A program made the translations under genes and the position numbers. A stretch of 63,896 nucleotides of DNA, the filler included. It is 6 parts of 6 records of this genome, joined end to end, with 100 filler letters (N's around TTAATTAATTAA, not from the genome) between each part and the next. Parts side by side here need not be neighbours in the genome. Positions count along the whole stretch, not along the records: positions 28,165 to 51,754 come from DRR378314_185; 5 more parts are not named here. One strand, given 5' to 3'. Of the stretch, positions 1-63,896 are shown piece after piece. Positions within the stretch are counted from its first letter, which is position 1, and each line of letters begins with the position of its first letter. Below the pieces are notes generated by a model that made no database searches, was not told where the DNA came from, and worked only from the letters and a program-made list of their open reading frames with translations.

Positions 1-3
1 TAT

Positions 4-21
4 TGTTTCGCGCGCGAAACA
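4..21. repeat. Perfect 18-bp palindrome TGTTTCGCGCGCGAAACA at contig start
   Basis: Read directly. Resembles parS-like/alphaproteobacterial intergenic palindromes (TGTTTC...GAAACA). Confidence 0.6.
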
Positions 22-133
22 TTGCGTCAGGAGGGCTGACCTATCGTCCGGAAACAGATCTTGCCTTGCGCAACCTGTGGTGGTAGCTCTCAGCGCCTTG
101 AATTTGCACAGCTGCGGACACCGGGAGGTCGCG

Positions 134-685
134 ATGCAACGGGTGATGATCCTCGGACAGCCGGGCTCCGGCAAATCCACCTTGGCGCAAAAGCTCGGCG
201 CCTGTACCGGTCTGCCGGTCTTTCACATCGACAATATCCACTGGTCCCCGGGCTGGGTCGAGCGTCCGAGCGACGAAAAAAACCGCCTCTGCGCAGAGGT
301 CCACGCGCGCGCGCAATGGATCTTCGAGGGCGGCCATTCCACCACTTGGGCCGAGCGACTGGCGCGGGCCGATACGGTGATCTGGCTCGACGTGCCGCTG
401 GGCCGGCGCATCTGGCGGGTGATCCGGCGCTCGCTGTTCTACTGGGGGCGCAGCCGTCCCGACATGCCCGAAGGCTGCCCGGAACGGTTCAACCTGGAGT
501 TCTACCGCTTCATCTGGCGCACCCGCCAGTCCTCGCGCGACCAGATCAGACGTCTGATTGCGCAGGCCCGTGCGGAAAAATCCGTACATGTCCTGCACAG
601 CCTGCGCGACGTCGACAGGTTCCTCGACAGCGTATCGGCATGCCAGACCAGTGGAACTCCCACAGGCGGAATGCAGACGGGATAG
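134..685 (+). CDS. FlaR-like (topology modulation protein) P-loop kinase, adenylate-kinase-like
   Basis: MQRVMILGQPGSGKSTLA Walker A; HIDNIHWSPGW, WIFEGGHS, GRSRPDMPEGCPE motifs; GGAGG RBS before ATG 134. Confidence 0.8.
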   Translation: MQRVMILGQPGSGKSTLAQKLGACTGLPVFHIDNIHWSPGWVERPSDEKNRLCAEVHARAQWIFEGGHSTTWAERLARADTVIWLDVPLGRRIWRVIRRSLFYWGRSRPDMPEGCPERFNLEFYRFIWRTRQSSRDQIRRLIAQARAEKSVHVLHSLRDVDRFLDSVSACQTSGTPTGGMQTG

Positions 686-785
686 CTACCTGTCTGCACG
701 CCCTGCATGGCACCGAAAGCCCCGAGATATTGCACCCGGATCGCCGGTAATTCAGACCACAAACCGCCATCACCCGGCGCGCGGA

Positions 786-1451
786 TCAGTAGTCCGACAC
801 CAGCAGATGAGACGGTGCGACATCCTCGTCAATGTCACTGAAGCGACCGATCTTCATCTCGAACACATTGTCGGTCCGGTCATCATTAACGGTCGAGACC
901 TCGCCGATCAGACAATCGCCCCCTTCCGCCCAGAACGCATGCCAGATGCCGGGCATGAGGGTGACGCTCTCGCCCGGTTGCAGCATCAGCTTGCCACCGG
1001 CAGGCAGCGTCCGCGCAATCCCATCCGTGGGCACAGTCACATCGGCCGAACGGTCAATGCCGCCTTCTGCATCCGGCGCGAACAGCTCAATCACCAAGGT
1101 GCCGCCGCCGCGGTTGATGATGTCCTCGGCCTTGATGTCGTGACGATGCATCGGCGACAGCTGATCGCGGCGTGAGATCATGACCTTCTCCGCATAGAGC
1201 ATCCCTCGTCCGGCGCTCAGATCGGCGTGGCTGCCGTTGCGGGTGGTGAACAGGAACAGACCCAGCTCGTCAAACCGACCCTGCCCGTAGTCCGTGATAT
1301 CCCAGCCAAGGCCACGAGTGCGGATATCTGCAGCCTCCGGAGCGCGCATTTGCTCCGGCGTCCAATGGGCGAAGGGCGGAAGATGCATGCCGTGACTTTT
1401 GATGAAGGACCAACTGCGGTCCAGAATATCGTTTACCTCAGAGCGTTTCAT
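786..1451 (-). CDS. D-lyxose/D-mannose family sugar isomerase (cupin)
   Basis: MKRSEVN start, LGWDITDYG, YAEK, PMHRH..KAEDIINRGGG, WHAFW..GEVSTVNDD motifs; last gene of frc operon. Confidence 0.85.
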   Translation of the reverse strand: MKRSEVNDILDRSWSFIKSHGMHLPPFAHWTPEQMRAPEAADIRTRGLGWDITDYGQGRFDELGLFLFTTRNGSHADLSAGRGMLYAEKVMISRRDQLSPMHRHDIKAEDIINRGGGTLVIELFAPDAEGGIDRSADVTVPTDGIARTLPAGGKLMLQPGESVTLMPGIWHAFWAEGGDCLIGEVSTVNDDRTDNVFEMKIGRFSDIDEDVAPSHLLVSDY

Positions 1452-1490
1452 GCCCGGTCTCCTTGATCGTCATTTTTGGTGCGCCCCGCC

Positions 1491-2117
1491 TCAACGCCAT
1501 GTCAGGTCAGCGGGCAGTCTGGCGCTCGCGATGCGCTGCGCATTGGCAAGATCATTGCCCCGCGCCCGCGCCTCTGCCGCGGCCTGATCAAGGCCATGGG
1601 TCAACCAGCGCTGCACCAGCCGCGCCTCCAGGTCCGCAAGCGGAACATCCAGTCGGATCGATACGTCCCACAGATCCGCCAGATCGCGCCAGCCGGGTTC
1701 GTCAAACAACAGGTAGTTGCCTTCGATCACCGCGACGCTGCAGTCCTGCCCCACATGCGCCGCACCGGCGATGGCAAGATCGCGACTGCGGTCGAACAAC
1801 GGGTAGATCACCTCATCATCCGCGCGCAGCGCATGGCAGAGCCGCTTAAAACCGCCCAGATCGAATGTCTCCGGCGCGCCCTTTCGCGGCATCAATCCGC
1901 GTGCTTCCAGCAAGCGATTGTCCAAGTGGAACCCGTCCATCGGCACGACCCCAGATCGGACGCCCCGCTCTGTCAGCATGGCCGCCAGCGGCTCCGAAAG
2001 GGTCGATTTACCGCTGCCCGGCGCACCGGACAGGGCAACCAGTCGACGCCCCCCGCCCGACAGGTCCAGCCGGGCAAGCACCGCATCACACAGCTCTTCC
2101 ATCCGTCGCAGCATCAC
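1491..2117 (-). CDS. frcK: FrcK-type P-loop kinase (uridine/pantothenate kinase-like)
   Basis: GAPGSGKST, MDGFHLDN, KGAPETFD, EGNYLL motifs; overlaps frcA stop. Confidence 0.75.
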   Translation of the reverse strand: MMLRRMEELCDAVLARLDLSGGGRRLVALSGAPGSGKSTLSEPLAAMLTERGVRSGVVPMDGFHLDNRLLEARGLMPRKGAPETFDLGGFKRLCHALRADDEVIYPLFDRSRDLAIAGAAHVGQDCSVAVIEGNYLLFDEPGWRDLADLWDVSIRLDVPLADLEARLVQRWLTHGLDQAAAEARARGNDLANAQRIASARLPADLTWR

Positions 2118-2890
2118 GCCACCGACATTTCCTGCTCCGGCTCCTTGGCGCCGGTCATATAGGCCACCGCATCGGACATCTCATGCTGTTTTGGGTCAAT
2201 CACGCAGAGCCGCTTGCCCAGTCGATGCACATGGATGCGGTCGGCGACCTCAAACACATGCGGCATGTTGTGACTGATCAGGATGATCGGAATGCCGCGC
2301 GACTTCACGTCCTGAATAAGCTCCAGAACCCGGCGGCTTTCCTTGACGCCAAGCGCCGCCGTCGGCTCATCCAGAATGATGACCTTGGAGCCAAAGGCCG
2401 CCGCGCGGGCCACGGCGACGCCCTGACGCTGGCCACCGGACAGGGTTTCAACCGCCTGATTGATGTTCTGGATCGTCATCAGCCCGAGATCGTTGAGCTT
2501 TTCCCGCGCCATCGTTTCCATGCGAGCCCGGTCCAGCTGCCGCAGAACCTGCCCGCGCCAGCCCGGTTTGCGCAGTTCGCGCCCCATAAACATATTGTCG
2601 GCGATCGACAGCGCCGGAGACATGGCGAGGGTCTGGTAAACTGTCTCGATCCCCGCTTCGCGTGCGTCAATGGGCGAGTGGAAGTTGATCGGTTTGCCGT
2701 CCAGCTCCACCGTGCCCTCGTCCGGGATCACCGCCCCCGACAGCGCCTTGATCAGGGTGGATTTGCCAGCGCCGTTGTCGCCGATCACCGCCAGGATCTC
2801 GCCCGGCATCAGCTCAAAATCACAGTGATCGAGGGCCGTCACGCGCCCGTAGCGTTTCACCAGGCCGCGGCCTTTGAGAATGGGTTCCAT
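2114..2890 (-). CDS. frcA: Fructose/mannose ABC transporter ATP-binding protein
   Basis: [22 protein letters not shown]; start MEPILKG at 2890 overlapping the permease stop. Confidence 0.88.
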   Translation of the reverse strand: MEPILKGRGLVKRYGRVTALDHCDFELMPGEILAVIGDNGAGKSTLIKALSGAVIPDEGTVELDGKPINFHSPIDAREAGIETVYQTLAMSPALSIADNMFMGRELRKPGWRGQVLRQLDRARMETMAREKLNDLGLMTIQNINQAVETLSGGQRQGVAVARAAAFGSKVIILDEPTAALGVKESRRVLELIQDVKSRGIPIILISHNMPHVFEVADRIHVHRLGKRLCVIDPKQHEMSDAVAYMTGAKEPEQEMSVA

Positions 2891-3951
2891 TACACCGATA
2901 CCTTTCTGATCCACTGGTCCACTGCGACGGCAGCGATGATGAGCACACCGATGAGCAGATAGGTCCATTGCGCGTCCGCCCCCAGCAGCCGCAACCCGAG
3001 GGTGAAGACCCCGACGATCAACGCGCCGAAGAAGGTGCCCAGCACCGAGCCGCGTCCGCCAAAGAGCGAAATGCCCCCGATCACCACCGCGGTGATGCTC
3101 TCGATATTGGCGAGCTGGCCGGAGGTGGGCGAGACAGAGCCGATGCGCCCGATCAGGGCCCAGCCGGCAAAGGCGCAGATCAGGCCCGACAGCATGTAGA
3201 CCGAGATCAACACCTTGTCGGTGTTGACGCCAGAGAGCTCCGCCGCCTCTTTGTCATCGCCCACCGCGTAGACGTGTCGCCCCCAGGCGGTGTGGCGCAG
3301 CACATAGGCGAGGATCAGCACCAAGAGCACCATGAACAGCACGCCATAGGTGAAGACCGCACCGCCGATTTTGAATTTCTCGCCAAAGAACTGCAGGAAA
3401 GGTGCCTGGGCGGATATTTCCTGGCTGCGGATGGTTTCATTGGCGGAATAGAGGAAATTGCCCGCCAGCACGATCTGCCACATGCCCAGGGTCACGATGA
3501 AGGGCGGCAGTTTCATCCGGGAGACCAGCCAGCCATTCACAAAACCGCAGGCGGCGCCGCACATCAGCCCGCAGGCCACGCCAAGCGCCGGCGGCAGCCC
3601 GTAGCGGAAGGTGAACTGGCCCATGACCACCGAACTCAGCACCATGATCGCACCCACCGACAGGTCGATGCCGGCGGTCAGGATCACCAGCGACTGCGCG
3701 CAGGCGACGATGCCGACGATGGCCACCTGCTGCAGGATCAGGGTCAGCGCGAAGGGAGAGAAGAATTTCGACCCCAGCAGCACACCAAAGGTCACGATGG
3801 ACAGGATCAGCACGATCAGCGGCACCAGCGAGGGCGTCACATGCAGCGCGTGTTGGAGCCTCTGGATAAAACTCTGATGGCCCTGATCGAACTCTGCCAC
3901 CTGATCCGGGCTTCCGGTGACAGCGGCTTCATAGCTCTGCGGGGTAGACAT
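2890..3951 (-). CDS. frcC: Fructose/mannose ABC transporter permease
   Basis: RbsC-type GIDLSVG, PPFIVTLG, ITAVVIGGISLFGGRG; GGAGG RBS before ATG 3951. Confidence 0.88.
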   Translation of the reverse strand: MSTPQSYEAAVTGSPDQVAEFDQGHQSFIQRLQHALHVTPSLVPLIVLILSIVTFGVLLGSKFFSPFALTLILQQVAIVGIVACAQSLVILTAGIDLSVGAIMVLSSVVMGQFTFRYGLPPALGVACGLMCGAACGFVNGWLVSRMKLPPFIVTLGMWQIVLAGNFLYSANETIRSQEISAQAPFLQFFGEKFKIGGAVFTYGVLFMVLLVLILAYVLRHTAWGRHVYAVGDDKEAAELSGVNTDKVLISVYMLSGLICAFAGWALIGRIGSVSPTSGQLANIESITAVVIGGISLFGGRGSVLGTFFGALIVGVFTLGLRLLGADAQWTYLLIGVLIIAAVAVDQWIRKVSV

Positions 3952-4014
3952 GATGCTCCTCCAAATCACCCGATGTCAGCGGGGTTGGTGTATTTTCTCT
4001 TGTGGTTCGAGAGG

Positions 4015-4087
4015 CCAATGGGGCGGGCACGCATGTCCACCCCATTGGTGTTGTATGTGGAGAGAGGGGGGCGAATACGCCCCCTCC
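4015..4087 (-). terminator. Two stem-loops between frcB and frcC (mRNA stabiliser or partial terminator)
   Basis: CCAATGGGG/CCCCATTGG (4015-4048) and GGGGGCG-AATA-CGCCCCC (4067-4084). Confidence 0.5.
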
Positions 4088-4095
4088 GTGTCAGC

Positions 4096-5112
4096 TCAAC
4101 CCCAGCAGAGGTTGGTGCCCTCGTCGGTGTCGATGCTGTCAACGCCATCCACGGGTTTGTCAGTCACCAGCGCAACGCCGGTGTCAAAGAAATCCTTGCC
4201 CGGTGTCGATTCCGGCTTCACGCCTTCGTCGGCCCATTTCTTGATGGCCTCAACACCGAGGGACGCCATCATCAACGGGTACTGCTGCGACGTCGCGCCG
4301 ATCACGCCGTCCTTGACGTTCTGCACGCCGGGGCAGCCACCATCGACAGAGACGATCAGAACGTCATTCTCACGCCCGATGGATTTCAGTGCCTCATAGG
4401 CACCGGCGGCAGCGGGTTCGTTGATGGTATAGACCACATTGATCATCGGATCCTTGGCGAGCAGGTTCTCCATCGCCCTGCGACCGCCCTCTTCATTCCC
4501 GGCTGTCACGTCATTGCCGATGATGCGCGCGTCGTCCTCGTCGCCCCATTTGTTGGGATCACCAAGGTCGATGCCAAAGCCCTGAAGGAACCCCTGATCG
4601 CGCAGCACGCCAACGGTGGGCTGGCTCACGGCCAAGTCTAGCATGCCGATTTTGGCGTTGGCAGCGTCCTCGCCAAGTGCGGCCGCCGCCCATTGGCCGA
4701 TCAGCTCACCAGCAAGAAAGTTGTCAGTCGCAAAGGTCGCATCCGCCGCGTCGATCGGGCTGAGCGGCGTGTCCAGCGCAATCACCACAAGGCCCGCGTC
4801 GCGCGCCTGCTGCACCGCGGGTACGATGGACGAGGTGTCGGACGCGGTGAGCAGGATGCCCTTGGCCCCATCCGCGATGCAGGTCTCGATCGCCGCAACT
4901 TGCGTTTCATGATCGCCGTCGATCTTGCCGGCAAAGGACTTGAGCTCCATGCCAAGCTCTTCGGCCTTGGCGGTGGCGCCTTCCTTCATCTTCACGAAGA
5001 AAGGGTTGGTGTCGGTTTTGGTGATCAGGCAGGCAGTCACCTTGTCATCGGCCTGTGCGGCACCGGCAATCAGGCCCACACCAGCGATGGTGGTCAGCAG
5101 AAGTTTCTTCAT
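4096..5112 (-). CDS. frcB: Fructose/mannose ABC transporter substrate-binding protein
   Basis: Signal peptide; [44 protein letters not shown] match FrcB as recalled. Confidence 0.9.
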
Positions 5113-5214
5113 GGTCTCCTCCCAGAAACGCGTATTTCATGTCGCTTCGCCCCACCCTGTTCTCCCTTGGCGGGTGCGTCGCCTGCTTGCATGAAAGCCG
5201 CGATTCCTCGCCAC

Positions 5215-5243
5215 TGTCAATAAATAATTCAACTTGATTTATT
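5215..5243. promoter_or_regulatory. Divergent frcB/frcR promoter region with candidate FrcR operator
   Basis: TTGACA on minus strand (5215-5220); palindrome TAATTCAA-C-TTGATTTA (5225-5241) in an AT-rich patch. Confidence 0.6.
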
Positions 5244-5298
5244 AACTATCCAGCGGCACGCTCTTGCCTCAGGTGGAGGAGGAGCGCATAGACCGCAC

Positions 5299-6495
5299 AT
5301 GCCAGAGACACGTCCCTATACCAGCGGCGCAAATCAGAGCGAGGTGCGCGCGCATAATGAACGGTTGATGCTGTCGGTCCTGCATCAGGACGGCGCCATG
5401 CCGGGCAGCGAGATGGCACGGCGCACCGGCCTGTCGTCGCAAACGGTGTCGGTCATTCTGCGCAAACTGGAGCAGGATGGGCTGATCCTGCGTGGCGAGA
5501 GCCAGAAGGGACGCGTCGGGAAACCCTCGGTGCCCATGGGCATCAACCCCGAGGGGCTGTTTTCCTATGGCATCAAGATCGGGCGGCGCAGCACCGACTT
5601 GATGCTGATCGATTTCAGCGGAGGCATTCGCGCCGAGCGCCGCCTGCGGTATCGATACCCGCAACCTGACGAGGTGTTCGGCTTTATCGAAACCAGCCTG
5701 CGCGACATCGGGTCCGACTTGACCGCAGATCAGCGCGACCGCATCTGCGGTATCGGCGTCGCGACCCCCTTTGACCTGTGGCGCTGGCACGCACAGGCCG
5801 GCGCACCAAAGACCAGTCTTCAGGCCTGGAAAAAACTGTGCCCGGTGACCGAAATCGCCCGGTTCAGCCCCCTGCGCTGCTTTGTCATCAACGATGCGAC
5901 CGCCGCCTGTCGCGCGGAGCACATGTTTGGCGCCAGCCGCGCCTGGCGGGACAGCATCTACTTCTTCATCGCATCATTTGCCGGCGGCGGCGTGGTGCTG
6001 AACAATTCTGTCTATGAGGGCAGCATGGGCAACGCAGGGGCGCTTGGCCCGCTGCCCACGCGCCGTCCCGATGGAAGCGACGGGCGCCTGCTCGACACCG
6101 CTTCGATCCGCGAACTGGAACGGCGACTGGTGGAGGTCAATATCGATCCGATCGTGCTGTGGACGCAACCGCAGGACTGGACCCGTCTGGAAGAGCATGT
6201 GGCGCAATGGCTGGAAGACACCGCTGTTGCGCTGGCGCGCGCGGCTCTTGCAACCTGTGCCGTCATCGATTTTCAGGCTGTGGTGATAGATGGCGCCATG
6301 CCCCCGTCCCTGCGCGCGCGTCTCGTGGATCGGGTACGTGCCGAGCTGCCAACGCTGGACGCACGCGGTTTGATCCGACCCGTTGTGGCAGAGGGTGAGA
6401 TTGGCGCCCATGCCTCTGCGCTTGGAGCCGCTGCCAAACCCCTGATCGCGCAATATCTGATGGACACGCACGCCGGGTTTGCTCCGGCGTCCTGA
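5299..6495 (+). CDS. frcR: ROK-family transcriptional regulator
   Basis: N-terminal HTH (ARRTGLSSQTVS), NDATAAC, GGGVVLN..GNAGALG ROK motifs; divergent from frcB. Confidence 0.85.
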   Translation: MPETRPYTSGANQSEVRAHNERLMLSVLHQDGAMPGSEMARRTGLSSQTVSVILRKLEQDGLILRGESQKGRVGKPSVPMGINPEGLFSYGIKIGRRSTDLMLIDFSGGIRAERRLRYRYPQPDEVFGFIETSLRDIGSDLTADQRDRICGIGVATPFDLWRWHAQAGAPKTSLQAWKKLCPVTEIARFSPLRCFVINDATAACRAEHMFGASRAWRDSIYFFIASFAGGGVVLNNSVYEGSMGNAGALGPLPTRRPDGSDGRLLDTASIRELERRLVEVNIDPIVLWTQPQDWTRLEEHVAQWLEDTAVALARAALATCAVIDFQAVVIDGAMPPSLRARLVDRVRAELPTLDARGLIRPVVAEGEIGAHASALGAAAKPLIAQYLMDTHAGFAPAS

Positions 6496-6522
6496 GACGC
6501 GACCCTGCCCCACCGGCGAGGG

Positions 6523-6569
6523 TTGACGAGTGATTTATGCGCGGCTTACAACCAATCTGAAATTGGTTG
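6523..6569 (+). promoter_or_regulatory. Sigma70-like promoter with overlapping 8-bp inverted repeat (candidate GntR operator)
   Basis: TTGACG 6523-6528, TACAAC 6547-6552; CAACCAAT-CTGAA-ATTGGTTG 6549-6569. Confidence 0.55.
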
Positions 6570-6605
6570 CCTCCCATCGAGGCCAGACGTCAGGGCGAGA
6601 GACAC

Positions 6606-7442
6606 ATGTTGGAAATTGAAACGCTATTGCCCCTGGCGGGCGTCGCCGCTGCTGCAGGGGTTGCCGGGGGCATTCTTGCCGGCCTGCTGGGTGTGGGGGG
6701 CGGTATTGTCATCGTGCCCGCACTCTATTTCGCACTGGCCCTGACCGGCATGGATCCGGCGCTGACCATGCAGGTTGCCGTTGGCACGTCACTGGCCACC
6801 ATCGTCTTTACTGCGCTGTCGTCGGGCTATGGGCACTACAAGAAAGGCGCTATCGACATGGCGCTGCTGAAGCTCTGGGCGCCGTCGATCCTGGCGGGTG
6901 TCGTCATCGGCGGAGTTTTGGGCGGGCTGGTCTCCGGCAATGTGCTCATCGTGGTCTTTGCCACCGTTGCCATGGCTGTTGCCCTCGACATGATTTTGCG
7001 CAAACCCAAGGAGACCCCAGAACCGAGATCATTCTCCACACCCGTCTGGGCCGGTCTGGGCGTGTTCGCCGGTGCGGTCTCCGCGATGATGGGGATCGGC
7101 GGTGGCTCCGTCTGCGTGCCGACGCTCAGCTTTCTTGGCTATGACATCCGCAAGGCGGTCGGCACATCAGCCGCGATCGGGTTCATCATCGGCCTGCCGG
7201 GCGCCCTGATCTACATGGCGACGGGCTTCGGTGCCGAAGGTCTGCCACCGATGTCGCTGGGCTATGTGAACCTGCTGCTGGCGGCGATCATCATCCCACT
7301 GTCCACCACATTTGCGCGCGTGGGCGTGAAACTCGCCCATTCGATCCCGCGCCGGGCGCTGAAGCTGTCGTTCGGATTGTTCCTGATGGCGACCTCGCTG
7401 CGCATGGTTGCGGATCTGGCCGAGCAGGCCGGATGGCTCTGA
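6606..7442 (+). CDS. TauE/SafE (TSUP) family sulfite exporter
   Basis: GLLGVGGGIVIVP, AVGTSLA, MMGIGGG..VP, AVGTSAA repeats; multiple TM helices. Confidence 0.85.
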   Translation: MLEIETLLPLAGVAAAAGVAGGILAGLLGVGGGIVIVPALYFALALTGMDPALTMQVAVGTSLATIVFTALSSGYGHYKKGAIDMALLKLWAPSILAGVVIGGVLGGLVSGNVLIVVFATVAMAVALDMILRKPKETPEPRSFSTPVWAGLGVFAGAVSAMMGIGGGSVCVPTLSFLGYDIRKAVGTSAAIGFIIGLPGALIYMATGFGAEGLPPMSLGYVNLLLAAIIIPLSTTFARVGVKLAHSIPRRALKLSFGLFLMATSLRMVADLAEQAGWL

Positions 7443-8110
7443 AGCCACCTGCCCCCGGCGCCGAGGCCCTGCGTCAGGCGATCCTGAGCGGGGAGCTGGC
7501 AGAAAACGGGCGCCTGCTGCCTGAACGTGCGTTGGCACAGCAACTGTCCGTATCCCGCGCGCAATTGCGCGGGATATTGGATGATCTGGCCAGCGACGGG
7601 CTGGTCTTTCGCCGCCATGGGCAGGGCACCTTTTTGCAGCCCCCACCTGTGCAGGGCGCGGAGCGGCTCGGCGCGCTGGCCCAGCGTGTCTCTCCCCACG
7701 ATCTGATGGAGGTTCGCCTTGATCTGGAACCCGCACTGGCCGCGCATGCCGCAGAGCGAGGCCGCGCAGAGGACAAGGCGCGCCTGGCACAGCTGACCAA
7801 AGCCACACGATCTGCGGCCGACGCCGCCAGCTATGAACGGGCCGATGATCTGTTTCACTACAAGATCGCGCAAATGGCCGGGAACGCGGTTTTTCTGACG
7901 CTTTTCGAGGAAATTCGCAGCCTGCGGCAGGCAGCAGATTGGACGCGCCTGCGGCAAGACGTTCTCGGCGTGGACGAAATCTCGCGGATTTCCGACGCGC
8001 ATACGACCATCTGTGACGCGATCTGCGCCGGCCAGTCAGAAGCGGCGCGTCTTGCGATGCGCGCGCATCTCGAGCAGGTCTGGCAGACCTTGGGGCGCGC
8101 CGAGGGCTGA
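7433..8110 (+). CDS. GntR/FadR-family transcriptional regulator (FCD domain)
   Basis: LLPERALAQQLSVSR..R.HGQGTF winged HTH; DDLFH..IAQMAGN; H..I..AI..G; overlaps the TauE stop. Confidence 0.88.
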   Translation: MALKPPAPGAEALRQAILSGELAENGRLLPERALAQQLSVSRAQLRGILDDLASDGLVFRRHGQGTFLQPPPVQGAERLGALAQRVSPHDLMEVRLDLEPALAAHAAERGRAEDKARLAQLTKATRSAADAASYERADDLFHYKIAQMAGNAVFLTLFEEIRSLRQAADWTRLRQDVLGVDEISRISDAHTTICDAICAGQSEAARLAMRAHLEQVWQTLGRAEG

Positions 8111-8144
8111 AAAGCGCACGAGCCCCGGTGGCGGCTCCGTCCTG

Positions 8145-8939
8145 TCAGCCACCAAGATCCTTGAGAACCGCCAGCAGGTTGTCGACGTCTCCCTGTTCCA
8201 GATAGCGCTGCACCTCGATCACAATCCGGAGCTGCTTGGCCAAATAGGCAAGCTGACGGTGGTTGTTCTCGATGTGGCGGGCCGAGATTTCCGCGTCGAT
8301 GGCCTCGGCCTCCTTGAGCAGTTTCTGCACCTCGGCGAGGGTCTTTTCATTGGCGATATCCTGTTTCTTCAGATGCGCCTTGATCGCGGACAGCCCCTCC
8401 AGTGCGATGGCACGGGCCTCGTCACGCACGGTGGTTTCCTGCTCCGGGTCGGCGATCGCGTCAAGCACCCTGCCCAGCGCCGCATCCAGCTTTGCAACCA
8501 GCCCGCTGCGCTCACCTCCGGCAATGGGCAGCAGGTCGTTCACCGGCAGCGACAGAGGCAGGTTCTGGCCCTTGGCCTTTGCCAGCAGTCCCCGGCGGGC
8601 GGCGACAAAGGTCTTGATCACAAAGCGCGACGCTTCGGCCGCGCGTGGTGAGCGCATCAGCGTCGCCGCCATCACCGCGCCATGCTCTGTATACATCAGC
8701 GGCGGCGTGCGCAGGCCACCATGGCCTTTTGATATTCCAAGTTGGAATTTCAAGTCAGCGAATTCTTCTGCATCGAGGCGAAAGGCAAAATCCTCGCCAA
8801 AACGATCGGTGTTGTTGCTCACCAGTTTGTTGAGGTTGCCGGTGGTGTAATCGAACAATGCGGCCAAATCGGCGTCGCGGATCACCGGTTGGCCGCGAAA
8901 GGTAAAAATCTGCGGTGTGGTCAATGTCTGATCCGTCAT
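8145..8939 (-). CDS. ORF6N-domain DNA-binding protein with C-terminal helical/coiled-coil region
   Basis: FRGQPVIRDADLAALFD..LNKLVSNNTDRF.EDFAFRL..EEF..LKFQLGISK..GG.R..P..YTEHGAVMAATLMRS.RA is the ORF6N signature. Confidence 0.8.
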   Translation of the reverse strand: MTDQTLTTPQIFTFRGQPVIRDADLAALFDYTTGNLNKLVSNNTDRFGEDFAFRLDAEEFADLKFQLGISKGHGGLRTPPLMYTEHGAVMAATLMRSPRAAEASRFVIKTFVAARRGLLAKAKGQNLPLSLPVNDLLPIAGGERSGLVAKLDAALGRVLDAIADPEQETTVRDEARAIALEGLSAIKAHLKKQDIANEKTLAEVQKLLKEAEAIDAEISARHIENNHRQLAYLAKQLRIVIEVQRYLEQGDVDNLLAVLKDLGG

Positions 8940-9068
8940 GCGCGCGCGCAGGGCTCCTGTCGGTGAAACGTCAATGACCCCAAGGTTGATCTTCCGGACC
9001 GGAAGATCAAGCCGAGACTGACCGCCTTCCGACGCATGCCCGGCACCGCCGCACATCTGCAAACCAGA

Positions 9069-9093
9069 ACGGGCGGACCAATGGCCCGCCCGT
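9069..9093 (-). terminator. Stem-loop downstream of the TRAP binding-protein gene
   Basis: ACGGGCGGACCA-A-TGGCCCGCCCGT followed on the minus strand by TCTGGTTT. Confidence 0.45.
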
Positions 9094-9117
9094 CCCTGCG
9101 ATTTCACAATCTTCGGA

Positions 9118-10179
9118 TTATTGCAGATCTTTGGCGCGGGCCGCGTCGATCTCTTCTTCTGCAACCGCGACGGCATCGGTCAGCGCGGCAAAGGCCTCCT
9201 CGCCCTTGGTCACATTGGCCTTGAACCAGTCGTAGACCGGCGAAGCAGCCTCTTTGAAGGCGGCCTTCTGCTCAGGTGACGGAACATACAGATCCCCGCC
9301 GCCCGCGACGAATTCCTCGTAGGCTGCGATCGACTTGCGCTTGGGCGAGGCAAAAGTGGCCTGCTGCAGCGCGTAGAAACCATCGACAACCACCCGGCGC
9401 ATATCTTCGGGCATCGCCAGGAAGGACTCGTTCGACATCCACCACAGGGCGCCCATATAGGCGTGACCGTCCAAGGTGATGTATTGCAGTCCCGCATCCG
9501 GGAACTTCATGCCCATGATGTCGGTGATGCCGTTCTTGGAGCCTTCGACCACGCCGGTCTGAAAGGAGGTGAACAGCTCCGGCCATGGGATCGGGGTCGG
9601 CGAAGCGCCCAGCGCCTTGACCAGTTCCTGCGGCAGGTCCGCGACCACGGTACGGATCTTCAGGCCTTCCATATCAGACGGCTCTGCCACACGGCGCTTG
9701 GTGTTGGCAAAGTTGCGCCAGCCGCCGGTGTTGCCGATGGTCATCAGGCGGATGGTATCGCCGGAATCCTCCAGCGCCATATCGCGGATTGTGCGGGTGA
9801 AATCACCCGACAGCACATGCTCTGCCACCCGGTCGTTGGCCATCAGATAGGGCAGATCCAGCACCTGCACGTAAGGGAACAGGCCCGCCGCGCCGCCTGA
9901 GGTGGAGATATAGACATCGATGGAGCCATCAGCCACGCCCTGCAGGCATTCCGCGCCGTTCGAACACAGCTGGGTGCCGATGAACAATTCCACCTCGATG
10001 GCGCCGTTGGAGGCCGCCTCGACATAGTTCTTGAACACCACGAGACCGTCATAGTCCTCGTCGTTCTCGTTGGAATTGGCGGTGGCGCGGATGGTGTAAT
10101 CCGCGGCAAATGCGGATGTCGCCGCACTCCCTGCCATAAGGGCCGCAACGGCGACCGTCTTGAGGGCTTTCTTGAGCAT
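9118..10179 (-). CDS. dctP: TRAP transporter substrate-binding protein (DctP family), probably sulfoquinovose-binding
   Basis: Signal peptide; DLPYL, GWRNF, DMEGLKIRT, PTPIPWPELFTSFQTGVVEG; co-oriented with smoCBA. Confidence 0.85.
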   Translation of the reverse strand: MLKKALKTVAVAALMAGSAATSAFAADYTIRATANSNENDEDYDGLVVFKNYVEAASNGAIEVELFIGTQLCSNGAECLQGVADGSIDVYISTSGGAAGLFPYVQVLDLPYLMANDRVAEHVLSGDFTRTIRDMALEDSGDTIRLMTIGNTGGWRNFANTKRRVAEPSDMEGLKIRTVVADLPQELVKALGASPTPIPWPELFTSFQTGVVEGSKNGITDIMGMKFPDAGLQYITLDGHAYMGALWWMSNESFLAMPEDMRRVVVDGFYALQQATFASPKRKSIAAYEEFVAGGGDLYVPSPEQKAAFKEAASPVYDWFKANVTKGEEAFAALTDAVAVAEEEIDAARAKDLQ

Positions 10180-10215
10180 TTAGTGTCCTCCCTGATGCTC
10201 TTCTCTTTTATGCAG

Positions 10216-11508
10216 TCAATTCACAAACCCGGTCAGACGCGGGATCGTCATGGAAATGGCCGGGACGAAGGTGATCAGGAAGATCACCGCGATCTCGACG
10301 GCCAGAAACGGCAGGATGGCGCGCGCGATGGTGGTGACCCGCTCGCCGGAAACGGCAGAGGCCACAAACAGCACCAGCCCCATCGGCGGTGTCGCCAGCC
10401 CAACGGTGAGGTTCACGCACATGATGATGGCGAAATGCACGGAATCGACGCCAAGGCTTGCAAACACCGGGCCAAGGATCGGACCGAGAATGATGATCGC
10501 CGGTCCCGCATCGAGGAACATCCCCACCACAAACAGCAACAGGTTGATCAGGAACAGCAGCAGCAGCGGGTTTTCCGTCAGCGTCAGGATGAACTCTGCC
10601 AGCTGCTCCGGTGCATGGCTCAGCGACACCACCGTCTTGAACGACATCGCCGCGCCCACCAGCAACAGCACCACGGACGAGGTAATGCCGGCCCGGGTGA
10701 AGACATCTGACAGCTCGCCCAGTTTCAGCGTCCGCAGCACAAACAGACCGATCACCAGCGCATAGGCGACGGCGACGGCGGCAGCCTCGGTCGGGGTGAA
10801 GACCCCTGCAAGGATGCCACCGAGGATGATCACCGGTGTGAGCAGCGGGAAGAACGCCTTGAGGCTCGCCTGTCCCCGCTCGCCCCAGGAGTAGCGGCGC
10901 GAGGCGACGGGAAAGTCGTATTTGTCGGCCATGACCTTGACCATGACCATCAGGCCAACCCCGACGAGGAGGCCCGGCACCAGCCCGGCCAGGAACAGCG
11001 CCGCGACGCTCTCGCCCATCACATAGGCGTAGATGATCATGATGCCCGACGGCGGAATGATCGGCCCGATGACAGAGCTGGCGGCGGTGATCGCGGCGGC
11101 GAACTTGCGGCTGTAGCCCTGTTTCTCCATCGCCGGGATCAGCATGGAGCCGAGCGCCGAGGTATCCGCAACCGCCGAGCCGGACAGACCGGCAAACAGC
11201 ATCGACGACAGCACGTTCACATGCGCAAGCCCCCCGCGCAGATGCCCCATCAGCGCCTGAGAGAATTCAACCAGCCGCAGCGTGATGCCGCCCCGGTTCA
11301 TCAATTCGCCCGCCAGCATGAAGAAGGGGATCGCCATCAGCGGGAAACTGTCCATGCCGTTATAGAGGTTGCGGTACAAAAGCGTGATGTCGCGCTCCTG
11401 CCCGTTCAGCCACAGCATCAGGCCCGGCGCGGCCAGAAGGCCAAAGAACACCGGCAGGCCGACCATCAGGAACAGCAGGAAAAGCGGCAAGAACCAGATC
11501 AGCATCAC
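10216..11508 (-). CDS. dctM: TRAP transporter large permease
   Basis: SFPLMAIPFFMLAGELM, SGSAVAD, PIIPPS, FTPTEAA, TPPMG. Confidence 0.92.
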   Translation of the reverse strand: MMLIWFLPLFLLFLMVGLPVFFGLLAAPGLMLWLNGQERDITLLYRNLYNGMDSFPLMAIPFFMLAGELMNRGGITLRLVEFSQALMGHLRGGLAHVNVLSSMLFAGLSGSAVADTSALGSMLIPAMEKQGYSRKFAAAITAASSVIGPIIPPSGIMIIYAYVMGESVAALFLAGLVPGLLVGVGLMVMVKVMADKYDFPVASRRYSWGERGQASLKAFFPLLTPVIILGGILAGVFTPTEAAAVAVAYALVIGLFVLRTLKLGELSDVFTRAGITSSVVLLLVGAAMSFKTVVSLSHAPEQLAEFILTLTENPLLLLFLINLLLFVVGMFLDAGPAIIILGPILGPVFASLGVDSVHFAIIMCVNLTVGLATPPMGLVLFVASAVSGERVTTIARAILPFLAVEIAVIFLITFVPAISMTIPRLTGFVN

Positions 11509-12095
11509 TCGGCTCCTTTGGCAGTGGCGAATTCAATTTCAGGCAGGCGGTCCGCCCCGCCGAGAAGCGCAACAAGGCGGTGCAGGATCAGCTCAACATT
11601 GACGAGGATCAGCAACGCCAGCCCCACCAGAAGCGAGAGCATCATCCAGCTGCGCGGCAAGCGGAACCAGCTGTCAAAGGCGATGGAGGTGGGCAGGTAG
11701 AGAGAAGCTGTGGCGAAACGACCACCGATGCCGGTGACCTCCTTGTAGCCGATCTGGATGGCCACGATCATCACCAACAGGCTGAGCCCCAGAAGGATGA
11801 GCGACAGGAGCGAACCGACCCGCTGCGGCAGCATCGCAGAGACCGTATCGATGGCGACAAACCCACCCTGGCGAAACGCCGTCGGCGCCATCAAGCCGGT
11901 CATCCAGAGCATGCAGAACCGCGCCGCCTCGTCAGGCCAGGGCAGCGCGTTGTTCAGAACGTAGCGACAAAAGACTTGGATCAGGATTGCCACGACCATG
12001 GTCGCCACAGCGGCACATCCCAGCCAGCGCCCGATGCGCAAGAGGGTTGAGTTGATCCAGTACAGCGGTGTCACCACCGCCATCAATGCGTTCAT
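11505..12095 (-). CDS. dctQ: TRAP transporter small permease
   Basis: QVFCRYVLNNALPWPDEAARF; 4 TM helices; GGAGG RBS. Confidence 0.88.
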   Translation of the reverse strand: MNALMAVVTPLYWINSTLLRIGRWLGCAAVATMVVAILIQVFCRYVLNNALPWPDEAARFCMLWMTGLMAPTAFRQGGFVAIDTVSAMLPQRVGSLLSLILLGLSLLVMIVAIQIGYKEVTGIGGRFATASLYLPTSIAFDSWFRLPRSWMMLSLLVGLALLILVNVELILHRLVALLGGADRLPEIEFATAKGAE

Positions 12096-12156
12096 GTTGC
12101 TCCTCCCAGAACCCGAACTTCGAAGCGCCCTCCCAGACACCCCGACAGCGCACCTG

Positions 12157-12678
12157 TCAGTGCCCGGTGACGCGGCCCATTTGCCCTTTGAAGAAGGCAA
12201 GCGCCTCGCCTTCCTCACGCATCTCCGCCCGGTTCACGACGCCCAGCACGATGGCATGGTCTCCCCCGTCATAAACCGCATGGCGGCTACATTCGAAACG
12301 CGCCAGACAGCCCTCAAGCACCGGCACGCCCTCCGCATTCAGCGCCAGGTCGAGATCACGCAGCCCGGCCGCATCCTTGGCCACGCTGTAGCAAAGGTCC
12401 TGCTGATCGGCGGCAAGGACATGGATCGCATAGTGCTCTGCGGCCTCGAAATAGGGAAAGCGCCGCGAGTTGCGGTCCGGCGACCACAGAACCATCGGCG
12501 GGGTCAGTGACACCGAGGAAAAACTGCTGGCGGTGATCGCCACCACACCTTCGGGCGTCTGCGCCGTCACGATGGTCACGCCGGTTGCAAAGCGGCCAAA
12601 GGCATCGCGCAGCATTCGGGTGTTGCTCTCGTCCGGCACAAAGGCCTTTTGTGTCTTGTTGCTCATGTGCAGGCCCAT
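12157..12678 (-). CDS. smoA: Flavin reductase (partner of sulfoquinovose monooxygenase)
   Basis: RDAFGRFATGVTIVT, SFSSVSLTPP, GGDHAIVLG; position after smoC-smoB. Confidence 0.8.
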   Translation of the reverse strand: MGLHMSNKTQKAFVPDESNTRMLRDAFGRFATGVTIVTAQTPEGVVAITASSFSSVSLTPPMVLWSPDRNSRRFPYFEAAEHYAIHVLAADQQDLCYSVAKDAAGLRDLDLALNAEGVPVLEGCLARFECSRHAVYDGGDHAIVLGVVNRAEMREEGEALAFFKGQMGRVTGH

Positions 12679-12679
12679 G

Positions 12680-13570
12680 TTACGCGACCTCCTGGCCCAA
12701 GGCGGCCTCGTAGAGACGGAACCAGCTCTGGCGGTCCAGCTCCACCTTCAGCGCGTTCGAAATATTTTGAATGCGTGACAGGTTGTTGGTGCCCAGCACC
12801 GGCAGGATCATCGCCGGGTGGCGCAACAGGAAGGCCACAGCCACGGCGGCGCGGTCGACATCCTGCGCGGTCGCGATCTCATCCAGACGCGAGGCCAGCT
12901 CCCCCTGACCGGTCATCAGGCTGCCACCGCCAAGCGGCGACCACGCCATGATTGGCTGCGCGTTCATCTGGTGGAACGCCAGATCGCCATTGGTGAAGGA
13001 CGCAGGCTCCGAAAGCGAAATCTCGATCTGGTTGGTCACCAGGGGGCTGGTCATCGCCGATTGCAGCAGGTTCCAGTCCCAGGGACGGAAATTCGACACA
13101 CCTACGGCTTTCACCTTGCCCGATTTGACCAGATCATCAAGCGTTGCACCGGTTTCGTGATGATCCATCAGCGGGTCCGGACGGTGGATCAGCAACAGGT
13201 CGATCTGCTCAATGTTCATTTCGCGCAAGGAGCGCTCTACCGCACTCTCGATGTAGGCGCGCGACGTGTCATAGTATTTGACCGGCTTGTCGCTGTGGAT
13301 GCCGATGGGCGCAACGATATCGCATTTCGTCACGATCTCCATCTGCGCCCGCAACGCAGGGTTCGACTTGAGCGCCGCGCCAAGGATCGCCTCGGCGCCG
13401 TAGTCACCATAGATGTCAGCCTGATCGAAGGTGGTGATCCCCTGTTCCAGACAGGCGTGGATCTTGGCTTCGACATGTTTGACGGATGTATCGGCATCAT
13501 CACCGATCCGCCACATGCCGTAGATCAGGCGGGAAAGTTCAAGGTCGTCAGCTAGCTTTACGCGATCCAT
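12680..13570 (-). CDS. smoB: Aldo/keto reductase, 6-dehydroglucose (6-oxo-glucose) reductase
   Basis: ELSRLIYGMWRIGDDADTS, DQADIYG, LLLIHRPDPL, AWSPLGGG; closely resembles Agrobacterium SmoB as recalled. Confidence 0.8.
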   Translation of the reverse strand: MDRVKLADDLELSRLIYGMWRIGDDADTSVKHVEAKIHACLEQGITTFDQADIYGDYGAEAILGAALKSNPALRAQMEIVTKCDIVAPIGIHSDKPVKYYDTSRAYIESAVERSLREMNIEQIDLLLIHRPDPLMDHHETGATLDDLVKSGKVKAVGVSNFRPWDWNLLQSAMTSPLVTNQIEISLSEPASFTNGDLAFHQMNAQPIMAWSPLGGGSLMTGQGELASRLDEIATAQDVDRAAVAVAFLLRHPAMILPVLGTNNLSRIQNISNALKVELDRQSWFRLYEAALGQEVA

Positions 13571-14442
13571 CAGCGGCGCACTCCTACACCAAGCGGTGTT
13601 TCTGGGGGGCTCGCCGGCACCCGGCCATAGGCCTCGGGCAGCGAGCAGGTTTTCATGTTGGGGAGGATGCGCGCACCGAAGTGTTCGGCTTCCTCGATAT
13701 GGGGGTAGCCCGACAGGATGAAGGCGCGGATGCCCATCTTCTGATAGGCCTCCAGCTTGCTCATCACCTGGTCGGTGGAGCCAACCAATGCCGCGCCGCA
13801 GCCCGAACGGGCACGGCCAACGCCAGTCCAAAGATGCGGCTCGATAAAGCCGTCATCATCCGCAATCTCGCGGTTCTTGGCCTGATGGCTGACCCCGAGC
13901 GATTTGGCATCCAGCGCCCGCTCCCGAATGGCGGTGCCTTGCCCGTCATCGAGCTGCGACACGATATAGTCGGCATATTCGCGCGCTTCTGCTTCGGTAT
14001 CGCGCACGATGGTGTGCACGCGCAGACCGTAGTCCAGTGTACGATCATATTGTTCCGCCACCGCGTGGACGGCCTGCATGCGACCCTGAAGCTCTTCCAT
14101 CTTTTCCGGCCACATCAGGTAGACATCGCAATGCTGCCCGCACAGCTCCAGCGCCGAGGGGCTATAGCCGCCAAAATACAGCAACGGACCGCCGGTCTGG
14201 TACGGCCTTACCGGATCCGTGGTGAGCCCGGAGAAGTTATAGACCTCACCTTCGTAGTTGATCTCGTCCCGGGTCCACGCTTGTTTCAGGATCTCCACCA
14301 CCTCTCGCGAGCGTTGATAGCGATACGCGCTCTCGGCCTTCTCGCCCGGAAAATCGGAAGAGATGATATTCACCGTCAGGCGGCCCTCCAACATGTGATC
14401 GAGCGTCGCGAGAGTGCGGGCCAGCATGATGGGCTGCATCTC
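13570..14442 (-). CDS. smoC: Sulfoquinovose monooxygenase (LLM flavin-dependent), 5' end truncated by contig end
   Basis: EMQPIMLARTLATLDHML.GRLT.N.ISSDFPGE, LYFGGYSP, WTGVGRARSGCGAALVGS, KTCSLP..YGRVP match Agrobacterium SmoC as recalled. Confidence 0.82.
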   Translation of the reverse strand, partial: EMQPIMLARTLATLDHMLEGRLTVNIISSDFPGEKAESAYRYQRSREVVEILKQAWTRDEINYEGEVYNFSGLTTDPVRPYQTGGPLLYFGGYSPSALELCGQHCDVYLMWPEKMEELQGRMQAVHAVAEQYDRTLDYGLRVHTIVRDTEAEAREYADYIVSQLDDGQGTAIRERALDAKSLGVSHQAKNREIADDDGFIEPHLWTGVGRARSGCGAALVGSTDQVMSKLEAYQKMGIRAFILSGYPHIEEAEHFGARILPNMKTCSLPEAYGRVPASPPETPLGVGVRR

Positions 14443-14443
14443 A

Positions 14444-14543
14444 NNNNNNNNNNNNNNNNNNNNNNNNNNNNNNNNNNNNNNNNNNNNTTAATTAATTAAN
14501 NNNNNNNNNNNNNNNNNNNNNNNNNNNNNNNNNNNNNNNNNNN
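14444..14543. other. Artificial contig spacer
   Basis: 44 N + TTAATTAATTAA (stops in all six frames) + 44 N. Confidence 0.99.
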
Positions 14544-14573
14544 CTATTAACTATTAACTGTTAACTATTAACT
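14544..14573. repeat. Heptamer tandem repeat (CTATTAA/CTGTTAA) x4+, cut by the contig start
   Basis: CTATTAA CTATTAA CTGTTAA CTATTAA CT read directly. Confidence 0.85.
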
Positions 14574-14588
14574 TTTTTTGGGGTTTAT

Positions 14589-15386
14589 ATGAGGCCGTTT
14601 GGCAGGATTTTGTTGACCAATGATGACGGCATCGACGCGCCGGGCCTGAAGGTCGCCGAGGACATCGCCGCGCAGCTCGCCGAGGAAGTCTGGGTGGTGG
14701 CGCCGGAGCACGACCAGAGCGGGGTGGGGCAGGGCATCTCCCTGCACACGCCGCTGCGGGTCTACCACCACGGCGAGCGGCGCTTCGCGGTGTCCGGCAC
14801 GCCGGCGGACTGCGTGATGTTCGCCATGGCGGAGTGGTTCGAGGAGGAAGCGCCGGATCTGGTGCTCTCCGGCGTCAACTGCGGCGCCAACCTGAGCGAT
14901 TCGGTGATGTACTCGGGCACCGTCGGCGCGGTGCTCGCCGCCGCCCACCTGGGCCTGCCGGGCATCGCCCTGAGCCAGGCGTTCGTCGACCGCGCCGCCA
15001 TCGATTACGCGCCCACCACCCACTACGCCGCCGGCCTGATCCGCGAGCTGTGGGAAGCCGGCGCCGACCGCGACGGCTACCAGCGCGCCTGCTGGAACAT
15101 CAACTTCCCCGACCTGCCGGTGGCGGAGCTGCGCGGCAGCCGTTTCACCCGGCAGATCGGCGGCGGCATCGCCGGGCCGCGCCTGGTGCACGGCACCGAC
15201 GGCCGCGGGCTGGCCTACCACTGGCTGTCGTTCGAGCGCCGTCCGTCCAGCATCGACCACCCGCAATCCGACGTGGTCGCGCTGCGCGACGGGCACATTT
15301 CGGTGATGCCGCTGCAGCCCACCCGCTGCGATGACGTGCTGGCGGATGAATGCTTCCAGCAGGGTGATCGTCCGCTGCCGGAGTGA
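14589..15386 (+). CDS. surE: 5'/3'-nucleotidase SurE
   Basis: ILLTNDDGIDAPG, VVAPEHDQSG, GTPADCV, SGVNCGAN, YSGTVGA. Confidence 0.92.
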   Translation: MRPFGRILLTNDDGIDAPGLKVAEDIAAQLAEEVWVVAPEHDQSGVGQGISLHTPLRVYHHGERRFAVSGTPADCVMFAMAEWFEEEAPDLVLSGVNCGANLSDSVMYSGTVGAVLAAAHLGLPGIALSQAFVDRAAIDYAPTTHYAAGLIRELWEAGADRDGYQRACWNINFPDLPVAELRGSRFTRQIGGGIAGPRLVHGTDGRGLAYHWLSFERRPSSIDHPQSDVVALRDGHISVMPLQPTRCDDVLADECFQQGDRPLPE

Positions 15387-15423
15387 TCGCCGGTCAAATG
15401 CGAAACCATATTCCAAAATAGTA

Positions 15424-15466
15424 TTGACGCCCCAGGGGCGCCATGTCAGATTGACCGCTTGGTCAA
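15424..15466 (+). promoter_or_regulatory. Promoter with downstream palindromic operator
   Basis: TTGACG (15424) -17 nt- CAGATT with extended-10 TG; TTGACC-GCTT-GGTCAA at 15451-15466. Confidence 0.55.
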
Positions 15467-15569
15467 CTTCAGTACTGGTTCTGTATCCGCGTTAACAAAA
15501 GCCCGGGTCAGGGACCAGTACTGTCCGCGTATTCGCGGGCCTTACAACAATTCAAGGGAGAGCACAGGC

Positions 15570-17246
15570 ATGTTTGATCGGCATTTTGCCGTCTGGCCGG
15601 AGGGGCTGCCGCACCAGCTCAAGCTTCCGGAAACCAGCCTTTACAGCAACCTCGAAATTTCCGCTCTGCGCTACCCGGATGAGAACGCGATCATCTACTA
15701 CGATGCGCCCATCACCTACCGGGAACTCAAGCAGCAAGTGGACGCCCTGGCCGGCGAACTGCAGCACCTGGGCGTGGAAAAAGGCGACCGGGTGATGCTG
15801 TTCATGCAGAACGCGCCCCAGTTCATCATCGGTTACTACGCCATTCTGCGCGCCAACGCCATTGTCGTGCCGATCAACCCGATGAACCGCAGCGCCGAGC
15901 TCGAGCACTACCTGCAGGACACCCAGGCCTCCGTGTGCATCTGCAGCCAGGAAGTGTTCCCGCACATCGAGCCGCTGATCGGCCATGAGGGTCTGCGCCA
16001 TGTGATCGTCGCCGCCTACAGCGACTACATTCACCCGCAGACCGACCTCGACCTGCCCGCCGAGGTGGCCGCCCCGGCACAGCCGCTGACCACCGCCGGC
16101 ACCATCGCCTGGGGCGACGCCCTGGGCGCCGGTCACCAGCCCGGTGAACTGCTGGTGGGCCCGGACGATCTGGCCGTGTTCCCCTACAGCTCCGGCACCA
16201 CCGGCGCGCCCAAGGGCTGCATGCACACCCATCGCTCGGTGATGGCCACCTGCGTGCACGGCGCCGCCTGGCGCTCCGGCGGCGGCCGCGAGGGCGTGAC
16301 CCTGTCGACGCTGCCGTATTTCCACGTCACCGGCATGCAGGGCGCCATGAACGGCCCCATCTTCCTGGGCTCCTGCATCGTGCTGATGACCCGCTGGGAC
16401 CGCCGCACCGCGGCCAAGCTGATCGAGCGCTACAAGGTCACCAGCTGGACCAATATCGTCACCATGGCCATCGATCTGCTTTCCGACCCGGACGTGGAAA
16501 GCTTCGACCTGTCCAGCCTCGAGAACATCGGCGGCGGCGGGGCGGCCATGCCCGAAGCGGTGTCCGATAAGCTGTTCAAGCTTACCGGTCTGCGTTACAT
16601 CGAAGGGTACGGCCTGTCCGAAACCATCGCCGCTACCCATATCAACCCCTCCGAAAAACCCAAAAAGCAGTGTCTGGGCATTCCGGTCTTTGACGTGGAT
16701 TCACGGGTGATCGACGTGGACAGCGGCAAGGAAATGGGCGTCGGCGAAGTGGGCGAGATCATCTCCCGCGGGCCGCAAATCTTCCAGGGCTACTGGAACC
16801 GCCCCTTGGAAACCCAGAAAGCCTTCATCGAAATCGACGGCGAACGTTTCTTCCGCACCGGCGACATGGGCTACTACGACGAAGAGGGCTACTTCTTCAT
16901 CGTTGACCGGGTGAAACGCATGATCAATGCGTCCGGTTTTAAAGTTTGGCCCGCCGAGGTCGAAAGTCTTATGTACCGGCATCCCGCGATCCAGGAAAGC
17001 TGTGTCATCTCCGCCCCCCACGAGCGCCGCGGTGAAACCGTGAAAGCCTGTGTGGTGCTGGCCGCCGACCACAAGGGCAAGGTCAGCGAAGACGAGATCA
17101 TCGCCTGGTGCAAGGAACAGATGGCCGCCTACAAGGTGCCTCAGATCGTCGAGTTCCGCGATGAGCTGCCGCGCTCGCCCACCGGCAAGGTGATGTGGCG
17201 TGCGATGCAGGAAGAGGAATGGGCTGACCAGAAAAAAGAAGCCTGA
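15570..17246 (+). CDS. Long-chain-fatty-acid--CoA ligase (AMP-binding)
   Basis: YSSGTTGAPKG, EGYGLSET, RTGDMG, DRVKRMINASGFKVWPAEVE, LPRSPTGKV. Confidence 0.9.
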   Translation: MFDRHFAVWPEGLPHQLKLPETSLYSNLEISALRYPDENAIIYYDAPITYRELKQQVDALAGELQHLGVEKGDRVMLFMQNAPQFIIGYYAILRANAIVVPINPMNRSAELEHYLQDTQASVCICSQEVFPHIEPLIGHEGLRHVIVAAYSDYIHPQTDLDLPAEVAAPAQPLTTAGTIAWGDALGAGHQPGELLVGPDDLAVFPYSSGTTGAPKGCMHTHRSVMATCVHGAAWRSGGGREGVTLSTLPYFHVTGMQGAMNGPIFLGSCIVLMTRWDRRTAAKLIERYKVTSWTNIVTMAIDLLSDPDVESFDLSSLENIGGGGAAMPEAVSDKLFKLTGLRYIEGYGLSETIAATHINPSEKPKKQCLGIPVFDVDSRVIDVDSGKEMGVGEVGEIISRGPQIFQGYWNRPLETQKAFIEIDGERFFRTGDMGYYDEEGYFFIVDRVKRMINASGFKVWPAEVESLMYRHPAIQESCVISAPHERRGETVKACVVLAADHKGKVSEDEIIAWCKEQMAAYKVPQIVEFRDELPRSPTGKVMWRAMQEEEWADQKKEA

Positions 17247-17363
17247 CAATTCCAAGAAATCCAAAAAACCTGAAACAACTTCCCGCAGTTCGAACGACGC
17301 GGATGGGACCTCGCCGCTCGCTGGGAGGTTGTTTCTTAAATAAAACGAACAGGAGGCTCAGCC

Positions 17364-18227
17364 TTGGACGCGTTTCTTCAGCAAGCGCTTAATGGCCTCA
17401 CCCTGGGCAGCATCTACGGCCTCGTGGCCCTGGGTCTGACCCTGGTGTACGGCATTTTGCACGTTCCCAACTTTGCCCACGGTGCTCTCTACATGGTGGG
17501 CGCCTATATCAGTTACTACATCATGGTGGATCTGGGGCTCAACTACTGGATCGCCATGCTTGGCGCCGGCATCTTCGTGGCCGGTCTGTCGGTGCTCTGT
17601 GAACGCCTGGTTTTCCACCCGCTGCGGCACGCGCCGCCGATCCACGACAAGATCGCCGCCATCGGCATCCTGTTGTTCCTGGAAGCGGTGGTGCAGATGT
17701 ACTGGGGTTCCGATTTCCGCCGCATGCCGACCCCCTACACCAGCATCCTTGAGTTCGGCGGCCTGGTGCTGCCGGCCCAGCGGCTGCTGATCATCGTCGG
17801 CGCCTTCTCGATCATGGGCGCGCTGCACCTGTACCTGAAGAAAACCATGACCGGCTCCACCATCATCGCCATGGCGCAGAACCGGGAAGGCGCCTTCCTG
17901 GTCGGCATCGACGCCAACCGCGTCGCCATGATGACCTTCGCCATCGCCGGTTTCCTGGCGGCGGTGGGCGCCAGCCTGTTCGCGCCGATCAACCTGGTCT
18001 ACCCGGCCATGGGCCACCTGGTGATCATGAAGGCGTTCGTGATCATTATTCTCGGCGGCATGGGCAGCATCCCCGGCGCCATCGTCGGCGGTCTGATCAT
18101 CGGTTTCGCCGAAGCGCTGGGCGGCTACTACGTCTCCAGCACCTATAAGGATCTGATCGCCTTTGTTCTGCTGGTGGTGATTCTCTCCATCAAGCCCACC
18201 GGCCTGTTCACCAAGGGGGTGCGCTAA
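17364..18227 (+). CDS. Liv-type ABC transporter permease (LivH-like)
   Basis: NGLTLGSIYGLVALGLTLVYG..NFAHG, ILGGMGSIPGA. Confidence 0.9.
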   Translation: MDAFLQQALNGLTLGSIYGLVALGLTLVYGILHVPNFAHGALYMVGAYISYYIMVDLGLNYWIAMLGAGIFVAGLSVLCERLVFHPLRHAPPIHDKIAAIGILLFLEAVVQMYWGSDFRRMPTPYTSILEFGGLVLPAQRLLIIVGAFSIMGALHLYLKKTMTGSTIIAMAQNREGAFLVGIDANRVAMMTFAIAGFLAAVGASLFAPINLVYPAMGHLVIMKAFVIIILGGMGSIPGAIVGGLIIGFAEALGGYYVSSTYKDLIAFVLLVVILSIKPTGLFTKGVR

Positions 18228-19253
18228 TGGATCGCATTGCCAACTTCTTCGCCAGCCCGGCCATGAAAGTGGTGCTGTTGGCGTTCGCCCTGATTTTCCC
18301 GCTGATCGCGGGCAGCGAATACCAGATCTACGTGATGGCTCTGGCCTTTATCTGGGCCATCGCCGTGTACGGCCTGAACATCATCACCGGCTTCTGCGGC
18401 CAGTTGAACCTGGCCCACGGCGGCTTCTTCGCCATCGGCGCCTACGTGGTGGCGATTCTCACCGTGGACCACGGCTGGGCGTTCTGGCCCGCCTTTATCG
18501 CCTCCGGCGTATTCTCGGCGGTGTTCGGTTTCCTGGTGGGCATCGTGTCCCTGCGCCTCAAGGAGCACTACTTCGCCATCTTTACCCTGTGCGTGGGCTT
18601 CATCATCTACCTGCTGCTGGATAAGTGGGAAGCGCTCACCCACGGTTCGCTGGGCATCATCAACATCGCGCCGCCGGAAGGGTTCGGGCTGATCGATTTC
18701 ACTCGCACCATTCCGTTCTATTACCTGGTGCTGTTCTTCCTGGTACTGGCGATTGTGCTGGTGAGCCGTATTTCCAGCTCCCTGGTGGGCCGTACCTTCC
18801 TGGCCATCCGTATCAGTGACGACCTGGCCCAGTCCCTGGGCATCAACCTGATGCGCAACAAGGTCCTGGCGTTCGTGCTGTCCACCGTCTACGCCGGCCT
18901 CGCCGGTGGTCTGTACGCCGGTGTGGTGCGCTTTATCGGTCCGGCGGAAGCCGAGGTGGTACACACCTTCGACATCATCACCTACCTGCTGGTGGGCGGT
19001 ATCGGCACCCTGATGGGCCCGCTGGTGGGCACCATGGCGATCACCTGGCTGACCCAGGCGGTGCAGTCCTTCGAAGAGTACCGGATGATCGTATTCGGTC
19101 CCATGCTGGTATTGCTGGTGATCTTCATGCCCAAGGGCGTGGTCGGCACCTTTCTGACCTGGCGCGGCCGCCGTCTGGCGAGCAAAGCGCCGGCCAAAGA
19201 GGGCCAGACCCGTGTCGGCGACAGCGCCACTTCGTCCAAGGAGGCCAGCGACA

Positions 19254-19261
<8 letters not shown>
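18227..19261 (+). CDS. Liv-type ABC transporter permease (LivM-like)
   Basis: GLNIITGFCGQLNLAHGGFFAIGAY, LRLKEHYFAIFTL, VGGIGTLMGP. Confidence 0.9.
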
Positions 19262-20007
<746 letters not shown>

Positions 20008-20021
<14 letters not shown>

Positions 20022-20715
20022 GAACGTGGACGCCAAGTACGACAGCTTCAAGGCCCTGGACGGCGTTTCCATGAGCGTGGAGCAGGGCGAGCTGGTGGTG
20101 CTGCTGGGCGCCAACGGCGCCGGCAAGAGCACCCTGTTCAACACCATCAGCGGTTTGCTGAAGGCGTCCGCCGGCAAGATCAGCCTGAACGGCGAGGACG
20201 TGACCGGCCGCAAACCCTCCGCGCTGGTGCAGGCCGGCGTGGTGCAGTGCCCGGAAGGCCGCAAGCTTTTTCCCGAAATGTCAGTGCTGAAAAATCTCTG
20301 GCTGGGGGGCTACGTACACCGCCGCGATAAGGCGGGTATGAAAAAAACCCTTGAGCATGTCCTTGCAATGTTCCCCATTTTAGACGAGAAAAAGGATCAG
20401 CCCGCCGGTTCCCTGAGTGGCGGTCAGCAGCAGATGGTGGCGATCGGCCGCGCCCTGATGGGCCGTCCCAAGCTGCTGCTGCTGGATGAGCCGTCGCTGG
20501 GTCTGGCGCCGCTGGTGGTCAAGCAGGTGTTCGAAGCCGTGCAGACCATCAACAAGGAAGGCACCTCGGTGCTGCTGGCGGAGCAGAACGCGTTCGCGGC
20601 ACTGAAAATCGCGACCCGAGCCTACGTGATGGAGAACGGCCGTCTGGTGATGGAAGGCGACCGCGACGCCATGCTGGGTAACGAAGAAGTACGCAAAGCT
20701 TACATCGGCGCCTGA
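20008..20715 (+). CDS. Liv-type ABC transporter ATP-binding protein (LivF-like)
   Basis: [35 protein letters not shown]. Confidence 0.92.
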
Positions 20716-20781
20716 GGGCGCCGTGCAACACACTTAATTTCCGACCACATCCCAAACAATAAAGAAAGGGAGAGAAAGAGC

Positions 20782-21945
20782 ATGAAAGTATTGAAATCCT
20801 TCCGTCGCCTGGCCGCCGCCAGCGCCGTAGCCCTCGCCGTCGGTGGCGCGGCCCATGCCGACGAAGTGAACATCGGCTTCACCGGCCCGCTCAGCGGCGG
20901 TGCCGCCCTGTACGGTGAGAACACCCTGGAAGGCCTGCGCATGGCCGCCGAGGAAATCAACGCCGCCGGCGGCATCACCGTCGATGGCGAAGAGTACACC
21001 ATCAACATCCAGTCCCTGGACGACAAGTACTCGCCCAGCCAGGCGGCCGTGAACGGCAAGCGTCTGGTGCAGCAGTACAACGCGCCGGTGATCTTCACCC
21101 CGCACTCCGGCGGCACCTTCGCTCTGCAGGCGTTCAACGAGCGTGACGGCTTCCTGGTGATGTCCTACACCTCCGTGCCGGCGGTGACCTCCAAGGGCAA
21201 CAAACTGACCGTGAAGATTCCGCCCAACTTCACCGACTACATCGAGCCGTTCTCGCGCATCACCATGGACCGCTTCGGCAAAAAACTGGGTGTCGCCAAC
21301 GCCACCCACGACTACGCCAAGTACTGGACCAAGGAATTCGTGCCGGTATGGCGTGAGCTGGGCGGCGAAGTCGCGGCCATGAACCCGATGGACTACAACA
21401 AGTCCGCGGACTTCTACACCGGCGTCAGCAAGGTGCTGTCCGAGGATCCCGACGTCATGTTCGTCGGCGGTGCCTCCGAGCCCACCGGCCTGGTGGTGCG
21501 TCAGGCCCGCGAACTGGGCTTCAAGGGCGGCTTCATCCTGATGGACCAGGCCAAGATGGACGAAGTGGCCAAGGTATCCGGCGGCATCAAGTCCCTGGAA
21601 GGCTCCGTGGGCGTGGTACCCCTGGACAAGTACGAGAACGAAGGCGCCAAGCTGTTCCTCAAGAAGTGGCAGGAAGACCACAACGGCGTGGCCACCTCCG
21701 AAACCGCGTACAACTACTTCGCCATGTACCTGATCGCCCAGGCGATGCAGGAAGCCGGCACCGTGGACGACGCCAAGGCGATCCGCGCGGCCATCGCGTC
21801 CGCCATGGATAAAGTGTCCGTGGAGCACAACCCGTACGACGTGGACGGTATCGACGAAGCCGGCAACCTGGGCGCCGACCCGCAGATCGCCGAAGTGGTC
21901 GACGGCGAAGTGGTGCTGCGCAAGTTGTCCGAAATCACCGAGTAA
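20782..21945 (+). CDS. Liv-type ABC transporter periplasmic binding protein
   Basis: Signal peptide (AHA|D); IGFTGPLSGGAALYG..EEINAAGGI; LDDKYSP. Confidence 0.9.
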   Translation: MKVLKSFRRLAAASAVALAVGGAAHADEVNIGFTGPLSGGAALYGENTLEGLRMAAEEINAAGGITVDGEEYTINIQSLDDKYSPSQAAVNGKRLVQQYNAPVIFTPHSGGTFALQAFNERDGFLVMSYTSVPAVTSKGNKLTVKIPPNFTDYIEPFSRITMDRFGKKLGVANATHDYAKYWTKEFVPVWRELGGEVAAMNPMDYNKSADFYTGVSKVLSEDPDVMFVGGASEPTGLVVRQARELGFKGGFILMDQAKMDEVAKVSGGIKSLEGSVGVVPLDKYENEGAKLFLKKWQEDHNGVATSETAYNYFAMYLIAQAMQEAGTVDDAKAIRAAIASAMDKVSVEHNPYDVDGIDEAGNLGADPQIAEVVDGEVVLRKLSEITE

Positions 21946-21973
21946 ACGCCGCGCCTCACACTGTGATGCAACG

Positions 21974-22008
21974 CCGAGAAAGGGCACCCTGTGAGGTGCC
22001 CTTTTCGG
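21974..22008 (+). terminator. Rho-independent terminator
   Basis: GAGAAAGGGCACC-CTGTGA-GGTGCCCTTTTC after the operon. Confidence 0.8.
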
Positions 22009-22020
22009 TTAAAGAAAGGC

Positions 22021-22062
22021 TGTGCGAGCGGGCTTGTGCGAGCGGGCCCTGCCCGCGAAAGG
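22021..22062. repeat. REP-like palindromic repeat at contig end
   Basis: TGTGCGAGCGGGC duplicated; GCGGGC-CCT-GCCCGCGAA hairpin resembles gammaproteobacterial GTGGGAGCGGGCTTGCCCGCGA REPs. Confidence 0.6.
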
Positions 22063-22162
22063 NNNNNNNNNNNNNNNNNNNNNNNNNNNNNNNNNNNNNN
22101 NNNNNNTTAATTAATTAANNNNNNNNNNNNNNNNNNNNNNNNNNNNNNNNNNNNNNNNNNNN
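22063..22162. other. Artificial contig spacer
   Basis: N44-TTAATTAATTAA-N44. Confidence 0.99.
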
Positions 22163-22163
22163 C

Positions 22164-22568
22164 CAGTTCCACCATCTGCTGCCGGAGTTCACCGCCCGGG
22201 AGAACGTGGCCATGCCGTTGCTGATCCGTGGCCTCAAGCCGGGGGAAGCCGCGCAACGGGCCGAGCGACTGCTGGATCAGGTGGGCCTGGCGCCGCGCGC
22301 CGAGCACAAGCCGGCGCAGCTGAGCGGCGGCGAGCGGCAGCGGGTGGCGATCGCCCGCGCCCTGGTGACCGACCCGGCGCTGGTGATGGCCGACGAGCCC
22401 ACCGGTAACCTGGACGAGCGCACCGCCGACCAGGTGCAGGACCTGATGCTGGAGCTCAACCAGCGCCTGGGCACCGCTTTCCTGGTGGTTACCCACGATC
22501 ATCACTTCGCGGGCCGCTGCCAGAGCCGCCACGAGCTGCACGACGGCCTGCTGCATCCGGTGGCCTGA
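22164..22568 (+). CDS. lolD: Lipoprotein-releasing ABC ATPase LolD, 5' partial
   Basis: [51 protein letters not shown]; typical lolD-comEC-msbA synteny. Confidence 0.88.
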
Positions 22569-22669
22569 GCCGCCGGCGCACAACACCTTCCGTTTTTTCC
22601 TTCCCGGATTATCGCCGCTGGCTGACAGGCCGGCGGCGCCGTCGCCGTTAGGCTGTAGGGATCAGCGCG

Positions 22670-23179
22670 TTACTGCTGCCGCTGCCGGCGGCGGGCACGA
22701 AGATTCCAACTGCGCACCACCGCCAGCCGCCAGAACAGTTTGACGGTGAAATAGGAAGCCAGACCGGCGATCAGCGCGCAGGTCAGCGAGCCGATCCACA
22801 ACGGCACCAGCTGCTCCACGAACCAGGCGACATTGATGGCGTGGTCGGAGCTGGGCGTGAGCCCGGTCATCCAGGCGCCCACCCGGTAGGTGAAATAAAA
22901 GATCGGCACATAGGTGACCGGGTTGGAAATCCACACCAGCATTACCGAAAGCGGCAGGTTGCAATGGAAGCGCACCGCCAGCAGGGCGGCCAGGCCCATT
23001 TGCAGGGGAATCGGCAGCAGCCCGGTGAACACGCCGATAAAGGCGGCCCCGGCCAGGGAGTGGCGGTTTATGTGCCAGAGGTTGGGGTCCGACAATACCT
23101 CTCCCAGGAAGCTCAGGGATTTGTGTCCTTTGAGGCGATCCGGCGAGGGCAGGTATTTGCGGAACAAATGTTTGGGCAT
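22670..23179 (-). CDS. DUF2062-domain membrane protein
   Basis: MPKHLFRKYLP, LWHINRHS, PIPLQM, NLPLSV..VWISNPVT; usual position between lolD and comEC. Confidence 0.82.
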   Translation of the reverse strand: MPKHLFRKYLPSPDRLKGHKSLSFLGEVLSDPNLWHINRHSLAGAAFIGVFTGLLPIPLQMGLAALLAVRFHCNLPLSVMLVWISNPVTYVPIFYFTYRVGAWMTGLTPSSDHAINVAWFVEQLVPLWIGSLTCALIAGLASYFTVKLFWRLAVVRSWNLRARRRQRQQ

Positions 23180-23309
23180 GTGAAACTGCAAGGTCCCTGG
23201 AAGACGGGCGCTATTATGCCGACCCGGGCGGCGTACGCCTACATCGACCTGTGACCGAGACGCCGCGCCGTTACATGGAGGCGTGATCATAACAACCCGG
23301 TGAGCAAGG

Positions 23310-25529
23310 ATGCGATACTGGTTTTCCCCTGCGGCGATGATCGCGGCGGTCTGGAGCGGCCTCTGGTGGCCGCTGGCGGTGTGCGCGGCCCTGGCGGCGG
23401 CGCTGCCGCGCGGGCGCGGCTGGTGCCTGCTGCTGGCCTTGTCCTGGGCCTACGGGCTGCTGGCCCTGGAGCAGGGGCTGGATCGCCGGCTGCCGGAGTA
23501 TCTGAACGGCACCCCGCTGACCGTGGAAGCCCGGGTGGTGGGGCTGCCGGTCACGGACACGCGCCGCCGCTTCGGCGAGACCCTGCGCCGCCAGCGGATG
23601 ATTCTGGACCTGCGCCTGGCCGTCGACGAGCGGCCCTGGCCGGGCCGTCACCGGGTGCGGGTCACGGCCTGGGCGCCGCTGCCGGCGCTGGAGGCCGGTG
23701 ACCGGCTGCGCGGCAAGGTGCGTCTCTTCTTCCCCCATGGCTGGTACAACCAGACCGGGCCGGACCGCGCCCGTTTCGATCTCGCCGACCGCATCGACGC
23801 CCGTGGCGTGCTCACGGCGGTGATCCGCCAGCGGGGGCGGCCTGACAGCCTGGACGCCCGCCGCGCCGATCTTTCCCGGCGCGTCAGGGAGCTGCTGTCC
23901 GTCAGTCCCGCGGGTGCCGCGGTGATTCCGGCGCTGGTCACCGGCGACCGCCGTGGTCTGGAGCCGCCGCTATGGCGGCTGTTCCGCGACCTGGGCACCG
24001 CCCACCTGCTGGCGATTTCAGGCCTGCACCTGACGCTGGTCACCGGCCTGCTGTGGGGGCTGGGGCGCTGGCTGCTGGCGCCGCTGCTGTGGCTTGCGTG
24101 CCCGCCGGCGCGGCGCTTCAGCCTGCAGCAGTGGGCCTGGGCCCCGTCGCTGGCCGGGGCGCTCGGCTACGCGGCGCTGGCGGGCTTCGCGCTGCCCACC
24201 CAGCGCGCCCTGATCATGGTGGCGGTGCTGGCCGCCTGCCGGCTGCGCCGGGCGCGGCCGGCGGCGGGCAGCGTGCTCGGGCTGGCGTTGCTGGCGGTTT
24301 TACTGGTGCAGCCGCTGGCGGCGTTATCCGCCGGGCTGTGGTTGTCGTTCACGGCGGTGGCGGTGATCCTGTTGCTGATCGACGGCGGTCGCTGGCCGGT
24401 GATGGTCAGCCTACCCCTGCTGATGGCGGTGCTGGGGGCCTGGTTGTTCGATACCTGGGCGTGGCTGAGCCCGTTGGCGAATCTGTTGCTGGTGCCGCTG
24501 TTCAGCCTGCTGGTGGTGCCCGCGGCGCTGCTGGGCGTGGCGCTGGACGTGCCCGCCATCCTGCTGGCGGCGGCCACCGGCGTGGAGGCCTCGGTGCTGA
24601 TGATGGAGGGCCTGCACGGGCTGCCGTCGCCGCCGCTGGCGCCGGCGCCCGGTTGGGCCGGTCTGGCGCTGCTGGGGTCGGCGTTGCTGTGGCTGTTACC
24701 GGCCTGGCCCTGGCCGCGCCGGCTGTTGCTGTTGGGGTTACTGCCCTGGTGGTTGCCCGGCGCCGAGCCGCCGGCCCGGGGCCAGCTGGATCTGATCGTT
24801 TTCGAGGTGGGGCAGGGGCAGGCGCTGGCGCTGCGTACCCAGCGCCACCTGGTGCTTTACGACCTGGGGCCGGGCTGGGCCGGCGGGTCGGCGGCGAAAA
24901 GCGTGTTGCTGCCCTGGCTGCGGCGCCATGGCCTGACCCCGGACCTCACCATTGTCAGCCACGGTGACGGCGACCACGCCGGCGGCCTGGCGGATCTGGA
25001 GCACACCGGGCGCCTGCTGAGCGGCGAGCCCGACCGGGTGGACGGGGCGCGACCGTGCCGGGCCGGGCAGCAATGGCGGTTCGACGGCGTGCGCTTCGAG
25101 GTGCTGTGGCCGCCGGACGGGTCGTACCAGGGCAATGCCGCCAGCTGCGTGCTGCGGGTGGACGCCCTGGGCGCCAGTGCGCTGCTGACCGGCGACATCC
25201 CCAAACAGGTGGAATACCGGCTGCTGGGGCGGGTGGCTCCGACGACGGTGCTGCAGCTTGCCCATCACGGCAGCGACTCCTCCTCGTCAACCGCCTGGTT
25301 GCGGGCCGTGTCGCCGCGCTGGGCCGTGGCGTCGATGGGTTACGCCAACCGCTTCGACCATCCCGACCCGGACGTGGTCGACCGGCTGGAGGCGGCCGGC
25401 GTCACGCTTCTGCGCACCGACCGGACCGGCATGATTGTGTTTCGCCTGGGCGGCCCTGATAATGCCGCGCTCATAACAAAGTGGCGCCGGGCCCATGGTC
25501 GGCCCTGGCACCGCGAGCCGGAACTGTGA
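23310..25529 (+). CDS. comEC: DNA internalization competence protein ComEC/Rec2
   Basis: GTAHLLAISGLHL, LPTQRA, VGQG, SHGDGDHAGG (MBL), LLTGDI, HHGS, GYANRFDHP. Confidence 0.92.
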   Translation: MRYWFSPAAMIAAVWSGLWWPLAVCAALAAALPRGRGWCLLLALSWAYGLLALEQGLDRRLPEYLNGTPLTVEARVVGLPVTDTRRRFGETLRRQRMILDLRLAVDERPWPGRHRVRVTAWAPLPALEAGDRLRGKVRLFFPHGWYNQTGPDRARFDLADRIDARGVLTAVIRQRGRPDSLDARRADLSRRVRELLSVSPAGAAVIPALVTGDRRGLEPPLWRLFRDLGTAHLLAISGLHLTLVTGLLWGLGRWLLAPLLWLACPPARRFSLQQWAWAPSLAGALGYAALAGFALPTQRALIMVAVLAACRLRRARPAAGSVLGLALLAVLLVQPLAALSAGLWLSFTAVAVILLLIDGGRWPVMVSLPLLMAVLGAWLFDTWAWLSPLANLLLVPLFSLLVVPAALLGVALDVPAILLAAATGVEASVLMMEGLHGLPSPPLAPAPGWAGLALLGSALLWLLPAWPWPRRLLLLGLLPWWLPGAEPPARGQLDLIVFEVGQGQALALRTQRHLVLYDLGPGWAGGSAAKSVLLPWLRRHGLTPDLTIVSHGDGDHAGGLADLEHTGRLLSGEPDRVDGARPCRAGQQWRFDGVRFEVLWPPDGSYQGNAASCVLRVDALGASALLTGDIPKQVEYRLLGRVAPTTVLQLAHHGSDSSSSTAWLRAVSPRWAVASMGYANRFDHPDPDVVDRLEAAGVTLLRTDRTGMIVFRLGGPDNAALITKWRRAHGRPWHREPEL

Positions 25530-25544
25530 AAAGGGGATCGCAAC

Positions 25545-26186
25545 GTGCAGGATCTTGTGCAGTCCGGGGGCTGGATGATGCTCCCGATCCTGATCAGCTC
25601 GGTGGTGGCGCTGGCCATCGTCGGTGAGCGTTTCTGGACTCTGCGTCCGAACAAGCTGGCGCCGCCGGGCACCTTGCCGCAGGTGCGCGGCTGGCTGAAA
25701 AAGGGCCAGTTGAACGCCCAGCGGCTCAAGACGCTGCGCGAGGAGTCGCCGCTGGGGCGGATTCTCGCCACCGGGCTGGCCAATGCCCGCCACGGCCGCG
25801 ACATCATGAAGGAAAGCATCCAGGAGGAGGCCACCGGCGTGGTCCACGACCTGGAGAAGTACCTCTCCACGCTGGGTTCGATCGCGGCCATCGCGCCGCT
25901 GCTCGGGCTGCTGGGTACGGTGATCGGCATGATCGACGTGTTCGCCGCGATTATGATGCACGGCACCGGCGACGCGGCGCAGCTGGCCGGGGGGATCTCC
26001 CAGGCCCTGCTGACCACCGCCGCCGGTCTGGTGGTGGCGATCCCGGCGATCTTCTTCCATCGCTTTTTCGTGCGCCGGGTGGAGGAAATCACCGTGGGCA
26101 TGGAGCAGAGCGCCGTGCACCTGGTCGATCTGGTCCACGGTGAGCGGGAGGCGACTCCGGGGCAGACTCCTGGAGAGAAAACGTGA
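25545..26186 (+). CDS. exbB: MotA/TolQ/ExbB proton channel
   Basis: GGWMMLPI, APLLGLLGTVIGMI, LAGGISQALLTTAAGL. Confidence 0.88.
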   Translation: MQDLVQSGGWMMLPILISSVVALAIVGERFWTLRPNKLAPPGTLPQVRGWLKKGQLNAQRLKTLREESPLGRILATGLANARHGRDIMKESIQEEATGVVHDLEKYLSTLGSIAAIAPLLGLLGTVIGMIDVFAAIMMHGTGDAAQLAGGISQALLTTAAGLVVAIPAIFFHRFFVRRVEEITVGMEQSAVHLVDLVHGEREATPGQTPGEKT

Positions 26187-26608
26187 AGTTCCCGCGCCCG
26201 CGCCAGGAAGAGATCAGCGTCAACCTGACGCCGCTGATCGACGTGGTGTTCCTGCTGCTGATCTTTTTCATGGTTTCCACCACCTTTACCCGTGAGACTC
26301 AGCTTTCACTGACCCTGCCGGAAGCGCAGGGCATGCCGCCGGAGAGCCCGGCGCAGGCGGTGGAGGTGCTGGTCTCGCCGCTCGGGGAATATCTGATCAA
26401 CGGTGAAAAACTCACCGACAACAGTGAGGCGGGCCTGCGTTCGGCGCTGCTCCGGCTGGGGCAGGACAAAGCCGCCTTGCCGATGATCATCACCGCCGAC
26501 GCCAACGCCAGCTATCAGGCGGTGGTGCGGGTGATGGATGTGGCCGGGCAGCTGGGCTTTGATAAGCTGTCGCTGACCACCCGCGAAGCCGACGAAGAGG
26601 GCCAATGA
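26183..26608 (+). CDS. exbD: ExbD/TolR biopolymer transport protein
   Basis: NLTPLIDVVFLLLIFFMVSTTF, ADANASYQAVVRVMD. Confidence 0.9.
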   Translation: MKFPRPRQEEISVNLTPLIDVVFLLLIFFMVSTTFTRETQLSLTLPEAQGMPPESPAQAVEVLVSPLGEYLINGEKLTDNSEAGLRSALLRLGQDKAALPMIITADANASYQAVVRVMDVAGQLGFDKLSLTTREADEEGQ

Positions 26609-28064
26609 GCCAACTACCGGATGATGCCTGGCAGACGTACAAACGTCTGCTGTCGTACGTAAAGCCCCACGCCCTGATCCTGTTCGCCAGTGTCATCGGC
26701 TACGCCATCTACGCCGCCACCCAGGCCGGCGCTGCGCAACTGGCCGGCTACCTGGGCGAGACCGTGGTCAACCCGGAACCGCACCGCGTGGTGATCGTCT
26801 CCATCGCGCCGTTCTTTATCGCGCTGGCCCAGGGGCTCGGCCAGTTCATGGGCAGTTATTCGATGACCTGGGTGGCCCAGGAAATCGTCTACCGGCTGCG
26901 CAACGACGTGTTCGGCCATGTGCTGCGTCTGCCGCAGGCGGAGTACAACAACAACGCCTCCGGGCGGATCATGTCGAAGATCATCTTCGACGCCCAGCAG
27001 ATCACCAGCGCCGGCACCGATGCCCTGATCGTGATGCTGCGCGAGGGCCTTACCGTGATCGGGCTGCTCACCTTCCTGCTGTATCAGAACTGGAAACTGA
27101 CGCTGATCCTGCTGATCGCCGCGCCCCTGGTGGGCCTGGTGGTGAACCTCACCAGCAAGCGTTTCCGGCATATCAGCCGCCGTATCCAGGGCTCCATGGG
27201 CAATATCACCCAGTTTCTCGGCGAAGCCATCGAGGGCAACCAGGCGGTGAAGATCTTCGGCGGCCAGAAGCTGGAGGCCGACCGCTTTCATTCCGTGAGC
27301 CGCCGCTTTGCCCGTCAGAACACCAAACTCAACGCCAGCAAGATCGGCTCCACGGTGATCGTGCAGCTGTTCGTGTCGGTGGCGATCGGCGCGGTCACCT
27401 ATCTGTACATCACGATGATGGGCGAAGCGCTGACCGTGGGCGGCTTCCTGTCCTACATCGCCGCCGCCGGGATGATCCAGAAGCCGCTCAAGCAGCTCAC
27501 CGACGTGAACGTGAAAATCCAGCGTGGCGTCACCGGCGCGGCCTCGTTGTTCGAGCTGATGGACCGCCCGGAAGAGCGGGACGAAGGCGACCAGGACCTG
27601 CCGCGCACCGACGGCAACATCGAATTCCGCGACGTCACCTTCGGCTATGACCCGGCACAACCGGTGCTGCGCAACCTCAGTCTCAAGGTCAACAGCGGCG
27701 AGACGGTGGCGCTGATCGGCCGCTCGGGCGCGGGCAAGAGCACCATTTCAGCGATGCTGCCGCGCTTCTTCGACCCGGATCAGGGTCAGGTGCTGCTCGA
27801 CGGCGTGCCGTTGCCGGACTACAAGCTGGCCCATCTGCGCCGTCAGATCGCCATGGTCAGCCAGAAAGTGGTGCTGTTTAACGACACCGTGCGCCATAAC
27901 ATCGCCTACGGCGAGATGCGTGACGCCGACGACGCCCAGGTGGAACAGGCCGCCCGCAACGCCTACGCCTGGGACTTCATCCAGGGCCTGGAACACGGCC
28001 TGGACACCGAGGTGGGCCAGGATGGCGCCCAGCTTTCCGGCGGCCAGCGCCAGCGCATCGCCAT
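26605..28064 (+). CDS. msbA: Lipid A export ABC transporter MsbA, 3' truncated
   Basis: TYKRLLSY, ABC TM domain, [32 protein letters not shown]; synteny. Confidence 0.9.
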
Positions 28065-28164
28065 NNNNNNNNNNNNNNNNNNNNNNNNNNNNNNNNNNNN
28101 NNNNNNNNTTAATTAATTAANNNNNNNNNNNNNNNNNNNNNNNNNNNNNNNNNNNNNNNNNNNN
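28065..28164. other. Artificial contig spacer
   Basis: N44-TTAATTAATTAA-N44. Confidence 0.99.
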
Positions 28165-28385
28165 CCATTGCAATGGAACCTGTTGGCCATATCGCTGGCA
28201 TTGCTGCCTCGGCGATTGCAGCTATCTCGACAGTACTGGCCGCAGTTCTGGCTTCCCCTGTCGGGTTGTTGTTCAACGGTACGGTCCAGCCCCTTGTTGC
28301 GGCCATCCTCGTCATGGCAATGGCGGGCTATGCCCTGATGCTGCGCCTTGGCCGGATCGAAGCACGCGCAACCAACGACAGCTGA
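28165..28385 (+). CDS. Bcr/CflA-family MFS transporter, C-terminal fragment
   Basis: AMEPVGHIAGIAASAI..STV..PVGLLFNGTVQPL typical of Bcr/CflA C-termini. Confidence 0.65.
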
Positions 28386-28390
28386 ACACC

Positions 28391-31300
28391 TCAGGCTTTA
28401 CCGGACGTCTTGCCCTTTGCCTTCTTCTCCGCAGCGATCACATGTTCCGCCAGATCACGGGCAATGGCAAACGCCCCCTTGATCTTATCCGCATCTGATT
28501 TCCAGTCGCGTTTCACCACGATCTTGTTGTCGCGGACCTTGGCCAGCCCACGCTGATCCTGAATGAACGATACCAGGCCTTCAGGAGAGGCAAATTTGTC
28601 ATTGTGGAACTGGATCGTGGCCCCCTTGGGCCCGCCGTCCAGCTTGGCAATACCGGCGCGTTTACACATCGCCTTGATCCGCACCACCAACATCAGCGTG
28701 TTTACCTCTTTGGGCAGCTTGCCAAAACGGTCAATAAGCTCCGCCGCGAACCCTTCCAATTCTACCTTGGTGCTGAGGCCCGACAGGCGGCGATAAAGCC
28801 CCAGCCGCACATCCAGGTCAGGCACATAGGTTTCCGGGATCAGTACCGGCACACCCAGATTGATCTGTGGTGCCCATTGCTCATCCGTTTCCGACAGCCC
28901 TTCCATCTGGCCAGATCTGATCTTGGAAATCGCCTCTTCCAGCATGGATTGATACATCTCAAAGCCGACATCGCGCATCTGGCCGGATTGCTCTTCCCCC
29001 AGCAGATTGCCCGCGCCGCGAATGTCCATGTCCTGTGATGCCAGCGTAAAACCGGCCCCCAGCGTGTCGAGCGAGCCCAGCACCCGCAGCCGCTTTTCCG
29101 CCAGCGGCGTCAGCTTTTCGCGCGGCTTGGTTGTCAGATAGGCATAGGCGCGGGTTTTGGAGCGGCCCACGCGGCCCCTGATCTGATAAAGCTGCGCAAG
29201 ACCGAACATATCCGCGCGATGCACGATCATGGTGTTTGCTGTCGGGATATCCAAACCGGATTCCACAATCGTAGTCGCCAGCAGGATGTCGAATTTGCCA
29301 TCGTAAAAGGCATTCATCCGGTCATCCAATTCCCCCGCAGCCATCTGCCCATGCGCCACGACATAGGTCAGCTCCGGCAGTTGGTCTTTCAGGAAGGCTT
29401 CGATTTCGGGCAGGTCACTGATGCGTGGCACAACGTAGAAGGATTGCCCGCCACGATAATGTTCACGCAGCAGCGCCTCGCGCAGCGTGACCGCATCAAA
29501 TTCGCTGACATAGGTACGGATTGCCAGACGGTCGACTGGCGGTGTGCCGATGATGCTGAGGTCGCGCACACCGGTCAGCGACAGTTGCAAGGTGCGCGGG
29601 ATCGGCGTGGCGGTCAGGGTCAGCACGTGAATATCTGTGCGCAGGGATTTCAGGCGTTCCTTATGCTGCACGCCGAAATGCTGTTCCTCGTCAATCACCA
29701 ACAGGCCAAGGTTCTGAAACCTGATGCCCTTTGCCAGCAGCGCATGGGTGCCAATGACAATATCAACCGTGCCCTTGGCCATCCCGTCACGGGTCGCTGC
29801 GGCCTCTTTTGCGGGCACAAAGCGGCTGAGCTGGCGCACCTCAATCGGAAAGCCACGAAACCGCTCTGCAAAGCTTTTGTAATGTTGCCGTGCCAGCAGG
29901 GTTGTCGGCGCGATCACCGCCACCTGCACACCGGACATGGCGGCCACAAAGGCCGCCCGCATGGCCACTTCGGTCTTGCCGAAACCAACATCGCCACAGA
30001 CCAGACGGTCCATCGGATTGCCGCTGGTCAGATCGTCGATCACATCAGAAATGGCGCGCAGCTGGTCGTCGGTTTCCTGATAGGGAAAGCGGGCCGAAAA
30101 CGCATCCCACATGCCCGGAGGCGGATCAAGCACCGGCGCACGGCGCAACGCACGTTCTGCAGCAATGCGGATCAACTTGTCCGCCATCTCGCGAATGCGT
30201 TCTTTCAGCTTGGCCTTTTTCGACTGCCAGGCCCCGCCGCCCAGCTTGTCCAGCAGCCCCTCTTCATGGCCATATTTGCTCAGCAGTTCGATATTCTCAA
30301 CCGGCAGATACAGCTTTGAATTTTCGGCATATTCCAGCAGCAAACATTCATGCGCCGCCCCCGCCGCAGTGATCACCTCCATACCCAGATAACGACCGAT
30401 GCCGTGATCCACATGCACCACCAGATCACCCGGTGTCAGGCTTTGGGTTTCGGTCAGGAAATTCGCCGCACGTTTCTTGCGTCTGGGCGCGCGGATCAGC
30501 CGGTCGCCCAAAACATCCTGCTCCGAAATCACCGTCAGTTTGCCGTCTTCCCAAGGGGCCTCAAACCCGTGTTCCAACGCCCAGACCGCCAAATGCAGCC
30601 CACGTTTACCCAGACGTTTGGCTGATGGGATTGGAATCGCTTCTGCCAGCCCTTCATCTTCGATCAGCCCGGTCAAGCGCTCGCGCGCGCCTTCGGAGTA
30701 GCTGGCAATCACCACCGGTCCTTCTTGAAGTTTTGCTTTAAGGTGATCCGCCAATGCACCGAAAAGACTGATCGTTTCCTGCTGGCGTTCAGGTGCAAAG
30801 TCGCGCCCGATCCGCGCACCCGCGTCCAGCACATTTGGCCCCGTCGGCTGCGGCAGCGTCGTCATCTGGATCACCCGGTGGTCCGCTGTCGCCAGCAGCC
30901 ATGCCTCATCCGTCAGATACAGACCTTCAGGCGGCGCGGGCTTGTAAACACTGTCCATTTTGGAACGGTTCGCCATGGCGATCTTGCGGGTTTCATATTG
31001 ATCTTGGATGCTTTCCCAACGGGCCAGACGGCTGGCGGTCAGTTGATCATCCAGCGTGATCGCCGCCTTGGGCAGATAATCAAACAGGGTTTCCATGTCA
31101 GCATGGAAAAACGCCAGCCAATGTTCAGCGCCCTGATGTTTGCGTCCTGCGCTGATCGCCTCATAAAGCGGATCATCCGTGCCCGCCGCGCCAAATTCGA
31201 TACGGTAGTTCTGGCGGAAACGGGTGATCGCCGCCTCGTCCAAGATGACCTCGGAAACCGGGGCCAGTTCGACCAGCTCCAGCTTTTCCGTGGTGCGTTG

Positions 31301-31873
31301 CGTCGCGGGATCAAAGCGGCGCGCCCCATCCAGCACATCGCCAAACAGATCCAGCCGCACCGGCCCCTGTTCCCCCGGTGGATAAATGTCAATGATCCCG
31401 CCGCGCACTGCATAATCACCCGGTTCCATTACCGTGGGGCTTTGTACAAACCCCATGCGCACCAGAAATTCGCGCAACGCCTTCTCGTCAATCCGCGCCC
31501 CCACACGCGCCGAAAAGGCCGCATCACGCAGCACCGACCGCGCCGGCACCCGTTGGGTCGCCGCATTCAACGTTGTCAGCACCACAAATTTTCGCGGCAT
31601 TTCATGCACCAGCCCCGCCAGGGTCGCCATGCGCTGCGCCGAAATATCCGCATTTGGCGACACCCGGTCATAAGGCAGGCAATCCCACCCCGGAAAGGTA
31701 ATGACCGGCAAATCGGGCGCGAAAAACGCCAGCGCCGCCTGCATTGCCGCCATCCGCTTGTCATCGCGGGCCACATGCACAACAGCCCCGCTGCGGGCGG
31801 CTTCATCAACAATAGCGCGGGCGTCAAACCCTTCGGGCACGCCAGACAGGGTGATTTTGCTTGGATTGGTCAT
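28391..31873 (-). CDS. mfd: Transcription-repair coupling factor
   Basis: WDCLPYDRVSP, VRGGIIDI, VVHVDHGIGRY, CGDVGFGKTEVA, DEEQHFG, QLYQIRGRVGRS, DIRGAGNLLG. Confidence 0.98.
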   Translation of the reverse strand: MTNPSKITLSGVPEGFDARAIVDEAARSGAVVHVARDDKRMAAMQAALAFFAPDLPVITFPGWDCLPYDRVSPNADISAQRMATLAGLVHEMPRKFVVLTTLNAATQRVPARSVLRDAAFSARVGARIDEKALREFLVRMGFVQSPTVMEPGDYAVRGGIIDIYPPGEQGPVRLDLFGDVLDGARRFDPATQRTTEKLELVELAPVSEVILDEAAITRFRQNYRIEFGAAGTDDPLYEAISAGRKHQGAEHWLAFFHADMETLFDYLPKAAITLDDQLTASRLARWESIQDQYETRKIAMANRSKMDSVYKPAPPEGLYLTDEAWLLATADHRVIQMTTLPQPTGPNVLDAGARIGRDFAPERQQETISLFGALADHLKAKLQEGPVVIASYSEGARERLTGLIEDEGLAEAIPIPSAKRLGKRGLHLAVWALEHGFEAPWEDGKLTVISEQDVLGDRLIRAPRRKKRAANFLTETQSLTPGDLVVHVDHGIGRYLGMEVITAAGAAHECLLLEYAENSKLYLPVENIELLSKYGHEEGLLDKLGGGAWQSKKAKLKERIREMADKLIRIAAERALRRAPVLDPPPGMWDAFSARFPYQETDDQLRAISDVIDDLTSGNPMDRLVCGDVGFGKTEVAMRAAFVAAMSGVQVAVIAPTTLLARQHYKSFAERFRGFPIEVRQLSRFVPAKEAAATRDGMAKGTVDIVIGTHALLAKGIRFQNLGLLVIDEEQHFGVQHKERLKSLRTDIHVLTLTATPIPRTLQLSLTGVRDLSIIGTPPVDRLAIRTYVSEFDAVTLREALLREHYRGGQSFYVVPRISDLPEIEAFLKDQLPELTYVVAHGQMAAGELDDRMNAFYDGKFDILLATTIVESGLDIPTANTMIVHRADMFGLAQLYQIRGRVGRSKTRAYAYLTTKPREKLTPLAEKRLRVLGSLDTLGAGFTLASQDMDIRGAGNLLGEEQSGQMRDVGFEMYQSMLEEAISKIRSGQMEGLSETDEQWAPQINLGVPVLIPETYVPDLDVRLGLYRRLSGLSTKVELEGFAAELIDRFGKLPKEVNTLMLVVRIKAMCKRAGIAKLDGGPKGATIQFHNDKFASPEGLVSFIQDQRGLAKVRDNKIVVKRDWKSDADKIKGAFAIARDLAEHVIAAEKKAKGKTSGKA

Positions 31874-31904
31874 GGGGTCTCAATTGGCGTTTGCGCGCGG
31901 GCTG

Positions 31905-32438
31905 TCAACCGCCCAAAGGACCCAGACTCATATTCTGGTACATCCCCCAGAGGGCGGTCACGAAAATCGACACCATGCCGATGATCTGGGTATAAAGCCG
32001 GTGCCGGTTCATCCGTTTGAACAAGATCTCGCCTGATGAGTTTTCAGCCTCGATGATCCGCGCAGTGGACAGGCTCAGCATACCGACCATGGACAAGGGC
32101 AAGGCCAGCAGAAACACTGCCTGAGCAAACTCATTGTGGTACACAAATCCAAGTAACAACAGCATGGTCAGGAAAAAACAGGCAAAGCCCGCCATCCAAA
32201 GCCCTGACACGCGGCCAATGTACAACAGCCGGTTCACATTGATGCGCACCATATCCTCTAAATCAACCTGCGCATCCTCGCCATAGCGTTTGGCCCGCAG
32301 CACCATGTCATAAGGCACACCCAGCACCCAATGGCTGGCCGTGGACCAGACAACCGCCAGCACAATCCAGAACCACAGGTTCGAGAAAGAGCGCATGTCG
32401 ATGATTTCGAAAAGCGTCTGGTACCAGTCCAACGTCAT
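31905..32438 (-). CDS. Conserved Rhodobacteraceae membrane protein
   Basis: IDMRSFSNLWFWI..WS..SHWVLGVPYDM; about 4 TM helices; usual neighbour of mfd/hemB. Confidence 0.7.
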   Translation of the reverse strand: MTLDWYQTLFEIIDMRSFSNLWFWIVLAVVWSTASHWVLGVPYDMVLRAKRYGEDAQVDLEDMVRINVNRLLYIGRVSGLWMAGFACFFLTMLLLLGFVYHNEFAQAVFLLALPLSMVGMLSLSTARIIEAENSSGEILFKRMNRHRLYTQIIGMVSIFVTALWGMYQNMSLGPLGG

Positions 32439-32552
32439 GCCTCAGCAGGTGAAAGTCAGAGCGTGATACCCAAGGTTGCCCTCAATTCCTACCCTTGAGT
32501 GCATAGATTTTTCGTGGGAAGACAGCGAGGCGCAATTGTGAGGTATTTTTGC

Positions 32553-33551
32553 ATGACTCCCGTCCAAGCCCCCTATCCCGCCACCCGCCTGCGCCGCACC
32601 CGCGCCACCCCGGCTTTGCGCGCTCTGGTGCGGGAAAACGCACTGGAGGTGGGTGATCTGATCTGGCCGGTCTTTGTGCGTGCCGGTGAAGGCATCGAAG
32701 AACCGATCCCCTCAATGCCCGGGGTGATGCGCCGTTCCGTGGACATGGTGGTCGAGGCCGCCGCCGAAGCCCATGCTTTGGGCATCCGCGCGATGTGCAT
32801 TTTTCCTTACACAGGTTTGGAAGAACGTACCGAAGATTGCGCCGGTGCATGGGACCCGCAAAACCATGCCAACCGCGCAATTGCCGCGATCAAATCCCGC
32901 TTTCCCGACATGGCAGTGATGAGCGATGTGGCGCTTGATACCTATAACATCAACGGCCATGACGGCTTTGTCGAGGACGGCATCATCGTAAATGACCGCA
33001 CGGTAGAAGCCCTGGTGAAAATGGCCCTTGCGCAGGCGGATGCCGGTGCGGATATCATCGGCCCTTCGGATATGATGGATGGCCGTATTGCCGCCATCCG
33101 CACCGCCTTGGAAGCTGTTAACCATCAGGATGTGACCATCCTCAGCTATGCGGCAAAATACGCCAGCGCTTTTTACGGGCCGTTTCGCGATGCGGTCGGT
33201 GCCTCGGGCGCCCTGACCGGGGACAAGAAAACCTACCAGATGGATCCCGCCAATTCCGATGAGGCCCTACGTCTGGTCGCCCGCGACCTGTCGGAAGGCG
33301 CGGATATGGTCATGGTCAAACCCGGCCTGCCCTATCTGGATATCTGCCGCCGTGTGAAAGACAGCTTTGGCGCGCCGACCTTCGCCTATCAGGTTTCCGG
33401 TGAATACAGCATGATCAAGGCCGCTGCCCAAAACGGCTGGATCGACGAAGAACGCGTAATGATGGAAAGTCTGATGGCTTTCAAACGCGCAGGATGCGAT
33501 GGTGTGCTGACCTATTTTGCCCCCGCTGCGGCGCGCCTGTTGAACGGCTAA
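32553..33551 (+). CDS. hemB: Porphobilinogen synthase (non-zinc, Asp-type)
   Basis: DVALDTYNINGHDG, SDMMDGR, YAAKYASAFYGPFRDA, MVMVKPG, AYQVSGEY. Confidence 0.96.
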   Translation: MTPVQAPYPATRLRRTRATPALRALVRENALEVGDLIWPVFVRAGEGIEEPIPSMPGVMRRSVDMVVEAAAEAHALGIRAMCIFPYTGLEERTEDCAGAWDPQNHANRAIAAIKSRFPDMAVMSDVALDTYNINGHDGFVEDGIIVNDRTVEALVKMALAQADAGADIIGPSDMMDGRIAAIRTALEAVNHQDVTILSYAAKYASAFYGPFRDAVGASGALTGDKKTYQMDPANSDEALRLVARDLSEGADMVMVKPGLPYLDICRRVKDSFGAPTFAYQVSGEYSMIKAAAQNGWIDEERVMMESLMAFKRAGCDGVLTYFAPAAARLLNG

Positions 33552-33688
33552 CCGGGAAGTCCGCCCGCCCTCCGAACAGCACCAATCCGCCCACGGCACC
33601 AAACCTCATGACAAGCCGCGAAAAACCGCCTATGCTGTGCAGCAAGTCGGAACAAACCGGCATCAGGCAACAATTACAGGCAGACAAG

Positions 33689-34255
33689 ATGAGCAATCCG
33701 ATTTATTCGCGGCGTGCCTTTACCCTTGGCGCATTGGCTGCGGGCGGCGCATTGGCCGCGTGTGGCAATGGCGTGGGCGGGTACGGCTCGCAAACCATTG
33801 ATGCGCGGGTCAGTGCGACACTGAACGAAATGTACCGCAGCTATCCCAACACCGTACAGCTGGCGCAGAAATCCAACGGCATGCTGGTGATGCCGCTGGT
33901 TACCGAGGCCGGTCTTGGTCTGGGCGGGGCCTATGGCCGTGGGGCTTTGCTGATCAATGACACCACAGTCGATTATTATTCCGTCGCCAAAGCCTCCGGC
34001 GGATTGCAGATCGGGGCGCAGCAATACGCCCATGTTCTGTTCTTCATGACAGAAGATGCGCTACTGGGCTTTCGCCGTTCTCCCGGCTGGGCGGCAGGTG
34101 CGGACCTTGAATATGTGATCTCTGATCGTGGCGACTCTGTCGAGGCGGCCACCACAACGGCGCTGGCCCCTGTGCTGGCGGCCGTCTTCGGACGTGCGGG
34201 CCTGCGCGTGGGTGCCACGCTTGAGGGCACAAAATACACCCGCATCATCCCCTAG
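33689..34255 (+). CDS. Tat-exported YSC84/SYLF-related lipoprotein
   Basis: SRRAF twin-arginine, LAAC lipobox; GLGLGGAYGRG, SGGLQIGAQ, LEGTKY. Confidence 0.75.
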   Translation: MSNPIYSRRAFTLGALAAGGALAACGNGVGGYGSQTIDARVSATLNEMYRSYPNTVQLAQKSNGMLVMPLVTEAGLGLGGAYGRGALLINDTTVDYYSVAKASGGLQIGAQQYAHVLFFMTEDALLGFRRSPGWAAGADLEYVISDRGDSVEAATTTALAPVLAAVFGRAGLRVGATLEGTKYTRIIP

Positions 34256-34506
34256 CAACAAACGGCGCGTCCTTCCCCAACGGCTTCAAGGGCGCGCCCC
34301 GCTCCCCCCTCTTTTTGGCTAAATATACTGTCCGCACTCTCGCCAAACGCCGCCGTCAGAGGGACAGGACCAACGCTCCCCCTAGCTAAAAACCTCCGCA
34401 TTCCCCCGCTTTCGCGGATGTACTTTTACATGTTCGCGACATGCGGTATCGACAGAGGATGCAAACCCCCGGTGCCGCGCAGCGCTGGACCCAACCGGAG
34501 CACCCT

Positions 34507-36975
34507 ATGGCCCTGATCTTTCGCTGGCTTATCCGTCTTGCCGCCACGCTTGTGGTGCTCAGCGTGCTGACGATCACTGTGATATACTGGCTCGCCTCGC
34601 GCTCCTTGCCAGATTACACCGATACGGTGCCCGTGCGCGGGCTGACCGCCCCGGTCGAGATCGTGCGCGACAATGCCAATGTGCCGCATATTTTTGGCGA
34701 AACCGACGCGGATGTCTTCTTTGGTCTGGGATTCGCCCATGCACAGGACCGCATGTGGCAGATGACTATTCTGCGCCGTACCGCACAGGGCCGCCTCAGC
34801 GAGGTTTTCGGGGCTTCGACACTGGATATCGACAAGCTGATGCGGCGGCTGGACCTTTATCCGCTTGCCGTAGAATCCGCCGCTGCATTGGATGCAAAAA
34901 CCCTTGCTGCGCTTGAAGCCTATGCCGCTGGCGTCAATGCCCGCCTGAACCAGATCAACACCGAAGCTCTGGGACGTGGGGCTCCGGAAATGCTGTTGTT
35001 CAATGCACCAATGGCCCCTTGGCGCCCGGCCGATTCCGTGGCTATCACCAAATTGATGGGGGTGCAGCTGTCCGGCCATCTACAGGGTGAAGTGATCCGC
35101 GCCCGCACGTCTCTGGCCCTGCCAGATGAGGACCGGGTACGTGACATCCTGCCTGATTTCCCCGGTACCGGTGTTGCCGCCCTGCCGGAATATGCCAGCC
35201 TTGCCCCCGGTGTGCGCCGCCATGCGGCAAATATCCCGGTCAACCCACACCCGCTTTCGCCGTTCAAGGACATGGCCTTTGCCGGTGCTTCCAACGCCTG
35301 GGCGGCAGCCCCCTCGCGTTCTGCTTCTGGCGGGACATTGCTGGCCAATGATCCACATCTGGGGTTTACCGCCCCATCGATCTGGTATCTGGCGCGGCTT
35401 GATCTGCAATCGGGCGGCGTGATCGGGGGCACCATCCCCGGCATGCCGGTGGTTCTGACCGGGCGCAGCGATGCTTTGGGCTGGGGGCTGACCTCGGCCT
35501 ATCTGGATGATCAGGATGTCTATATCGAAGAGGTGAACCCAGACAACCGCGAAGAATATCGCACACCGGATGGGTTTAAGGCGTTTAGCAAACGCGCCTC
35601 AATCATCACGGTCAAGGACGCGGATCCGGTGACCCTGACCCTGCGCTGGACCGATAACGGGCCGGTACTGCCCGGGTCACATTATAACCTTGCCAGTATC
35701 ACACCGCCGGGCCATGTGACCTCGCTCAACTGGACCGTGCTGACGCCGCGCGACACCTCTCTGGCTGCGGCCATGGCCCTGATGGAAGCGAAATCTGTTG
35801 AGGAAGGCATCAAGGCCGCCCAACCCTATATCGCCCCGGCACAGAACCTGACATTGGTCGACCGCGAGAATATCGCGATGAAGATGATCGGTGCCATGCC
35901 CCGGCGTGATGCCGGGCACCAAAGCCAAGGGCGTATGCCCGCACCGGGCTGGATCGCCGCGAACCGCTGGCAGGGCACCCTGCCCTATGCCGCAAATCCC
36001 GAATTCGTCGCCCCCGTTGGCGGTATTCTGGGCAATACCAATAATAAAACCGTGGACCGCCCCTTTCCCAATCATGTGTCGTTTCTCTGGGGGGACACCC
36101 AGCGGGTGCAACGCTGGCAACGGTTGATGCAAACGCGGCAGGTACATACCCGCGACAGCTTCATCGAGGCGCAGCTGGACACGGTCAGCTTCACCGCCCG
36201 TTCGCTGCTGCCGCTGATCGGTGCCGAACTCTGGTTCACCGGCGAGGCCGCACCTGACGGAAGCGCCGAACGTCAACGTCAACGCGCATTGATCCTGTTG
36301 GCCGGCTGGTCAGGCGAGATGAACGAACATCTGCCCGAACCGCTGATCTATGCCGCCTGGCTGCGCAGCCTTCAGGCCCGGCTTATTCAGGATGAACTGG
36401 GCCCGCTGGCGGCTGAGTTTGACCATGTGCAACCGCTGTTCATCGAACGGGCCTTTCGGAATGTAAACGGGGCCAGCGTCTGGTGTGACGTGCTGCAATC
36501 CGCACGTGTCGAGGACTGTGCCGAAATGGCGCGGCTGGCTCTGGATGACGCCCTGTTGTGGATCAATGAAACATGGGGGCCGCAGCTGGAAAGCCTGCGT
36601 TGGGGCGATGCCCATCAGGCAACCCATGACCACCCGGTGCTTGGGACTGTGCCGGTGCTGCGCTATTTCGTGAACATTCGCCAGTCGACGTCCGGCGGGG
36701 ACAACACCTTGCAACGCGGGCGGACCAAGGGTGAAGACCCCGACCCATTCAGCAATGTGCATGGTGCCGGCTACCGTGGCGTGTATGATTTTGCCGACCC
36801 GGATTCCTCGGTCTTTGTCAGCTCCACCGGTCAATCCGGCCATTTCCTGTCACGCCATTACGACGATCTGGCGCAGCTGTGGCGGCGTGGAGAATATATC
36901 CCGATGTCGCTTGATGCCGATCTGGCCCGCGCCGCCTCCGTCGGAGTGACAACTCTCACTCCGGTTGCCCCATGA
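34507..36975 (+). CDS. Penicillin acylase-family (Ntn hydrolase) amidase
   Basis: [24 protein letters not shown] nucleophile, [17 protein letters not shown]. Confidence 0.92.
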
Positions 36976-37535
36976 ACCGCGTTATCCTGTTCAACAAACC
37001 TTTTGGCGTATTGTCTCAATTCACCGACAAGGGCACCCAAGGGTCCAACCGCCCGACCCTCTCTGCCTATATCGACCAGCCTGCATTCTATCCCGCTGGC
37101 CGGCTGGACCGCGACAGTGAAGGCTTGATGGTGCTGACCGACAACGGCGCGCTACAGGCCCGGATCGCCCATCCGAAATACAAACGCCCAAAAACCTATC
37201 ACGTGCAGGTCGAGGGCACTGCGGATGCCAAAGCGCTGGATGCCCTGCGCAAAGGCGTGATGTTGAAAGATGGCAAAACCGCCCCGGCCGAGATCACCCA
37301 GATTGATACTCCGGAAGGTCTGTGGGAGCGTGACCCACCCGTGCGGTTTCGCAAAACCGTGCCGGATGTCTGGCTGCGCATCACCATCCGCGAGGGCCGC
37401 AATCGACAGGTGCGCCGGATGACAGCGCATGTGGGTCTGCCCACCTTGCGGCTGATCCGCGTTAAGATCGGCGATTGGGCACTGAATGACCTGCGCCCCG
37501 GTGCCTGGCGCTGGGCCTCGGAAAACGGCGCATAA
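36972..37535 (+). CDS. rluE: 23S rRNA pseudouridine synthase E
   Basis: [43 protein letters not shown]. Confidence 0.9.
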
Positions 37536-37614
37536 GACGCCCTTCTCCCGCCTGCCGTGGCAGCACAGCAATCTATGTCTGGACACCGCGCCGTTTCTGC
37601 ATCCGCACAGGAAA

Positions 37615-39381
37615 CTAGGGTGACTGAAGCATGGCGACCATCTGATCGCGCATAACGAATTTCTGTGGCTTTCCCGTAATGGTCATTGGGATTTCATCCA
37701 CGATCCTGACATGTTTCGGGATCTTGTAATGTGCGATTTGCCCCTGACAGAACTGTCGAACAGCATCCTCTGGCAGATCCGCGTTTTTCCGTGCAACAAC
37801 CCAAGCACAGACTTCTTCCCCAAGTTTCTCATGAGGAATACCAAAAACCTGAACCTCTGCGATTTCGGGGTGGCGGAACAGGAATTCTTCAATCTCTCTT
37901 GGGTAGATATTTTCACCGCCGCGAATGATCATGTCCTTCACCCGTCCAACAATTGTGCAAAACCCATCGTGGTCAAATGTGGCCAGATCTCCGGTGTGCA
38001 TCCAACCGTCGATGATCGCCTCTTCGCTGCGTGTATCGTCGTCCCAATACCCCTTCATGACGGAATAACCACGCGTACAAAGTTCCCCTTGCCCACCAAC
38101 CGGCACAATCTGACCCTCGGCATCGATGATCTTGACCTCAAGATGGGGATGGACACGCCCAACCGTCGCACAGCGCTTGTCCGTGGGATCATCGACAAAA
38201 CTCTGGAATGAAACCGGCGAGGTTTCGGTCATGCCATAACAGATGGTCACATCCTTCATGTTCATCCGAGAATTCACGCGTTCCATCACGTCAATCGGGC
38301 ATGGGGCACCGGCCATGATGCCCGTGCGCAGGGATGACAGGTCAACGGGGTTTTGCTCAAGTTCTTGCAGCATGGCAACAAACATTGTCGGCACACCGTA
38401 GACCGCTGTGCAGCGTTCTTTTGACAGTGTTTTTAATGTCCCGGCGGGCTCAAAGGCTTCACCGGGAAAGACCATTGCCGCCCCTTTGCTAACGGCACCA
38501 AGCGTGCCCATCACCATCCCGAAGCAATGATATAAAGGGACAGGAATGCACAAACGGTCTGCTTCGGTCAATTTGATCCGCCCGGTGACGAAACCTGCGT
38601 TGTTGACGATGTTGTAATGGGACAGCGTTGCCCCCTTTGGCACCCCGGTTGTTCCTGACGTGAACTGGATGTTAATCGCATCATCCGGGCTAAGCGTGCT
38701 TTCGATCACCGACAGGCGCAGTTGTTGCGCAGGCCCGCCGAGGTTTTTCACATCCTCAAACCTGAAAGTACCTGGGGTTTCTTCCGGCCCCATGACAATG
38801 ACATTTTTTAATGTGGGCAGCTTTGTTGCATTCAGCCGCCCCGGTTCCGTATTTTCCAACTCTGGTGCCAGTTGCTGCACCATTTTCAGATACTCGGAGG
38901 ATTTGAACCGCCGCGCCAAGACAAGCGCTTTGCAGCCGACCTTGTTCAACGCATATTCGACCTCCGACAGACGGTAGGCAGGATTGATATTGACCAAGAT
39001 CAACCCGATGCGCGCAGTTGCAAACTGCGTCAAAACCCATTCGTAGCGGTTGGGTGACCAGATCCCGATGCGATCGCCCTTTTCCATCCCCAAGGCCAGA
39101 AAGCCAGAAGCCAAGGCATCAACATCTCGGTCGAAATCATAATAGCTCAACCGCTCGCCGGTCTCTTGAAAAAACAATGCCTCGCGGGGGCCAAACCGGG
39201 ATACTGTTTCGCGCAGCAATGCCGGGATGGTAATATATCTTAACTCCTGTTCAGTAGAGCCTTTCACATATGATTGCCCATCAGCCGGTGCCAAGGCAGA
39301 GGCAGTGGCACTATCAGCTTTGCCTTGAGAGCGTGCAGCAGCGCCGAGCTTATGCGCCAGACTTTCGTTCAGAATTGACAT
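37615..39381 (-). CDS. Acyl-CoA synthetase (ACSF2/YngI-like AMP-binding protein)
   Basis: [62 protein letters not shown]. Confidence 0.92.
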
Positions 39382-39391
39382 GATGCGCTCC

Positions 39392-41764
39392 TCACATTGT
39401 CCGCCAGTCGTCGCTTTGTTCAAACGCATGCGCCGCCTGATAGATTTTCATCTCGCCGTAGTTCGGTCCAACCAGCATCATGCCAATCGGCAGCCCCTCC
39501 AGAAGGCCGCAAGGCACGCTCATCGCGGGCAGCCCACCGTTAAACGGGGCGGTATTTGCGATCATCTCGAATGCGCGCTGAACGTAAAGCGAAATAGAAC
39601 AATCTGCTGGCGGGATTTGTTGCGGCTTCATCGGAACGGTCGGCATCAGCAAGAGGTCATATTGCTTCAACGCCGCGGCGTATTTTTCATTCACCTTGCG
39701 CATCAGGTTTTGCGCCTTGCCGTAAAACCTGCCGCGATACCGCTCTTGGAAATATTCCCCCAAGAACATGCAAGTCTTCAAAGAATGGCTCAGTTCATCC
39801 GGGCGGCTGCGCCACTGCGCCATGTGATCCATCATAGACGGCACAAAGAGGCCGCGATAATTCGTACCGGCCGAATTGCCGTGCATCATGTGATCCTGCA
39901 AGCCTTCAACCGTGATCGCCGTCCAGCAATCCACGGCCAGCCCATGTTCCGGGACAGAGACCTCATCAACGCGCGCGCCCAGTTCGCGAAACCGCTCTGC
40001 TGCTGCACGCACTTTCTGATCAACATCGGATTCAGCGGATGGTCCACCAAACCCTTCCTTAAGGATGCCAATGCGCATGCCATGCGCGCCTTTGCCAAGA
40101 GCTTCGGTATACCGATAGGTCCGCGGTTTGTATTGACGCGGATCAAGACCGTCCTCACCTGCGAGAATTTCCAGCAACATCGCATTATCCGCGACCGTCT
40201 TGGTGACCGGCCCCACGTGGTCGATTGTTTGCTCGATGGGCATCACACCCGAATAAGGCACCAGCCCATGTGTGGCTTTCATACCGTAAACACCACAGTT
40301 GGACGCCGGGATGCGGATCGACCCGCCCTGATCCCCGGCAATGGCCATATCAACCTCGCCCGCTGCGACAAGCGCCGCTGAGCCGCCAGAAGATCCCCCC
40401 GCCATATAGCCGCGTTTCCATGGGTTGTGGATTGGTCCCTTGGCATTGGTATGAGAGCCACCGGACAGACAAAAATTCTCGCAATGGGCCTTGCCCGCGA
40501 TTGTGGCACCCGCGTCCAGCATGCGCGTGACAATGGTGGCGTCAATCTCCGGGGTATAGCCTTCCATGATTGAAGAGCCGTTCATCATTGGAACACCGGC
40601 AAGGCAGATCGTGTCCTTCAGTGCAATACGCTTGCCCCGAAGCGGTCCATCCATCGCGCCTTTCACCTCGGTCTTAACATACCAGGCATTCAAGGCATTG
40701 TCAGAGGCATCGGGGAAATGACCGGGCGCACGGGGATATCGCACTTCAGGAAGGTTGTCAGGCAGCGCATCCAGACGATCATATGCCTGTATGTAAGGTT
40801 CAATGATCTCGCAATATTCTGAAAGCTCAGCGTCTGTCAGGCTCATTCCGAACCGCTCTGCCATGGTCCGCATCTGACTTAAGGTCGGGCGTTTGATTGT
40901 CATATTGGTCACCGCAGGTTGCGATGCATCAGACAAAAGGTCTGAAGGCATCCGTGTTGGGTTGGAAAGTGCCGATGTCGGCGCATCTGTATTGGTTGAG
41001 GAGGAAGGTACCGCACTGCCCCGTGTTGAACGCGCAGCACCGAAGCCGAGGAACTGATCGACCTTCGCCTGATCAGAAAGATCGGCTTTAGAAAGCGCGC
41101 CGGTGATACGGCCCCGCTCAAGCACCAGCACACGATCAGAAAGGTCCGAGATGAAATCAAAATTCTGCTCGACCAAGAGGATCGATAGCCCCCGCTCATG
41201 GCGCAGTTTCAAAAGCGTCTCGGACATCTCTTCAATGATCGAAGGCTGAATGCCTTCAGTGGGTTCATCCAGCAAGAGAAACTCTGGATCGCCCATCAAA
41301 CACCGCGCCAGCGCCAGCAATTGTTGTTCCCCGCCGGAAAGCGCTCCGCCTTCGCGGTCCAGCAAACGCACCAGTCGTGGGAAATCCTCTAGGACGGCAT
41401 CGATCACGTCATCTTCACTGCCCCCCGAATAGTCGTGCCACGCAAATCGCAGATTGTCGCGAACAGACAGCTGCGGAAAAATACCGCGTCCCTGAGGAAC
41501 ATAACCGATCCCAAGCCCTGCACGTTCATTCGGTGCCATGCGGGTAATCTCTGTCCCATGAAACCGGATCGTTCCAGAGGTCGCGGGCAAAAACCCCATC
41601 GCAGTCTTCAAAAGCGTGGATTTCCCCATGCCGTTATGGCCAAGAATGCCAACGACTTCATTTTCGCCGATCTGGAAATCAATGCCGTGCAATACAGGCA
41701 CTTTGCCATATCCGCCTGACAGGCTTTTGACTTCGAAAAGGGCGGCGCGGTCTTCTTGTTTCAT
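39392..41764 (-). CDS. Fusion: UrtE/LivF-like ABC ATPase + amidase-signature amidase
   Basis: aa ~1-243: [34 protein letters not shown]; ~45-aa S/T/P linker; from MTIKRPT (40903): [21 protein letters not shown]. One 790-aa ORF with no stop. Confidence 0.88.
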
Positions 41765-42480
41765 CAGGCGTTCTTTCCAAGATAGACATTGCGGACCACC
41801 GGATCAGACATGACCTTGTCGACATGGTCCTCCATCAACAAAGCGCCCTGATGAAACACCGTGACCGTTGAGGCGATGGAGCGGATAAATTGCATGTCAT
41901 GTTCAACGATGACGACGGCGGCAGTGCGGGTCAGCTCGTGGATGATTTCGCTCATGCGTTCGACATCTTCGGCGCTCATGCCTGCGGCGGGTTCGTCAAG
42001 AAGAACAAGCCAGGGGTCAGCAACCGCCACCAAGCCAAGCTCTACCCGCTGGCGTTCCCCATGCGCCAGACGGCCCAGATCGGCCTTGGCAATCGGTCCC
42101 AGGCGCAAACGATCGATAATGTCACTGGTTTTTGTATTTGCCTCACGTGTCGGCATGAAACGCCGTGCGGCCATCCAGATGTTTTCAAACACCGACAGCG
42201 CATCCATCACATTTGGCACCTGCGTTTTGATGCCGACGCCCAATACGGCAATCTCATGCGGGTGCCAACCTGTGGTGTCCTGCCCCCGCATAAAAACCTT
42301 ACCTTCGGTTGGTGTATGAAGCCCGGTAACGCATTTGAAAAAGGTCGATTTGCCCGCCCCATTAGGCCCAATCAGACAGCGCAGCTCGCGCGCTTTTAGT
42401 CTGAAATCAACGTTGTCGGATGCAACCACGCCGCCAAAGCGTTTGGTTAGCCCTTCGGTTTCGAGAACAATCTCAGCCAT
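41764..42480 (-). CDS. UrtD/LivG-like ABC ATP-binding protein
   Basis: [49 protein letters not shown]. Confidence 0.9.
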   Translation of the reverse strand: MAEIVLETEGLTKRFGGVVASDNVDFRLKARELRCLIGPNGAGKSTFFKCVTGLHTPTEGKVFMRGQDTTGWHPHEIAVLGVGIKTQVPNVMDALSVFENIWMAARRFMPTREANTKTSDIIDRLRLGPIAKADLGRLAHGERQRVELGLVAVADPWLVLLDEPAAGMSAEDVERMSEIIHELTRTAAVVIVEHDMQFIRSIASTVTVFHQGALLMEDHVDKVMSDPVVRNVYLGKNA

Positions 42481-43510
42481 ATGTACCTCCGGCCTGCCGG
42501 GAACCACGCCGGTGGCGACGGTTCCTTGATGCGCGTTTTGCAAAACTTACAGACCAAAGCGATGTCACTGCCGGCACGATTCCTTTGGGCAGAAACAGAA
42601 CGAACAACACAAGAATGATCCCTGTGATCAAGGTGTTATCGATCAGCGTTTGCTGCCCGAGTGCGAACTTCAGATAGGCCAACCCGGCAGCGCCAAGAAT
42701 GGGGCCAAAACGCGTGCCCAGCCCGCCAACAATGCACCAGATGATGATCTCGGCGGATTGGCCAAGGCTGAACAGACCGGGGGTCACAATCTCCCCCCAG
42801 TTCGCAAAGAACCCGCCTGCCAGACCAGCAATTCCCGCCCCTATTGCAAAGAGGGCCGTCTTGCGCGCCCGCACGTCATACCCCATCAGGGACACGCGGG
42901 TTTCATTCTCCCGAATACCAACCGCGATGCGCCCGAAAGGTGTGCGCAACAACCAGGTGATAAAGAAAAACACCATGATCAGCGCGACGGCACTGACATA
43001 ATACAGCGCATCACCCCAGATATAACTGTCGGGTTGTCCGGGGACGTTCAATGTGTGGAAACCGGGAATGCCATTGAAGCCACCCAATCTGGCCTCGCCA
43101 ATCTTATATTGCGGACCTGCCGTGGAATTCACAAATTTGAACAGGATCAAGGTCACCACTAAAGTGATAACGCCCAGATATACATCCGTCAGACGTCCGT
43201 AGAACATCATCGCCCCCAAAAGGGCAGCAAACAGGGCCGGAACAAAGACCGCCAGCAGCATTGGAACGGTGCTTTCGCCGATATTGATCGCAGCAACGGC
43301 ATATGTATATGCCCCAAGCCCGAAGAACGCGGCCTGTCCAAAGCACAGGATGCCGCCAAACCCCCAGATCAGCCCAAGACTGAGCGCCAGCATGCCGTAG
43401 ATGACGAGAACCGTAAGCGTATAGGTGCTGATCAACATCGGCATGACAAACAACAGCAAGACAGCAAAGATCAAAGCCGCAACATCGCCTTTTCCCCATG
43501 TAAGCGACAT
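42473..43510 (-). CDS. UrtC/LivM-like ABC permease
   Basis: LIWGFGGILCFGQAAFFGLGAY, GGFNGI, VGGLGTRFGP. Confidence 0.88.
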   Translation of the reverse strand: MSLTWGKGDVAALIFAVLLLFVMPMLISTYTLTVLVIYGMLALSLGLIWGFGGILCFGQAAFFGLGAYTYAVAAINIGESTVPMLLAVFVPALFAALLGAMMFYGRLTDVYLGVITLVVTLILFKFVNSTAGPQYKIGEARLGGFNGIPGFHTLNVPGQPDSYIWGDALYYVSAVALIMVFFFITWLLRTPFGRIAVGIRENETRVSLMGYDVRARKTALFAIGAGIAGLAGGFFANWGEIVTPGLFSLGQSAEIIIWCIVGGLGTRFGPILGAAGLAYLKFALGQQTLIDNTLITGIILVLFVLFLPKGIVPAVTSLWSVSFAKRASRNRRHRRGSRQAGGTYG

Positions 43511-44376
43511 TACATCTTCCCCTTGAAAAACTTGCCGGTCACACCCTGCGGCAACAGGCGCAGCAGGATCACGGCGGCGATAAGAAGGGCGACTTCTCCG
43601 ATCACAGGCGAGATCGCGAATGTGAAGATTTGATTGACCAGCCCAAAGAGGCCCGAACTGGTGACCAATCCTGTGATCAGGGCCGGGCCGCCGGCAATCA
43701 CTGTGATGAAGGCTTTTGCGATATAGATCCCGCCGGATGTAGGGACGAGGCCAACCAAGGGTGCCAAAACAGCACCGGCAAGCCCGGACAATGCAGATCC
43801 GCAAAAGAAGGTCGCCATATAGATGCGATCAGGACTGTATCCAAGGGCCGCAGCAATGTCGGAACGCTGCATCGTTCCCCGTGCGATCAACCCGGCCCGC
43901 GTTGTTTTCAGCAGGACATAGATGCCCACAAGCAAGCAGATAGTGATGAAAATGACAAAGAAGTTGTAGCCGTTGATCTGGTAATTTCCAACGGTAAACC
44001 CCTTGATCGGTGTGGTGATGCTTGTGGTGGTATTGCCAAAAATCATCGTCACCATACCGATGAAAAACAGGCTAAGCCCCCAAGTCGCCAACATCGTATC
44101 GACCAGACGGCCATAGAGGTGGCGAATGACCAACCGCTCAACGAGCAACCCAATCAGGCCAACAACAAGCGGCGCGATGATCAGCATGGCAACAAAGACA
44201 TTCACACCAAGGTTCACCGCTGTGATGGTCGCATAGCCGCCCATCATCATAAATTCACCATGCGCAAGGTTGATCACTTTCATCATCCCGAACACCACGG
44301 CCAGACCAACACTGATAAGAGCCAATGAGGCGATGGCGTAGAGAATTTCCACCAATATGACGAATGACAGATCCAT
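43510..44376 (-). CDS. UrtB/LivH-like ABC permease
   Basis: GLAVVFGMMKVINLAHGEF, LYGRLVDTMLATWGLSL. Confidence 0.9.
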   Translation of the reverse strand: MDLSFVILVEILYAIASLALISVGLAVVFGMMKVINLAHGEFMMMGGYATITAVNLGVNVFVAMLIIAPLVVGLIGLLVERLVIRHLYGRLVDTMLATWGLSLFFIGMVTMIFGNTTTSITTPIKGFTVGNYQINGYNFFVIFITICLLVGIYVLLKTTRAGLIARGTMQRSDIAAALGYSPDRIYMATFFCGSALSGLAGAVLAPLVGLVPTSGGIYIAKAFITVIAGGPALITGLVTSSGLFGLVNQIFTFAISPVIGEVALLIAAVILLRLLPQGVTGKFFKGKM

Positions 44377-44479
44377 GAAGGCTCACATGCTTTTGGGAAT
44401 GCCGGGGACCACCCGCAGCATAGGGGGATTTGAAGGGCCACCCCGTAAGGCAGCCCGTTGAGATCACGACCGCAAGGGT

Positions 44480-45703
44480 TTAGATTTCGATCTCATATTG
44501 GGTATTGTCGTCCGGATTGGCTTCCAGATCGCAGACCGCTTGTGTATCAATCGGCTGCCGTTGCGGGAGCGTTTCGATCACCTTCATCTGCTGGTCCTGA
44601 ATTTCCATCACATGAACATCAAGGACCGCGTGATGTGTCTTGGGGTCCACAGTCACAACGCCGCCGGGACCCGTGATCGAAATACCGGTTTCCAGCGTTT
44701 CGATGATCGCGTCACGCTCAAGCGACCCCGCTTTGCGGACCCCTTCTGCCCAAGTCAGGATCCCGTGGTAGTTGGATACCGCAATTTCATGCATGCTTTG
44801 ATCGCCGTCATTGGCAGCGGCCCAGGCCTCTTTGAAGGCATTGTTTTCTGGCGTGTCCAATTCTTGCGAATAGTTGTAGGCCACCATGATCCCGTTGCCC
44901 TCTTCAGGGGTCAGCACCTTGTGCTCATTGCCAACGCCCAGTGTCGTCGACGCCAGGGGAATACGATCCTTCATGCCAGCGGCAGCCCATTGCCGGAAGA
45001 ATGACAAATGATTACCCCCGACAAGCGGTGCGATCACCAGATCAGGTGCGGCCGTCTGGATCTTGGCAATGGTTGAGCCAAAGTCGGCGACATCCAGCGG
45101 GAAGAAATCCACGCCGACGGTCTCGCCACCATTGTCGGCCACGAACTTTTGAATCCAGTTCGCCATATACTGTCCGTAGTTATAGTCTGCGGCAAGAATA
45201 TAGACCTTTTTGCCCGATTTACCCATTGCATAAGGCACCAATGCCTCTACTTGCTGCGCTGGTGTCACACCGTTGATAAAGATATTGCGATCACAGACAC
45301 CACCCTCGTAAAGCACGTTATAAAAGTAGAGCGTTTGCGACCTGCGCATGGTTTGACGGATCGCCTCGCGGGAGGCGGACAGAATACCGCCATGGACCAC
45401 GTCAACCTGATCCTGTCGCGTTATCTGTTGGCCATATTGCGTATAAAGCGCCATGTCCGACTGCGTGTCATAGGAAACAACTTCGACCTGCTTGCCCAGC
45501 AAACCACCGTCAGCGTTGATCTGGCTCACCGCCAGACGCATCGCCATGTCCATCGGTTTGCCATAGGCGTCAAAAGGGCCGGAAGTATCCAGAATGGACC
45601 CCAATTTGATGGCATCAGCAGCCAGTGCGAAGCTTGGCAACATGGCGGCACCGGTCAATGCAGCGCCTGTTCCCAGAAATTTACGTCGATTGAATGTAGT
45701 CAT
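44480..45703 (-). CDS. Urea/short-chain amide ABC substrate-binding protein (UrtA/FmdD-like), Tat signal
   Basis: MTTFNRRKFL; SASREAIR, YNVLYEGG, ADYNYG motifs. Confidence 0.88.
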   Translation of the reverse strand: MTTFNRRKFLGTGAALTGAAMLPSFALAADAIKLGSILDTSGPFDAYGKPMDMAMRLAVSQINADGGLLGKQVEVVSYDTQSDMALYTQYGQQITRQDQVDVVHGGILSASREAIRQTMRRSQTLYFYNVLYEGGVCDRNIFINGVTPAQQVEALVPYAMGKSGKKVYILAADYNYGQYMANWIQKFVADNGGETVGVDFFPLDVADFGSTIAKIQTAAPDLVIAPLVGGNHLSFFRQWAAAGMKDRIPLASTTLGVGNEHKVLTPEEGNGIMVAYNYSQELDTPENNAFKEAWAAANDGDQSMHEIAVSNYHGILTWAEGVRKAGSLERDAIIETLETGISITGPGGVVTVDPKTHHAVLDVHVMEIQDQQMKVIETLPQRQPIDTQAVCDLEANPDDNTQYEIEI

Positions 45704-45751
45704 ATTTCCCTCCACGCATGGCTCCCCACCATGCTCTGTTGATTGCATCGT

Positions 45752-47350
45752 TTATTTTTTGTCGTCTTTCGCCTTGATGCGATTGGCGTAATCGGCTGTG
45801 CGGCCAGCAATATTCGGATCGAAATCAAGGCCAATTTCCTCTCCCATCTGCTTCATCGCGGGCAAACGGACGGCCATGCCCAGGATCTGATCCATTGCAG
45901 AGCCAAAGGCGCTGTCACTGCTGCCCTCCCCTGATGGCCCTGCCTGCATGCCTGTCCCGCCGATGTGGTTGATTTTAATCGAGTCGATCTTTTCCACCGG
46001 CTTCATCATCTGCGTCATGATCTCCGGCATCCGGTCGAGCCGCTTTTCTTCCAAGCGCATTCCGACAAGCGCATCGCTCATGGTGTTTTCTGCCTCGATC
46101 AGAGCAGTCTTACCCTTCGCAGCAGCTTCGGATTTCGCCAGTTCAGCAGCAGCCAGCGTTTTGGCGGCTTCGGCCTCTGCTTTGGTTTTAAGGGCCAATG
46201 TCTCGGCATCGCTCTTGGCCTGTGCAGTGCTCAGTTCGATTTCTTTGGCCAGCTTCAATCCGGCCGTCTCATGTTCACGGCGGGCTACGGCTTTTTCTTT
46301 CTGTGCCTGAACATCTTCGGCTGCCAAAAGCACCGCAACCCGCGCCGTTTCCTCGGCAGCCTGTGTCTTGAATTCCGCAGTGCGCAATTGCGCCAGCTTC
46401 GTATCATTTGCGATCTTGGTTTCTTCCAGTGCAAGGATCGCGGCCATTTCGGTGCGGCGCAACGCTTCGTCATTGGCGACCTTTTCAGCTTCGATACGTT
46501 TCAAAGACGTCAGCCTTTGCTGTTCGATCAAAAGGTCGGCTTCTGATTTTGCCGCTTCTTTTTTGGCGCGCGATTCTGCCTCAAGCCGCTCGATGGTTTC
46601 TTGTTGCGCAATTGTTGCCTCGCGCTCTGTACGGTCGATTTCCAGCTGACGCTGATGTTTGGCAAGGCCGCTTTCCCGCACCGCGATATCGGTTTCGGTC
46701 TCGATACGAACCCGCGCGCGGCGTTGTTCCGCAACAAGTTCTGCGTGACGCCGCAAACCTTTGGCAGCAAATGCGTTTTGCTCGTCCAACTGTGACAGAT
46801 CACTTTGATCAACACGGATCAAAGATGCCGAAATAAGTGAAAGGCCAAATTGCGCCGCTTTTTTTGCCACTGCGGCTTCGACTTCTGATGTGAAACTTGC
46901 GCGGTTCGAATGCAGCGCATCAAGGGACCGCGTTGCCGCCGCATTCTGCATCGCATCAAGCAAAGAGCCTTTCAAAAGCTCTTCGATGGCATCACCACCC
47001 CGCTCCACCCTCGCCCCCAATGCCTGAGCGGCGGTTGCCACGGCCTCATCAGTGCCTTCCACCCTGAATTCAAACTCCATCGCAACATCCGCGCGCAGCT
47101 GATCTTCAGTCAACAAGCCCTCGCGGCCTTTGCGTTCGGCTGAGAATGTCACTGCCCCCATCATCACACGCTGCACCTGGTGCAGAATTGGAAGGGCGAT
47201 GCAGCCGCCGTTTAACACAACTTTCCGACCACCGAGGCCGGTCCGTACCAAGGCGGAGTTCAGCGTGGCTTTTGCATAAAATTTTTGGAGAAACCAAATG
47301 CCAAGCAAGATGACAATGGCCAACACAATGATGGAAAAAACCCAGATCAA
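45752..47350 (-). CDS. Flotillin/SPFH-domain protein (YqiK-like)
   Basis: N-terminal TM; ALVRTGLGGRKVV..GGCIALPILH, F.RVE..EAVATAAQALG, Ala/Glu coiled coil, KPVEKIDSIKI; GGGAGGG RBS before TTG 47350. Confidence 0.85.
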   Translation of the reverse strand: MIWVFSIIVLAIVILLGIWFLQKFYAKATLNSALVRTGLGGRKVVLNGGCIALPILHQVQRVMMGAVTFSAERKGREGLLTEDQLRADVAMEFEFRVEGTDEAVATAAQALGARVERGGDAIEELLKGSLLDAMQNAAATRSLDALHSNRASFTSEVEAAVAKKAAQFGLSLISASLIRVDQSDLSQLDEQNAFAAKGLRRHAELVAEQRRARVRIETETDIAVRESGLAKHQRQLEIDRTEREATIAQQETIERLEAESRAKKEAAKSEADLLIEQQRLTSLKRIEAEKVANDEALRRTEMAAILALEETKIANDTKLAQLRTAEFKTQAAEETARVAVLLAAEDVQAQKEKAVARREHETAGLKLAKEIELSTAQAKSDAETLALKTKAEAEAAKTLAAAELAKSEAAAKGKTALIEAENTMSDALVGMRLEEKRLDRMPEIMTQMMKPVEKIDSIKINHIGGTGMQAGPSGEGSSDSAFGSAMDQILGMAVRLPAMKQMGEEIGLDFDPNIAGRTADYANRIKAKDDKK

Positions 47351-47432
47351 AGCTACCCTCCCAAGCAGACAAGAATTTGGGATCGCGCTCATCAGTGTGG
47401 CAACAAGTCCCTTTCACTTAGGCTTGCCGAGT

Positions 47433-47479
47433 TTTGTTTCCAATTCAAGTATTTTATTTTCCAATTCAAATAAAATACT
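47433..47479. promoter_or_regulatory. Tandem candidate MarR operators upstream of the flotillin-ABC operon
   Basis: TTTCCAATTCAA x2 (47437, 47458; 21-bp period); perfect 12-bp IR AGTATTTTATTT/AAATAAAATACT (47448-47479). Confidence 0.65.
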
Positions 47480-47492
47480 CAACTATCTGAAA

Positions 47493-48644
47493 TTATAGCT
47501 TTTTAATGATCCTGAATAGGGCACCATCCGCTTTCGCCAGATAAATAGGTGCCACACCAAGCGGCTGTTCCGCCTTGTTGGGACGTCGAACAGAGTCGAA
47601 GCTGATCGCGCCTGAGCAACGACTGTCCTTGTCGCTCCAGTCGTCTTTATGCATGGTCATGAGACCTGCAAGGAACTGCACACCTTCATAGGTAGACTGG
47701 CCAAGCGAATTCAAGGCCGGCGCGGTTTCTCCATGAATCGCATAATACCTTTCACGGAAGTTTTCGTTTTCAGGTGTCGACAGCGCCCCGAAGTATGATG
47801 AGGCCGAGTAGAGCTCTTTAAGGTTGTCCTCGCCACTTGCTAACAGACCATTTTCCTCAATCGCACATGAAAACCGGATCATGCGTTCATGCATCCCCGC
47901 CTCACCAAAAGCGCGGTTGAAGGTGATGGCATCCTGCCCAACCAGCGAAATCAACACCGCCTCCGCGTCGGTTTCAGCAATCTCTGCAACAAGCCCGGAC
48001 ATGTCGTTCACCCCGAAGGGCATATATTTTTCAAACGAGATCCGGGCGGACATCTGCGAGAGTTTTTCTGCGGCATAGGTATTGGATGAACGTGGCCACA
48101 CATAATCATTGCCGACAAGTGCCCAGTTCTTGATGTTCATATCATTGCAGAAATGTTCAAGTGCCGGCCCGAGTTGACGGTCAGGCGTGTCGCCGATGGC
48201 GAAAATACCCTTGGTATTCTCCCCCCCTTCATAGAGCGGCGTATAGATATAGGGCACGCGTTGGCGCACAATCTTGCTGAGGTTCTGACGCACGGCACTG
48301 ATATGCATGCCGACAATCGCATCAATCGCGCGAACCTCAATCAGAGAGTTGATGACTTCCTCGACCGGGGTTTGCGCCTCAAGTGCTGAATCAATCATGA
48401 TCAACTCTATCGGGCGACCGTTTATCCCGTCTTTCGCATTCAACTGCGCAACGGCCACCTGCGCGCTTGAGATACAGGAAGGTGCCCAAAGCCCCGCAGA
48501 ACCACACATTGGGATCAGCAACCCGATACGAAACGTGCCTCGCGGAAAGTCCGCAAGCTTGCCCTCGATCTCACTGAGCTCGCTCGGCACGATCACCTTG
48601 GACAAGCTTGGACCGATTGAGGATGTGTTAGAAGCCGCCAACAT
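47493..48644 (-). CDS. AmiC-like cytoplasmic amide-sensing protein (type 1 periplasmic-binding fold, no signal peptide)
   Basis: IGLLIPMCGSAGLWAPSC, GMHISAVR, YTPLYEGG, GNDYVWPR, GQSTYEG; start uncertain. Confidence 0.82.
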   Translation of the reverse strand: MLAASNTSSIGPSLSKVIVPSELSEIEGKLADFPRGTFRIGLLIPMCGSAGLWAPSCISSAQVAVAQLNAKDGINGRPIELIMIDSALEAQTPVEEVINSLIEVRAIDAIVGMHISAVRQNLSKIVRQRVPYIYTPLYEGGENTKGIFAIGDTPDRQLGPALEHFCNDMNIKNWALVGNDYVWPRSSNTYAAEKLSQMSARISFEKYMPFGVNDMSGLVAEIAETDAEAVLISLVGQDAITFNRAFGEAGMHERMIRFSCAIEENGLLASGEDNLKELYSASSYFGALSTPENENFRERYYAIHGETAPALNSLGQSTYEGVQFLAGLMTMHKDDWSDKDSRCSGAISFDSVRRPNKAEQPLGVAPIYLAKADGALFRIIKKL

Positions 48645-48665
48645 GACTGCCAAAGTGCATTGAAA

Positions 48666-48685
48666 ATACTTTCCAAGTCAACTAT
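48666..48685. promoter_or_regulatory. Third copy of the operator box, in the divergent amiC/marR promoter
   Basis: ATACTTTCCAAGTCAACTAT, 15/20 identical to each box at 47433 and 47454; imperfect palindrome. Confidence 0.6.
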
Positions 48686-48719
48686 TTCTATCCACAACCA
48701 CCAGAGGATCAGAGCTGCA

Positions 48720-49142
48720 ATGTCAAAATCAAACCCTGTTCAATCCTATTTGTCCTATTCACTCGCAACAGCGCATCGCAAAGTGCATGGGTCACTCAGC
48801 AGGAGATTGAAGGAATTTAACGTTCAGGTTGAGGCCTGGCGGGTGATGGAAATTCTTGAGAGTGGAACAGACATGACAATGGGCGATCTTGCCGAAGCGG
48901 TGCTGATGAACCCGCCCACATTGACAAAACTAGTGGATCGTATGGTCTCCGATGGCATCGTGCACCGCCGCATGGCCAGCATTGATCAAAGGCAGGTGAA
49001 CCTTGTGCTTACCGATCTGGGACAGAAACGTGTTGGTCAAATTCGCGAACAAGCCAGACTCGAAGATGACGAAATCCTGGATAAGATCGGGGTTGAGAAT
49101 GCCGATCTGCTACATCGGATTCTGGGCGAGCTTGTAAAATAG
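48720..49142 (+). CDS. MarR-family transcriptional regulator
   Basis: WRVMEIL..MGDLAEAVLMNPPTLTKLVDRM..G.V.R..DQR..V.LTDLG. Confidence 0.9.
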   Translation: MSKSNPVQSYLSYSLATAHRKVHGSLSRRLKEFNVQVEAWRVMEILESGTDMTMGDLAEAVLMNPPTLTKLVDRMVSDGIVHRRMASIDQRQVNLVLTDLGQKRVGQIREQARLEDDEILDKIGVENADLLHRILGELVK

Positions 49143-49206
49143 TCGATTGGGCCAACGCACTGATAGAGGCGTAAAACCCTCTGACGTCTTACACCGAGAG
49201 ATGAGA

Positions 49207-49236
49207 AAAGCCGCCGAAGGGGTCTTCGGCGGCTTT
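49207..49236. terminator. Bidirectional intrinsic terminator between marR and the DAHP synthase gene
   Basis: AAAGCCGCCGAAG-GGGT-CTTCGGCGGCTTT. Confidence 0.8.
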
Positions 49237-49259
49237 AGTTTTTCCAAAAACGGCTGGCG

Positions 49260-50630
49260 TTATCCGGCAGCTTGCGCGCGCTGCTGGTCCCGGCGGGCGC
49301 TCAACTCTTCCGCAACAAGGAAGGCCAGTTCAAGCGACTGGCTGGCGTTCAGGCGCGGATCGCAGGCCGTGTGATAGCGATCTGACAAATCCTCGTCAGA
49401 GACCGCACGCACGCCACCGGTGCATTCGGTCACATCTTGCCCTGTCATCTCGAAATGCACACCGCCGGGGACTGTGCCCTCTGCCGCATGCACGCCAAAG
49501 AACTCGCGGACTTCGCGCAGCACGGATTCGAAAGGCCGCGTTTTGTAGCCGGTCGAGGATTTGATCGTGTTGCCGTGCATCGCGTCACAGGTCCAGACCA
49601 CATTGGCCCCTTCTTCCTGTACCGTTTTGATCAGACGTGGCAGGTTATCCCCCACCGCTCCGGCACCGAAACGCGCGATCAGGGTCAGACGCCCCTCTTC
49701 GTTTTGCGGGTTCAGTTTGGCCATCAGCAGTTTCAGATCCTCGGCTGTCATGCTGGGTCCGCACTTCAGGCCAATCGGGTTCATCACACCAGAAGCAAAT
49801 TCCACATGTGCGCCATCCGGCTGACGTGTGCGGTCGCCGATCCAGATCATATGGCCGGACCCCGCCAGCCATTTGCCGGTCATACTGTCCTGACGGCACA
49901 ACGCCTCTTCATACTCCAGCAACAGCGATTCATGGCTGGTATAGAATTCCACCGATTGCAGCGTATGCGCGGTGTCGGAATTCACGCCAGCGGCGGACAT
50001 GAAATCAAGCGTGTCGGAAATGCGATTGGCAATCTCCCGGTACTTCGCGGCCTTTTCCCCATCGGTAAAGCCCAGCGTCCAGCCATGTACCTGATGCACA
50101 TCTGCGTAACCACCAGTCGAGAACGCCCGCAACAGGTTCAGCGTTGCCGCCGCCTGCGTGTAGGCGCGCAGCATTTTCTCCGGATTCGGAATGCGCGCAT
50201 CGGCGGTGAAATCCAGATCGTTGATGATGTCACCGCGGTAGCTGGGCAGTTCCACACCATCGACGGTTTCGGTATTGGCCGAACGCGGTTTCGCAAATTG
50301 GCCGGCCATCCGGCCCAGCTTGATCACCGGCACCTTGGCACCATGGGTCAAGACAATCGCCATCTGCAACAGCACTTTGAAAGTGTCACGAATCGCATCC
50401 GAGCTGAACTGCTCAAAGCTTTCAGCGCAATCGCCGCCCTGCAACAGGAATGCTTCGCCGCGACCCGCTGCTGCAAGATGCCGCTTCAGCCGGTTCGCCT
50501 CGCCGCCAAAAACCAAGAGTGGATAACGTGCAAGCTGTGCCTCTACGGCATTCAGGGCCGCTTGATCAGGATAGTCAGGCATCTGGATTCGCGGTTTATT
50601 GCGCCAGCTTGATTTACTCCACTTGGTCAT
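49260..50630 (-). CDS. Class II 3-deoxy-7-phosphoheptulonate (DAHP) synthase
   Basis: [44 protein letters not shown]. Confidence 0.96.
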
Positions 50631-50821
50631 GGTCATTTCTCCGGTCAAAGCGCTGACTGTCAGCGCTCTCAAGGTCTTTTCTATACAAAACACAGTGCGC
50701 AGTGACCAGAACCCATTTACGACCTCTTGACGCCGCCCTTTGACCATGGGCAGGGTTCCGGTCAGGTTCAAATGCAATTTCGTTTTTGGGCATCGTTTCC
50801 ACTTCCATCGAAGGACGCTCT

Positions 50822-51754
50822 ATGTCCGCACCCCTCTCTGCCACCCGCGTTCCAATCGATACTGAAAAACCGCGCCGGTTCGTTTTTGTCTTGCTGGATC
50901 AGTTCAGTCTGCTGTGTTTTGCCACAGCGGTCGATAGCCTGCGGATCGCCAACCGGATGGCAGGCAAGACCGTCTATACCTGGATCGCGATGGGTGAAGG
51001 TGGCGAAACCATATCCTGTTCGGCCGGATCGGTGTTTCAGCTGGACGATGATCTGGGTGAACTGCTGCGGGATGACACAATTCTGGTCTGCGGCGGTATG
51101 GACGTGCAGGACGCGACCAGCAAAAAGGTACTGGGCTGGCTGCGCCGCGAGGCCCGCAAAGGGCTGGTTGTGGGCGGCTTGTGTACGGCGGCCTATACTT
51201 TGGCCAAGGCCGGTCTTCTGGACGGCAAACGCGCAACCATCCATTGGGAAAATCAGGACAGCTTTGCCGAGGAATTTCAAGAGGTTGACCTGACCAAATC
51301 GGTCTTTGTGGTGGATGGCAACCGGCTGACCACTGCCGGTGGCACGTCTTCGATTGATCTGATGCTGAAACTGATCGCCGATGATCAGGGCGAGGAACTG
51401 GCCAATGCCGTGGCGGATCAGCTGATCTATTCATCCATCCGCACCGATCAGGATACCCAGCGCCTGTCCGTCCCGACCCGCATCGGAGTGCGCCATCCCA
51501 AGCTGTCACAGGTCATTCAGATGATGGAAAACAACATCGAGGAACCGATCAGCCCCTCGCTGCTGGCCAAGGATGTCGGCATGTCCACACGCCAGCTGGA
51601 ACGGCTCTTCCGCCGTTACCTGAACCGCTCTCCCAAACGCTATTATATGGAATTGCGCCTGCAAAAGGCCCGCAACCTGTTGATGCAGACCGATATGAGC
51701 GTGATCAACGTGGCGCTGGCCTGCGGCTTTGCCTCTCCGTCGCATTTCTCCAAA
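50822..51754 (+). CDS. GlxA-family AraC regulator (DJ-1/PfpI + AraC HTH), 3' truncated
   Basis: LRIANRMAG, GGLCTA..LAKAGLLDGKRATIHWEN, MSTRQLERLFRRYL, ACGFASPSHFSK. Confidence 0.92.
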
Positions 51755-51854
51755 NNNNNNNNNNNNNNNNNNNNNNNNNNNNNNNNNNNNNNNNNNNNTT
51801 AATTAATTAANNNNNNNNNNNNNNNNNNNNNNNNNNNNNNNNNNNNNNNNNNNN
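51755..51854. other. Artificial contig spacer
   Basis: N44-TTAATTAATTAA-N44. Confidence 0.99.
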
Positions 51855-52247
51855 GGCGTCGATGGCGCAGACGATGCACTGGCTGCCGAATTGGTCCGCT
51901 GCCTTGGCGATCACATCCGGATTGGCGACGGCAGCCGAGTTAAAGCTGACCTTGTCTGCCCCAGCCAATAGCAAGGCGCGCACATCATCCTTTGTGCGGA
52001 CCCCTCCGCCCACAGTCAGGGGAACGAAACATTGCTCTGCCGTGCGTCGAACCACATCAAACATGGTGCCCCGATTTTCGTGGGTGGCGTGAATGTCGAG
52101 AAAACATATCTCGTCCGCTCCGGCGGCGTCATAAGCCTTGGCTGATTCGACCGGATCACCTGCATCGCGCAAGCCTACAAAGTTCACCCCTTTGACCACG
52201 CGGCCATCGGCGACGTCCAGACAGGGAATGATACGGGTTTTCAGCAT
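51855..52247 (-). CDS. hisF: Imidazole glycerol phosphate synthase cyclase subunit, 3' truncated
   Basis: [39 protein letters not shown]. Confidence 0.96.
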
Positions 52248-52367
52248 CGGCCTTCCTTTGTTGGCCGCACCCTTACCGGCAAAGCCCCGCCGATGCCAGA
52301 CTTGTGATTGTGATCTGGCGTGAAGCCATAGAAATTAGAGGTGAAATTCATGAAAAGGATTACCGAG

Positions 52368-52814
52368 ATGCGACATCTTATTCTGGCTTCAATACTCACA
52401 TTCGGAGGCGCTCTGACCGCCATGGCTGACGACATCATCAAAGTGGAAACCAACAAATCCGTGGCCGAGGCGCTGGACGCGCTCGAAGCTGCCGTGGGCA
52501 ATGCGGGTGCGACCGTCTTTGCGCGCGTTGACCATGCGGCAGGGGCCGAAAAAGTTGGCACGCCCATTCCGCCCAATCAGGTGCTGATCTTCGGCAATCC
52601 CGCGCTGGGTACACCTGCAATGCAGATCGACCCGCGCGCTGGGCTGTTCCTGCCGCTGAAGGTGCAGGCCTATGAGGATGCGAACGGGCAGGTCTGGTTG
52701 GCTTATGAAGATCCGAAAGAGACAATGGATGAGCTTGATGAGGTCGAAAAATCCCCCGTCATCGAGAAAATGCGCGGCGCGCTGGCAAAACTGACAGCCG
52801 CCGCTGCCCAATAA
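52368..52814 (+). CDS. DUF302-domain secreted protein
   Basis: Signal peptide; VFARVDHAAGA, LIFGNPALGTPAMQ, GLFLPLKV. Confidence 0.85.
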   Translation: MRHLILASILTFGGALTAMADDIIKVETNKSVAEALDALEAAVGNAGATVFARVDHAAGAEKVGTPIPPNQVLIFGNPALGTPAMQIDPRAGLFLPLKVQAYEDANGQVWLAYEDPKETMDELDEVEKSPVIEKMRGALAKLTAAAAQ

Positions 52815-52815
52815 C

Positions 52816-53535
52816 TCAGCTTAAGGCGCGAATGGCCTCATTCAGGTCAATCGCGCCGTCATAGAGCGCGCGGCCCGAGATCGCGCCATTCAGCTCAACA
52901 CCACAGTCGCGCAGCGCGATCAGGTCATTCAAAGAGCTGACACCGCCAGAGGCGATAACCGGAATCGAGACCGCGCATGCAAGTGCTGCAGTGGCTTCGA
53001 TGTTCGGCCCCTGCATTGCGCCGTCGCGGTTGATGTCGGTGTAGATAATCGCGGCGACGCCTGCATCTTCGAAGCTGCGTGCCAGATCGGTGACTTGCAC
53101 GTTGGTCTCTTCGGCCCAGCCCTTGGTGGCAACCATGCCGTTGCGCGCGTCGATGCCCACGGCGACCTTGCCGGGAAAGGCTTTGGCCGCCTCGCGCACC
53201 AGATCGGGGTTCTCGACCGCGACGGTACCTAGAATCACCCGCGCCAGCCCTTTGTCGATCCAGGTCTCAATCGTCGCCATGTCGCGGATGCCACCGCCAA
53301 GCTGGGCGGGTACGTTACAGGCCTTCAGGATCGCTTCGACCGGGGCGGCGTTTACCGGTTCCCCGGCAAAGGCTCCGTTCAGGTCGACCAGATGCAGCCA
53401 TTCGCAGCCGGCTTCGACAAAGGTGCGGGCCTGAGCTGCGGGATCTTCGTTGAATACCGTTGCCTTGTCCATTTCACCGCGCAGAAGGCGAACGGCATTG
53501 CCGTCTTTAAGGTCGATGGCGGGGTAGAGGATCAT
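52816..53535 (-). CDS. hisA: ProFAR isomerase
   Basis: [40 protein letters not shown]. Confidence 0.96.
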
Positions 53536-53669
53536 GTCGGGCGGCCCTATATCACTGTTACACGCGCGGGATATCGCACAGGCCGGGCAGAGGCGCAACG
53601 CGACGCAAAGTCAGTCTTGCCCGGTGCCGAAGGGCAGGTCAGACTGGCCGGAAAGACAGGGAGACAACT

Positions 53670-54071
53670 ATGAAGACATTTACACTCGCAGCGGGTTTTG
53701 CCGCGATAGCAACCACTGCCTTTGCCGCCGATCCTGTGGACGGTCTTTGGAAGACCGCTCCGGGGGATACGGGCGGATATCTGCATGTGTCGATTGCCGA
53801 GTGCGGCAGCGCCATCTGTGGAACGATCGATACCGCCTTTGACGCGGATGGAAACGAGCAGCTGGAATATGAGAATCTGGGCAAGCAGATCATTTGGGAC
53901 ATGATTCCCGAAGGTGGTGGCAGCTATGACGACGGAAAAATCTGGGCACCGGATCGGGACAAAACATACAGCTCGAAGATGACACTGGACGGCCAGAACA
54001 AGTTGACCGTCAAAGGATGCGCTGTCGGTGGTCTGGTGTGCCGCGGGCAGGTCTGGACCCGCGTCGAGTAA
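53670..54071 (+). CDS. DUF2147-domain secreted protein
   Basis: Signal peptide; G.WKT, I.ECG..ICG, GKIWAPDRDKTYSSKM, CRGQVWTRV. Confidence 0.85.
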   Translation: MKTFTLAAGFAAIATTAFAADPVDGLWKTAPGDTGGYLHVSIAECGSAICGTIDTAFDADGNEQLEYENLGKQIIWDMIPEGGGSYDDGKIWAPDRDKTYSSKMTLDGQNKLTVKGCAVGGLVCRGQVWTRVE

Positions 54072-54075
54072 CCTC

Positions 54076-54714
54076 TCAGGGCGTCCAGGTCAGGAAGTTC
54101 CCGATAATCCGCAGGCCCACACCCTGGCTTTTCTCGGGATGGAACTGCATCCCGACCATCGTGTCGCGGCCGATCACGGCCGTGACCTCTTGACCATAGT
54201 CCACATAGGCTAATCGTTGCTGTGGGTCCGTCACTCGGAAGTGATAGGAGTGGACGAAATAGGCGTGATCGCCCGATGTCACACCGGCAAAGACCGGGTG
54301 ATCGCTTTCCAATACCAGATCATTCCAGCCCATATGCGGAACCTTCAGGGCGTTGTCTGATGGCTTGATCTTCACAACTTCCCCGGCCACCCAACCTAGA
54401 CCATCGGTCTCGCGATATTCGTGTCCCTTCGAGGCCATCAGCTGCATGCCAACGCAAATACCCAGAAACGGGCGACCATTCTGTTCAACCGCCTCCACCA
54501 TAGCGTCATAAATGCCCTTGTGCCCTCGCAACTCGGCAGCACAAGCCGGGAAAGCCCCATCTCCTGGCAGCACAAGACGATCTGCACGCGCGACAACCTC
54601 TGCATCCGAGGTCACGACAACCTCACCTGCATTCATTTCACGCGCCATACGCTGAAACGCCTTTTCCGCAGAATGCAGATTGCCCGACTCATAATCAATG
54701 ATCGCAGTCAACAT
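54076..54714 (-). CDS. hisH: Imidazole glycerol phosphate synthase glutaminase subunit
   Basis: DYESGNLHS, LPGDGAF, GICVGMQ, VPHMGWN, YFVHSY, QFHPEKS. Confidence 0.96.
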   Translation of the reverse strand: MLTAIIDYESGNLHSAEKAFQRMAREMNAGEVVVTSDAEVVARADRLVLPGDGAFPACAAELRGHKGIYDAMVEAVEQNGRPFLGICVGMQLMASKGHEYRETDGLGWVAGEVVKIKPSDNALKVPHMGWNDLVLESDHPVFAGVTSGDHAYFVHSYHFRVTDPQQRLAYVDYGQEVTAVIGRDTMVGMQFHPEKSQGVGLRIIGNFLTWTP

Positions 54715-54728
54715 GATACGGCCCAGTT

Positions 54729-54791
54729 CTTCTTCTTGTTCCAAATACGGCGGGGTGAATTGGCTGCAAGCCAAGAGGGGCAGCGCCCCTC
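54729..54791. repeat. Rhodobacteraceae-type intergenic palindromic repeat element
   Basis: CTTCTTCTTGTTCCAAATAC leader followed by hairpins TTGGC-TGCAA-GCCAA and GAGGGGC-AGC-GCCCCTC. Confidence 0.55.
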
Positions 54792-54802
54792 ACACCGGCA
54801 CC

Positions 54803-55390
54803 CTATAACGCGCCCTTGGTGGACGGAATCGCATCCGCCTTGCGCGGGTCTGTATCAACCGCCAGCCGCAACGCCCGTGCAACTGCCTTGAAAGCCGCCT
54901 CGGCAATGTGGTGGCTGTTGAAGCCGTGCAACTGGTCGATGTGCAACGTGATGCCGCCATGGGTGCTGAGCGCTTGAAAAAACTCGCGCACCAGTTCGGT
55001 GTCGAATGTACCAATCTTGTGTGTCGGCAGATCGACATTCCAGATCAAGAACGGACGCCCCGACAGATCCAGCGCGCAGCGCACCTGAGCATCATCCATC
55101 GGCAGGTGGCACTCGCCATAGCGACGGATGCCTTTTTTGTCGCCCAGAGCCTGTGTAAGCGCCTGACCCAAAGCAATCCCGGTATCTTCAACCGTGTGGT
55201 GATCATCGATGTGGTAATCGCCTTTGGCGCGGATCGTCATGTCGATCAGCGAATGGCGCGCCAACTGGTCCAGCATATGGTCAAAGAACCCTACACCAGT
55301 CTGGTTGTCATACTGGCCGGTGCCGTCCAGATTGACCTCGACAGAGATCTCGGTCTCGGCGGTCTGACGGCTGATCTTAGCGCTGCGCAT
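54803..55390 (-). CDS. hisB: Imidazoleglycerol-phosphate dehydratase
   Basis: [35 protein letters not shown]. Confidence 0.97.
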
Positions 55391-55544
55391 GGGCGAATTC
55401 CTTTTGCTACAGGGGCGCTTATAGACGCGGATGGGCGGCCTATCCAGACCGCTTGACGCGTTCGATGCAAACTGTTGCGGGGGATTGCACCCACGCGCCG
55501 CCCGTGCCAGCCTGCGCACAACACGAACCAACAAGGCACGGCCC

Positions 55545-55784
55545 ATGTCCACCTGCGTTTTCATCCAGATCCGCTGCAAACCCGGTAGCACCTACAAAGT
55601 GGCCGAGGAAATCGCCCTGCGCGAAATCCATTCCGAGCTGTACTCCACAAGCGGCGAATACGATCTAATGCTGAAACTCTATATCCCCGAAACCGAGGAT
55701 GTCGGCCATTTCATCAACGAAAATCTGCTGGTGATTCCAAATATCGAACGTTCGCTGACCACGATGACGTTCAAGGTGTTTTAA
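55545..55784 (+). CDS. Stand-alone Lrp/AsnC ligand-binding (RAM) domain protein
   Basis: 79 aa; [14 protein letters not shown]; no HTH. Confidence 0.8.
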
Positions 55785-56647
55785 CCCAGCTCGAACGTCG
55801 TCACGCCGAAGATCCGGTTCAGATCGATCTCTGGTTCGTGATCCGAATACATCCGCGCGGTTTCAAAGACCTTCTCCAACCCCAGCGCATCGGCCAGTGC
55901 GAAGGCGGCGGCGTTGGGTTGAGGCATGTCGATGAATATCTCTTGCTCTGCGTGATCCTCTGGTATGGTGCTCAGCACCGAGGCCAGCAGCGCCTGCGCA
56001 ATCTCAGAGCTATCCGCAAAAAGCGGCCCGATCTTGTAACCGGTCTGACACGGGCGAAGCGTCACATAGCCCCTGATCGCACCATTTTCAGTGAACACGC
56101 GCGACGCATGGCTGGGCGCGCTCAGCCAGTCATTCAGGAAAACACCGCGCGGGGCAGGGAACAGGGCGCGATCATAAGTCGTCAGATCCTCTGTGGCGCT
56201 GGTCAGCGAAGCGATATTTGCCTGGGGTTGCGGCCCGAGCGCCGCCAGGATTCCGTTCTTCGTTCCGGTAAAGCGATAGTTGTTGTAGGCAAAGCTAAAG
56301 CCGGACTTGCGATAGTTGTCCTGTTGCTCGACCACACCATCCAGCCCCATATTACGCCCTTCACAATGGGCCAGCGCGCGTTGGGCAATTTCTAATCCGT
56401 GACCTGATCCGCGAAACTCGGGCCGCACGATGTAGAATCCCAGGAACGAAAACGCATCGTCATAGTTTACCGCTGAAACCGATGCGATCATCTCGCCATC
56501 CAGAAACCCGCCCAGAAAACCATCCGGGTCCGTTGGGCGAAAGCACTCGGCATCATGTACCCCCGGGTTCCACCCCTCGCGCCCGGCCCAATCCACGGCG
56601 TGCTGCAGCTCGGCTGCGGTGAGCGGGCGTATATCATAGCGGGGCAT
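55781..56647 (-). CDS. Tandem GNAT N-acetyltransferase (YitH-like)
   Basis: [64 protein letters not shown]. Confidence 0.85.
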   Translation of the reverse strand: MPRYDIRPLTAAELQHAVDWAGREGWNPGVHDAECFRPTDPDGFLGGFLDGEMIASVSAVNYDDAFSFLGFYIVRPEFRGSGHGLEIAQRALAHCEGRNMGLDGVVEQQDNYRKSGFSFAYNNYRFTGTKNGILAALGPQPQANIASLTSATEDLTTYDRALFPAPRGVFLNDWLSAPSHASRVFTENGAIRGYVTLRPCQTGYKIGPLFADSSEIAQALLASVLSTIPEDHAEQEIFIDMPQPNAAAFALADALGLEKVFETARMYSDHEPEIDLNRIFGVTTFELG

Positions 56648-56649
56648 CT

Positions 56650-57897
56650 TCAAACTCCTGTTTGCGCTGTGAACCTGGACCGGCTCGCATTGTCCAGTAT
56701 CGCGATCGCCTCGATCTCGATCACCATGTCTTTGTAAATCAGCGCGGGCACGGGAATACCTGTGGTGGCCGGGCCAGGCGCAGAATATGAACCTGACCGG
56801 ATCAGTAGATTCTCGTGCAAGGCCTCAGCCGAAGCGTTGCCCTGGTAGAAGGTCGTGACCTTGACAATATTGTCGAGCGTTGCTCCGAACTCGGCCAGCA
56901 CTCGTGAGAGATTGTCCATCGCGACGCGGGTCTGGGCAACCATATCTGCGGGGTGAACCACATTCGCCGCGCTATCCAGGGCAACCTGACCGCCGATGTG
57001 GATGATGTTATCGCACAGATTTCCGTGTTTATATGGCAGAGGTGCGGTCCAGGTCCAATGACCCTGGGGCCAGGAAAACCGCTTTGTCTCGGTTGAACAG
57101 ATTGCTGTTGCAGCGATTTTGACGGTCAATCCATCTTGAGCAAACCGCGGCACGGGTATGCCAGTGGCAGCCGGGCCGGGATCTGAGAAATATTCGGCGC
57201 GCAGGCGGACAGAGCGATCCCAATTGCTGCCCAGCATATCGTCCTGATAAAAGGTGTTCAGTTTGACCACGTCCTCGAAATCCGCCCCAACCGCGGCCAA
57301 TGCTCGTCCCAGACGTTCCATCGTTTGGGCGGTTTGCGCCGGGACATCCTCGGGGTTTGCAACCGTTCCCTGTGGGGTCAGGGCCGAGACTTCGCCGGTG
57401 AACACCATATTCCTTGCGCGAACGACATGTGAAAACGCAGGTGGAACAGGCGGCATATCGTCACGGCGCAGGCATTGACGTGGAATGCGCGTGCCGTCAG
57501 CGTCGCGCATGGCCACGCCTTCGATTTCGATCAACATATCCGGATAACAAAGTTCGGGCATATTGATCATGCTAATCACCGGCTGTGCCTTCGCGCCGAT
57601 GATTTGCGCCAATTGATCCATCAGGCGGGATTCATCTGCGGCATCGCCCACATAGTAGACCACCAAGCGCACCAGATCGTCGAAATCGACGTCCAAATCT
57701 TGAAGCAATGTCGCCATGTAGGCCATTGCGTTGGCGCATTGAGTTGGTAAATCGCCAATATTGCGCACGTTTCCCTGCGCATCCAGATCGACTTGACCAC
57801 CGGTAAAGATCAGCTCGCCTGCACGCACCGCATGGTGGTGGGTCAGCTTGATGGGCCAATCCCAATGCCCGTCGGGGAAACTGTATCGCCTGGCCAA
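56650..57897 (-). CDS. Protein with three tandem RidA/YjgF/UK114 domains
   Basis: Three IF/VF/IH-x-G-G/E-Q/V-V motifs, D/N-x-V-K/R motifs and IEIE-like C-terminal strands; GGGAGG RBS before TTG 57897. Confidence 0.82.
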   Translation of the reverse strand: MARRYSFPDGHWDWPIKLTHHHAVRAGELIFTGGQVDLDAQGNVRNIGDLPTQCANAMAYMATLLQDLDVDFDDLVRLVVYYVGDAADESRLMDQLAQIIGAKAQPVISMINMPELCYPDMLIEIEGVAMRDADGTRIPRQCLRRDDMPPVPPAFSHVVRARNMVFTGEVSALTPQGTVANPEDVPAQTAQTMERLGRALAAVGADFEDVVKLNTFYQDDMLGSNWDRSVRLRAEYFSDPGPAATGIPVPRFAQDGLTVKIAATAICSTETKRFSWPQGHWTWTAPLPYKHGNLCDNIIHIGGQVALDSAANVVHPADMVAQTRVAMDNLSRVLAEFGATLDNIVKVTTFYQGNASAEALHENLLIRSGSYSAPGPATTGIPVPALIYKDMVIEIEAIAILDNASRSRFTAQTGV

Positions 57898-58013
57898 ATC
57901 GGTCCTCCCTGAATGCAACAACGCACGGGGACTAAAGCGAAATCAAATCCAAAGCGCAACGCACTACGGGAGAGAGTTGGAGAAAGAATGTGCAGACTGG
58001 GACGTTTCGTATC

Positions 58014-58043
58014 TGGAGCGGGCGAGGCGATTCGAACGCCCGA
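58014..58043 (-). tRNA. tRNA-Gly, 3' fragment (T-arm, acceptor stem, CCA), cut by contig end
   Basis: Reverse complement TCGGGCGTTCGAATCGCCTCGCCCGCTCCA: GTTCGAATC T-loop, CGCCCGC-U-CCA glycine-type acceptor. Anticodon not in window. Confidence 0.75.
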
Positions 58044-58143
58044 NNNNNNNNNNNNNNNNNNNNNNNNNNNNNNNNNNNNNNNNNNNNTTAATTAATTAAN
58101 NNNNNNNNNNNNNNNNNNNNNNNNNNNNNNNNNNNNNNNNNNN
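58044..58143. other. Artificial contig spacer
   Basis: N44-TTAATTAATTAA-N44. Confidence 0.99.
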
Positions 58144-58169
58144 AGAGAGAGAGAGAGAGAGAGAGAGAG
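58144..58169. repeat. (AG)13 microsatellite at the eukaryotic contig start
   Basis: Read directly. Confidence 0.95.
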
Positions 58170-58265
58170 CCGCGTTGCTTTGCTCTGCTTTGCGGGGCGG
58201 CAGAGAGCAAAGCACGCCAGCGCAATCCACCGCCACTTGCCCTGATTCATATGTAGAGAACGCAC

Positions 58266-59030
58266 AGTTTCCGCTACATTCGATTCCATTTTGGCCTTTG
58301 GGGCAGCTGGAGCTTTCTGAACAATCGTCTGCACAAAGATTGGGCGAAACAATTGCACGCGTCGGCTACAACCTAAGAGCGTAGCTCGCGCCCAACACGG
58401 AGTGAGTACGGAACTCCAACCACGCAAAACCAACCCTATGAGGGTCACAGTATCGTCGAGAGCCGCGTACAACTATCAAACAGACAATGTCAGAAACGTT
58501 GTGCAGGTCCAACGCCAGGCAAAGATAGATATGGTAGGGTTGGTGAGTGGCACGCTTCCTCCGTAATGCCATCCCCTCTCCCGCTGGTGCCAAGGAACGT
58601 CCTGTAGAAACCAAAGGTCCGCCAGTAGCACCTCTGCAGTCCTCGTTTGCCGCTGCGCACCTCCACCATATCCAGGGAAGCAGCTGCACTCGCCAGCAAA
58701 GCAATACCCATTCATATACCCGGAGCATTCATCACCATCTTCGTTCTTGGGACATTCTGGTAACCCGCGAGCGTTTTCAAAATATCACAAGGCGCAGGAG
58801 TAAGCATTCCCGCATGCCATGGTACGGGGAGAGGAAGCACGCTGGCTGGGCCCCGCTGCTGTGCTTAGGGGAGGATTCTCCCATCCACTTGCGGCTGTGC
58901 GTCACAAGCAGGTGAAAATGGTGGATATACAGGGAATTCCTCTGGACGCCGCACGAAACAACGTACCTTGAGCGATGCTTATACCAACGAGAATCGACGT
59001 ACACACGACCAAAAGGCATCGGAGCTCCAT
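58266..59030 (-). CDS. Eukaryotic spliced gene: secreted tenascin-type EGF-repeat protein (first three exons; continues off contig)
   Basis: Exons 59030-58967, 58756-58661, 58328-58266 with GT..AG phase-1 introns give MELRCLLVVCTSILVGISIAQ-ECPKNEDGDECSGYMNGYCFAGECSCFPGYGG-DDCSESSSCPKGQNGIECSGN. Confidence 0.75.
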
Positions 59031-61428
59031 TGTGATACAGACAAGGAAGCGTTCCTCTTGCGACTCAAGTACTGGAATTGCCCCGCTTGTCCCCCTGCCA
59101 AGCGGCTGTCCAAGCACAAGCACCTTCTCGAGGTACATTGAAGGACGGGAAACGGCGAAAACGAATGGCACACAAATGCACGCTCATAGTCTCATCATGC
59201 GGAAATGAACAACTGCTCCGGCGATGGCTGACCTCCTTTCATGAGCTACACACACACACCACGCAGCGCACCGCTGCCAATGACGCAGTGTTCCAGCGCT
59301 TGACACTACGAGTATGGGAAACAGGTTTACTGAGCAGTAAAGTAGCACGCTGCCCACCTTGGCATCAGGAAAAGTGGAAACAAGCATCCGCATACTACCT
59401 ATTCATGGCGCCCATCGCGCGGCATACGCCCGTGGTCTCGCTTCAACAAAAATGCCATTTGCCTAGAAGGAACGTCGCCCATGCCCTTGGCATCTGCACG
59501 CTTTACACAGCGTGATCAGTTCCAGCCAGCTATTTGCTCTCCTATTCTACCTCTCTACTCCAAAGTACGATCGTATTCCTCATCGTCGTGTGTATTGGAA
59601 TGTACTCGTTATACTCAGAGTGGAAACGGACGCACAGAGTAATAGATCTTGAAAGTCCCTCGACTCTGGCTTTCATTCTGCTGCACGTATCACAGCAGCA
59701 GCAGCCATCCCCGCGGCACCCCTCACCGCAGCTTGACCAGAGCAGTGCTACCACAGGCAATGTGGACCGGTTTCGCAATATTACTGCAGCTTGCTTGAAT
59801 TTAGTGCAGGATTAAGTCTCTTCAATGATAAAAGGTACCCGATTATGGCCTAACCCTAATTTTTCGCTTTCTCGAGCCCTCAACGCAAGGTAGGCGCCTC
59901 GCCACCAGGGTATGAAAAGGGAGTGCAGAGCCCGTACGCGGGGAGGAGAACAAATCTCTCCAGGTGGGAATGCAGCCACTGTTCCAAAGTGGGCATGGGA
60001 AATTTTCGAAGTAAACCGTGCCCATATTGGCTCCTTGAGTACGCCAAAAGAATGACGCGTCCATCGCAGTTATGGGGGAACACTTGCCGGCTCGGAATGT
60101 CAACGCTGGCCCAACTCGTGCTCCGGTGCCACTCGCATCGCACGGCCCATGGCGATTCCCGATCGCACGCCGGTAGTCAATCACGCGTAGGAGACAAGCG
60201 ACGTCTCCGCCTCCCCGCGGACCACCAACCCCCCGCCCACGACTTAACGGAATAACACAATGACGATTATAGTATATGACGTGTAGGACAAGGTGAATCA
60301 GCAGTGGTCTTCAAGATCCCGCGCAAGACGGTGCGCGTGCACACCACATACGATGGCACACAAGCGGTGTCTCTGTCGACGGAAATGCTCCCGGAGCCGC
60401 AGAATTCTATCCGCTTGGGTGCGAGGGCTGGCCTACGCAAGGCGCATTCCCCGCGACAGGCATGCCAGAAATGCCGAATATCATCACACCAGCTGTCCGC
60501 AAAGGAGTTGAAAGTGTAACAACATGGCATTCCTATGGTATTCGCTCGCTGATCGCCTCTGTTGCAGCGGCTCTCAGGAATCATCCGAGAGCCGGTGCTG
60601 CGAAAAGCCGAACGCGCCGAGGCTGCACCCGGGGTAAGTGCGGCTCCCTACGACAACCCTGCTATATTGCTATTGCGCGTAGACACGTTCTCGTAACACC
60701 GATGCAACGAGCAATTTACCAACCTCGTTTATCATAACAAGACACGCACGCACTGCGCAAGTGTAGGGACGAATACTCTCGCGCCAAGAAGTGCGCCTGT
60801 GCCGTACTCACCCTGGGCCACAGAAAAGCACGCTTGCCCGCTTGCACAAGCTGCAGCGCCTTGCTGAAGCAAGAACCGCACGCCTCGTTGCGACCAACGT
60901 GCCACTCGCACACACGCAACACAAGTGCACAGGCGCCTGTATTCGGATCAAAGGAGAACCAAGTCCAGAAAAGTGGCTTGGAATCTGATTTTTGGTAGGG
61001 AATACCTGTCAAACGTAGATGCCAGTAGCGGGGCCGGCGGCTCTGTAAACCCCCAGCAACTACCACGTACAACCCAACGCTGTATGCCATCGCCACGCAC
61101 CGACGCACAGCTTTTGCATGGACGTTCGGATACCTGAGTAGCCCTTTATGCTCAACCGGGACTGCAGGGACAATCGCAGCGCCTGCCGCTCTCAGGTCGC
61201 CAACCCCTTTCTGCCGCGACCTCCCAAGCCCTGGCCTGCCCAACCGCGCAATCGCATCCGAGAACAAGGCAAGCACCTCGCTCTCCGCTTTGCGCGTAGC
61301 TGATGGTCGTGCACACGGCGGCCGCACGAGTAGCCAGTTTTCTTGCAGCCTGTGTTTTTCCGCCTGCACCTGCGTGCCCAGGCGTCGTCACAAGCCTGCT
61401 CCCTCTCTCCCGCCACCCTTGATACACG

Positions 61429-63688
<2,260 letters not shown>

Positions 63689-63869
63689 GTACGACAGCCG
63701 CGATGCACACGTGAAATGTGGGAAGCGCCCGTGTTGGCTGACGCTCTTTCCACTGTATTGGCAGGCTGGAAGAGCTCGGACTATAAACTTTGATAGACGG
63801 TGTGCACGTCTAGTCGCTCGCTTGCATCTGGCACCTTCCCGTCACTGGCACCAAAGCAAAAAGATCGAT

Positions 63870-63896
63870 CAAACAAACAAGCAAACAAGCAAACAA
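63870..63896. repeat. CAAA/CAAG simple tandem repeat at window end
   Basis: CAAACAAACAAGCAAACAAGCAAACAA. Confidence 0.85.

Follow-up and report, generated by a model that had tools for sequence, protein, structure and literature searches.

In the amiEBCRS operon of Pseudomonas aeruginosa (AmiC/AmiR, 1PEA and 1QO0), a cytoplasmic binding-protein homologue, AmiC, adjoins an amidase and holds the regulator AmiR. A similar arrangement is found in the locus described here, at positions 37615-49142 of the window (the whole 63,896-nucleotide stretch of DNA that was analyzed), where an AmiC-like protein adjoins an amidase and is modeled as holding a regulator. However, that regulator is a MarR-type DNA binder instead of an ANTAR RNA-binding antiterminator, the amidase is an amidase-signature enzyme, while AmiE belongs to the nitrilase superfamily, and uptake would be provided by a full ABC importer. 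The latter resembles the Urt urea transporters and Fmd, the short-chain amide/urea system of Methylophilus methylotrophus, which likewise consist of a five-component Liv/Urt-type ABC importer with a binding protein of the urea/amide branch. Unlike in these systems, one ATPase is fused to a catabolic enzyme, and a flotillin and a CoA ligase are encoded in the same operon.

Further counterparts come from nitrile and amide catabolism. The amidase of the nitrile hydratase cluster of Rhodococcus sp. N-771 (3A1K/3A1I) has the same full architecture as the amidase encoded here. The nitrile hydratase clusters of Rhodococcus rhodochrous J1 contain the regulator pairs NhhC/NhhD and NhlC/NhlD, each combining an AmiC-like gene with a small winged-helix regulator and governing amide-induced genes. 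We know of no description of a direct sensor-regulator contact in these pairs, which, in contrast to the present one, are actinobacterial and target nitrile hydratase genes. Three adjacent genes of the R. rhodochrous plasmid pNit encode an aliphatic amidase, an AmiC-like protein (38% identity), and a MarR regulator. Moreover, a nitrile pathway with an acyl-CoA synthetase, AcsA, was reportedly described in Pseudomonas chlororaphis B23 by Hashimoto et al. in 2005; it shares with our locus the logic of converting amide to acid to acyl-CoA within one cluster, but also comprises an aldoxime dehydratase and a nitrile hydratase and is devoid of an importer or flotillin.

According to one report (PMC8460812), BbdA, encoded on plasmid pBAM1 of Aminobacter sp. 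MSH1, hydrolyses 2,6-dichlorobenzamide. The amidase annotated on pBAM1 is 46% identical to our amidase domain and, as in our locus, an acyl-CoA synthetase and a divergent MarR/AmiC-like pair are found nearby, but the pBAM1 ligase is 28% identical to ours and falls into a different AMP-binding subfamily, and both BbdA and the N-771 amidase are free-standing, without transporter or flotillin. A precedent for a flotillin that supports an ABC importer is provided by Staphylococcus aureus, where FloA microdomains reportedly support the Isd heme importer with FhuC (PMC10147376). The flotillin of S. aureus is general, unlinked, and serves many clients, whereas each of the present flotillin lineages has its gene within one importer operon.

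An earlier note on this DNA had known of no characterized system with this composition. Literature searches bear this out for the block as a whole, while most of its sub-modules do have precedents: a Liv/Urt-type importer beside a related amidase with AmiC and ANTAR genes, the amidase, acyl-CoA synthetase, and MarR/AmiC-like genes of pBAM1, and the AmiC-like and MarR genes adjoining an amidase on the Rhodococcus plasmid. AmiC-like and ANTAR genes form part of an unfused sister operon in Paracoccus methylovorus, which links this family to the amide-inducible ami system as a paradigm.

Gene content and proposed control of the locus

An ORF map together with Pfam and NCBIfam searches recovered all nine genes where the earlier note had placed them (Table 1). 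Eight of these form a minus-strand run of the AmiC-like gene, flotillin, binding protein, two permeases, UrtD-like ATPase, UrtE::amidase fusion, and ligase, with marR being divergent to it. The gene junctions are tight as well: with the chosen start codons, the UrtD/fusion and UrtB/UrtC junctions overlap by 1 nt each, and UrtC and UrtD are separated by 2 nt.

Table 1. Features of the locus and its flanks, in coordinates of the window.
Feature	Position	Strand	Remarks
rluE	36972-37535		flanks block
ACSF2/PRK12583-like acyl-CoA ligase (ACS)	37615..39429	-	last operon gene; likely start Met17 at 39381
UrtE::amidase fusion	39392-41764	-	790 aa; ABC_tran residues 25-169, Amidase 364-772
Amidase-signature amidase domain of fusion	39392..40894	-	residues 291-790
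Ser/Thr/Pro-rich linker, ATPase to amidase	40895..41035	-	residues 244-290, from sequence
UrtE/LivF-like ABC ATPase domain of fusion	41036..41764	-	residues 1-243; ABC_tran E 3.6e-32
UrtD/LivG-like ABC ATPase	41764..42543	-	ABC_tran E 2e-25; likely start 42480
UrtC/LivM-like permease	42473..43510	-	BPD_transp_2 E 2.8e-31; ORF open to 43804, likely start ATG 43510 by chosen start codon, not ORF edge
UrtB/LivH-like permease	43510..44376	-	BPD_transp_2 E 3.9e-30
Periplasmic urea/amide-type binding protein	44480..45748	-	Peripla_BP_5/6 E 2e-74 and 3e-77
Likely start of binding protein	Met16 at 45703	-	twin-arginine signal
Flotillin (SPFH + Flot)	45752..47392	-	first operon gene; Flot E 5.8e-30, Band_7 E 5.1e-15
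Two TTGAATTGGAAA boxes	47437..47469	-	21 bp apart, 45-66 bp upstream of flot; putative MarR operator
AmiC-like cytoplasmic binding protein	47493..48653	-	putative amide sensor; Peripla_BP_6 E 5.7e-59
Likely start of AmiC-like gene	ATG at 48644	-	
Third box, TTGACTTGGAAA	48670..48681	-	divergent marR/amiC-like promoter region
MarR-family regulator	48720..49142	+	PF01047 E 3.6e-9; ORF open from 48660, likely start ATG 48720
Strong hairpin and T-run after marR	49207..49236	+	13-pair stem with 8 GC pairs; faces end of DAHP synthase gene
Class II DAHP synthase	49260-50777		flanks block; TIGR01358 682 vs cut-off 615

The 12-bp box TTGAAWTGGAAA occurs in 3 copies in the window, two before flot and one in the marR/amiC gap, so that all 3 matches within the 63.9 kb fall inside the locus (0.31 expected). 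Boxes recur at both sites in related loci carrying the regulator pair, the third being identical in sequence and position between the window and 18 related loci, while none were found in the fused loci L034-36 and L059-60, which are devoid of the pair. No sigma-70-like promoter was found before flot. MarR is distantly HpaR-like (TIGR02337 63.9 vs cut-off 121). In 25 related loci, 22 of which were aligned, its gene forms a divergent pair with the AmiC-like gene. However, 6 fused loci (L015, L034-36, L059, and L060) have no such pair nearby; therefore, these regulators are not obligatory to the fused operon.

The AmiC-like protein shows no hydrophobic N-terminus in its translation and matches AmiC (1PEA) at E 1.4e-14. 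Its invariant residues S116, Y134, and Y181 align to S85, Y104, and Y150 of AmiC, which we take to be the acetamide-contacting residues. In a complex model with three chains, which is unlike the calibration set of the tool and was built without alignments, the AmiC-like protein was placed on the DNA-binding wing of MarR with a score of 0.76, compared to 0.01 for the best control. Among solved complexes, 51 of 78 reached this mark, as did 2 of 108 mismatched pairs. At least 92% of contacts are shared between runs, with a partner pLDDT of 86, and the modeled interface comprises MarR residues 73-99 and both AmiC-like lobes, including the invariant G48-S56 loop. Thus, the proposed AmiC/MarR control gains from a conserved operator and a passing complex model, while the name AmiC holds only in part, since the protein is without an AmiR partner.

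On balance, we favor the reading that the block, flot-sbp-urtBCD-urtE::ami-acs, is a catabolic operon that is mobile between genomes and probably induced by amides. Import, hydrolysis, activation, control, and the flotillin each have a place in this scheme; its computed basis consists of gene content, conserved order, the conserved operator, conserved catalytic and amide-binding residues, and the complex model. A carboxamide, the substrate class that we infer, would be captured by the binding protein, which is exported via Tat, and taken up, with transport presumably directed inward, by the Liv/Urt-type ABC importer. The amidase, which a flexible linker joins to the UrtE-like ATPase, would reside at the cytoplasmic face of the transporter and split the amide into acid and ammonia or amine, and the ACSF2-like ligase would turn the acid into a CoA thioester for catabolism. 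MarR, presumably a repressor, would set expression at the TTGAAWTGGAAA boxes, and the cytoplasmic AmiC-like protein may sense the amide and control MarR through contacts with the helix and wing that read DNA, resembling AmiC holding AmiR, although with a different partner. Finally, the flotillin may be a dedicated membrane organizer of the importer-enzyme assembly. As judged from sequence, the parts fit the import-hydrolyse-activate logic suggested beforehand.

Conservation of the fusion, flotillin, and ligase

The same gene order was found in the window, in G001 (a genome near-identical to the window), and in 28 further loci and one fragment. In line with the co-occurrence expected by the earlier note, the gene-neighborhood check thus revealed a block of marine Alphaproteobacteria that is conserved in approximately 30 genomes from at least eight alphaproteobacterial families, as well as on plasmid pTHAF37_e of Sulfitobacter sp. 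THAF37; the genes are one conserved, mobile unit. A flotillin gene lies upstream of the fusion in 29 of 31 fused loci, the other 2 being interrupted by contig ends, and a ligase ortholog lies directly 3' of the fusion in 29 of 31 (all except G005 and G539), compared to 0 and 1, respectively, of 28 unfused loci. The single unfused locus with a ligase falls within the fused clade and is a fragment at the end of a contig. Fusion, flotillin, and ligase are, therefore, present or absent jointly in the loci examined. In the amidase tree, all fused loci fall into one group with two deep subclades, between which fusion identity is 53-63%. The three genes were probably acquired once, with their co-presence reflecting retention in one lineage rather than repeated association.

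The flotillin, which has an N-terminal hydrophobic anchor, belongs to this module, as had been proposed: it occupies the same slot in 29 of 31 fused loci, and the flotillins of fused loci form a single clade (support 100) in which the slot is unchanged between subclades at 34-45% identity. It is a retained operon member and not a chance neighbor. More widely, 47 of 78 examined flotillin loci in Rhodobacterales lie in Liv-type ABC importer operons, in which the LivF-like ATPase bears an extra domain or tail. The flotillins of three different types of importer operon each form their own clade, and the LivF-like ATPase is extended in all three. This association of flotillins with importers in Rhodobacterales was an unexpected result and is wider than the block itself.

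It is possible, though on the unlikely side, that the catabolic scheme is right but the flotillin is a co-regulated passenger, which provides general membrane protection without specific contact to importer or enzyme. This would agree with the faster evolution of the type A flotillin compared to the fusion, as seen in the above identities between subclades, and with the 31 of 78 Rhodobacterales flotillin loci that are standalone without an ABC neighbor. However, a passenger does not readily explain why at least eight families keep the gene in one slot under the operator or why each of the three importer operon types has a flotillin clade of its own, and one would not expect a general protectant to follow the extension of the LivF-like ATPase. 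Furthermore, the flotillin of the block is the only Flot-domain gene in G001.

Substrate class and chromosomal setting

The fusion scores 765 against NF005565/PRK07235 (cut-off 545), and its amidase domain matches PF01425 at E 3.1e-89 and the Rhodococcus amidase 3A1K at E 9.9e-139, covering the full 500-residue architecture, with the KD, GGSSGGS, and GGSIRIP segments (Lys, Ser, and Ser segments) aligned and conserved. Among 29 fused orthologs, linker length varies widely, and no conserved motif was found between the ATPase end GFGAAR and the amidase start MTIKRPTL. The ligase contains AMP-binding (E 3.7e-97) and AMP-binding_C domains and, with a score of 814.8, falls narrowly under the NF009233/PRK12583 cut-off of 832; among solved structures, it is closest to feruloyl-CoA and fatty-acyl-CoA synthetases, with modest scores.

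The Urt assignment of the transporter stands at the level of family resemblance but not of equivalogs: all five parts fall under the Urt cut-offs, including the UrtE-like domain (TIGR03410, 260.4 vs 285.8), the UrtD-like ATPase (TIGR03411, 226.6 vs 304.1), and the UrtB-like permease (TIGR03622, 249.5 vs 374), and the ligand class therefore rests on this resemblance. The periplasmic binding protein carries a twin-arginine N-terminus (RRKFL/RRKFLG motif, read by eye), and among solved structures it is most closely related to 8TG1 and urea-binding proteins, followed by AmiC.

Instead of a simple primary amide, the substrate might be a secondary amide (an N-acyl amine or N-acyl amino compound) or a ureide, both halves of which would be salvaged, with the ligase taking the acyl part. 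The ligase family, which is medium- or long-chain fatty-acid-like, and weaker amidase-signature matches to fatty-acid amide hydrolase, peptide amidase, and aryl acylamidase are compatible with this, but we consider it improbable, since the Rhodococcus nitrile-hydratase-cluster amidase is far closer (E ~1e-138 vs 1e-28 to 1e-37), both binding proteins fall in the small-ligand urea/amide branch, and the AmiC-like protein keeps the residues aligned to AmiC S85, Y104, and Y150.

Even less probable is a role in nitrile metabolism, in which the amide would be made in the cell by a nitrile hydratase while the transporter imports something else, e.g., a nitrile or urea. G001 does encode a nitrile hydratase alpha subunit, and the amidase, AmiC-like/MarR pair, and acyl-CoA synthetase have counterparts in nitrile/amide clusters. 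However, the G001 gene lies approximately 520 kb from the block, no nitrile hydratase is annotated in 24 kb around the plasmid copy, and a fusion of amidase and ATPase would be of little use if the cargo were not the amidase substrate.

With regard to its setting, the block lies between rluE and the class II DAHP synthase gene and is more AT-rich than its flanks, as the earlier note had it, with a G+C content of 0.539 compared to 0.621 on the left and 0.564 on the right; among 105 sliding windows of equal length, none had so low a value. In 4 of 4 same-genus genomes that were checked and are without the block, rluE and the DAHP synthase gene are 129-245 kb apart; therefore, the block is at a rearrangement junction and not between ancestral neighbors. 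While low G+C and a rearrangement junction would also fit an island assembled by chance from genes that do not act together, this notion is hardly credible and already contradicted by the conservation data, as the nine- or seven-gene order recurs in approximately 30 genomes and a plasmid, holds at identities as low as 53% for the fusion and 34% for the flotillin, and comes with overlapping or near-touching junctions and an operator common to the genes. With its G+C content of 0.564, the right flank is likewise rather AT-rich.

Gene content and predicted function of the block

An ORF map together with Pfam and NCBIfam searches bore out the gene list that the earlier note had proposed for the block, and the genes are given with their coordinates in the table. 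The tight junctions it described were found as well, with UrtB/UrtC and UrtD/fusion overlapping by 1 nt each under the start codons that we chose.

Genes of the block, its flanks, and flotillin loci by operon type in the order sample (L, fetched locus; G, compared genome)
Feature	Coordinates or loci	Strand	Description
rluE (flank)	36972-37535
Ligase gene (acs)	37615-39429	minus	AMP-binding ligase, closest to NF009233/PRK12583
Fusion gene	39392-41764	minus	UrtE-like ATPase::amidase, 790 residues
urtD	41764-42543	minus	UrtD-like ATPase
urtC	42473-43510	minus	BPD_transp_2 permease
urtB	43510-44376	minus	BPD_transp_2 permease
Binding-protein gene (sbp)	44480-45748	minus	Urea/amide type, RRKFL twin-arginine N-terminus
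flot	45752-47392	minus	Flotillin, Band_7 + Flot domains
AmiC-like gene	47493-48653	minus	Binding-protein homologue without export signal
marR	48720-49142	plus	MarR, divergent
Class II DAHP synthase (flank)	49260-50777
Type A flotillin loci	17 loci
Type U flotillin loci	16 loci: L067 (G026:C4) 7425-18696; L080 (G248:C1) 9695-19036; 14 more, L075-L098		Permeases, LivG-like ATPase, LivF-like ATPase fused to UPF0261 (ORFs 706-765 aa), PEP-hydrolase-like gene, large flotillin
Type D flotillin loci	14 loci + 2 from another draw: L068 (G021:C25) 9784-18605; L101 (G106:C1) 2107-10248; 14 more, L070-L112		Binding protein, two permeases, LivG-like and LivF-like ATPases, aldehyde dehydrogenase, flotillin
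No Liv-type neighbour	31 loci		Includes all 18 top-scoring places sampled

According to Pfam, the two permeases, the LivG-like and LivF-like ATPases and a type I binding protein make up a HAAT (Liv-type) importer. Tested as a urea transporter UrtABCDE, none of the 5 subunits reached its TIGRFAM equivalog cut-off, with scores of 235.8 for UrtA (cut-off 492.75; 344 against 494.8 for the archaeal-type UrtA), 187.6 for UrtB (250.3), 170.1 for UrtC (296.2), 226.6 for UrtD (304.1), and 260.4 for UrtE (285.8). All five parts resemble Urt proteins but fall under the Urt cut-offs, and so this curated test does not class the importer as a urea transporter; it is of the Liv/Urt type, within the urea/amide branch. 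The solved relatives common to the binding protein and the AmiC-like protein were 8TG1, urea-binding proteins, and then AmiC, and both proteins belong to a small-ligand branch.

The fusion protein joins the UrtE-like ATPase, through some 47 linker residues rich in Ser, Thr, and Pro, to a full-length amidase-signature amidase, which scored 300.5 bits in Pfam (PF01425, cut-off 27) and belongs to the subfamily NF005565/PRK07235 (score 765.1, cut-off 545). Aligned with the solved Rhodococcus amidase 3A1K, the amidase domain matches from end to end (E 9.9e-139), and the KD, GGSSGGS, and GGSIRIP segments, whose Lys, cis-Ser, and Ser we take to be the catalytic residues of the amidase signature family, are alignable and identical between the two. 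The nearest characterised amidases, including the related Rhodococcus enzyme, have short aliphatic or benzamide-type amides as substrates. BbdA of pBAM1 hydrolyses 2,6-dichlorobenzamide, according to a previous study (PMC8460812).

The ligase contains AMP-binding and AMP-binding_C domains and narrowly misses the cut-off of the ACSF2-like model NF009233/PRK12583 (814.8 against 832), and a search of solved structures returned no close relative of known specificity. An identification as DmdB was rejected, as the solved DmdB-like entries 6IHK and 6IJB reached only about 170 bits and ranked under many other ligases.

We consider it fairly likely that the block serves amide catabolism: the Liv/Urt-type importer would bring in a carboxamide, the amidase would hydrolyse it at the transporter, and the ligase would activate the resulting acid, all under AmiC-like/MarR control. 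The block differs from aldoxime-nitrile pathway clusters, in which nitrile hydratase genes adjoin the amidase. In G001, a near-identical genome standing in for the window's own assembly, the nitrile hydratase alpha gene (C1:1991690-1992235) is unlinked to the block (C1:1467031), at a distance of about 520 kb. The earlier note knew of no characterised system of this composition, which holds for the combination and not for its pieces, as these are of known kinds. In the literature searched, as far as its text was accessible, we found no description of a LivF/UrtE-type ATPase fused to a consuming enzyme, of a flotillin inside an ABC or amidase operon, of a dedicated flotillin, of a MarR partner of an AmiC-like sensor, or of flotillins recurring in importer operons with an extended ATPase. 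An importer ATPase fused to the enzyme that consumes its cargo represents a rare and testable case of import coupled to the first conversion.

Distribution, ancestry and mobility of the fused operon

The reference copy in G001 comprises the same block, with a fusion 100% identical to that of the window. Using the fusion as query, we searched samples of the order, the class, and the phylum (401 genomes each), fetched the neighbourhoods of the matches, and mapped the window's proteins onto them. The order sample contained 32 matching genomes (E <= 1e-120): 17 with a full-length fusion and 1 with an interrupted one, 6 more with both halves in one frame and stop codons between them, and 8 matching the amidase part alone. 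At E <= 1e-150, 38 genomes of the class sample matched, 9 of them with full-length fusions (8 of these outside the window's family), plus a tenth whose fused form contains a long linker; the phylum sample gave 16 matches, the 2 fused ones both belonging to the window's family.

The neighbourhoods fell into two architectures. The gene set of the window, whose co-occurrence had been proposed for checking, recurs as type A, [MarR<>AmiC-like]-Flot-SBP-UrtB-C-D-UrtE::amidase-ACS, while type B, SBP-UrtB-C-D-UrtE-amidase, is devoid of flotillin and ligase and has separate UrtE and amidase genes in all its loci. Among 59 amidase rows in the co-occurrence table (31 fused and 28 unfused), flotillin was present in 29 of the fused rows, the other 2 of which end at contig ends (in one of these genomes, G005, the flotillin half was found on another contig), and in none of the unfused rows. 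The ligase likewise accompanied 29 of the 31 fused rows, G030 counted in, and was not found in G005 and G539 within the sequence seen; it was present in 1 of the 28 unfused rows, a row that is itself a contig-end fragment. In G030 (locus L017, G030:C7, approximately 4232-6743), about 2.5 kb of inserted DNA breaks the fusion gene near residue 661-665. In the loci L037 and L040-L044 (G299, G173, G233, G075, G183, and G241), the UrtE-like and amidase genes are in frame with one or two stops between them. Because both genes share a frame and only stops separate them, a lost stop could have produced the fusion, or a gained one the split forms.

In a collection of 5.8 billion proteins, the best 120 matches were all full-length fusions of 781-810 residues with 79-91% identity. 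Many of them originate from marine metagenomes, including Tara Oceans, and they are labelled just 'amidase' or 'UrtE'. The fusion is thus common in marine data under labels that do not reveal it, and algae-associated roseobacters may therefore use carbon and nitrogen from amides by an overlooked route.

In an amidase-domain tree built by a quick method, all fused loci grouped together; a single unfused row fell in a fork that was not resolved. The fused group splits deeply into two subclades, one about 80% and the other about 60% identical to the window, and closest outside it are free-standing amidases that adjoin an AmiC-like<>MarR pair. Given this grouping, fusion, flotillin, and ligase were probably joined once, and their association is best read as retention and not as repeated convergence.

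The best relative beyond G001 is 91% identical and lies within the family, and one from another family reaches 87%, while relatives from the same genus reach only 58-79%; the block itself was present in only 3 of 25 same-genus genomes. A plasmid of Sulfitobacter sp. THAF37, pTHAF37_e (98.8 kb), also carries the whole block, and the spacing of matches indicates its presence on two more roseobacter plasmids. In the window it is located, as previously noticed, between rluE and the class II DAHP synthase gene. In four genomes of the genus that lack the block, 129-245 kb separate these two genes, and a rearrangement breakpoint therefore coincides with it. The AT-richness that had been judged by eye was also confirmed, the G+C content being 0.539 in the block compared to 0.621 in the left and 0.564 in the right flank, and no stretch of the block's length in the window has a lower value. 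Taken together, the patchy spread, the identity pattern, the plasmid copies, the separation of the flanking genes, and the low G+C content identify the block as a mobile accessory module. Judging by the named plasmids among its relatives, the window may derive from Sulfitobacter or a close roseobacter. Elsewhere in the window, positions 23001-26000 have a G+C content of 0.70-0.74 (window mean 0.59) with a strong AT skew, and local dips occur at 28001-29000 (0.525) and 58001-59000 (0.493).

The AmiC-like/MarR pair and its putative operator

The AmiC-like protein is a Peripla_BP_6 member (E 5.7e-59) whose N-terminus, inspected by eye, has no hydrophobic stretch and no RR motif, i.e., no export signal. 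AmiC residues S85, Y104, and Y150, which hold acetamide, align to S116, Y134, and Y181, all three invariant in 23 homologues, and AmiC T106 aligns to a Pro. An AmiR/ANTAR partner was not detected, as Pfam found no ANTAR domain in any of the ten ORFs scanned; the conserved neighbour is instead MarR, a MarR winged helix (PF01047, 36.8 against a cut-off of 24.6) that scores under the HpaR equivalog cut-off (TIGR02337, 63.9 against 121.2).

The AmiC-like<>MarR pair accompanies the amidase family at type A, type B, and free-standing amidase loci. On pBAM1 of Aminobacter sp. MSH1 it was found together with an acyl-CoA synthetase and an amidase of 46% identity, and beside an aliphatic amidase on a Rhodococcus rhodochrous plasmid; in one Paracoccus type B operon, AmiC-like and ANTAR genes take its place. 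The nhhC/nhhD and nhlC/nhlD genes of Rhodococcus are reportedly a genetic precedent for such a regulator pair. On pNit of Rhodococcus rhodochrous (locus L131), the amidase/AmiC-like/MarR group sits beside a cobalt ECF transporter and is adjoined by two genes with tubulin-like domains (8954-12534).

A complex of two MarR chains and one AmiC-like chain was modelled with a score of 0.76 (best of 3 controls, 0.01). Among 78 solved complexes, 51 attain the tool's mark, as do 2 of 108 mismatched pairs, although a three-chain job is unlike the tool's calibration set and the model was built without the supplied alignments. The runs agreed in at least 92% of contacts, with a partner pLDDT of 86. On the MarR side, the modelled interface covers residues 73-99, which by the usual layout of the family would correspond to the wing and the last part of the recognition helix; the AmiC-like protein contributes residues 46-58, 237-272, 307-310, and 375-376 from both lobes, including the invariant G48-S56 loop. 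The model thus supports, but does not show, binding of MarR by the AmiC-like protein. If so, the sensor could pull MarR away from DNA, with a grip that would be governed by its two lobes opening or closing in response to the amide. We know of no solved structure of a binding-protein sensor on a MarR wing, and such contact with the DNA-reading wing would constitute a simple two-protein switch.

The putative operator is a 12-bp box with two TTGAATTGGAAA copies, 21 bp apart, upstream of flot and a third copy, TTGACTTGGAAA, between marR and the AmiC-like gene. These 3 copies are the only matches in the window with at most 1 mismatch (0.31 expected), a number reached in 1 of 100 shuffles. In related loci, boxes are present at both places, in many cases arranged as the inverted repeat TTTCCAWTTCAA-N8-9-TTGAAWTGGAAA, and single boxes also occur upstream of some type B operons and of one free-standing amidase; none were found in type A loci devoid of the regulator pair. 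Based on the boxes upstream of flot and their distribution in related loci, flot would be the first gene of the regulated unit. A scan for sigma-70 promoters and terminators gave nothing useful upstream of flot.

Flotillins in Liv-type importer operons

With Band_7 (56.4 bits) and Flot (104.4 bits) domains, the block's flotillin is a bacterial flotillin (FloT/YqiK), and its gene is the only one with a Flot domain in G001. An NfeD-family partner gene is usual beside SPFH genes, as stated in a previous study (PMC8656257). No NfeD partner was found beside flot, which has the AmiC-like and binding-protein genes as neighbours, at gaps of about 100 bp and 3-48 bp.

Within the genus sample, 4 of 25 genomes encode a Flot domain; three of these are type A, and in the fourth (G021) the flotillin gene ends another Liv-type importer operon. 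In the order sample, the domain occurs in 109 of 401 genomes at 123 places over the cut-off, of which we examined 78, i.e., all 60 lower-scoring and 18 of about 63 top-scoring places. Besides type A, this revealed types U and D (table), and in all three flotillin-linked types the LivF-like ATPase is extended. In type D it comprises 419-462 aa, of which about 170-210 residues form a disordered tail rich in Pro and Ala, and some loci have a short-chain dehydrogenase gene ahead of flotillin; type U flotillins range from 728 to 1322 aa. A flotillin tree (quick method, midpoint root) resolved types A, U, and D as one clade each, with supports of 100, 95, and 99. The link between flotillin and importer, a genomic association, thus spans three operon families with different enzymes, and, together with the extended LivF, this makes the block's flotillin more than a curiosity.

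What the flotillin does there can be read in two ways. It may be a co-regulated membrane protectant that makes no specific contact, which we regard as possible but doubtful. At a similar or slightly lower level of confidence, the flotillin may physically organise the importer-enzyme assembly. A generalisation of this second reading, which we find rather unlikely, is that certain bacterial flotillins serve 'transport metabolons' as dedicated components and do not organise rafts in general: a lineage-specific flotillin would corral or cap one Liv-type ABC importer, the LivF-like ATPase would bear a long docking tail or the enzyme of the first catabolic step, and import and first conversion would take place within one membrane-attached assembly. 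The arrangement of a flotillin with an extended LivF was found in at least three operon types in the Rhodobacterales sampled. A docking motif shared after the ATPase by the three flotillin-linked types (PTRM/PTRW and IExAAR, by eye) was considered and dropped, because the alignment of 29 type A linkers contained no conserved motif.

If the metabolon reading is true, clients of a bacterial flotillin would for the first time be defined genetically, by these operons. Such clients have been hard to pin down because bacterial flotillin genes usually stand alone or beside NfeD; lying inside defined importer operons, flot is therefore a clear target for deletion, pull-down, and imaging.

Two further genomes should be mentioned. 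In G085 (L085, G085:C35:28300-48200), a divergent flotillin gene (10126-11382) lies on the same strand, about 7 kb downstream of a type B operon. G248, a member of the window's genus, carries both a type U and a type A operon, and in its type U operon (L080), subunits of the xanthine-dehydrogenase family follow the flotillin.

Follow-up and report, generated by a model that had tools for sequence, protein, structure and literature searches.

An ABC-importer ATPase fused in frame to an amidase, with a conserved candidate internal start site

We describe a gene of a marine bacterium in which a UrtE/LivF-like ABC-transporter ATPase continues in frame, through a disordered linker, into an amidase-signature amidase, and which carries, where the amidase begins, a conserved Shine-Dalgarno (SD)-like sequence and start codon. 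The gene lies in the window (the whole stretch of DNA analyzed, 63,896 nucleotides with filler letters included); coordinates are collected in Table 1. We favor, with a probability of about 0.6, the reading that the fusion belongs to an importer of amides that carries its hydrolase on a tether, and that internal initiation on the same message also supplies free amidase.

Architecture of the fusion gene

An earlier note on this DNA had proposed a single open reading frame (ORF) of 790 amino acids. Its exact extent stands; the strand, which the note left unstated, is minus. Upstream, the UrtD-like gene ends in a TGA whose last base is also the first base of the fusion's ATG (TGATG). Pfam recognizes two domains in this one ORF: ABC_tran (PF00005) over residues 25-169 (E 3.6e-32; 112.3 bits against a gathering cut-off of 25) and Amidase (PF01425) over residues 364-772 (E 3.1e-89; 300.5 bits against a cut-off of 27). 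The in-frame fusion that the note had claimed is thus present and, as described below, conserved among relatives.

The ATPase domain (NBD) is intact, as had been proposed: Walker A (GHNGMGKS, residues 42-49), the signature LSGGE at 142, Walker B (LLLDEP) at 163 and the Pfam score all agree with membership of PF00005. The motif LVEQN, read from the protein sequence, stands where the H-loop is expected, a replacement typical of LivF/UrtE. The UrtE model TIGR03410 matches residues 11-239 with 260.4 bits, short of its equivalog cut-off of 285.8, and the LivF equivalog NF008626 is also missed (148.5 bits against 441). Judged by these models, the ATPase half is UrtE-like and no urea UrtE. The linker, previously described as rich in Ser, Thr and Pro, has this character with the addition of Ala, and structure prediction gives a pLDDT below 50 over residues 241-288, between two confidently modeled domains. 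Public databases label the fusion protein either just 'amidase' or just 'UrtE'.

By its sequence, the C-terminal domain is a complete amidase-signature amidase with an intact triad, in line with the full amidase and Lys/Ser/Ser motifs of the earlier note. The NCBIfam model NF005565 (PRK07235) aligns at positions 1-505 of 506 to residues 288-789, with 765.1 bits against a cut-off of 545. The motifs ALKD (with K383), GGSSGGS at 456 and GGSIR at 480 are present, and alignment places the predicted triad K383, cis-S458 and S482 on K96/S171/S195 of the Rhodococcus sp. N-771 amidase (RhAmidase). Members of PF01425 are marked by a Ser-cisSer-Lys triad and a GGSS(S/G)GS signature, and the domain has both. 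That enzyme, itself linked to a nitrile hydratase, is also the nearest solved relative of residues 288-790 (PDB 3a1k/3a1i, E 1e-138); the earlier note had suggested a likeness to nitrile-hydratase-associated amidases. No nitrile hydratase gene occurs in the cassette or its flanks, where all genes were assigned to other Pfam families.

The amidase domain is predicted to form a homodimer. A model of two copies reached an ipSAE of 0.92 (best of three controls, 0.00). Among proteins solved as same-chain pairs the mark was attained in 20 of 30 cases, and among those solved as single chains in 1 of 23. A similar dimer is already among the solved structures, however, and the predictor may be reproducing it. 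Model runs had at least 97% of contacts in common and a partner pLDDT of at least 95, and the interface includes residues 293-338. A review reports that RhAmidase is dimeric, with a mass of about 107 kDa.

Table 1. Features of the fusion gene and its cassette (positions in the window)
Feature	Position	Strand	Basis
ATPase-amidase fusion gene (790 aa; UrtE/LivF-like NBD, linker and amidase-signature domain)	39392..41764	-	ORF translation, Pfam, NCBIfam
NBD domain, residues 1-240	41045..41764	-	Pfam, NCBIfam, motifs, structure model
Disordered linker, residues 241-287, Pro/Ala/Ser/Thr-rich	40904..41044	-	Alignment, pLDDT
Amidase domain, residues 288-790	39392..40903	-	NCBIfam, structure alignment, motifs
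SD-like GGTGAC, conserved, internal	40908..40913	-	Alignment, 16S pairing
Candidate internal start codon Met288 (ATG), conserved	40901..40903	-	Alignment
Acyl-CoA ligase (AMP-binding)	37615..39381	-	Pfam, NCBIfam
UrtD/LivG-like ATPase, partner NBD without extension	41764..42480	-	Likely start ATG 42480, GGAGG upstream
Permease, BPD_transp_2, UrtC/LivM-like	42473..43513	-	Start near 43513 inferred from ORF translation
Permease, BPD_transp_2, UrtB/LivH-like	43510..44376	-	Pfam
Periplasmic binding protein, urea/short-chain-amide type (Peripla_BP_5/6)	44480..45748	-	Pfam, NCBIfam
Flotillin (Band_7 + Flot), conserved within cassette	45752..47392	-	Pfam
AmiC-like binding-protein paralogue, no evident signal peptide	47493..48653	-	Pfam, PDB search
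MarR-family regulator, divergent	48660..49142	+	ORF, neighborhood

Conservation of the fusion

We compared the gene with related loci of other genomes, taking the best 80 of 429 matching stretches for a first fused clade and the best 80 of 249 for a second, and assigning ORFs by BLAST of all ORFs. A single uninterrupted fusion ORF is present in all 80 clade 1 loci (in one of them the contig stops within it) and in 74 of the 80 clade 2 loci. The fused clades span Alpha-, Beta- and Gammaproteobacteria, and cultivable carriers of the cassette include strains of Sulfitobacter mediterraneus, Hoeflea alexandrii and Phaeobacter. That the fusion is an artefact, caused by sequencing or assembly error or by strain-specific loss of a stop codon, has a negligible probability: contigs from three DNA runs of three independent studies cross the junction without indels or stops, 154 of the 160 loci examined in both clades are fused, and both Pfam domains occur within 781-810 amino acids in 120/120 of the best listed protein clusters. 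The assembly error that the earlier note wished to see checked is thereby excluded, and a stop after the NBD, which it held would refute the fusion if seen in close homologs, is absent from them; only a more distant sister clade is split. A 953-aa open frame in one locus (L010) was rejected as a fusion, as the Amidase domain alone matches there.

Linkers are hypervariable in sequence and always in frame. The 84 unique ones comprise 28-60 codons, with 22 distinct lengths, and none contains an in-frame stop, compared to 16/84 and 29/84 in the other two forward frames. Because the frame is open in all the fused genes examined, the full-length product is clearly selected.

In the split sister clade, amidases are 54-61% identical and the NBD and amidase genes are adjacent, as are the two domains in the fused clades. 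A tree that left out seven long-branch representatives recovers fused clade 1 (support 100), fused clade 2 (80) and the split clade (98), and places the split clade as sister to fused clade 2 (86). The history may have involved one fusion and one fission, or two fusions.

A probable internal start site at the amidase boundary

The earlier note had drawn attention to a GGTGA sequence ahead of an internal ATG at 40903, a position that is right for the minus strand. Reading along the gene, the order is GGTGAC (40913..40908), CCAAT and ATG (40903..40901). In the transcript, GGUGA is complementary to UCACC of the 16S rRNA 3' tail (GGATCACCTCCTTTCT, taken from the nearest genome). This is a 5-bp pairing, weaker than the canonical GGAGG, and the conserved C at -5 is left unexplained by 16S rRNA pairing. 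In the window's own sequence the pairing amounts to -7.8 kcal/mol, and 14% of 259 operon ATGs do at least as well; since a single sequence does no better than chance, the significance of the internal SD derives entirely from relatives.

Four independent comparative signatures converge on this site. The Met288 codon is ATG in 85 of 86 aligned rows and GTG in the remaining one, counts that overstate independence because the rows are related, and the upstream bases -10 to -5 are G, G, T, G, A and C in 77, 75, 72, 70, 75 and 69 of 78 unique sequences, respectively. Codon 284 specifies 11 different amino acids and has G as its third base in 99% of cases (rank 1 of 232 variable columns); a wobble G fixed across 11 residues indicates that the constraint acts on RNA, not on protein. 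Next to it, 89% of sequences encode Val285 by GTG, the highest of 190 conserved four-fold columns, and downstream 94% use AAA for Lys291, where the median over 16 Lys columns is 35%. The gene's three least-structured 42-nt mRNA windows are predicted at 0 to +12 from ATG288, at -2.6 kcal/mol against a gene-wide median of -9.8.

In clade 2, the site is marked by other letters. SD motifs there are of the AGGA/GAGG type and encoded by different amino acids; their median energy at the internal ATG is -10.25 kcal/mol versus -3.5 for 7933 control ATGs, and 66/74 attain -5 kcal/mol or lower versus 33% of controls, the other 8/74 being weaker. The aligned site of the split relatives reads stop, spacer, an AAGGAG/GGAGA-type SD and ATG, the spacer being 57 nt in one locus (L008) and otherwise roughly 35-80 nt; Met288 aligns with residue 1 of the stand-alone amidases. 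At the nucleotide level, the start codon and its spacing from the SD are under selection in the manner of conserved internal initiation. These comparisons strongly support the internal start as a real initiation site, and free amidase is most likely also made from it.

A promoter and terminator scan of positions 37000-49500 gave 5 and 16 sites, respectively, against 7.2 and 13.6 in shuffled sequences; an internal promoter is neither supported nor opposed, as the scan yielded nothing beyond chance. One sequencing run (X18), which we guess to be RNA, contributed only five pieces of contig, all of them short and with adapter at their ends.

The amidase-importer cassette

The fusion is the sole UrtE-type gene of a conserved cassette that encodes a MarR regulator, an AmiC-like sensor, a flotillin, a binding protein, two permeases, a UrtD-like ATPase, the fusion and an acyl-CoA ligase. 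The second permease was present in all ten loci re-examined. From its sequence, the binding protein likely starts at 45703 with a twin-arginine-like signal peptide (RRKFL). Urea equivalog cut-offs in NCBIfam are missed by the UrtD-like ATPase (226.6 against 304.1 bits) and by the binding protein (344 bits, cut-off 494.8). Searched against the PDB, the binding protein, the AmiC-like protein and the ligase matched only generic relatives, which gave no clue to a ligand. The AmiC-like protein matches PDB entry 1pea (E 1.5e-14) and is presumed to be a cytoplasmic amide sensor. In the immediate neighborhood no AmiR (ANTAR) gene was found, MarR being the only adjacent regulator ORF.

The acyl-CoA ligase starts 10 bases past the TGA of the fusion and has GGAG upstream. 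It follows the fusion in 78/80 clade 1 loci and in 4/4 examined clade 2-like loci. The cassette of the split relatives has no ligase, so that any pathway deduced from this context is limited to the fused clades.

Proposed mechanism and alternatives

In the reading we favor, the fusion would provide the UrtE-type ATPase for an ABC importer that belongs to the HAAT family and is urea/short-chain-amide-like. A small amide would be captured by the periplasmic binding protein and imported through the two permeases, driven by the UrtD-like/UrtE-like ATPase pair. At the cytoplasmic exit, the amidase would split it into carboxylate and ammonium, and the acid could then be activated by the acyl-CoA ligase encoded next. 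An ancestral stop codon would have been lost, so that translation now runs on through about 47 flexible linker residues into the downstream amidase, which has become the C-terminal domain. The amidase gene's old ribosome-binding site and ATG having been kept, the same mRNA most likely also yields a free 503-aa amidase. A free protomer could complete a dimer on the transporter, since amidases of this type are homodimeric and there is one UrtE per importer. The fusion and its conservation, the cassette and the nucleotide-level conservation around the internal start are observed, whereas we infer the amide substrate, its trapping or channelling, the two products and the heterodimer.

A more elaborate version remains tentative, and we hold it to be rather doubtful: a two-product unit, with one protomer anchored per importer and the second supplied free by internal initiation, operating as a 'vectorial hydrolysis' importer in flotillin-clustered complexes. 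Every transporter would thereby bear a complete dimeric hydrolase at its exit, membrane-permeant small amides would be trapped as charged products, as in group translocation, and the co-conserved flotillin would gather importer-amidase complexes in the membrane.

We consider it unlikely that the full-length fusion alone is made, the SD-like motif and ATG then reflecting either an elongation pause at the domain boundary, during which the ATPase would fold or dock before the amidase emerges, or a Val-Thr-x-Met constraint on the protein. Such an account is comfortable with the universally open frame, the modest GGTGA with its chance-level pairing in a single sequence and the C at -5 that lacks a 16S rRNA partner. 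However, a protein constraint does not predict the fixed wobble G of codon 284, and Met288 lies within the low-confidence segment 241-288, where its sole replacement is another start codon. Moreover, initiation rather than a pause would be expected to bring the AAA bias of codon 291 and the mRNA structure minimum, and the SD motifs of clade 2, spaced alike from the ATG, are stronger and encoded in another way.

Two other accounts accept the fusion and question its enzymatic purpose. The amidase domain could be mainly a regulatory sensor through which a cytoplasmic ligand gates transport, as with the C-terminal domains of MalK, MetN and NrtC. That extra C-terminal domains on importer ATPases are usually regulatory favors this, as does the restriction of the extra domain to one of the two ATPases; nevertheless the triad and signature are intact and the full-length amidase model is matched above cut-off, the long, disordered, hypervariable linker suits a tether better than allosteric coupling, the operon continues with a ligase for the presumed product, and a separate AmiC-like sensor is already encoded. 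We regard a sensor role as improbable. The chances are similarly slim that transporter and amidase use different compounds and that the fusion is a neutral or weakly useful stop loss securing co-expression only. In favor of this account, the NCBIfam and PDB searches named no substrate for either partner, and nature retains the split form beside the fused one; against it, NBD and amidase stay adjacent whether a clade is split or fused, the binding protein belongs to the urea/amide/AmiC type, and the frame stays open through many indels.

Comparison with known systems

The cassette resembles UrtDE/LivGF HAAT importers, which include the urea Urt system and amide/urea-type transporters encoded beside amidase or formamidase genes, in its binding protein, two BPD_transp_2 permeases and two unlike ATPases; it differs in that its components fall under the urea equivalog cut-offs and its UrtE subunit bears an enzyme. 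An extra domain at the C-terminus of an importer ATPase is shared with MalK, MetN and NrtC/CmpC. Transport is usually regulated through such domains, and in NrtCD/CmpCD, the cyanobacterial nitrate/bicarbonate importers, one of two unlike ATPases has the extra domain. Whereas those domains bind ligand and regulate, the domain described here is an entire hydrolase, its triad intact, that hangs from a disordered tether. In Bradyrhizobium, a Urt-like transporter beside amidase genes has been inferred to carry an amide rather than urea (PMC3098086).

RhAmidase and the fused amidase share a near full-length alignment, the K/cis-S/S triad and an N-terminal helical domain. RhAmidase, however, is free-standing and soluble, whereas the amidase described here is bound covalently to the ATPase of an ABC importer, with no nitrile hydratase gene near it. 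The Pseudomonas aeruginosa amidase operon (AmiE/AmiC/AmiR) likewise pairs an AmiC-type protein, here presumed cytoplasmic, with an amidase, but AmiE belongs to the nitrilase superfamily and not to the signature family, and the regulator adjacent here is a MarR, with no gene of the AmiR antiterminator type beside it.

ClpB, IF2 and CheA are each made as two proteoforms through in-frame internal initiation. As in such genes, a conserved in-frame start with its own SD lies inside a longer ORF; the difference is that the short form predicted here equals an entire ancestral gene product kept after fusion. In-frame internal initiation in bacterial genes has been mapped genome-wide, as outlined in a preprint (bioRxiv 10.1101/520783).

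Significance

ABC importers are usually viewed apart from the enzymes that use up what they bring in. In Proteobacteria of sea and soil, at least 154 species-level genomes have a catalytic domain bound covalently to the importer's motor subunit; literature searches turned up no account of such an ATPase-amidase fusion. The retained, working-looking ribosome-binding site within the fused ORF bears on how such genes are annotated, and the family offers a well-replicated evolutionary example of a fusion apparently still able to express its downstream protein alone. The natural split and fused versions form a clean system in which to ask whether tethering aids the capture of scarce, leaky nutrients.

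ATPase and amidase in a single reading frame

The minus-strand frame at 39392..41764 is single and uninterrupted and encodes 790 residues, in which Pfam and NCBIfam recognize both domains of the ATPase-amidase fusion claimed in the earlier note; Walker A, LSGGE, Walker B and the amidase Lys/Ser/Ser motifs named there are all present (see table). The amidase part belongs to the amidase signature family and to NF005565. According to NCBIfam, the ATPase part is UrtE/LivF-like; because it and its transporter partners score below the equivalog cut-offs, the importer is a paralogous HAAT-family system and not a urea transporter. An AlphaFold2 model of the fusion protein (mean pLDDT 88.3), from an input alignment of 36 rows, shows two confident domains, between which only residues 241-288 fall below pLDDT 50; this segment is the linker.

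Features of the fusion protein and its cassette. Homologues were counted in 80 loci of clade 1 (the relatives that include this fusion) at a minimum of 45% identity and 60% coverage; some loci are cut by contig borders.
Feature	Position	Strand	Source or remark	Clade-1 loci with homologue
MarR regulator	48660-49142	+	divergent, adjoins AmiC-like gene	57/80
AmiC-like binding-protein paralogue	47493-48653	-	without evident signal peptide	72/80
Flotillin (Band_7 + Flot)	45752-47392	-	between AmiC-like gene and binding-protein gene	76/80
Binding protein, urea/amide type		-	first transporter gene of operon	77/80
Two BPD_transp_2 permeases		-	after binding-protein gene	77/80 (first permease)
UrtD-like ATPase		-	before fusion; its TGA overlaps fusion's ATG by one base	78/80
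Acyl-CoA ligase		-	10 bases past fusion's stop; GGAG before its start	78/80
UrtE TIGR03410	residues 11-239		NCBIfam
ABC_tran	residues 25-169		Pfam
GHNGMGKS	residue 42		motif
LSGGE	residue 142		motif
LLLDEP	residue 163		motif
Amidase subfamily NF005565	residues 288-789		NCBIfam, model positions 1-505 of 506; 765 bits, cut-off 545
Amidase	residues 364-772		Pfam
ALKD, including K383			motif
GGSSGGS	residue 456		motif
GGSIR	residue 480		motif

The fusion is not an assembly artefact, a concern raised in the earlier note: contigs of three DNA runs, each from a separate study, read across the junction and differ there by substitutions alone, showing neither indels nor stops. Nor do close homologues carry a stop after the nucleotide-binding domain, which would have spoken against the fusion. 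A scan of species-representative genomes gave 429 stretches that code for a relative, and in the best 80 of these, the clade-1 loci, one ORF spans both domains in 80/80 cases (one shortened by a contig end). Both domains are likewise found in all of the best 120 clusters at 90% identity (best 120 of 7862 matches; 781-810 aa, identity 79-91%). A second genome scan, with a fused relative (58% identical) as query, returned 249 stretches, the best 80 of which comprise 74 fused and 6 split versions. Carriers include Rhodobacterales, Hoeflea, Roseibium and Sneathiella and, among metagenome-assembled genomes (MAGs), Halieaceae, Arenicellales, Acidiferrobacteraceae, Thiotrichales and Burkholderiales. 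The domain architecture is thus real and widespread. Clustering at 50% identity reduces the full-length architecture to very few representatives (protein P0122 and fragments); most other relatives are stand-alone amidases of about 500 aa, whose N-terminus is the residue aligned to Met288. Source databases name the fused proteins 'amidase', 'urea ABC transporter ATP-binding protein UrtE' or 'amino acid/amide ABC transporter ATP-binding protein 2'. A literature search, with subscription journals and supplements outside its reach, found no publication on an ATPase-amidase fusion, and the architecture is apparently undescribed.

Several loci depart from this pattern. In locus L095 (G030:C7:30000-41000), the amidase part of the fused gene breaks off near its residue 374; its final 130 residues are encoded by a separate ORF some 1.6 kb farther downstream, probably as a result of an insertion. 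One genome of the same genus as the window holds a fused copy (G005:C93) and a split operon of ATPase and amidase followed by a second amidase paralogue (L093, G005:C169), so that both versions coexist there. Two amidase relatives carry unrelated N-terminal domains (HsdM_N + N6_Mtase in P0130, Myb_DNA-bind_4 in P0142); these could represent further fusions or chimeric gene calls.

A conserved cassette, possibly spread horizontally

In its minus-strand operon, the fusion comes after all the other transporter genes. Since the cassette holds no second UrtE-type gene, the fused protein must supply this subunit. The ligase lies directly 3' of the fusion in the four loci examined that resemble clade 2 (a second, more divergent fused clade) and in none of the three split relatives examined. 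A flotillin, a membrane scaffold, is an unusual member of an ABC importer operon and may be part of the system. No AmiR/ANTAR-type ORF adjoins the AmiC-like gene or MarR among the neighborhood ORFs. Just outside the cassette, an 844-aa penicillin-amidase-family protein (PF01804, E 1e-200; 34441-36975, plus strand) is kept with it in 0/80 loci.

Four observations suggest horizontal spread of the cassette: its GC content (about 37.6-49.1 kb) is 52-56% against 57-62% in the flanks; it sits among housekeeping genes (pseudouridine synthase, class-II DAHP synthase, ALAD); only 3 of 25 genomes of the same genus have a fused copy; and taxonomic classes are intermixed in the amidase tree, where copies from Gammaproteobacterial MAGs fall among Alphaproteobacterial ones, although MAG binning errors could add to the overall pattern.

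A probable second translation start inside the fused gene

Past a conserved ...FLGFGAAR, the alignment of relatives enters a hypervariable stretch. The 84 unique linkers span 28-60 codons in 22 distinct lengths and are rich in Pro (16%), Ala (16%), Ser (14%) and Thr (12%). In-frame stops occur in 0/84, against 16/84 and 29/84 in the other two forward frames; hence the frame has been held open across many indels, and the full-length protein is selected.

The minus-strand sequence before the ATG of Met288 (40903..40901) reads GGTGAC CAAT, and GGUGA complements UCACC of the 16S 3' end in the nearest genome (...GGATCACCTCCTTTCT). Taken alone, this Shine-Dalgarno (SD)-like pairing (-7.8 kcal/mol) means little, because 14% of 259 operon ATGs equal it; the relatives alter the picture. 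Of 86 aligned rows, 85 have ATG at Met288 and one has GTG, another start codon; the latter is L087, the sole clade-1 gene without the internal ATG, with AAGGTGAAC before the GTG. Among 78 unique sequences, positions -10 to -5 are G (77), G (75), T (72), G (70), A (75) and C (69), and positions -30 to -11 show no conservation. At codon 284, where 11 different amino acids occur, the third base is G in 99%, the lowest third-base entropy of 232 columns with at least four amino acids, and Val285 is GTG in 89%, ranking first of 190 conserved four-fold-degenerate columns; the constraint therefore acts on nucleotides. Lys291 is AAA in 94% (median of 16 conserved Lys columns, 35%). When mean predicted folding energy was scanned across the gene (42-nt windows, 6-nt steps), the weakest folding lay at 0 to +12 from the internal ATG (-2.6 to -4.1 kcal/mol, median -9.8), these windows being the top three of all. 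Because Met288 falls in the low-confidence segment of the AlphaFold2 model, its conservation has no structural reason.

In clade 2, an in-frame ATG occupies the same place in 74/74 fused genes, preceded by purine-rich motifs (GAAAGGA, GAGAGGA, GAAGG, CGAGGTGA, CAGGAG) that are encoded by differing amino acids (E-R, E-G, R-G-D, A-G-A). Their median SD pairing energy is -10.25 kcal/mol, whereas the median of 7933 control ATGs from these loci is -3.5, and 66 of the 74 reach -5 kcal/mol or lower (33% of controls). In split relatives, the ATPase gene stops directly past a ...F(V/I)G(M/V)S... motif, and a spacer (57 nt in L008, about 35-80 nt in six others) holds AAGGAG or GGAGA-type SDs before the ATG of MT(I/V)xRPT.... 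With these signals at the same place as the conserved start signatures, the fused gene looks like the split arrangement minus its stop, with the initiation region apparently kept under selection. The internal initiation proposed in the earlier note has thereby gained strong comparative support from the conserved ATG and GGTGAC, codon bias, weak RNA structure and clade-2 SDs, and we regard a second, internal start as strongly indicated by comparison of relatives. In-frame internal initiation is reported as a known phenomenon in bacteria (10.1101/520783).

Predicted amidase dimer and proposed function

The closest solved structures to the amidase part are 3a1k and 3a1i (E ~1e-138), aligned over domain residues 5-496. 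They are of the Rhodococcus sp. N-771 amidase, which is described as a dimer of about 107 kDa, with an N-terminal helical domain unique in the family and catalytic residues Ser171, Ser195 and Lys96 (PMC11732141). In an ungapped alignment, these correspond to S458, S482 and K383 of the fusion. A predicted homodimer of residues 291-790 scores an ipSAE of 0.92 (0.00 for the best of three controls), a mark reached by 20/30 proteins solved as same-chain pairs and 1/23 solved as single chains; the prediction shows likeness rather than binding, and the pass may reflect memory, a like dimer being already solved. At least 97% of contacts agree between runs, partner pLDDT is at least 95, and the predicted interface takes in residues 293-338.

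With one UrtE-type subunit per importer, a dimeric amidase could either bridge two transporters or be completed by a free protomer from the internal start. The conserved initiation region favors the free protomer; it would also fit a free enzyme that works on substrate diffusing into the cell.

Importer ATPases with extra C-terminal domains are known (MalK, MetN, NrtC/CmpC); unlike the amidase here, those domains are regulatory ligand binders. Most likely, a small amide would be bound in the periplasm by the binding protein, which has an RRKFL-type signal in its translation, and the importer would move this amide into the cell. At the transporter exit, the amidase tethered to the UrtE-like subunit would hydrolyze it, and the resulting acid would be activated by the ligase. 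Since small neutral amides pass membranes passively and the amidase products would be charged, instant conversion may keep the imported substrate from leaking out again.
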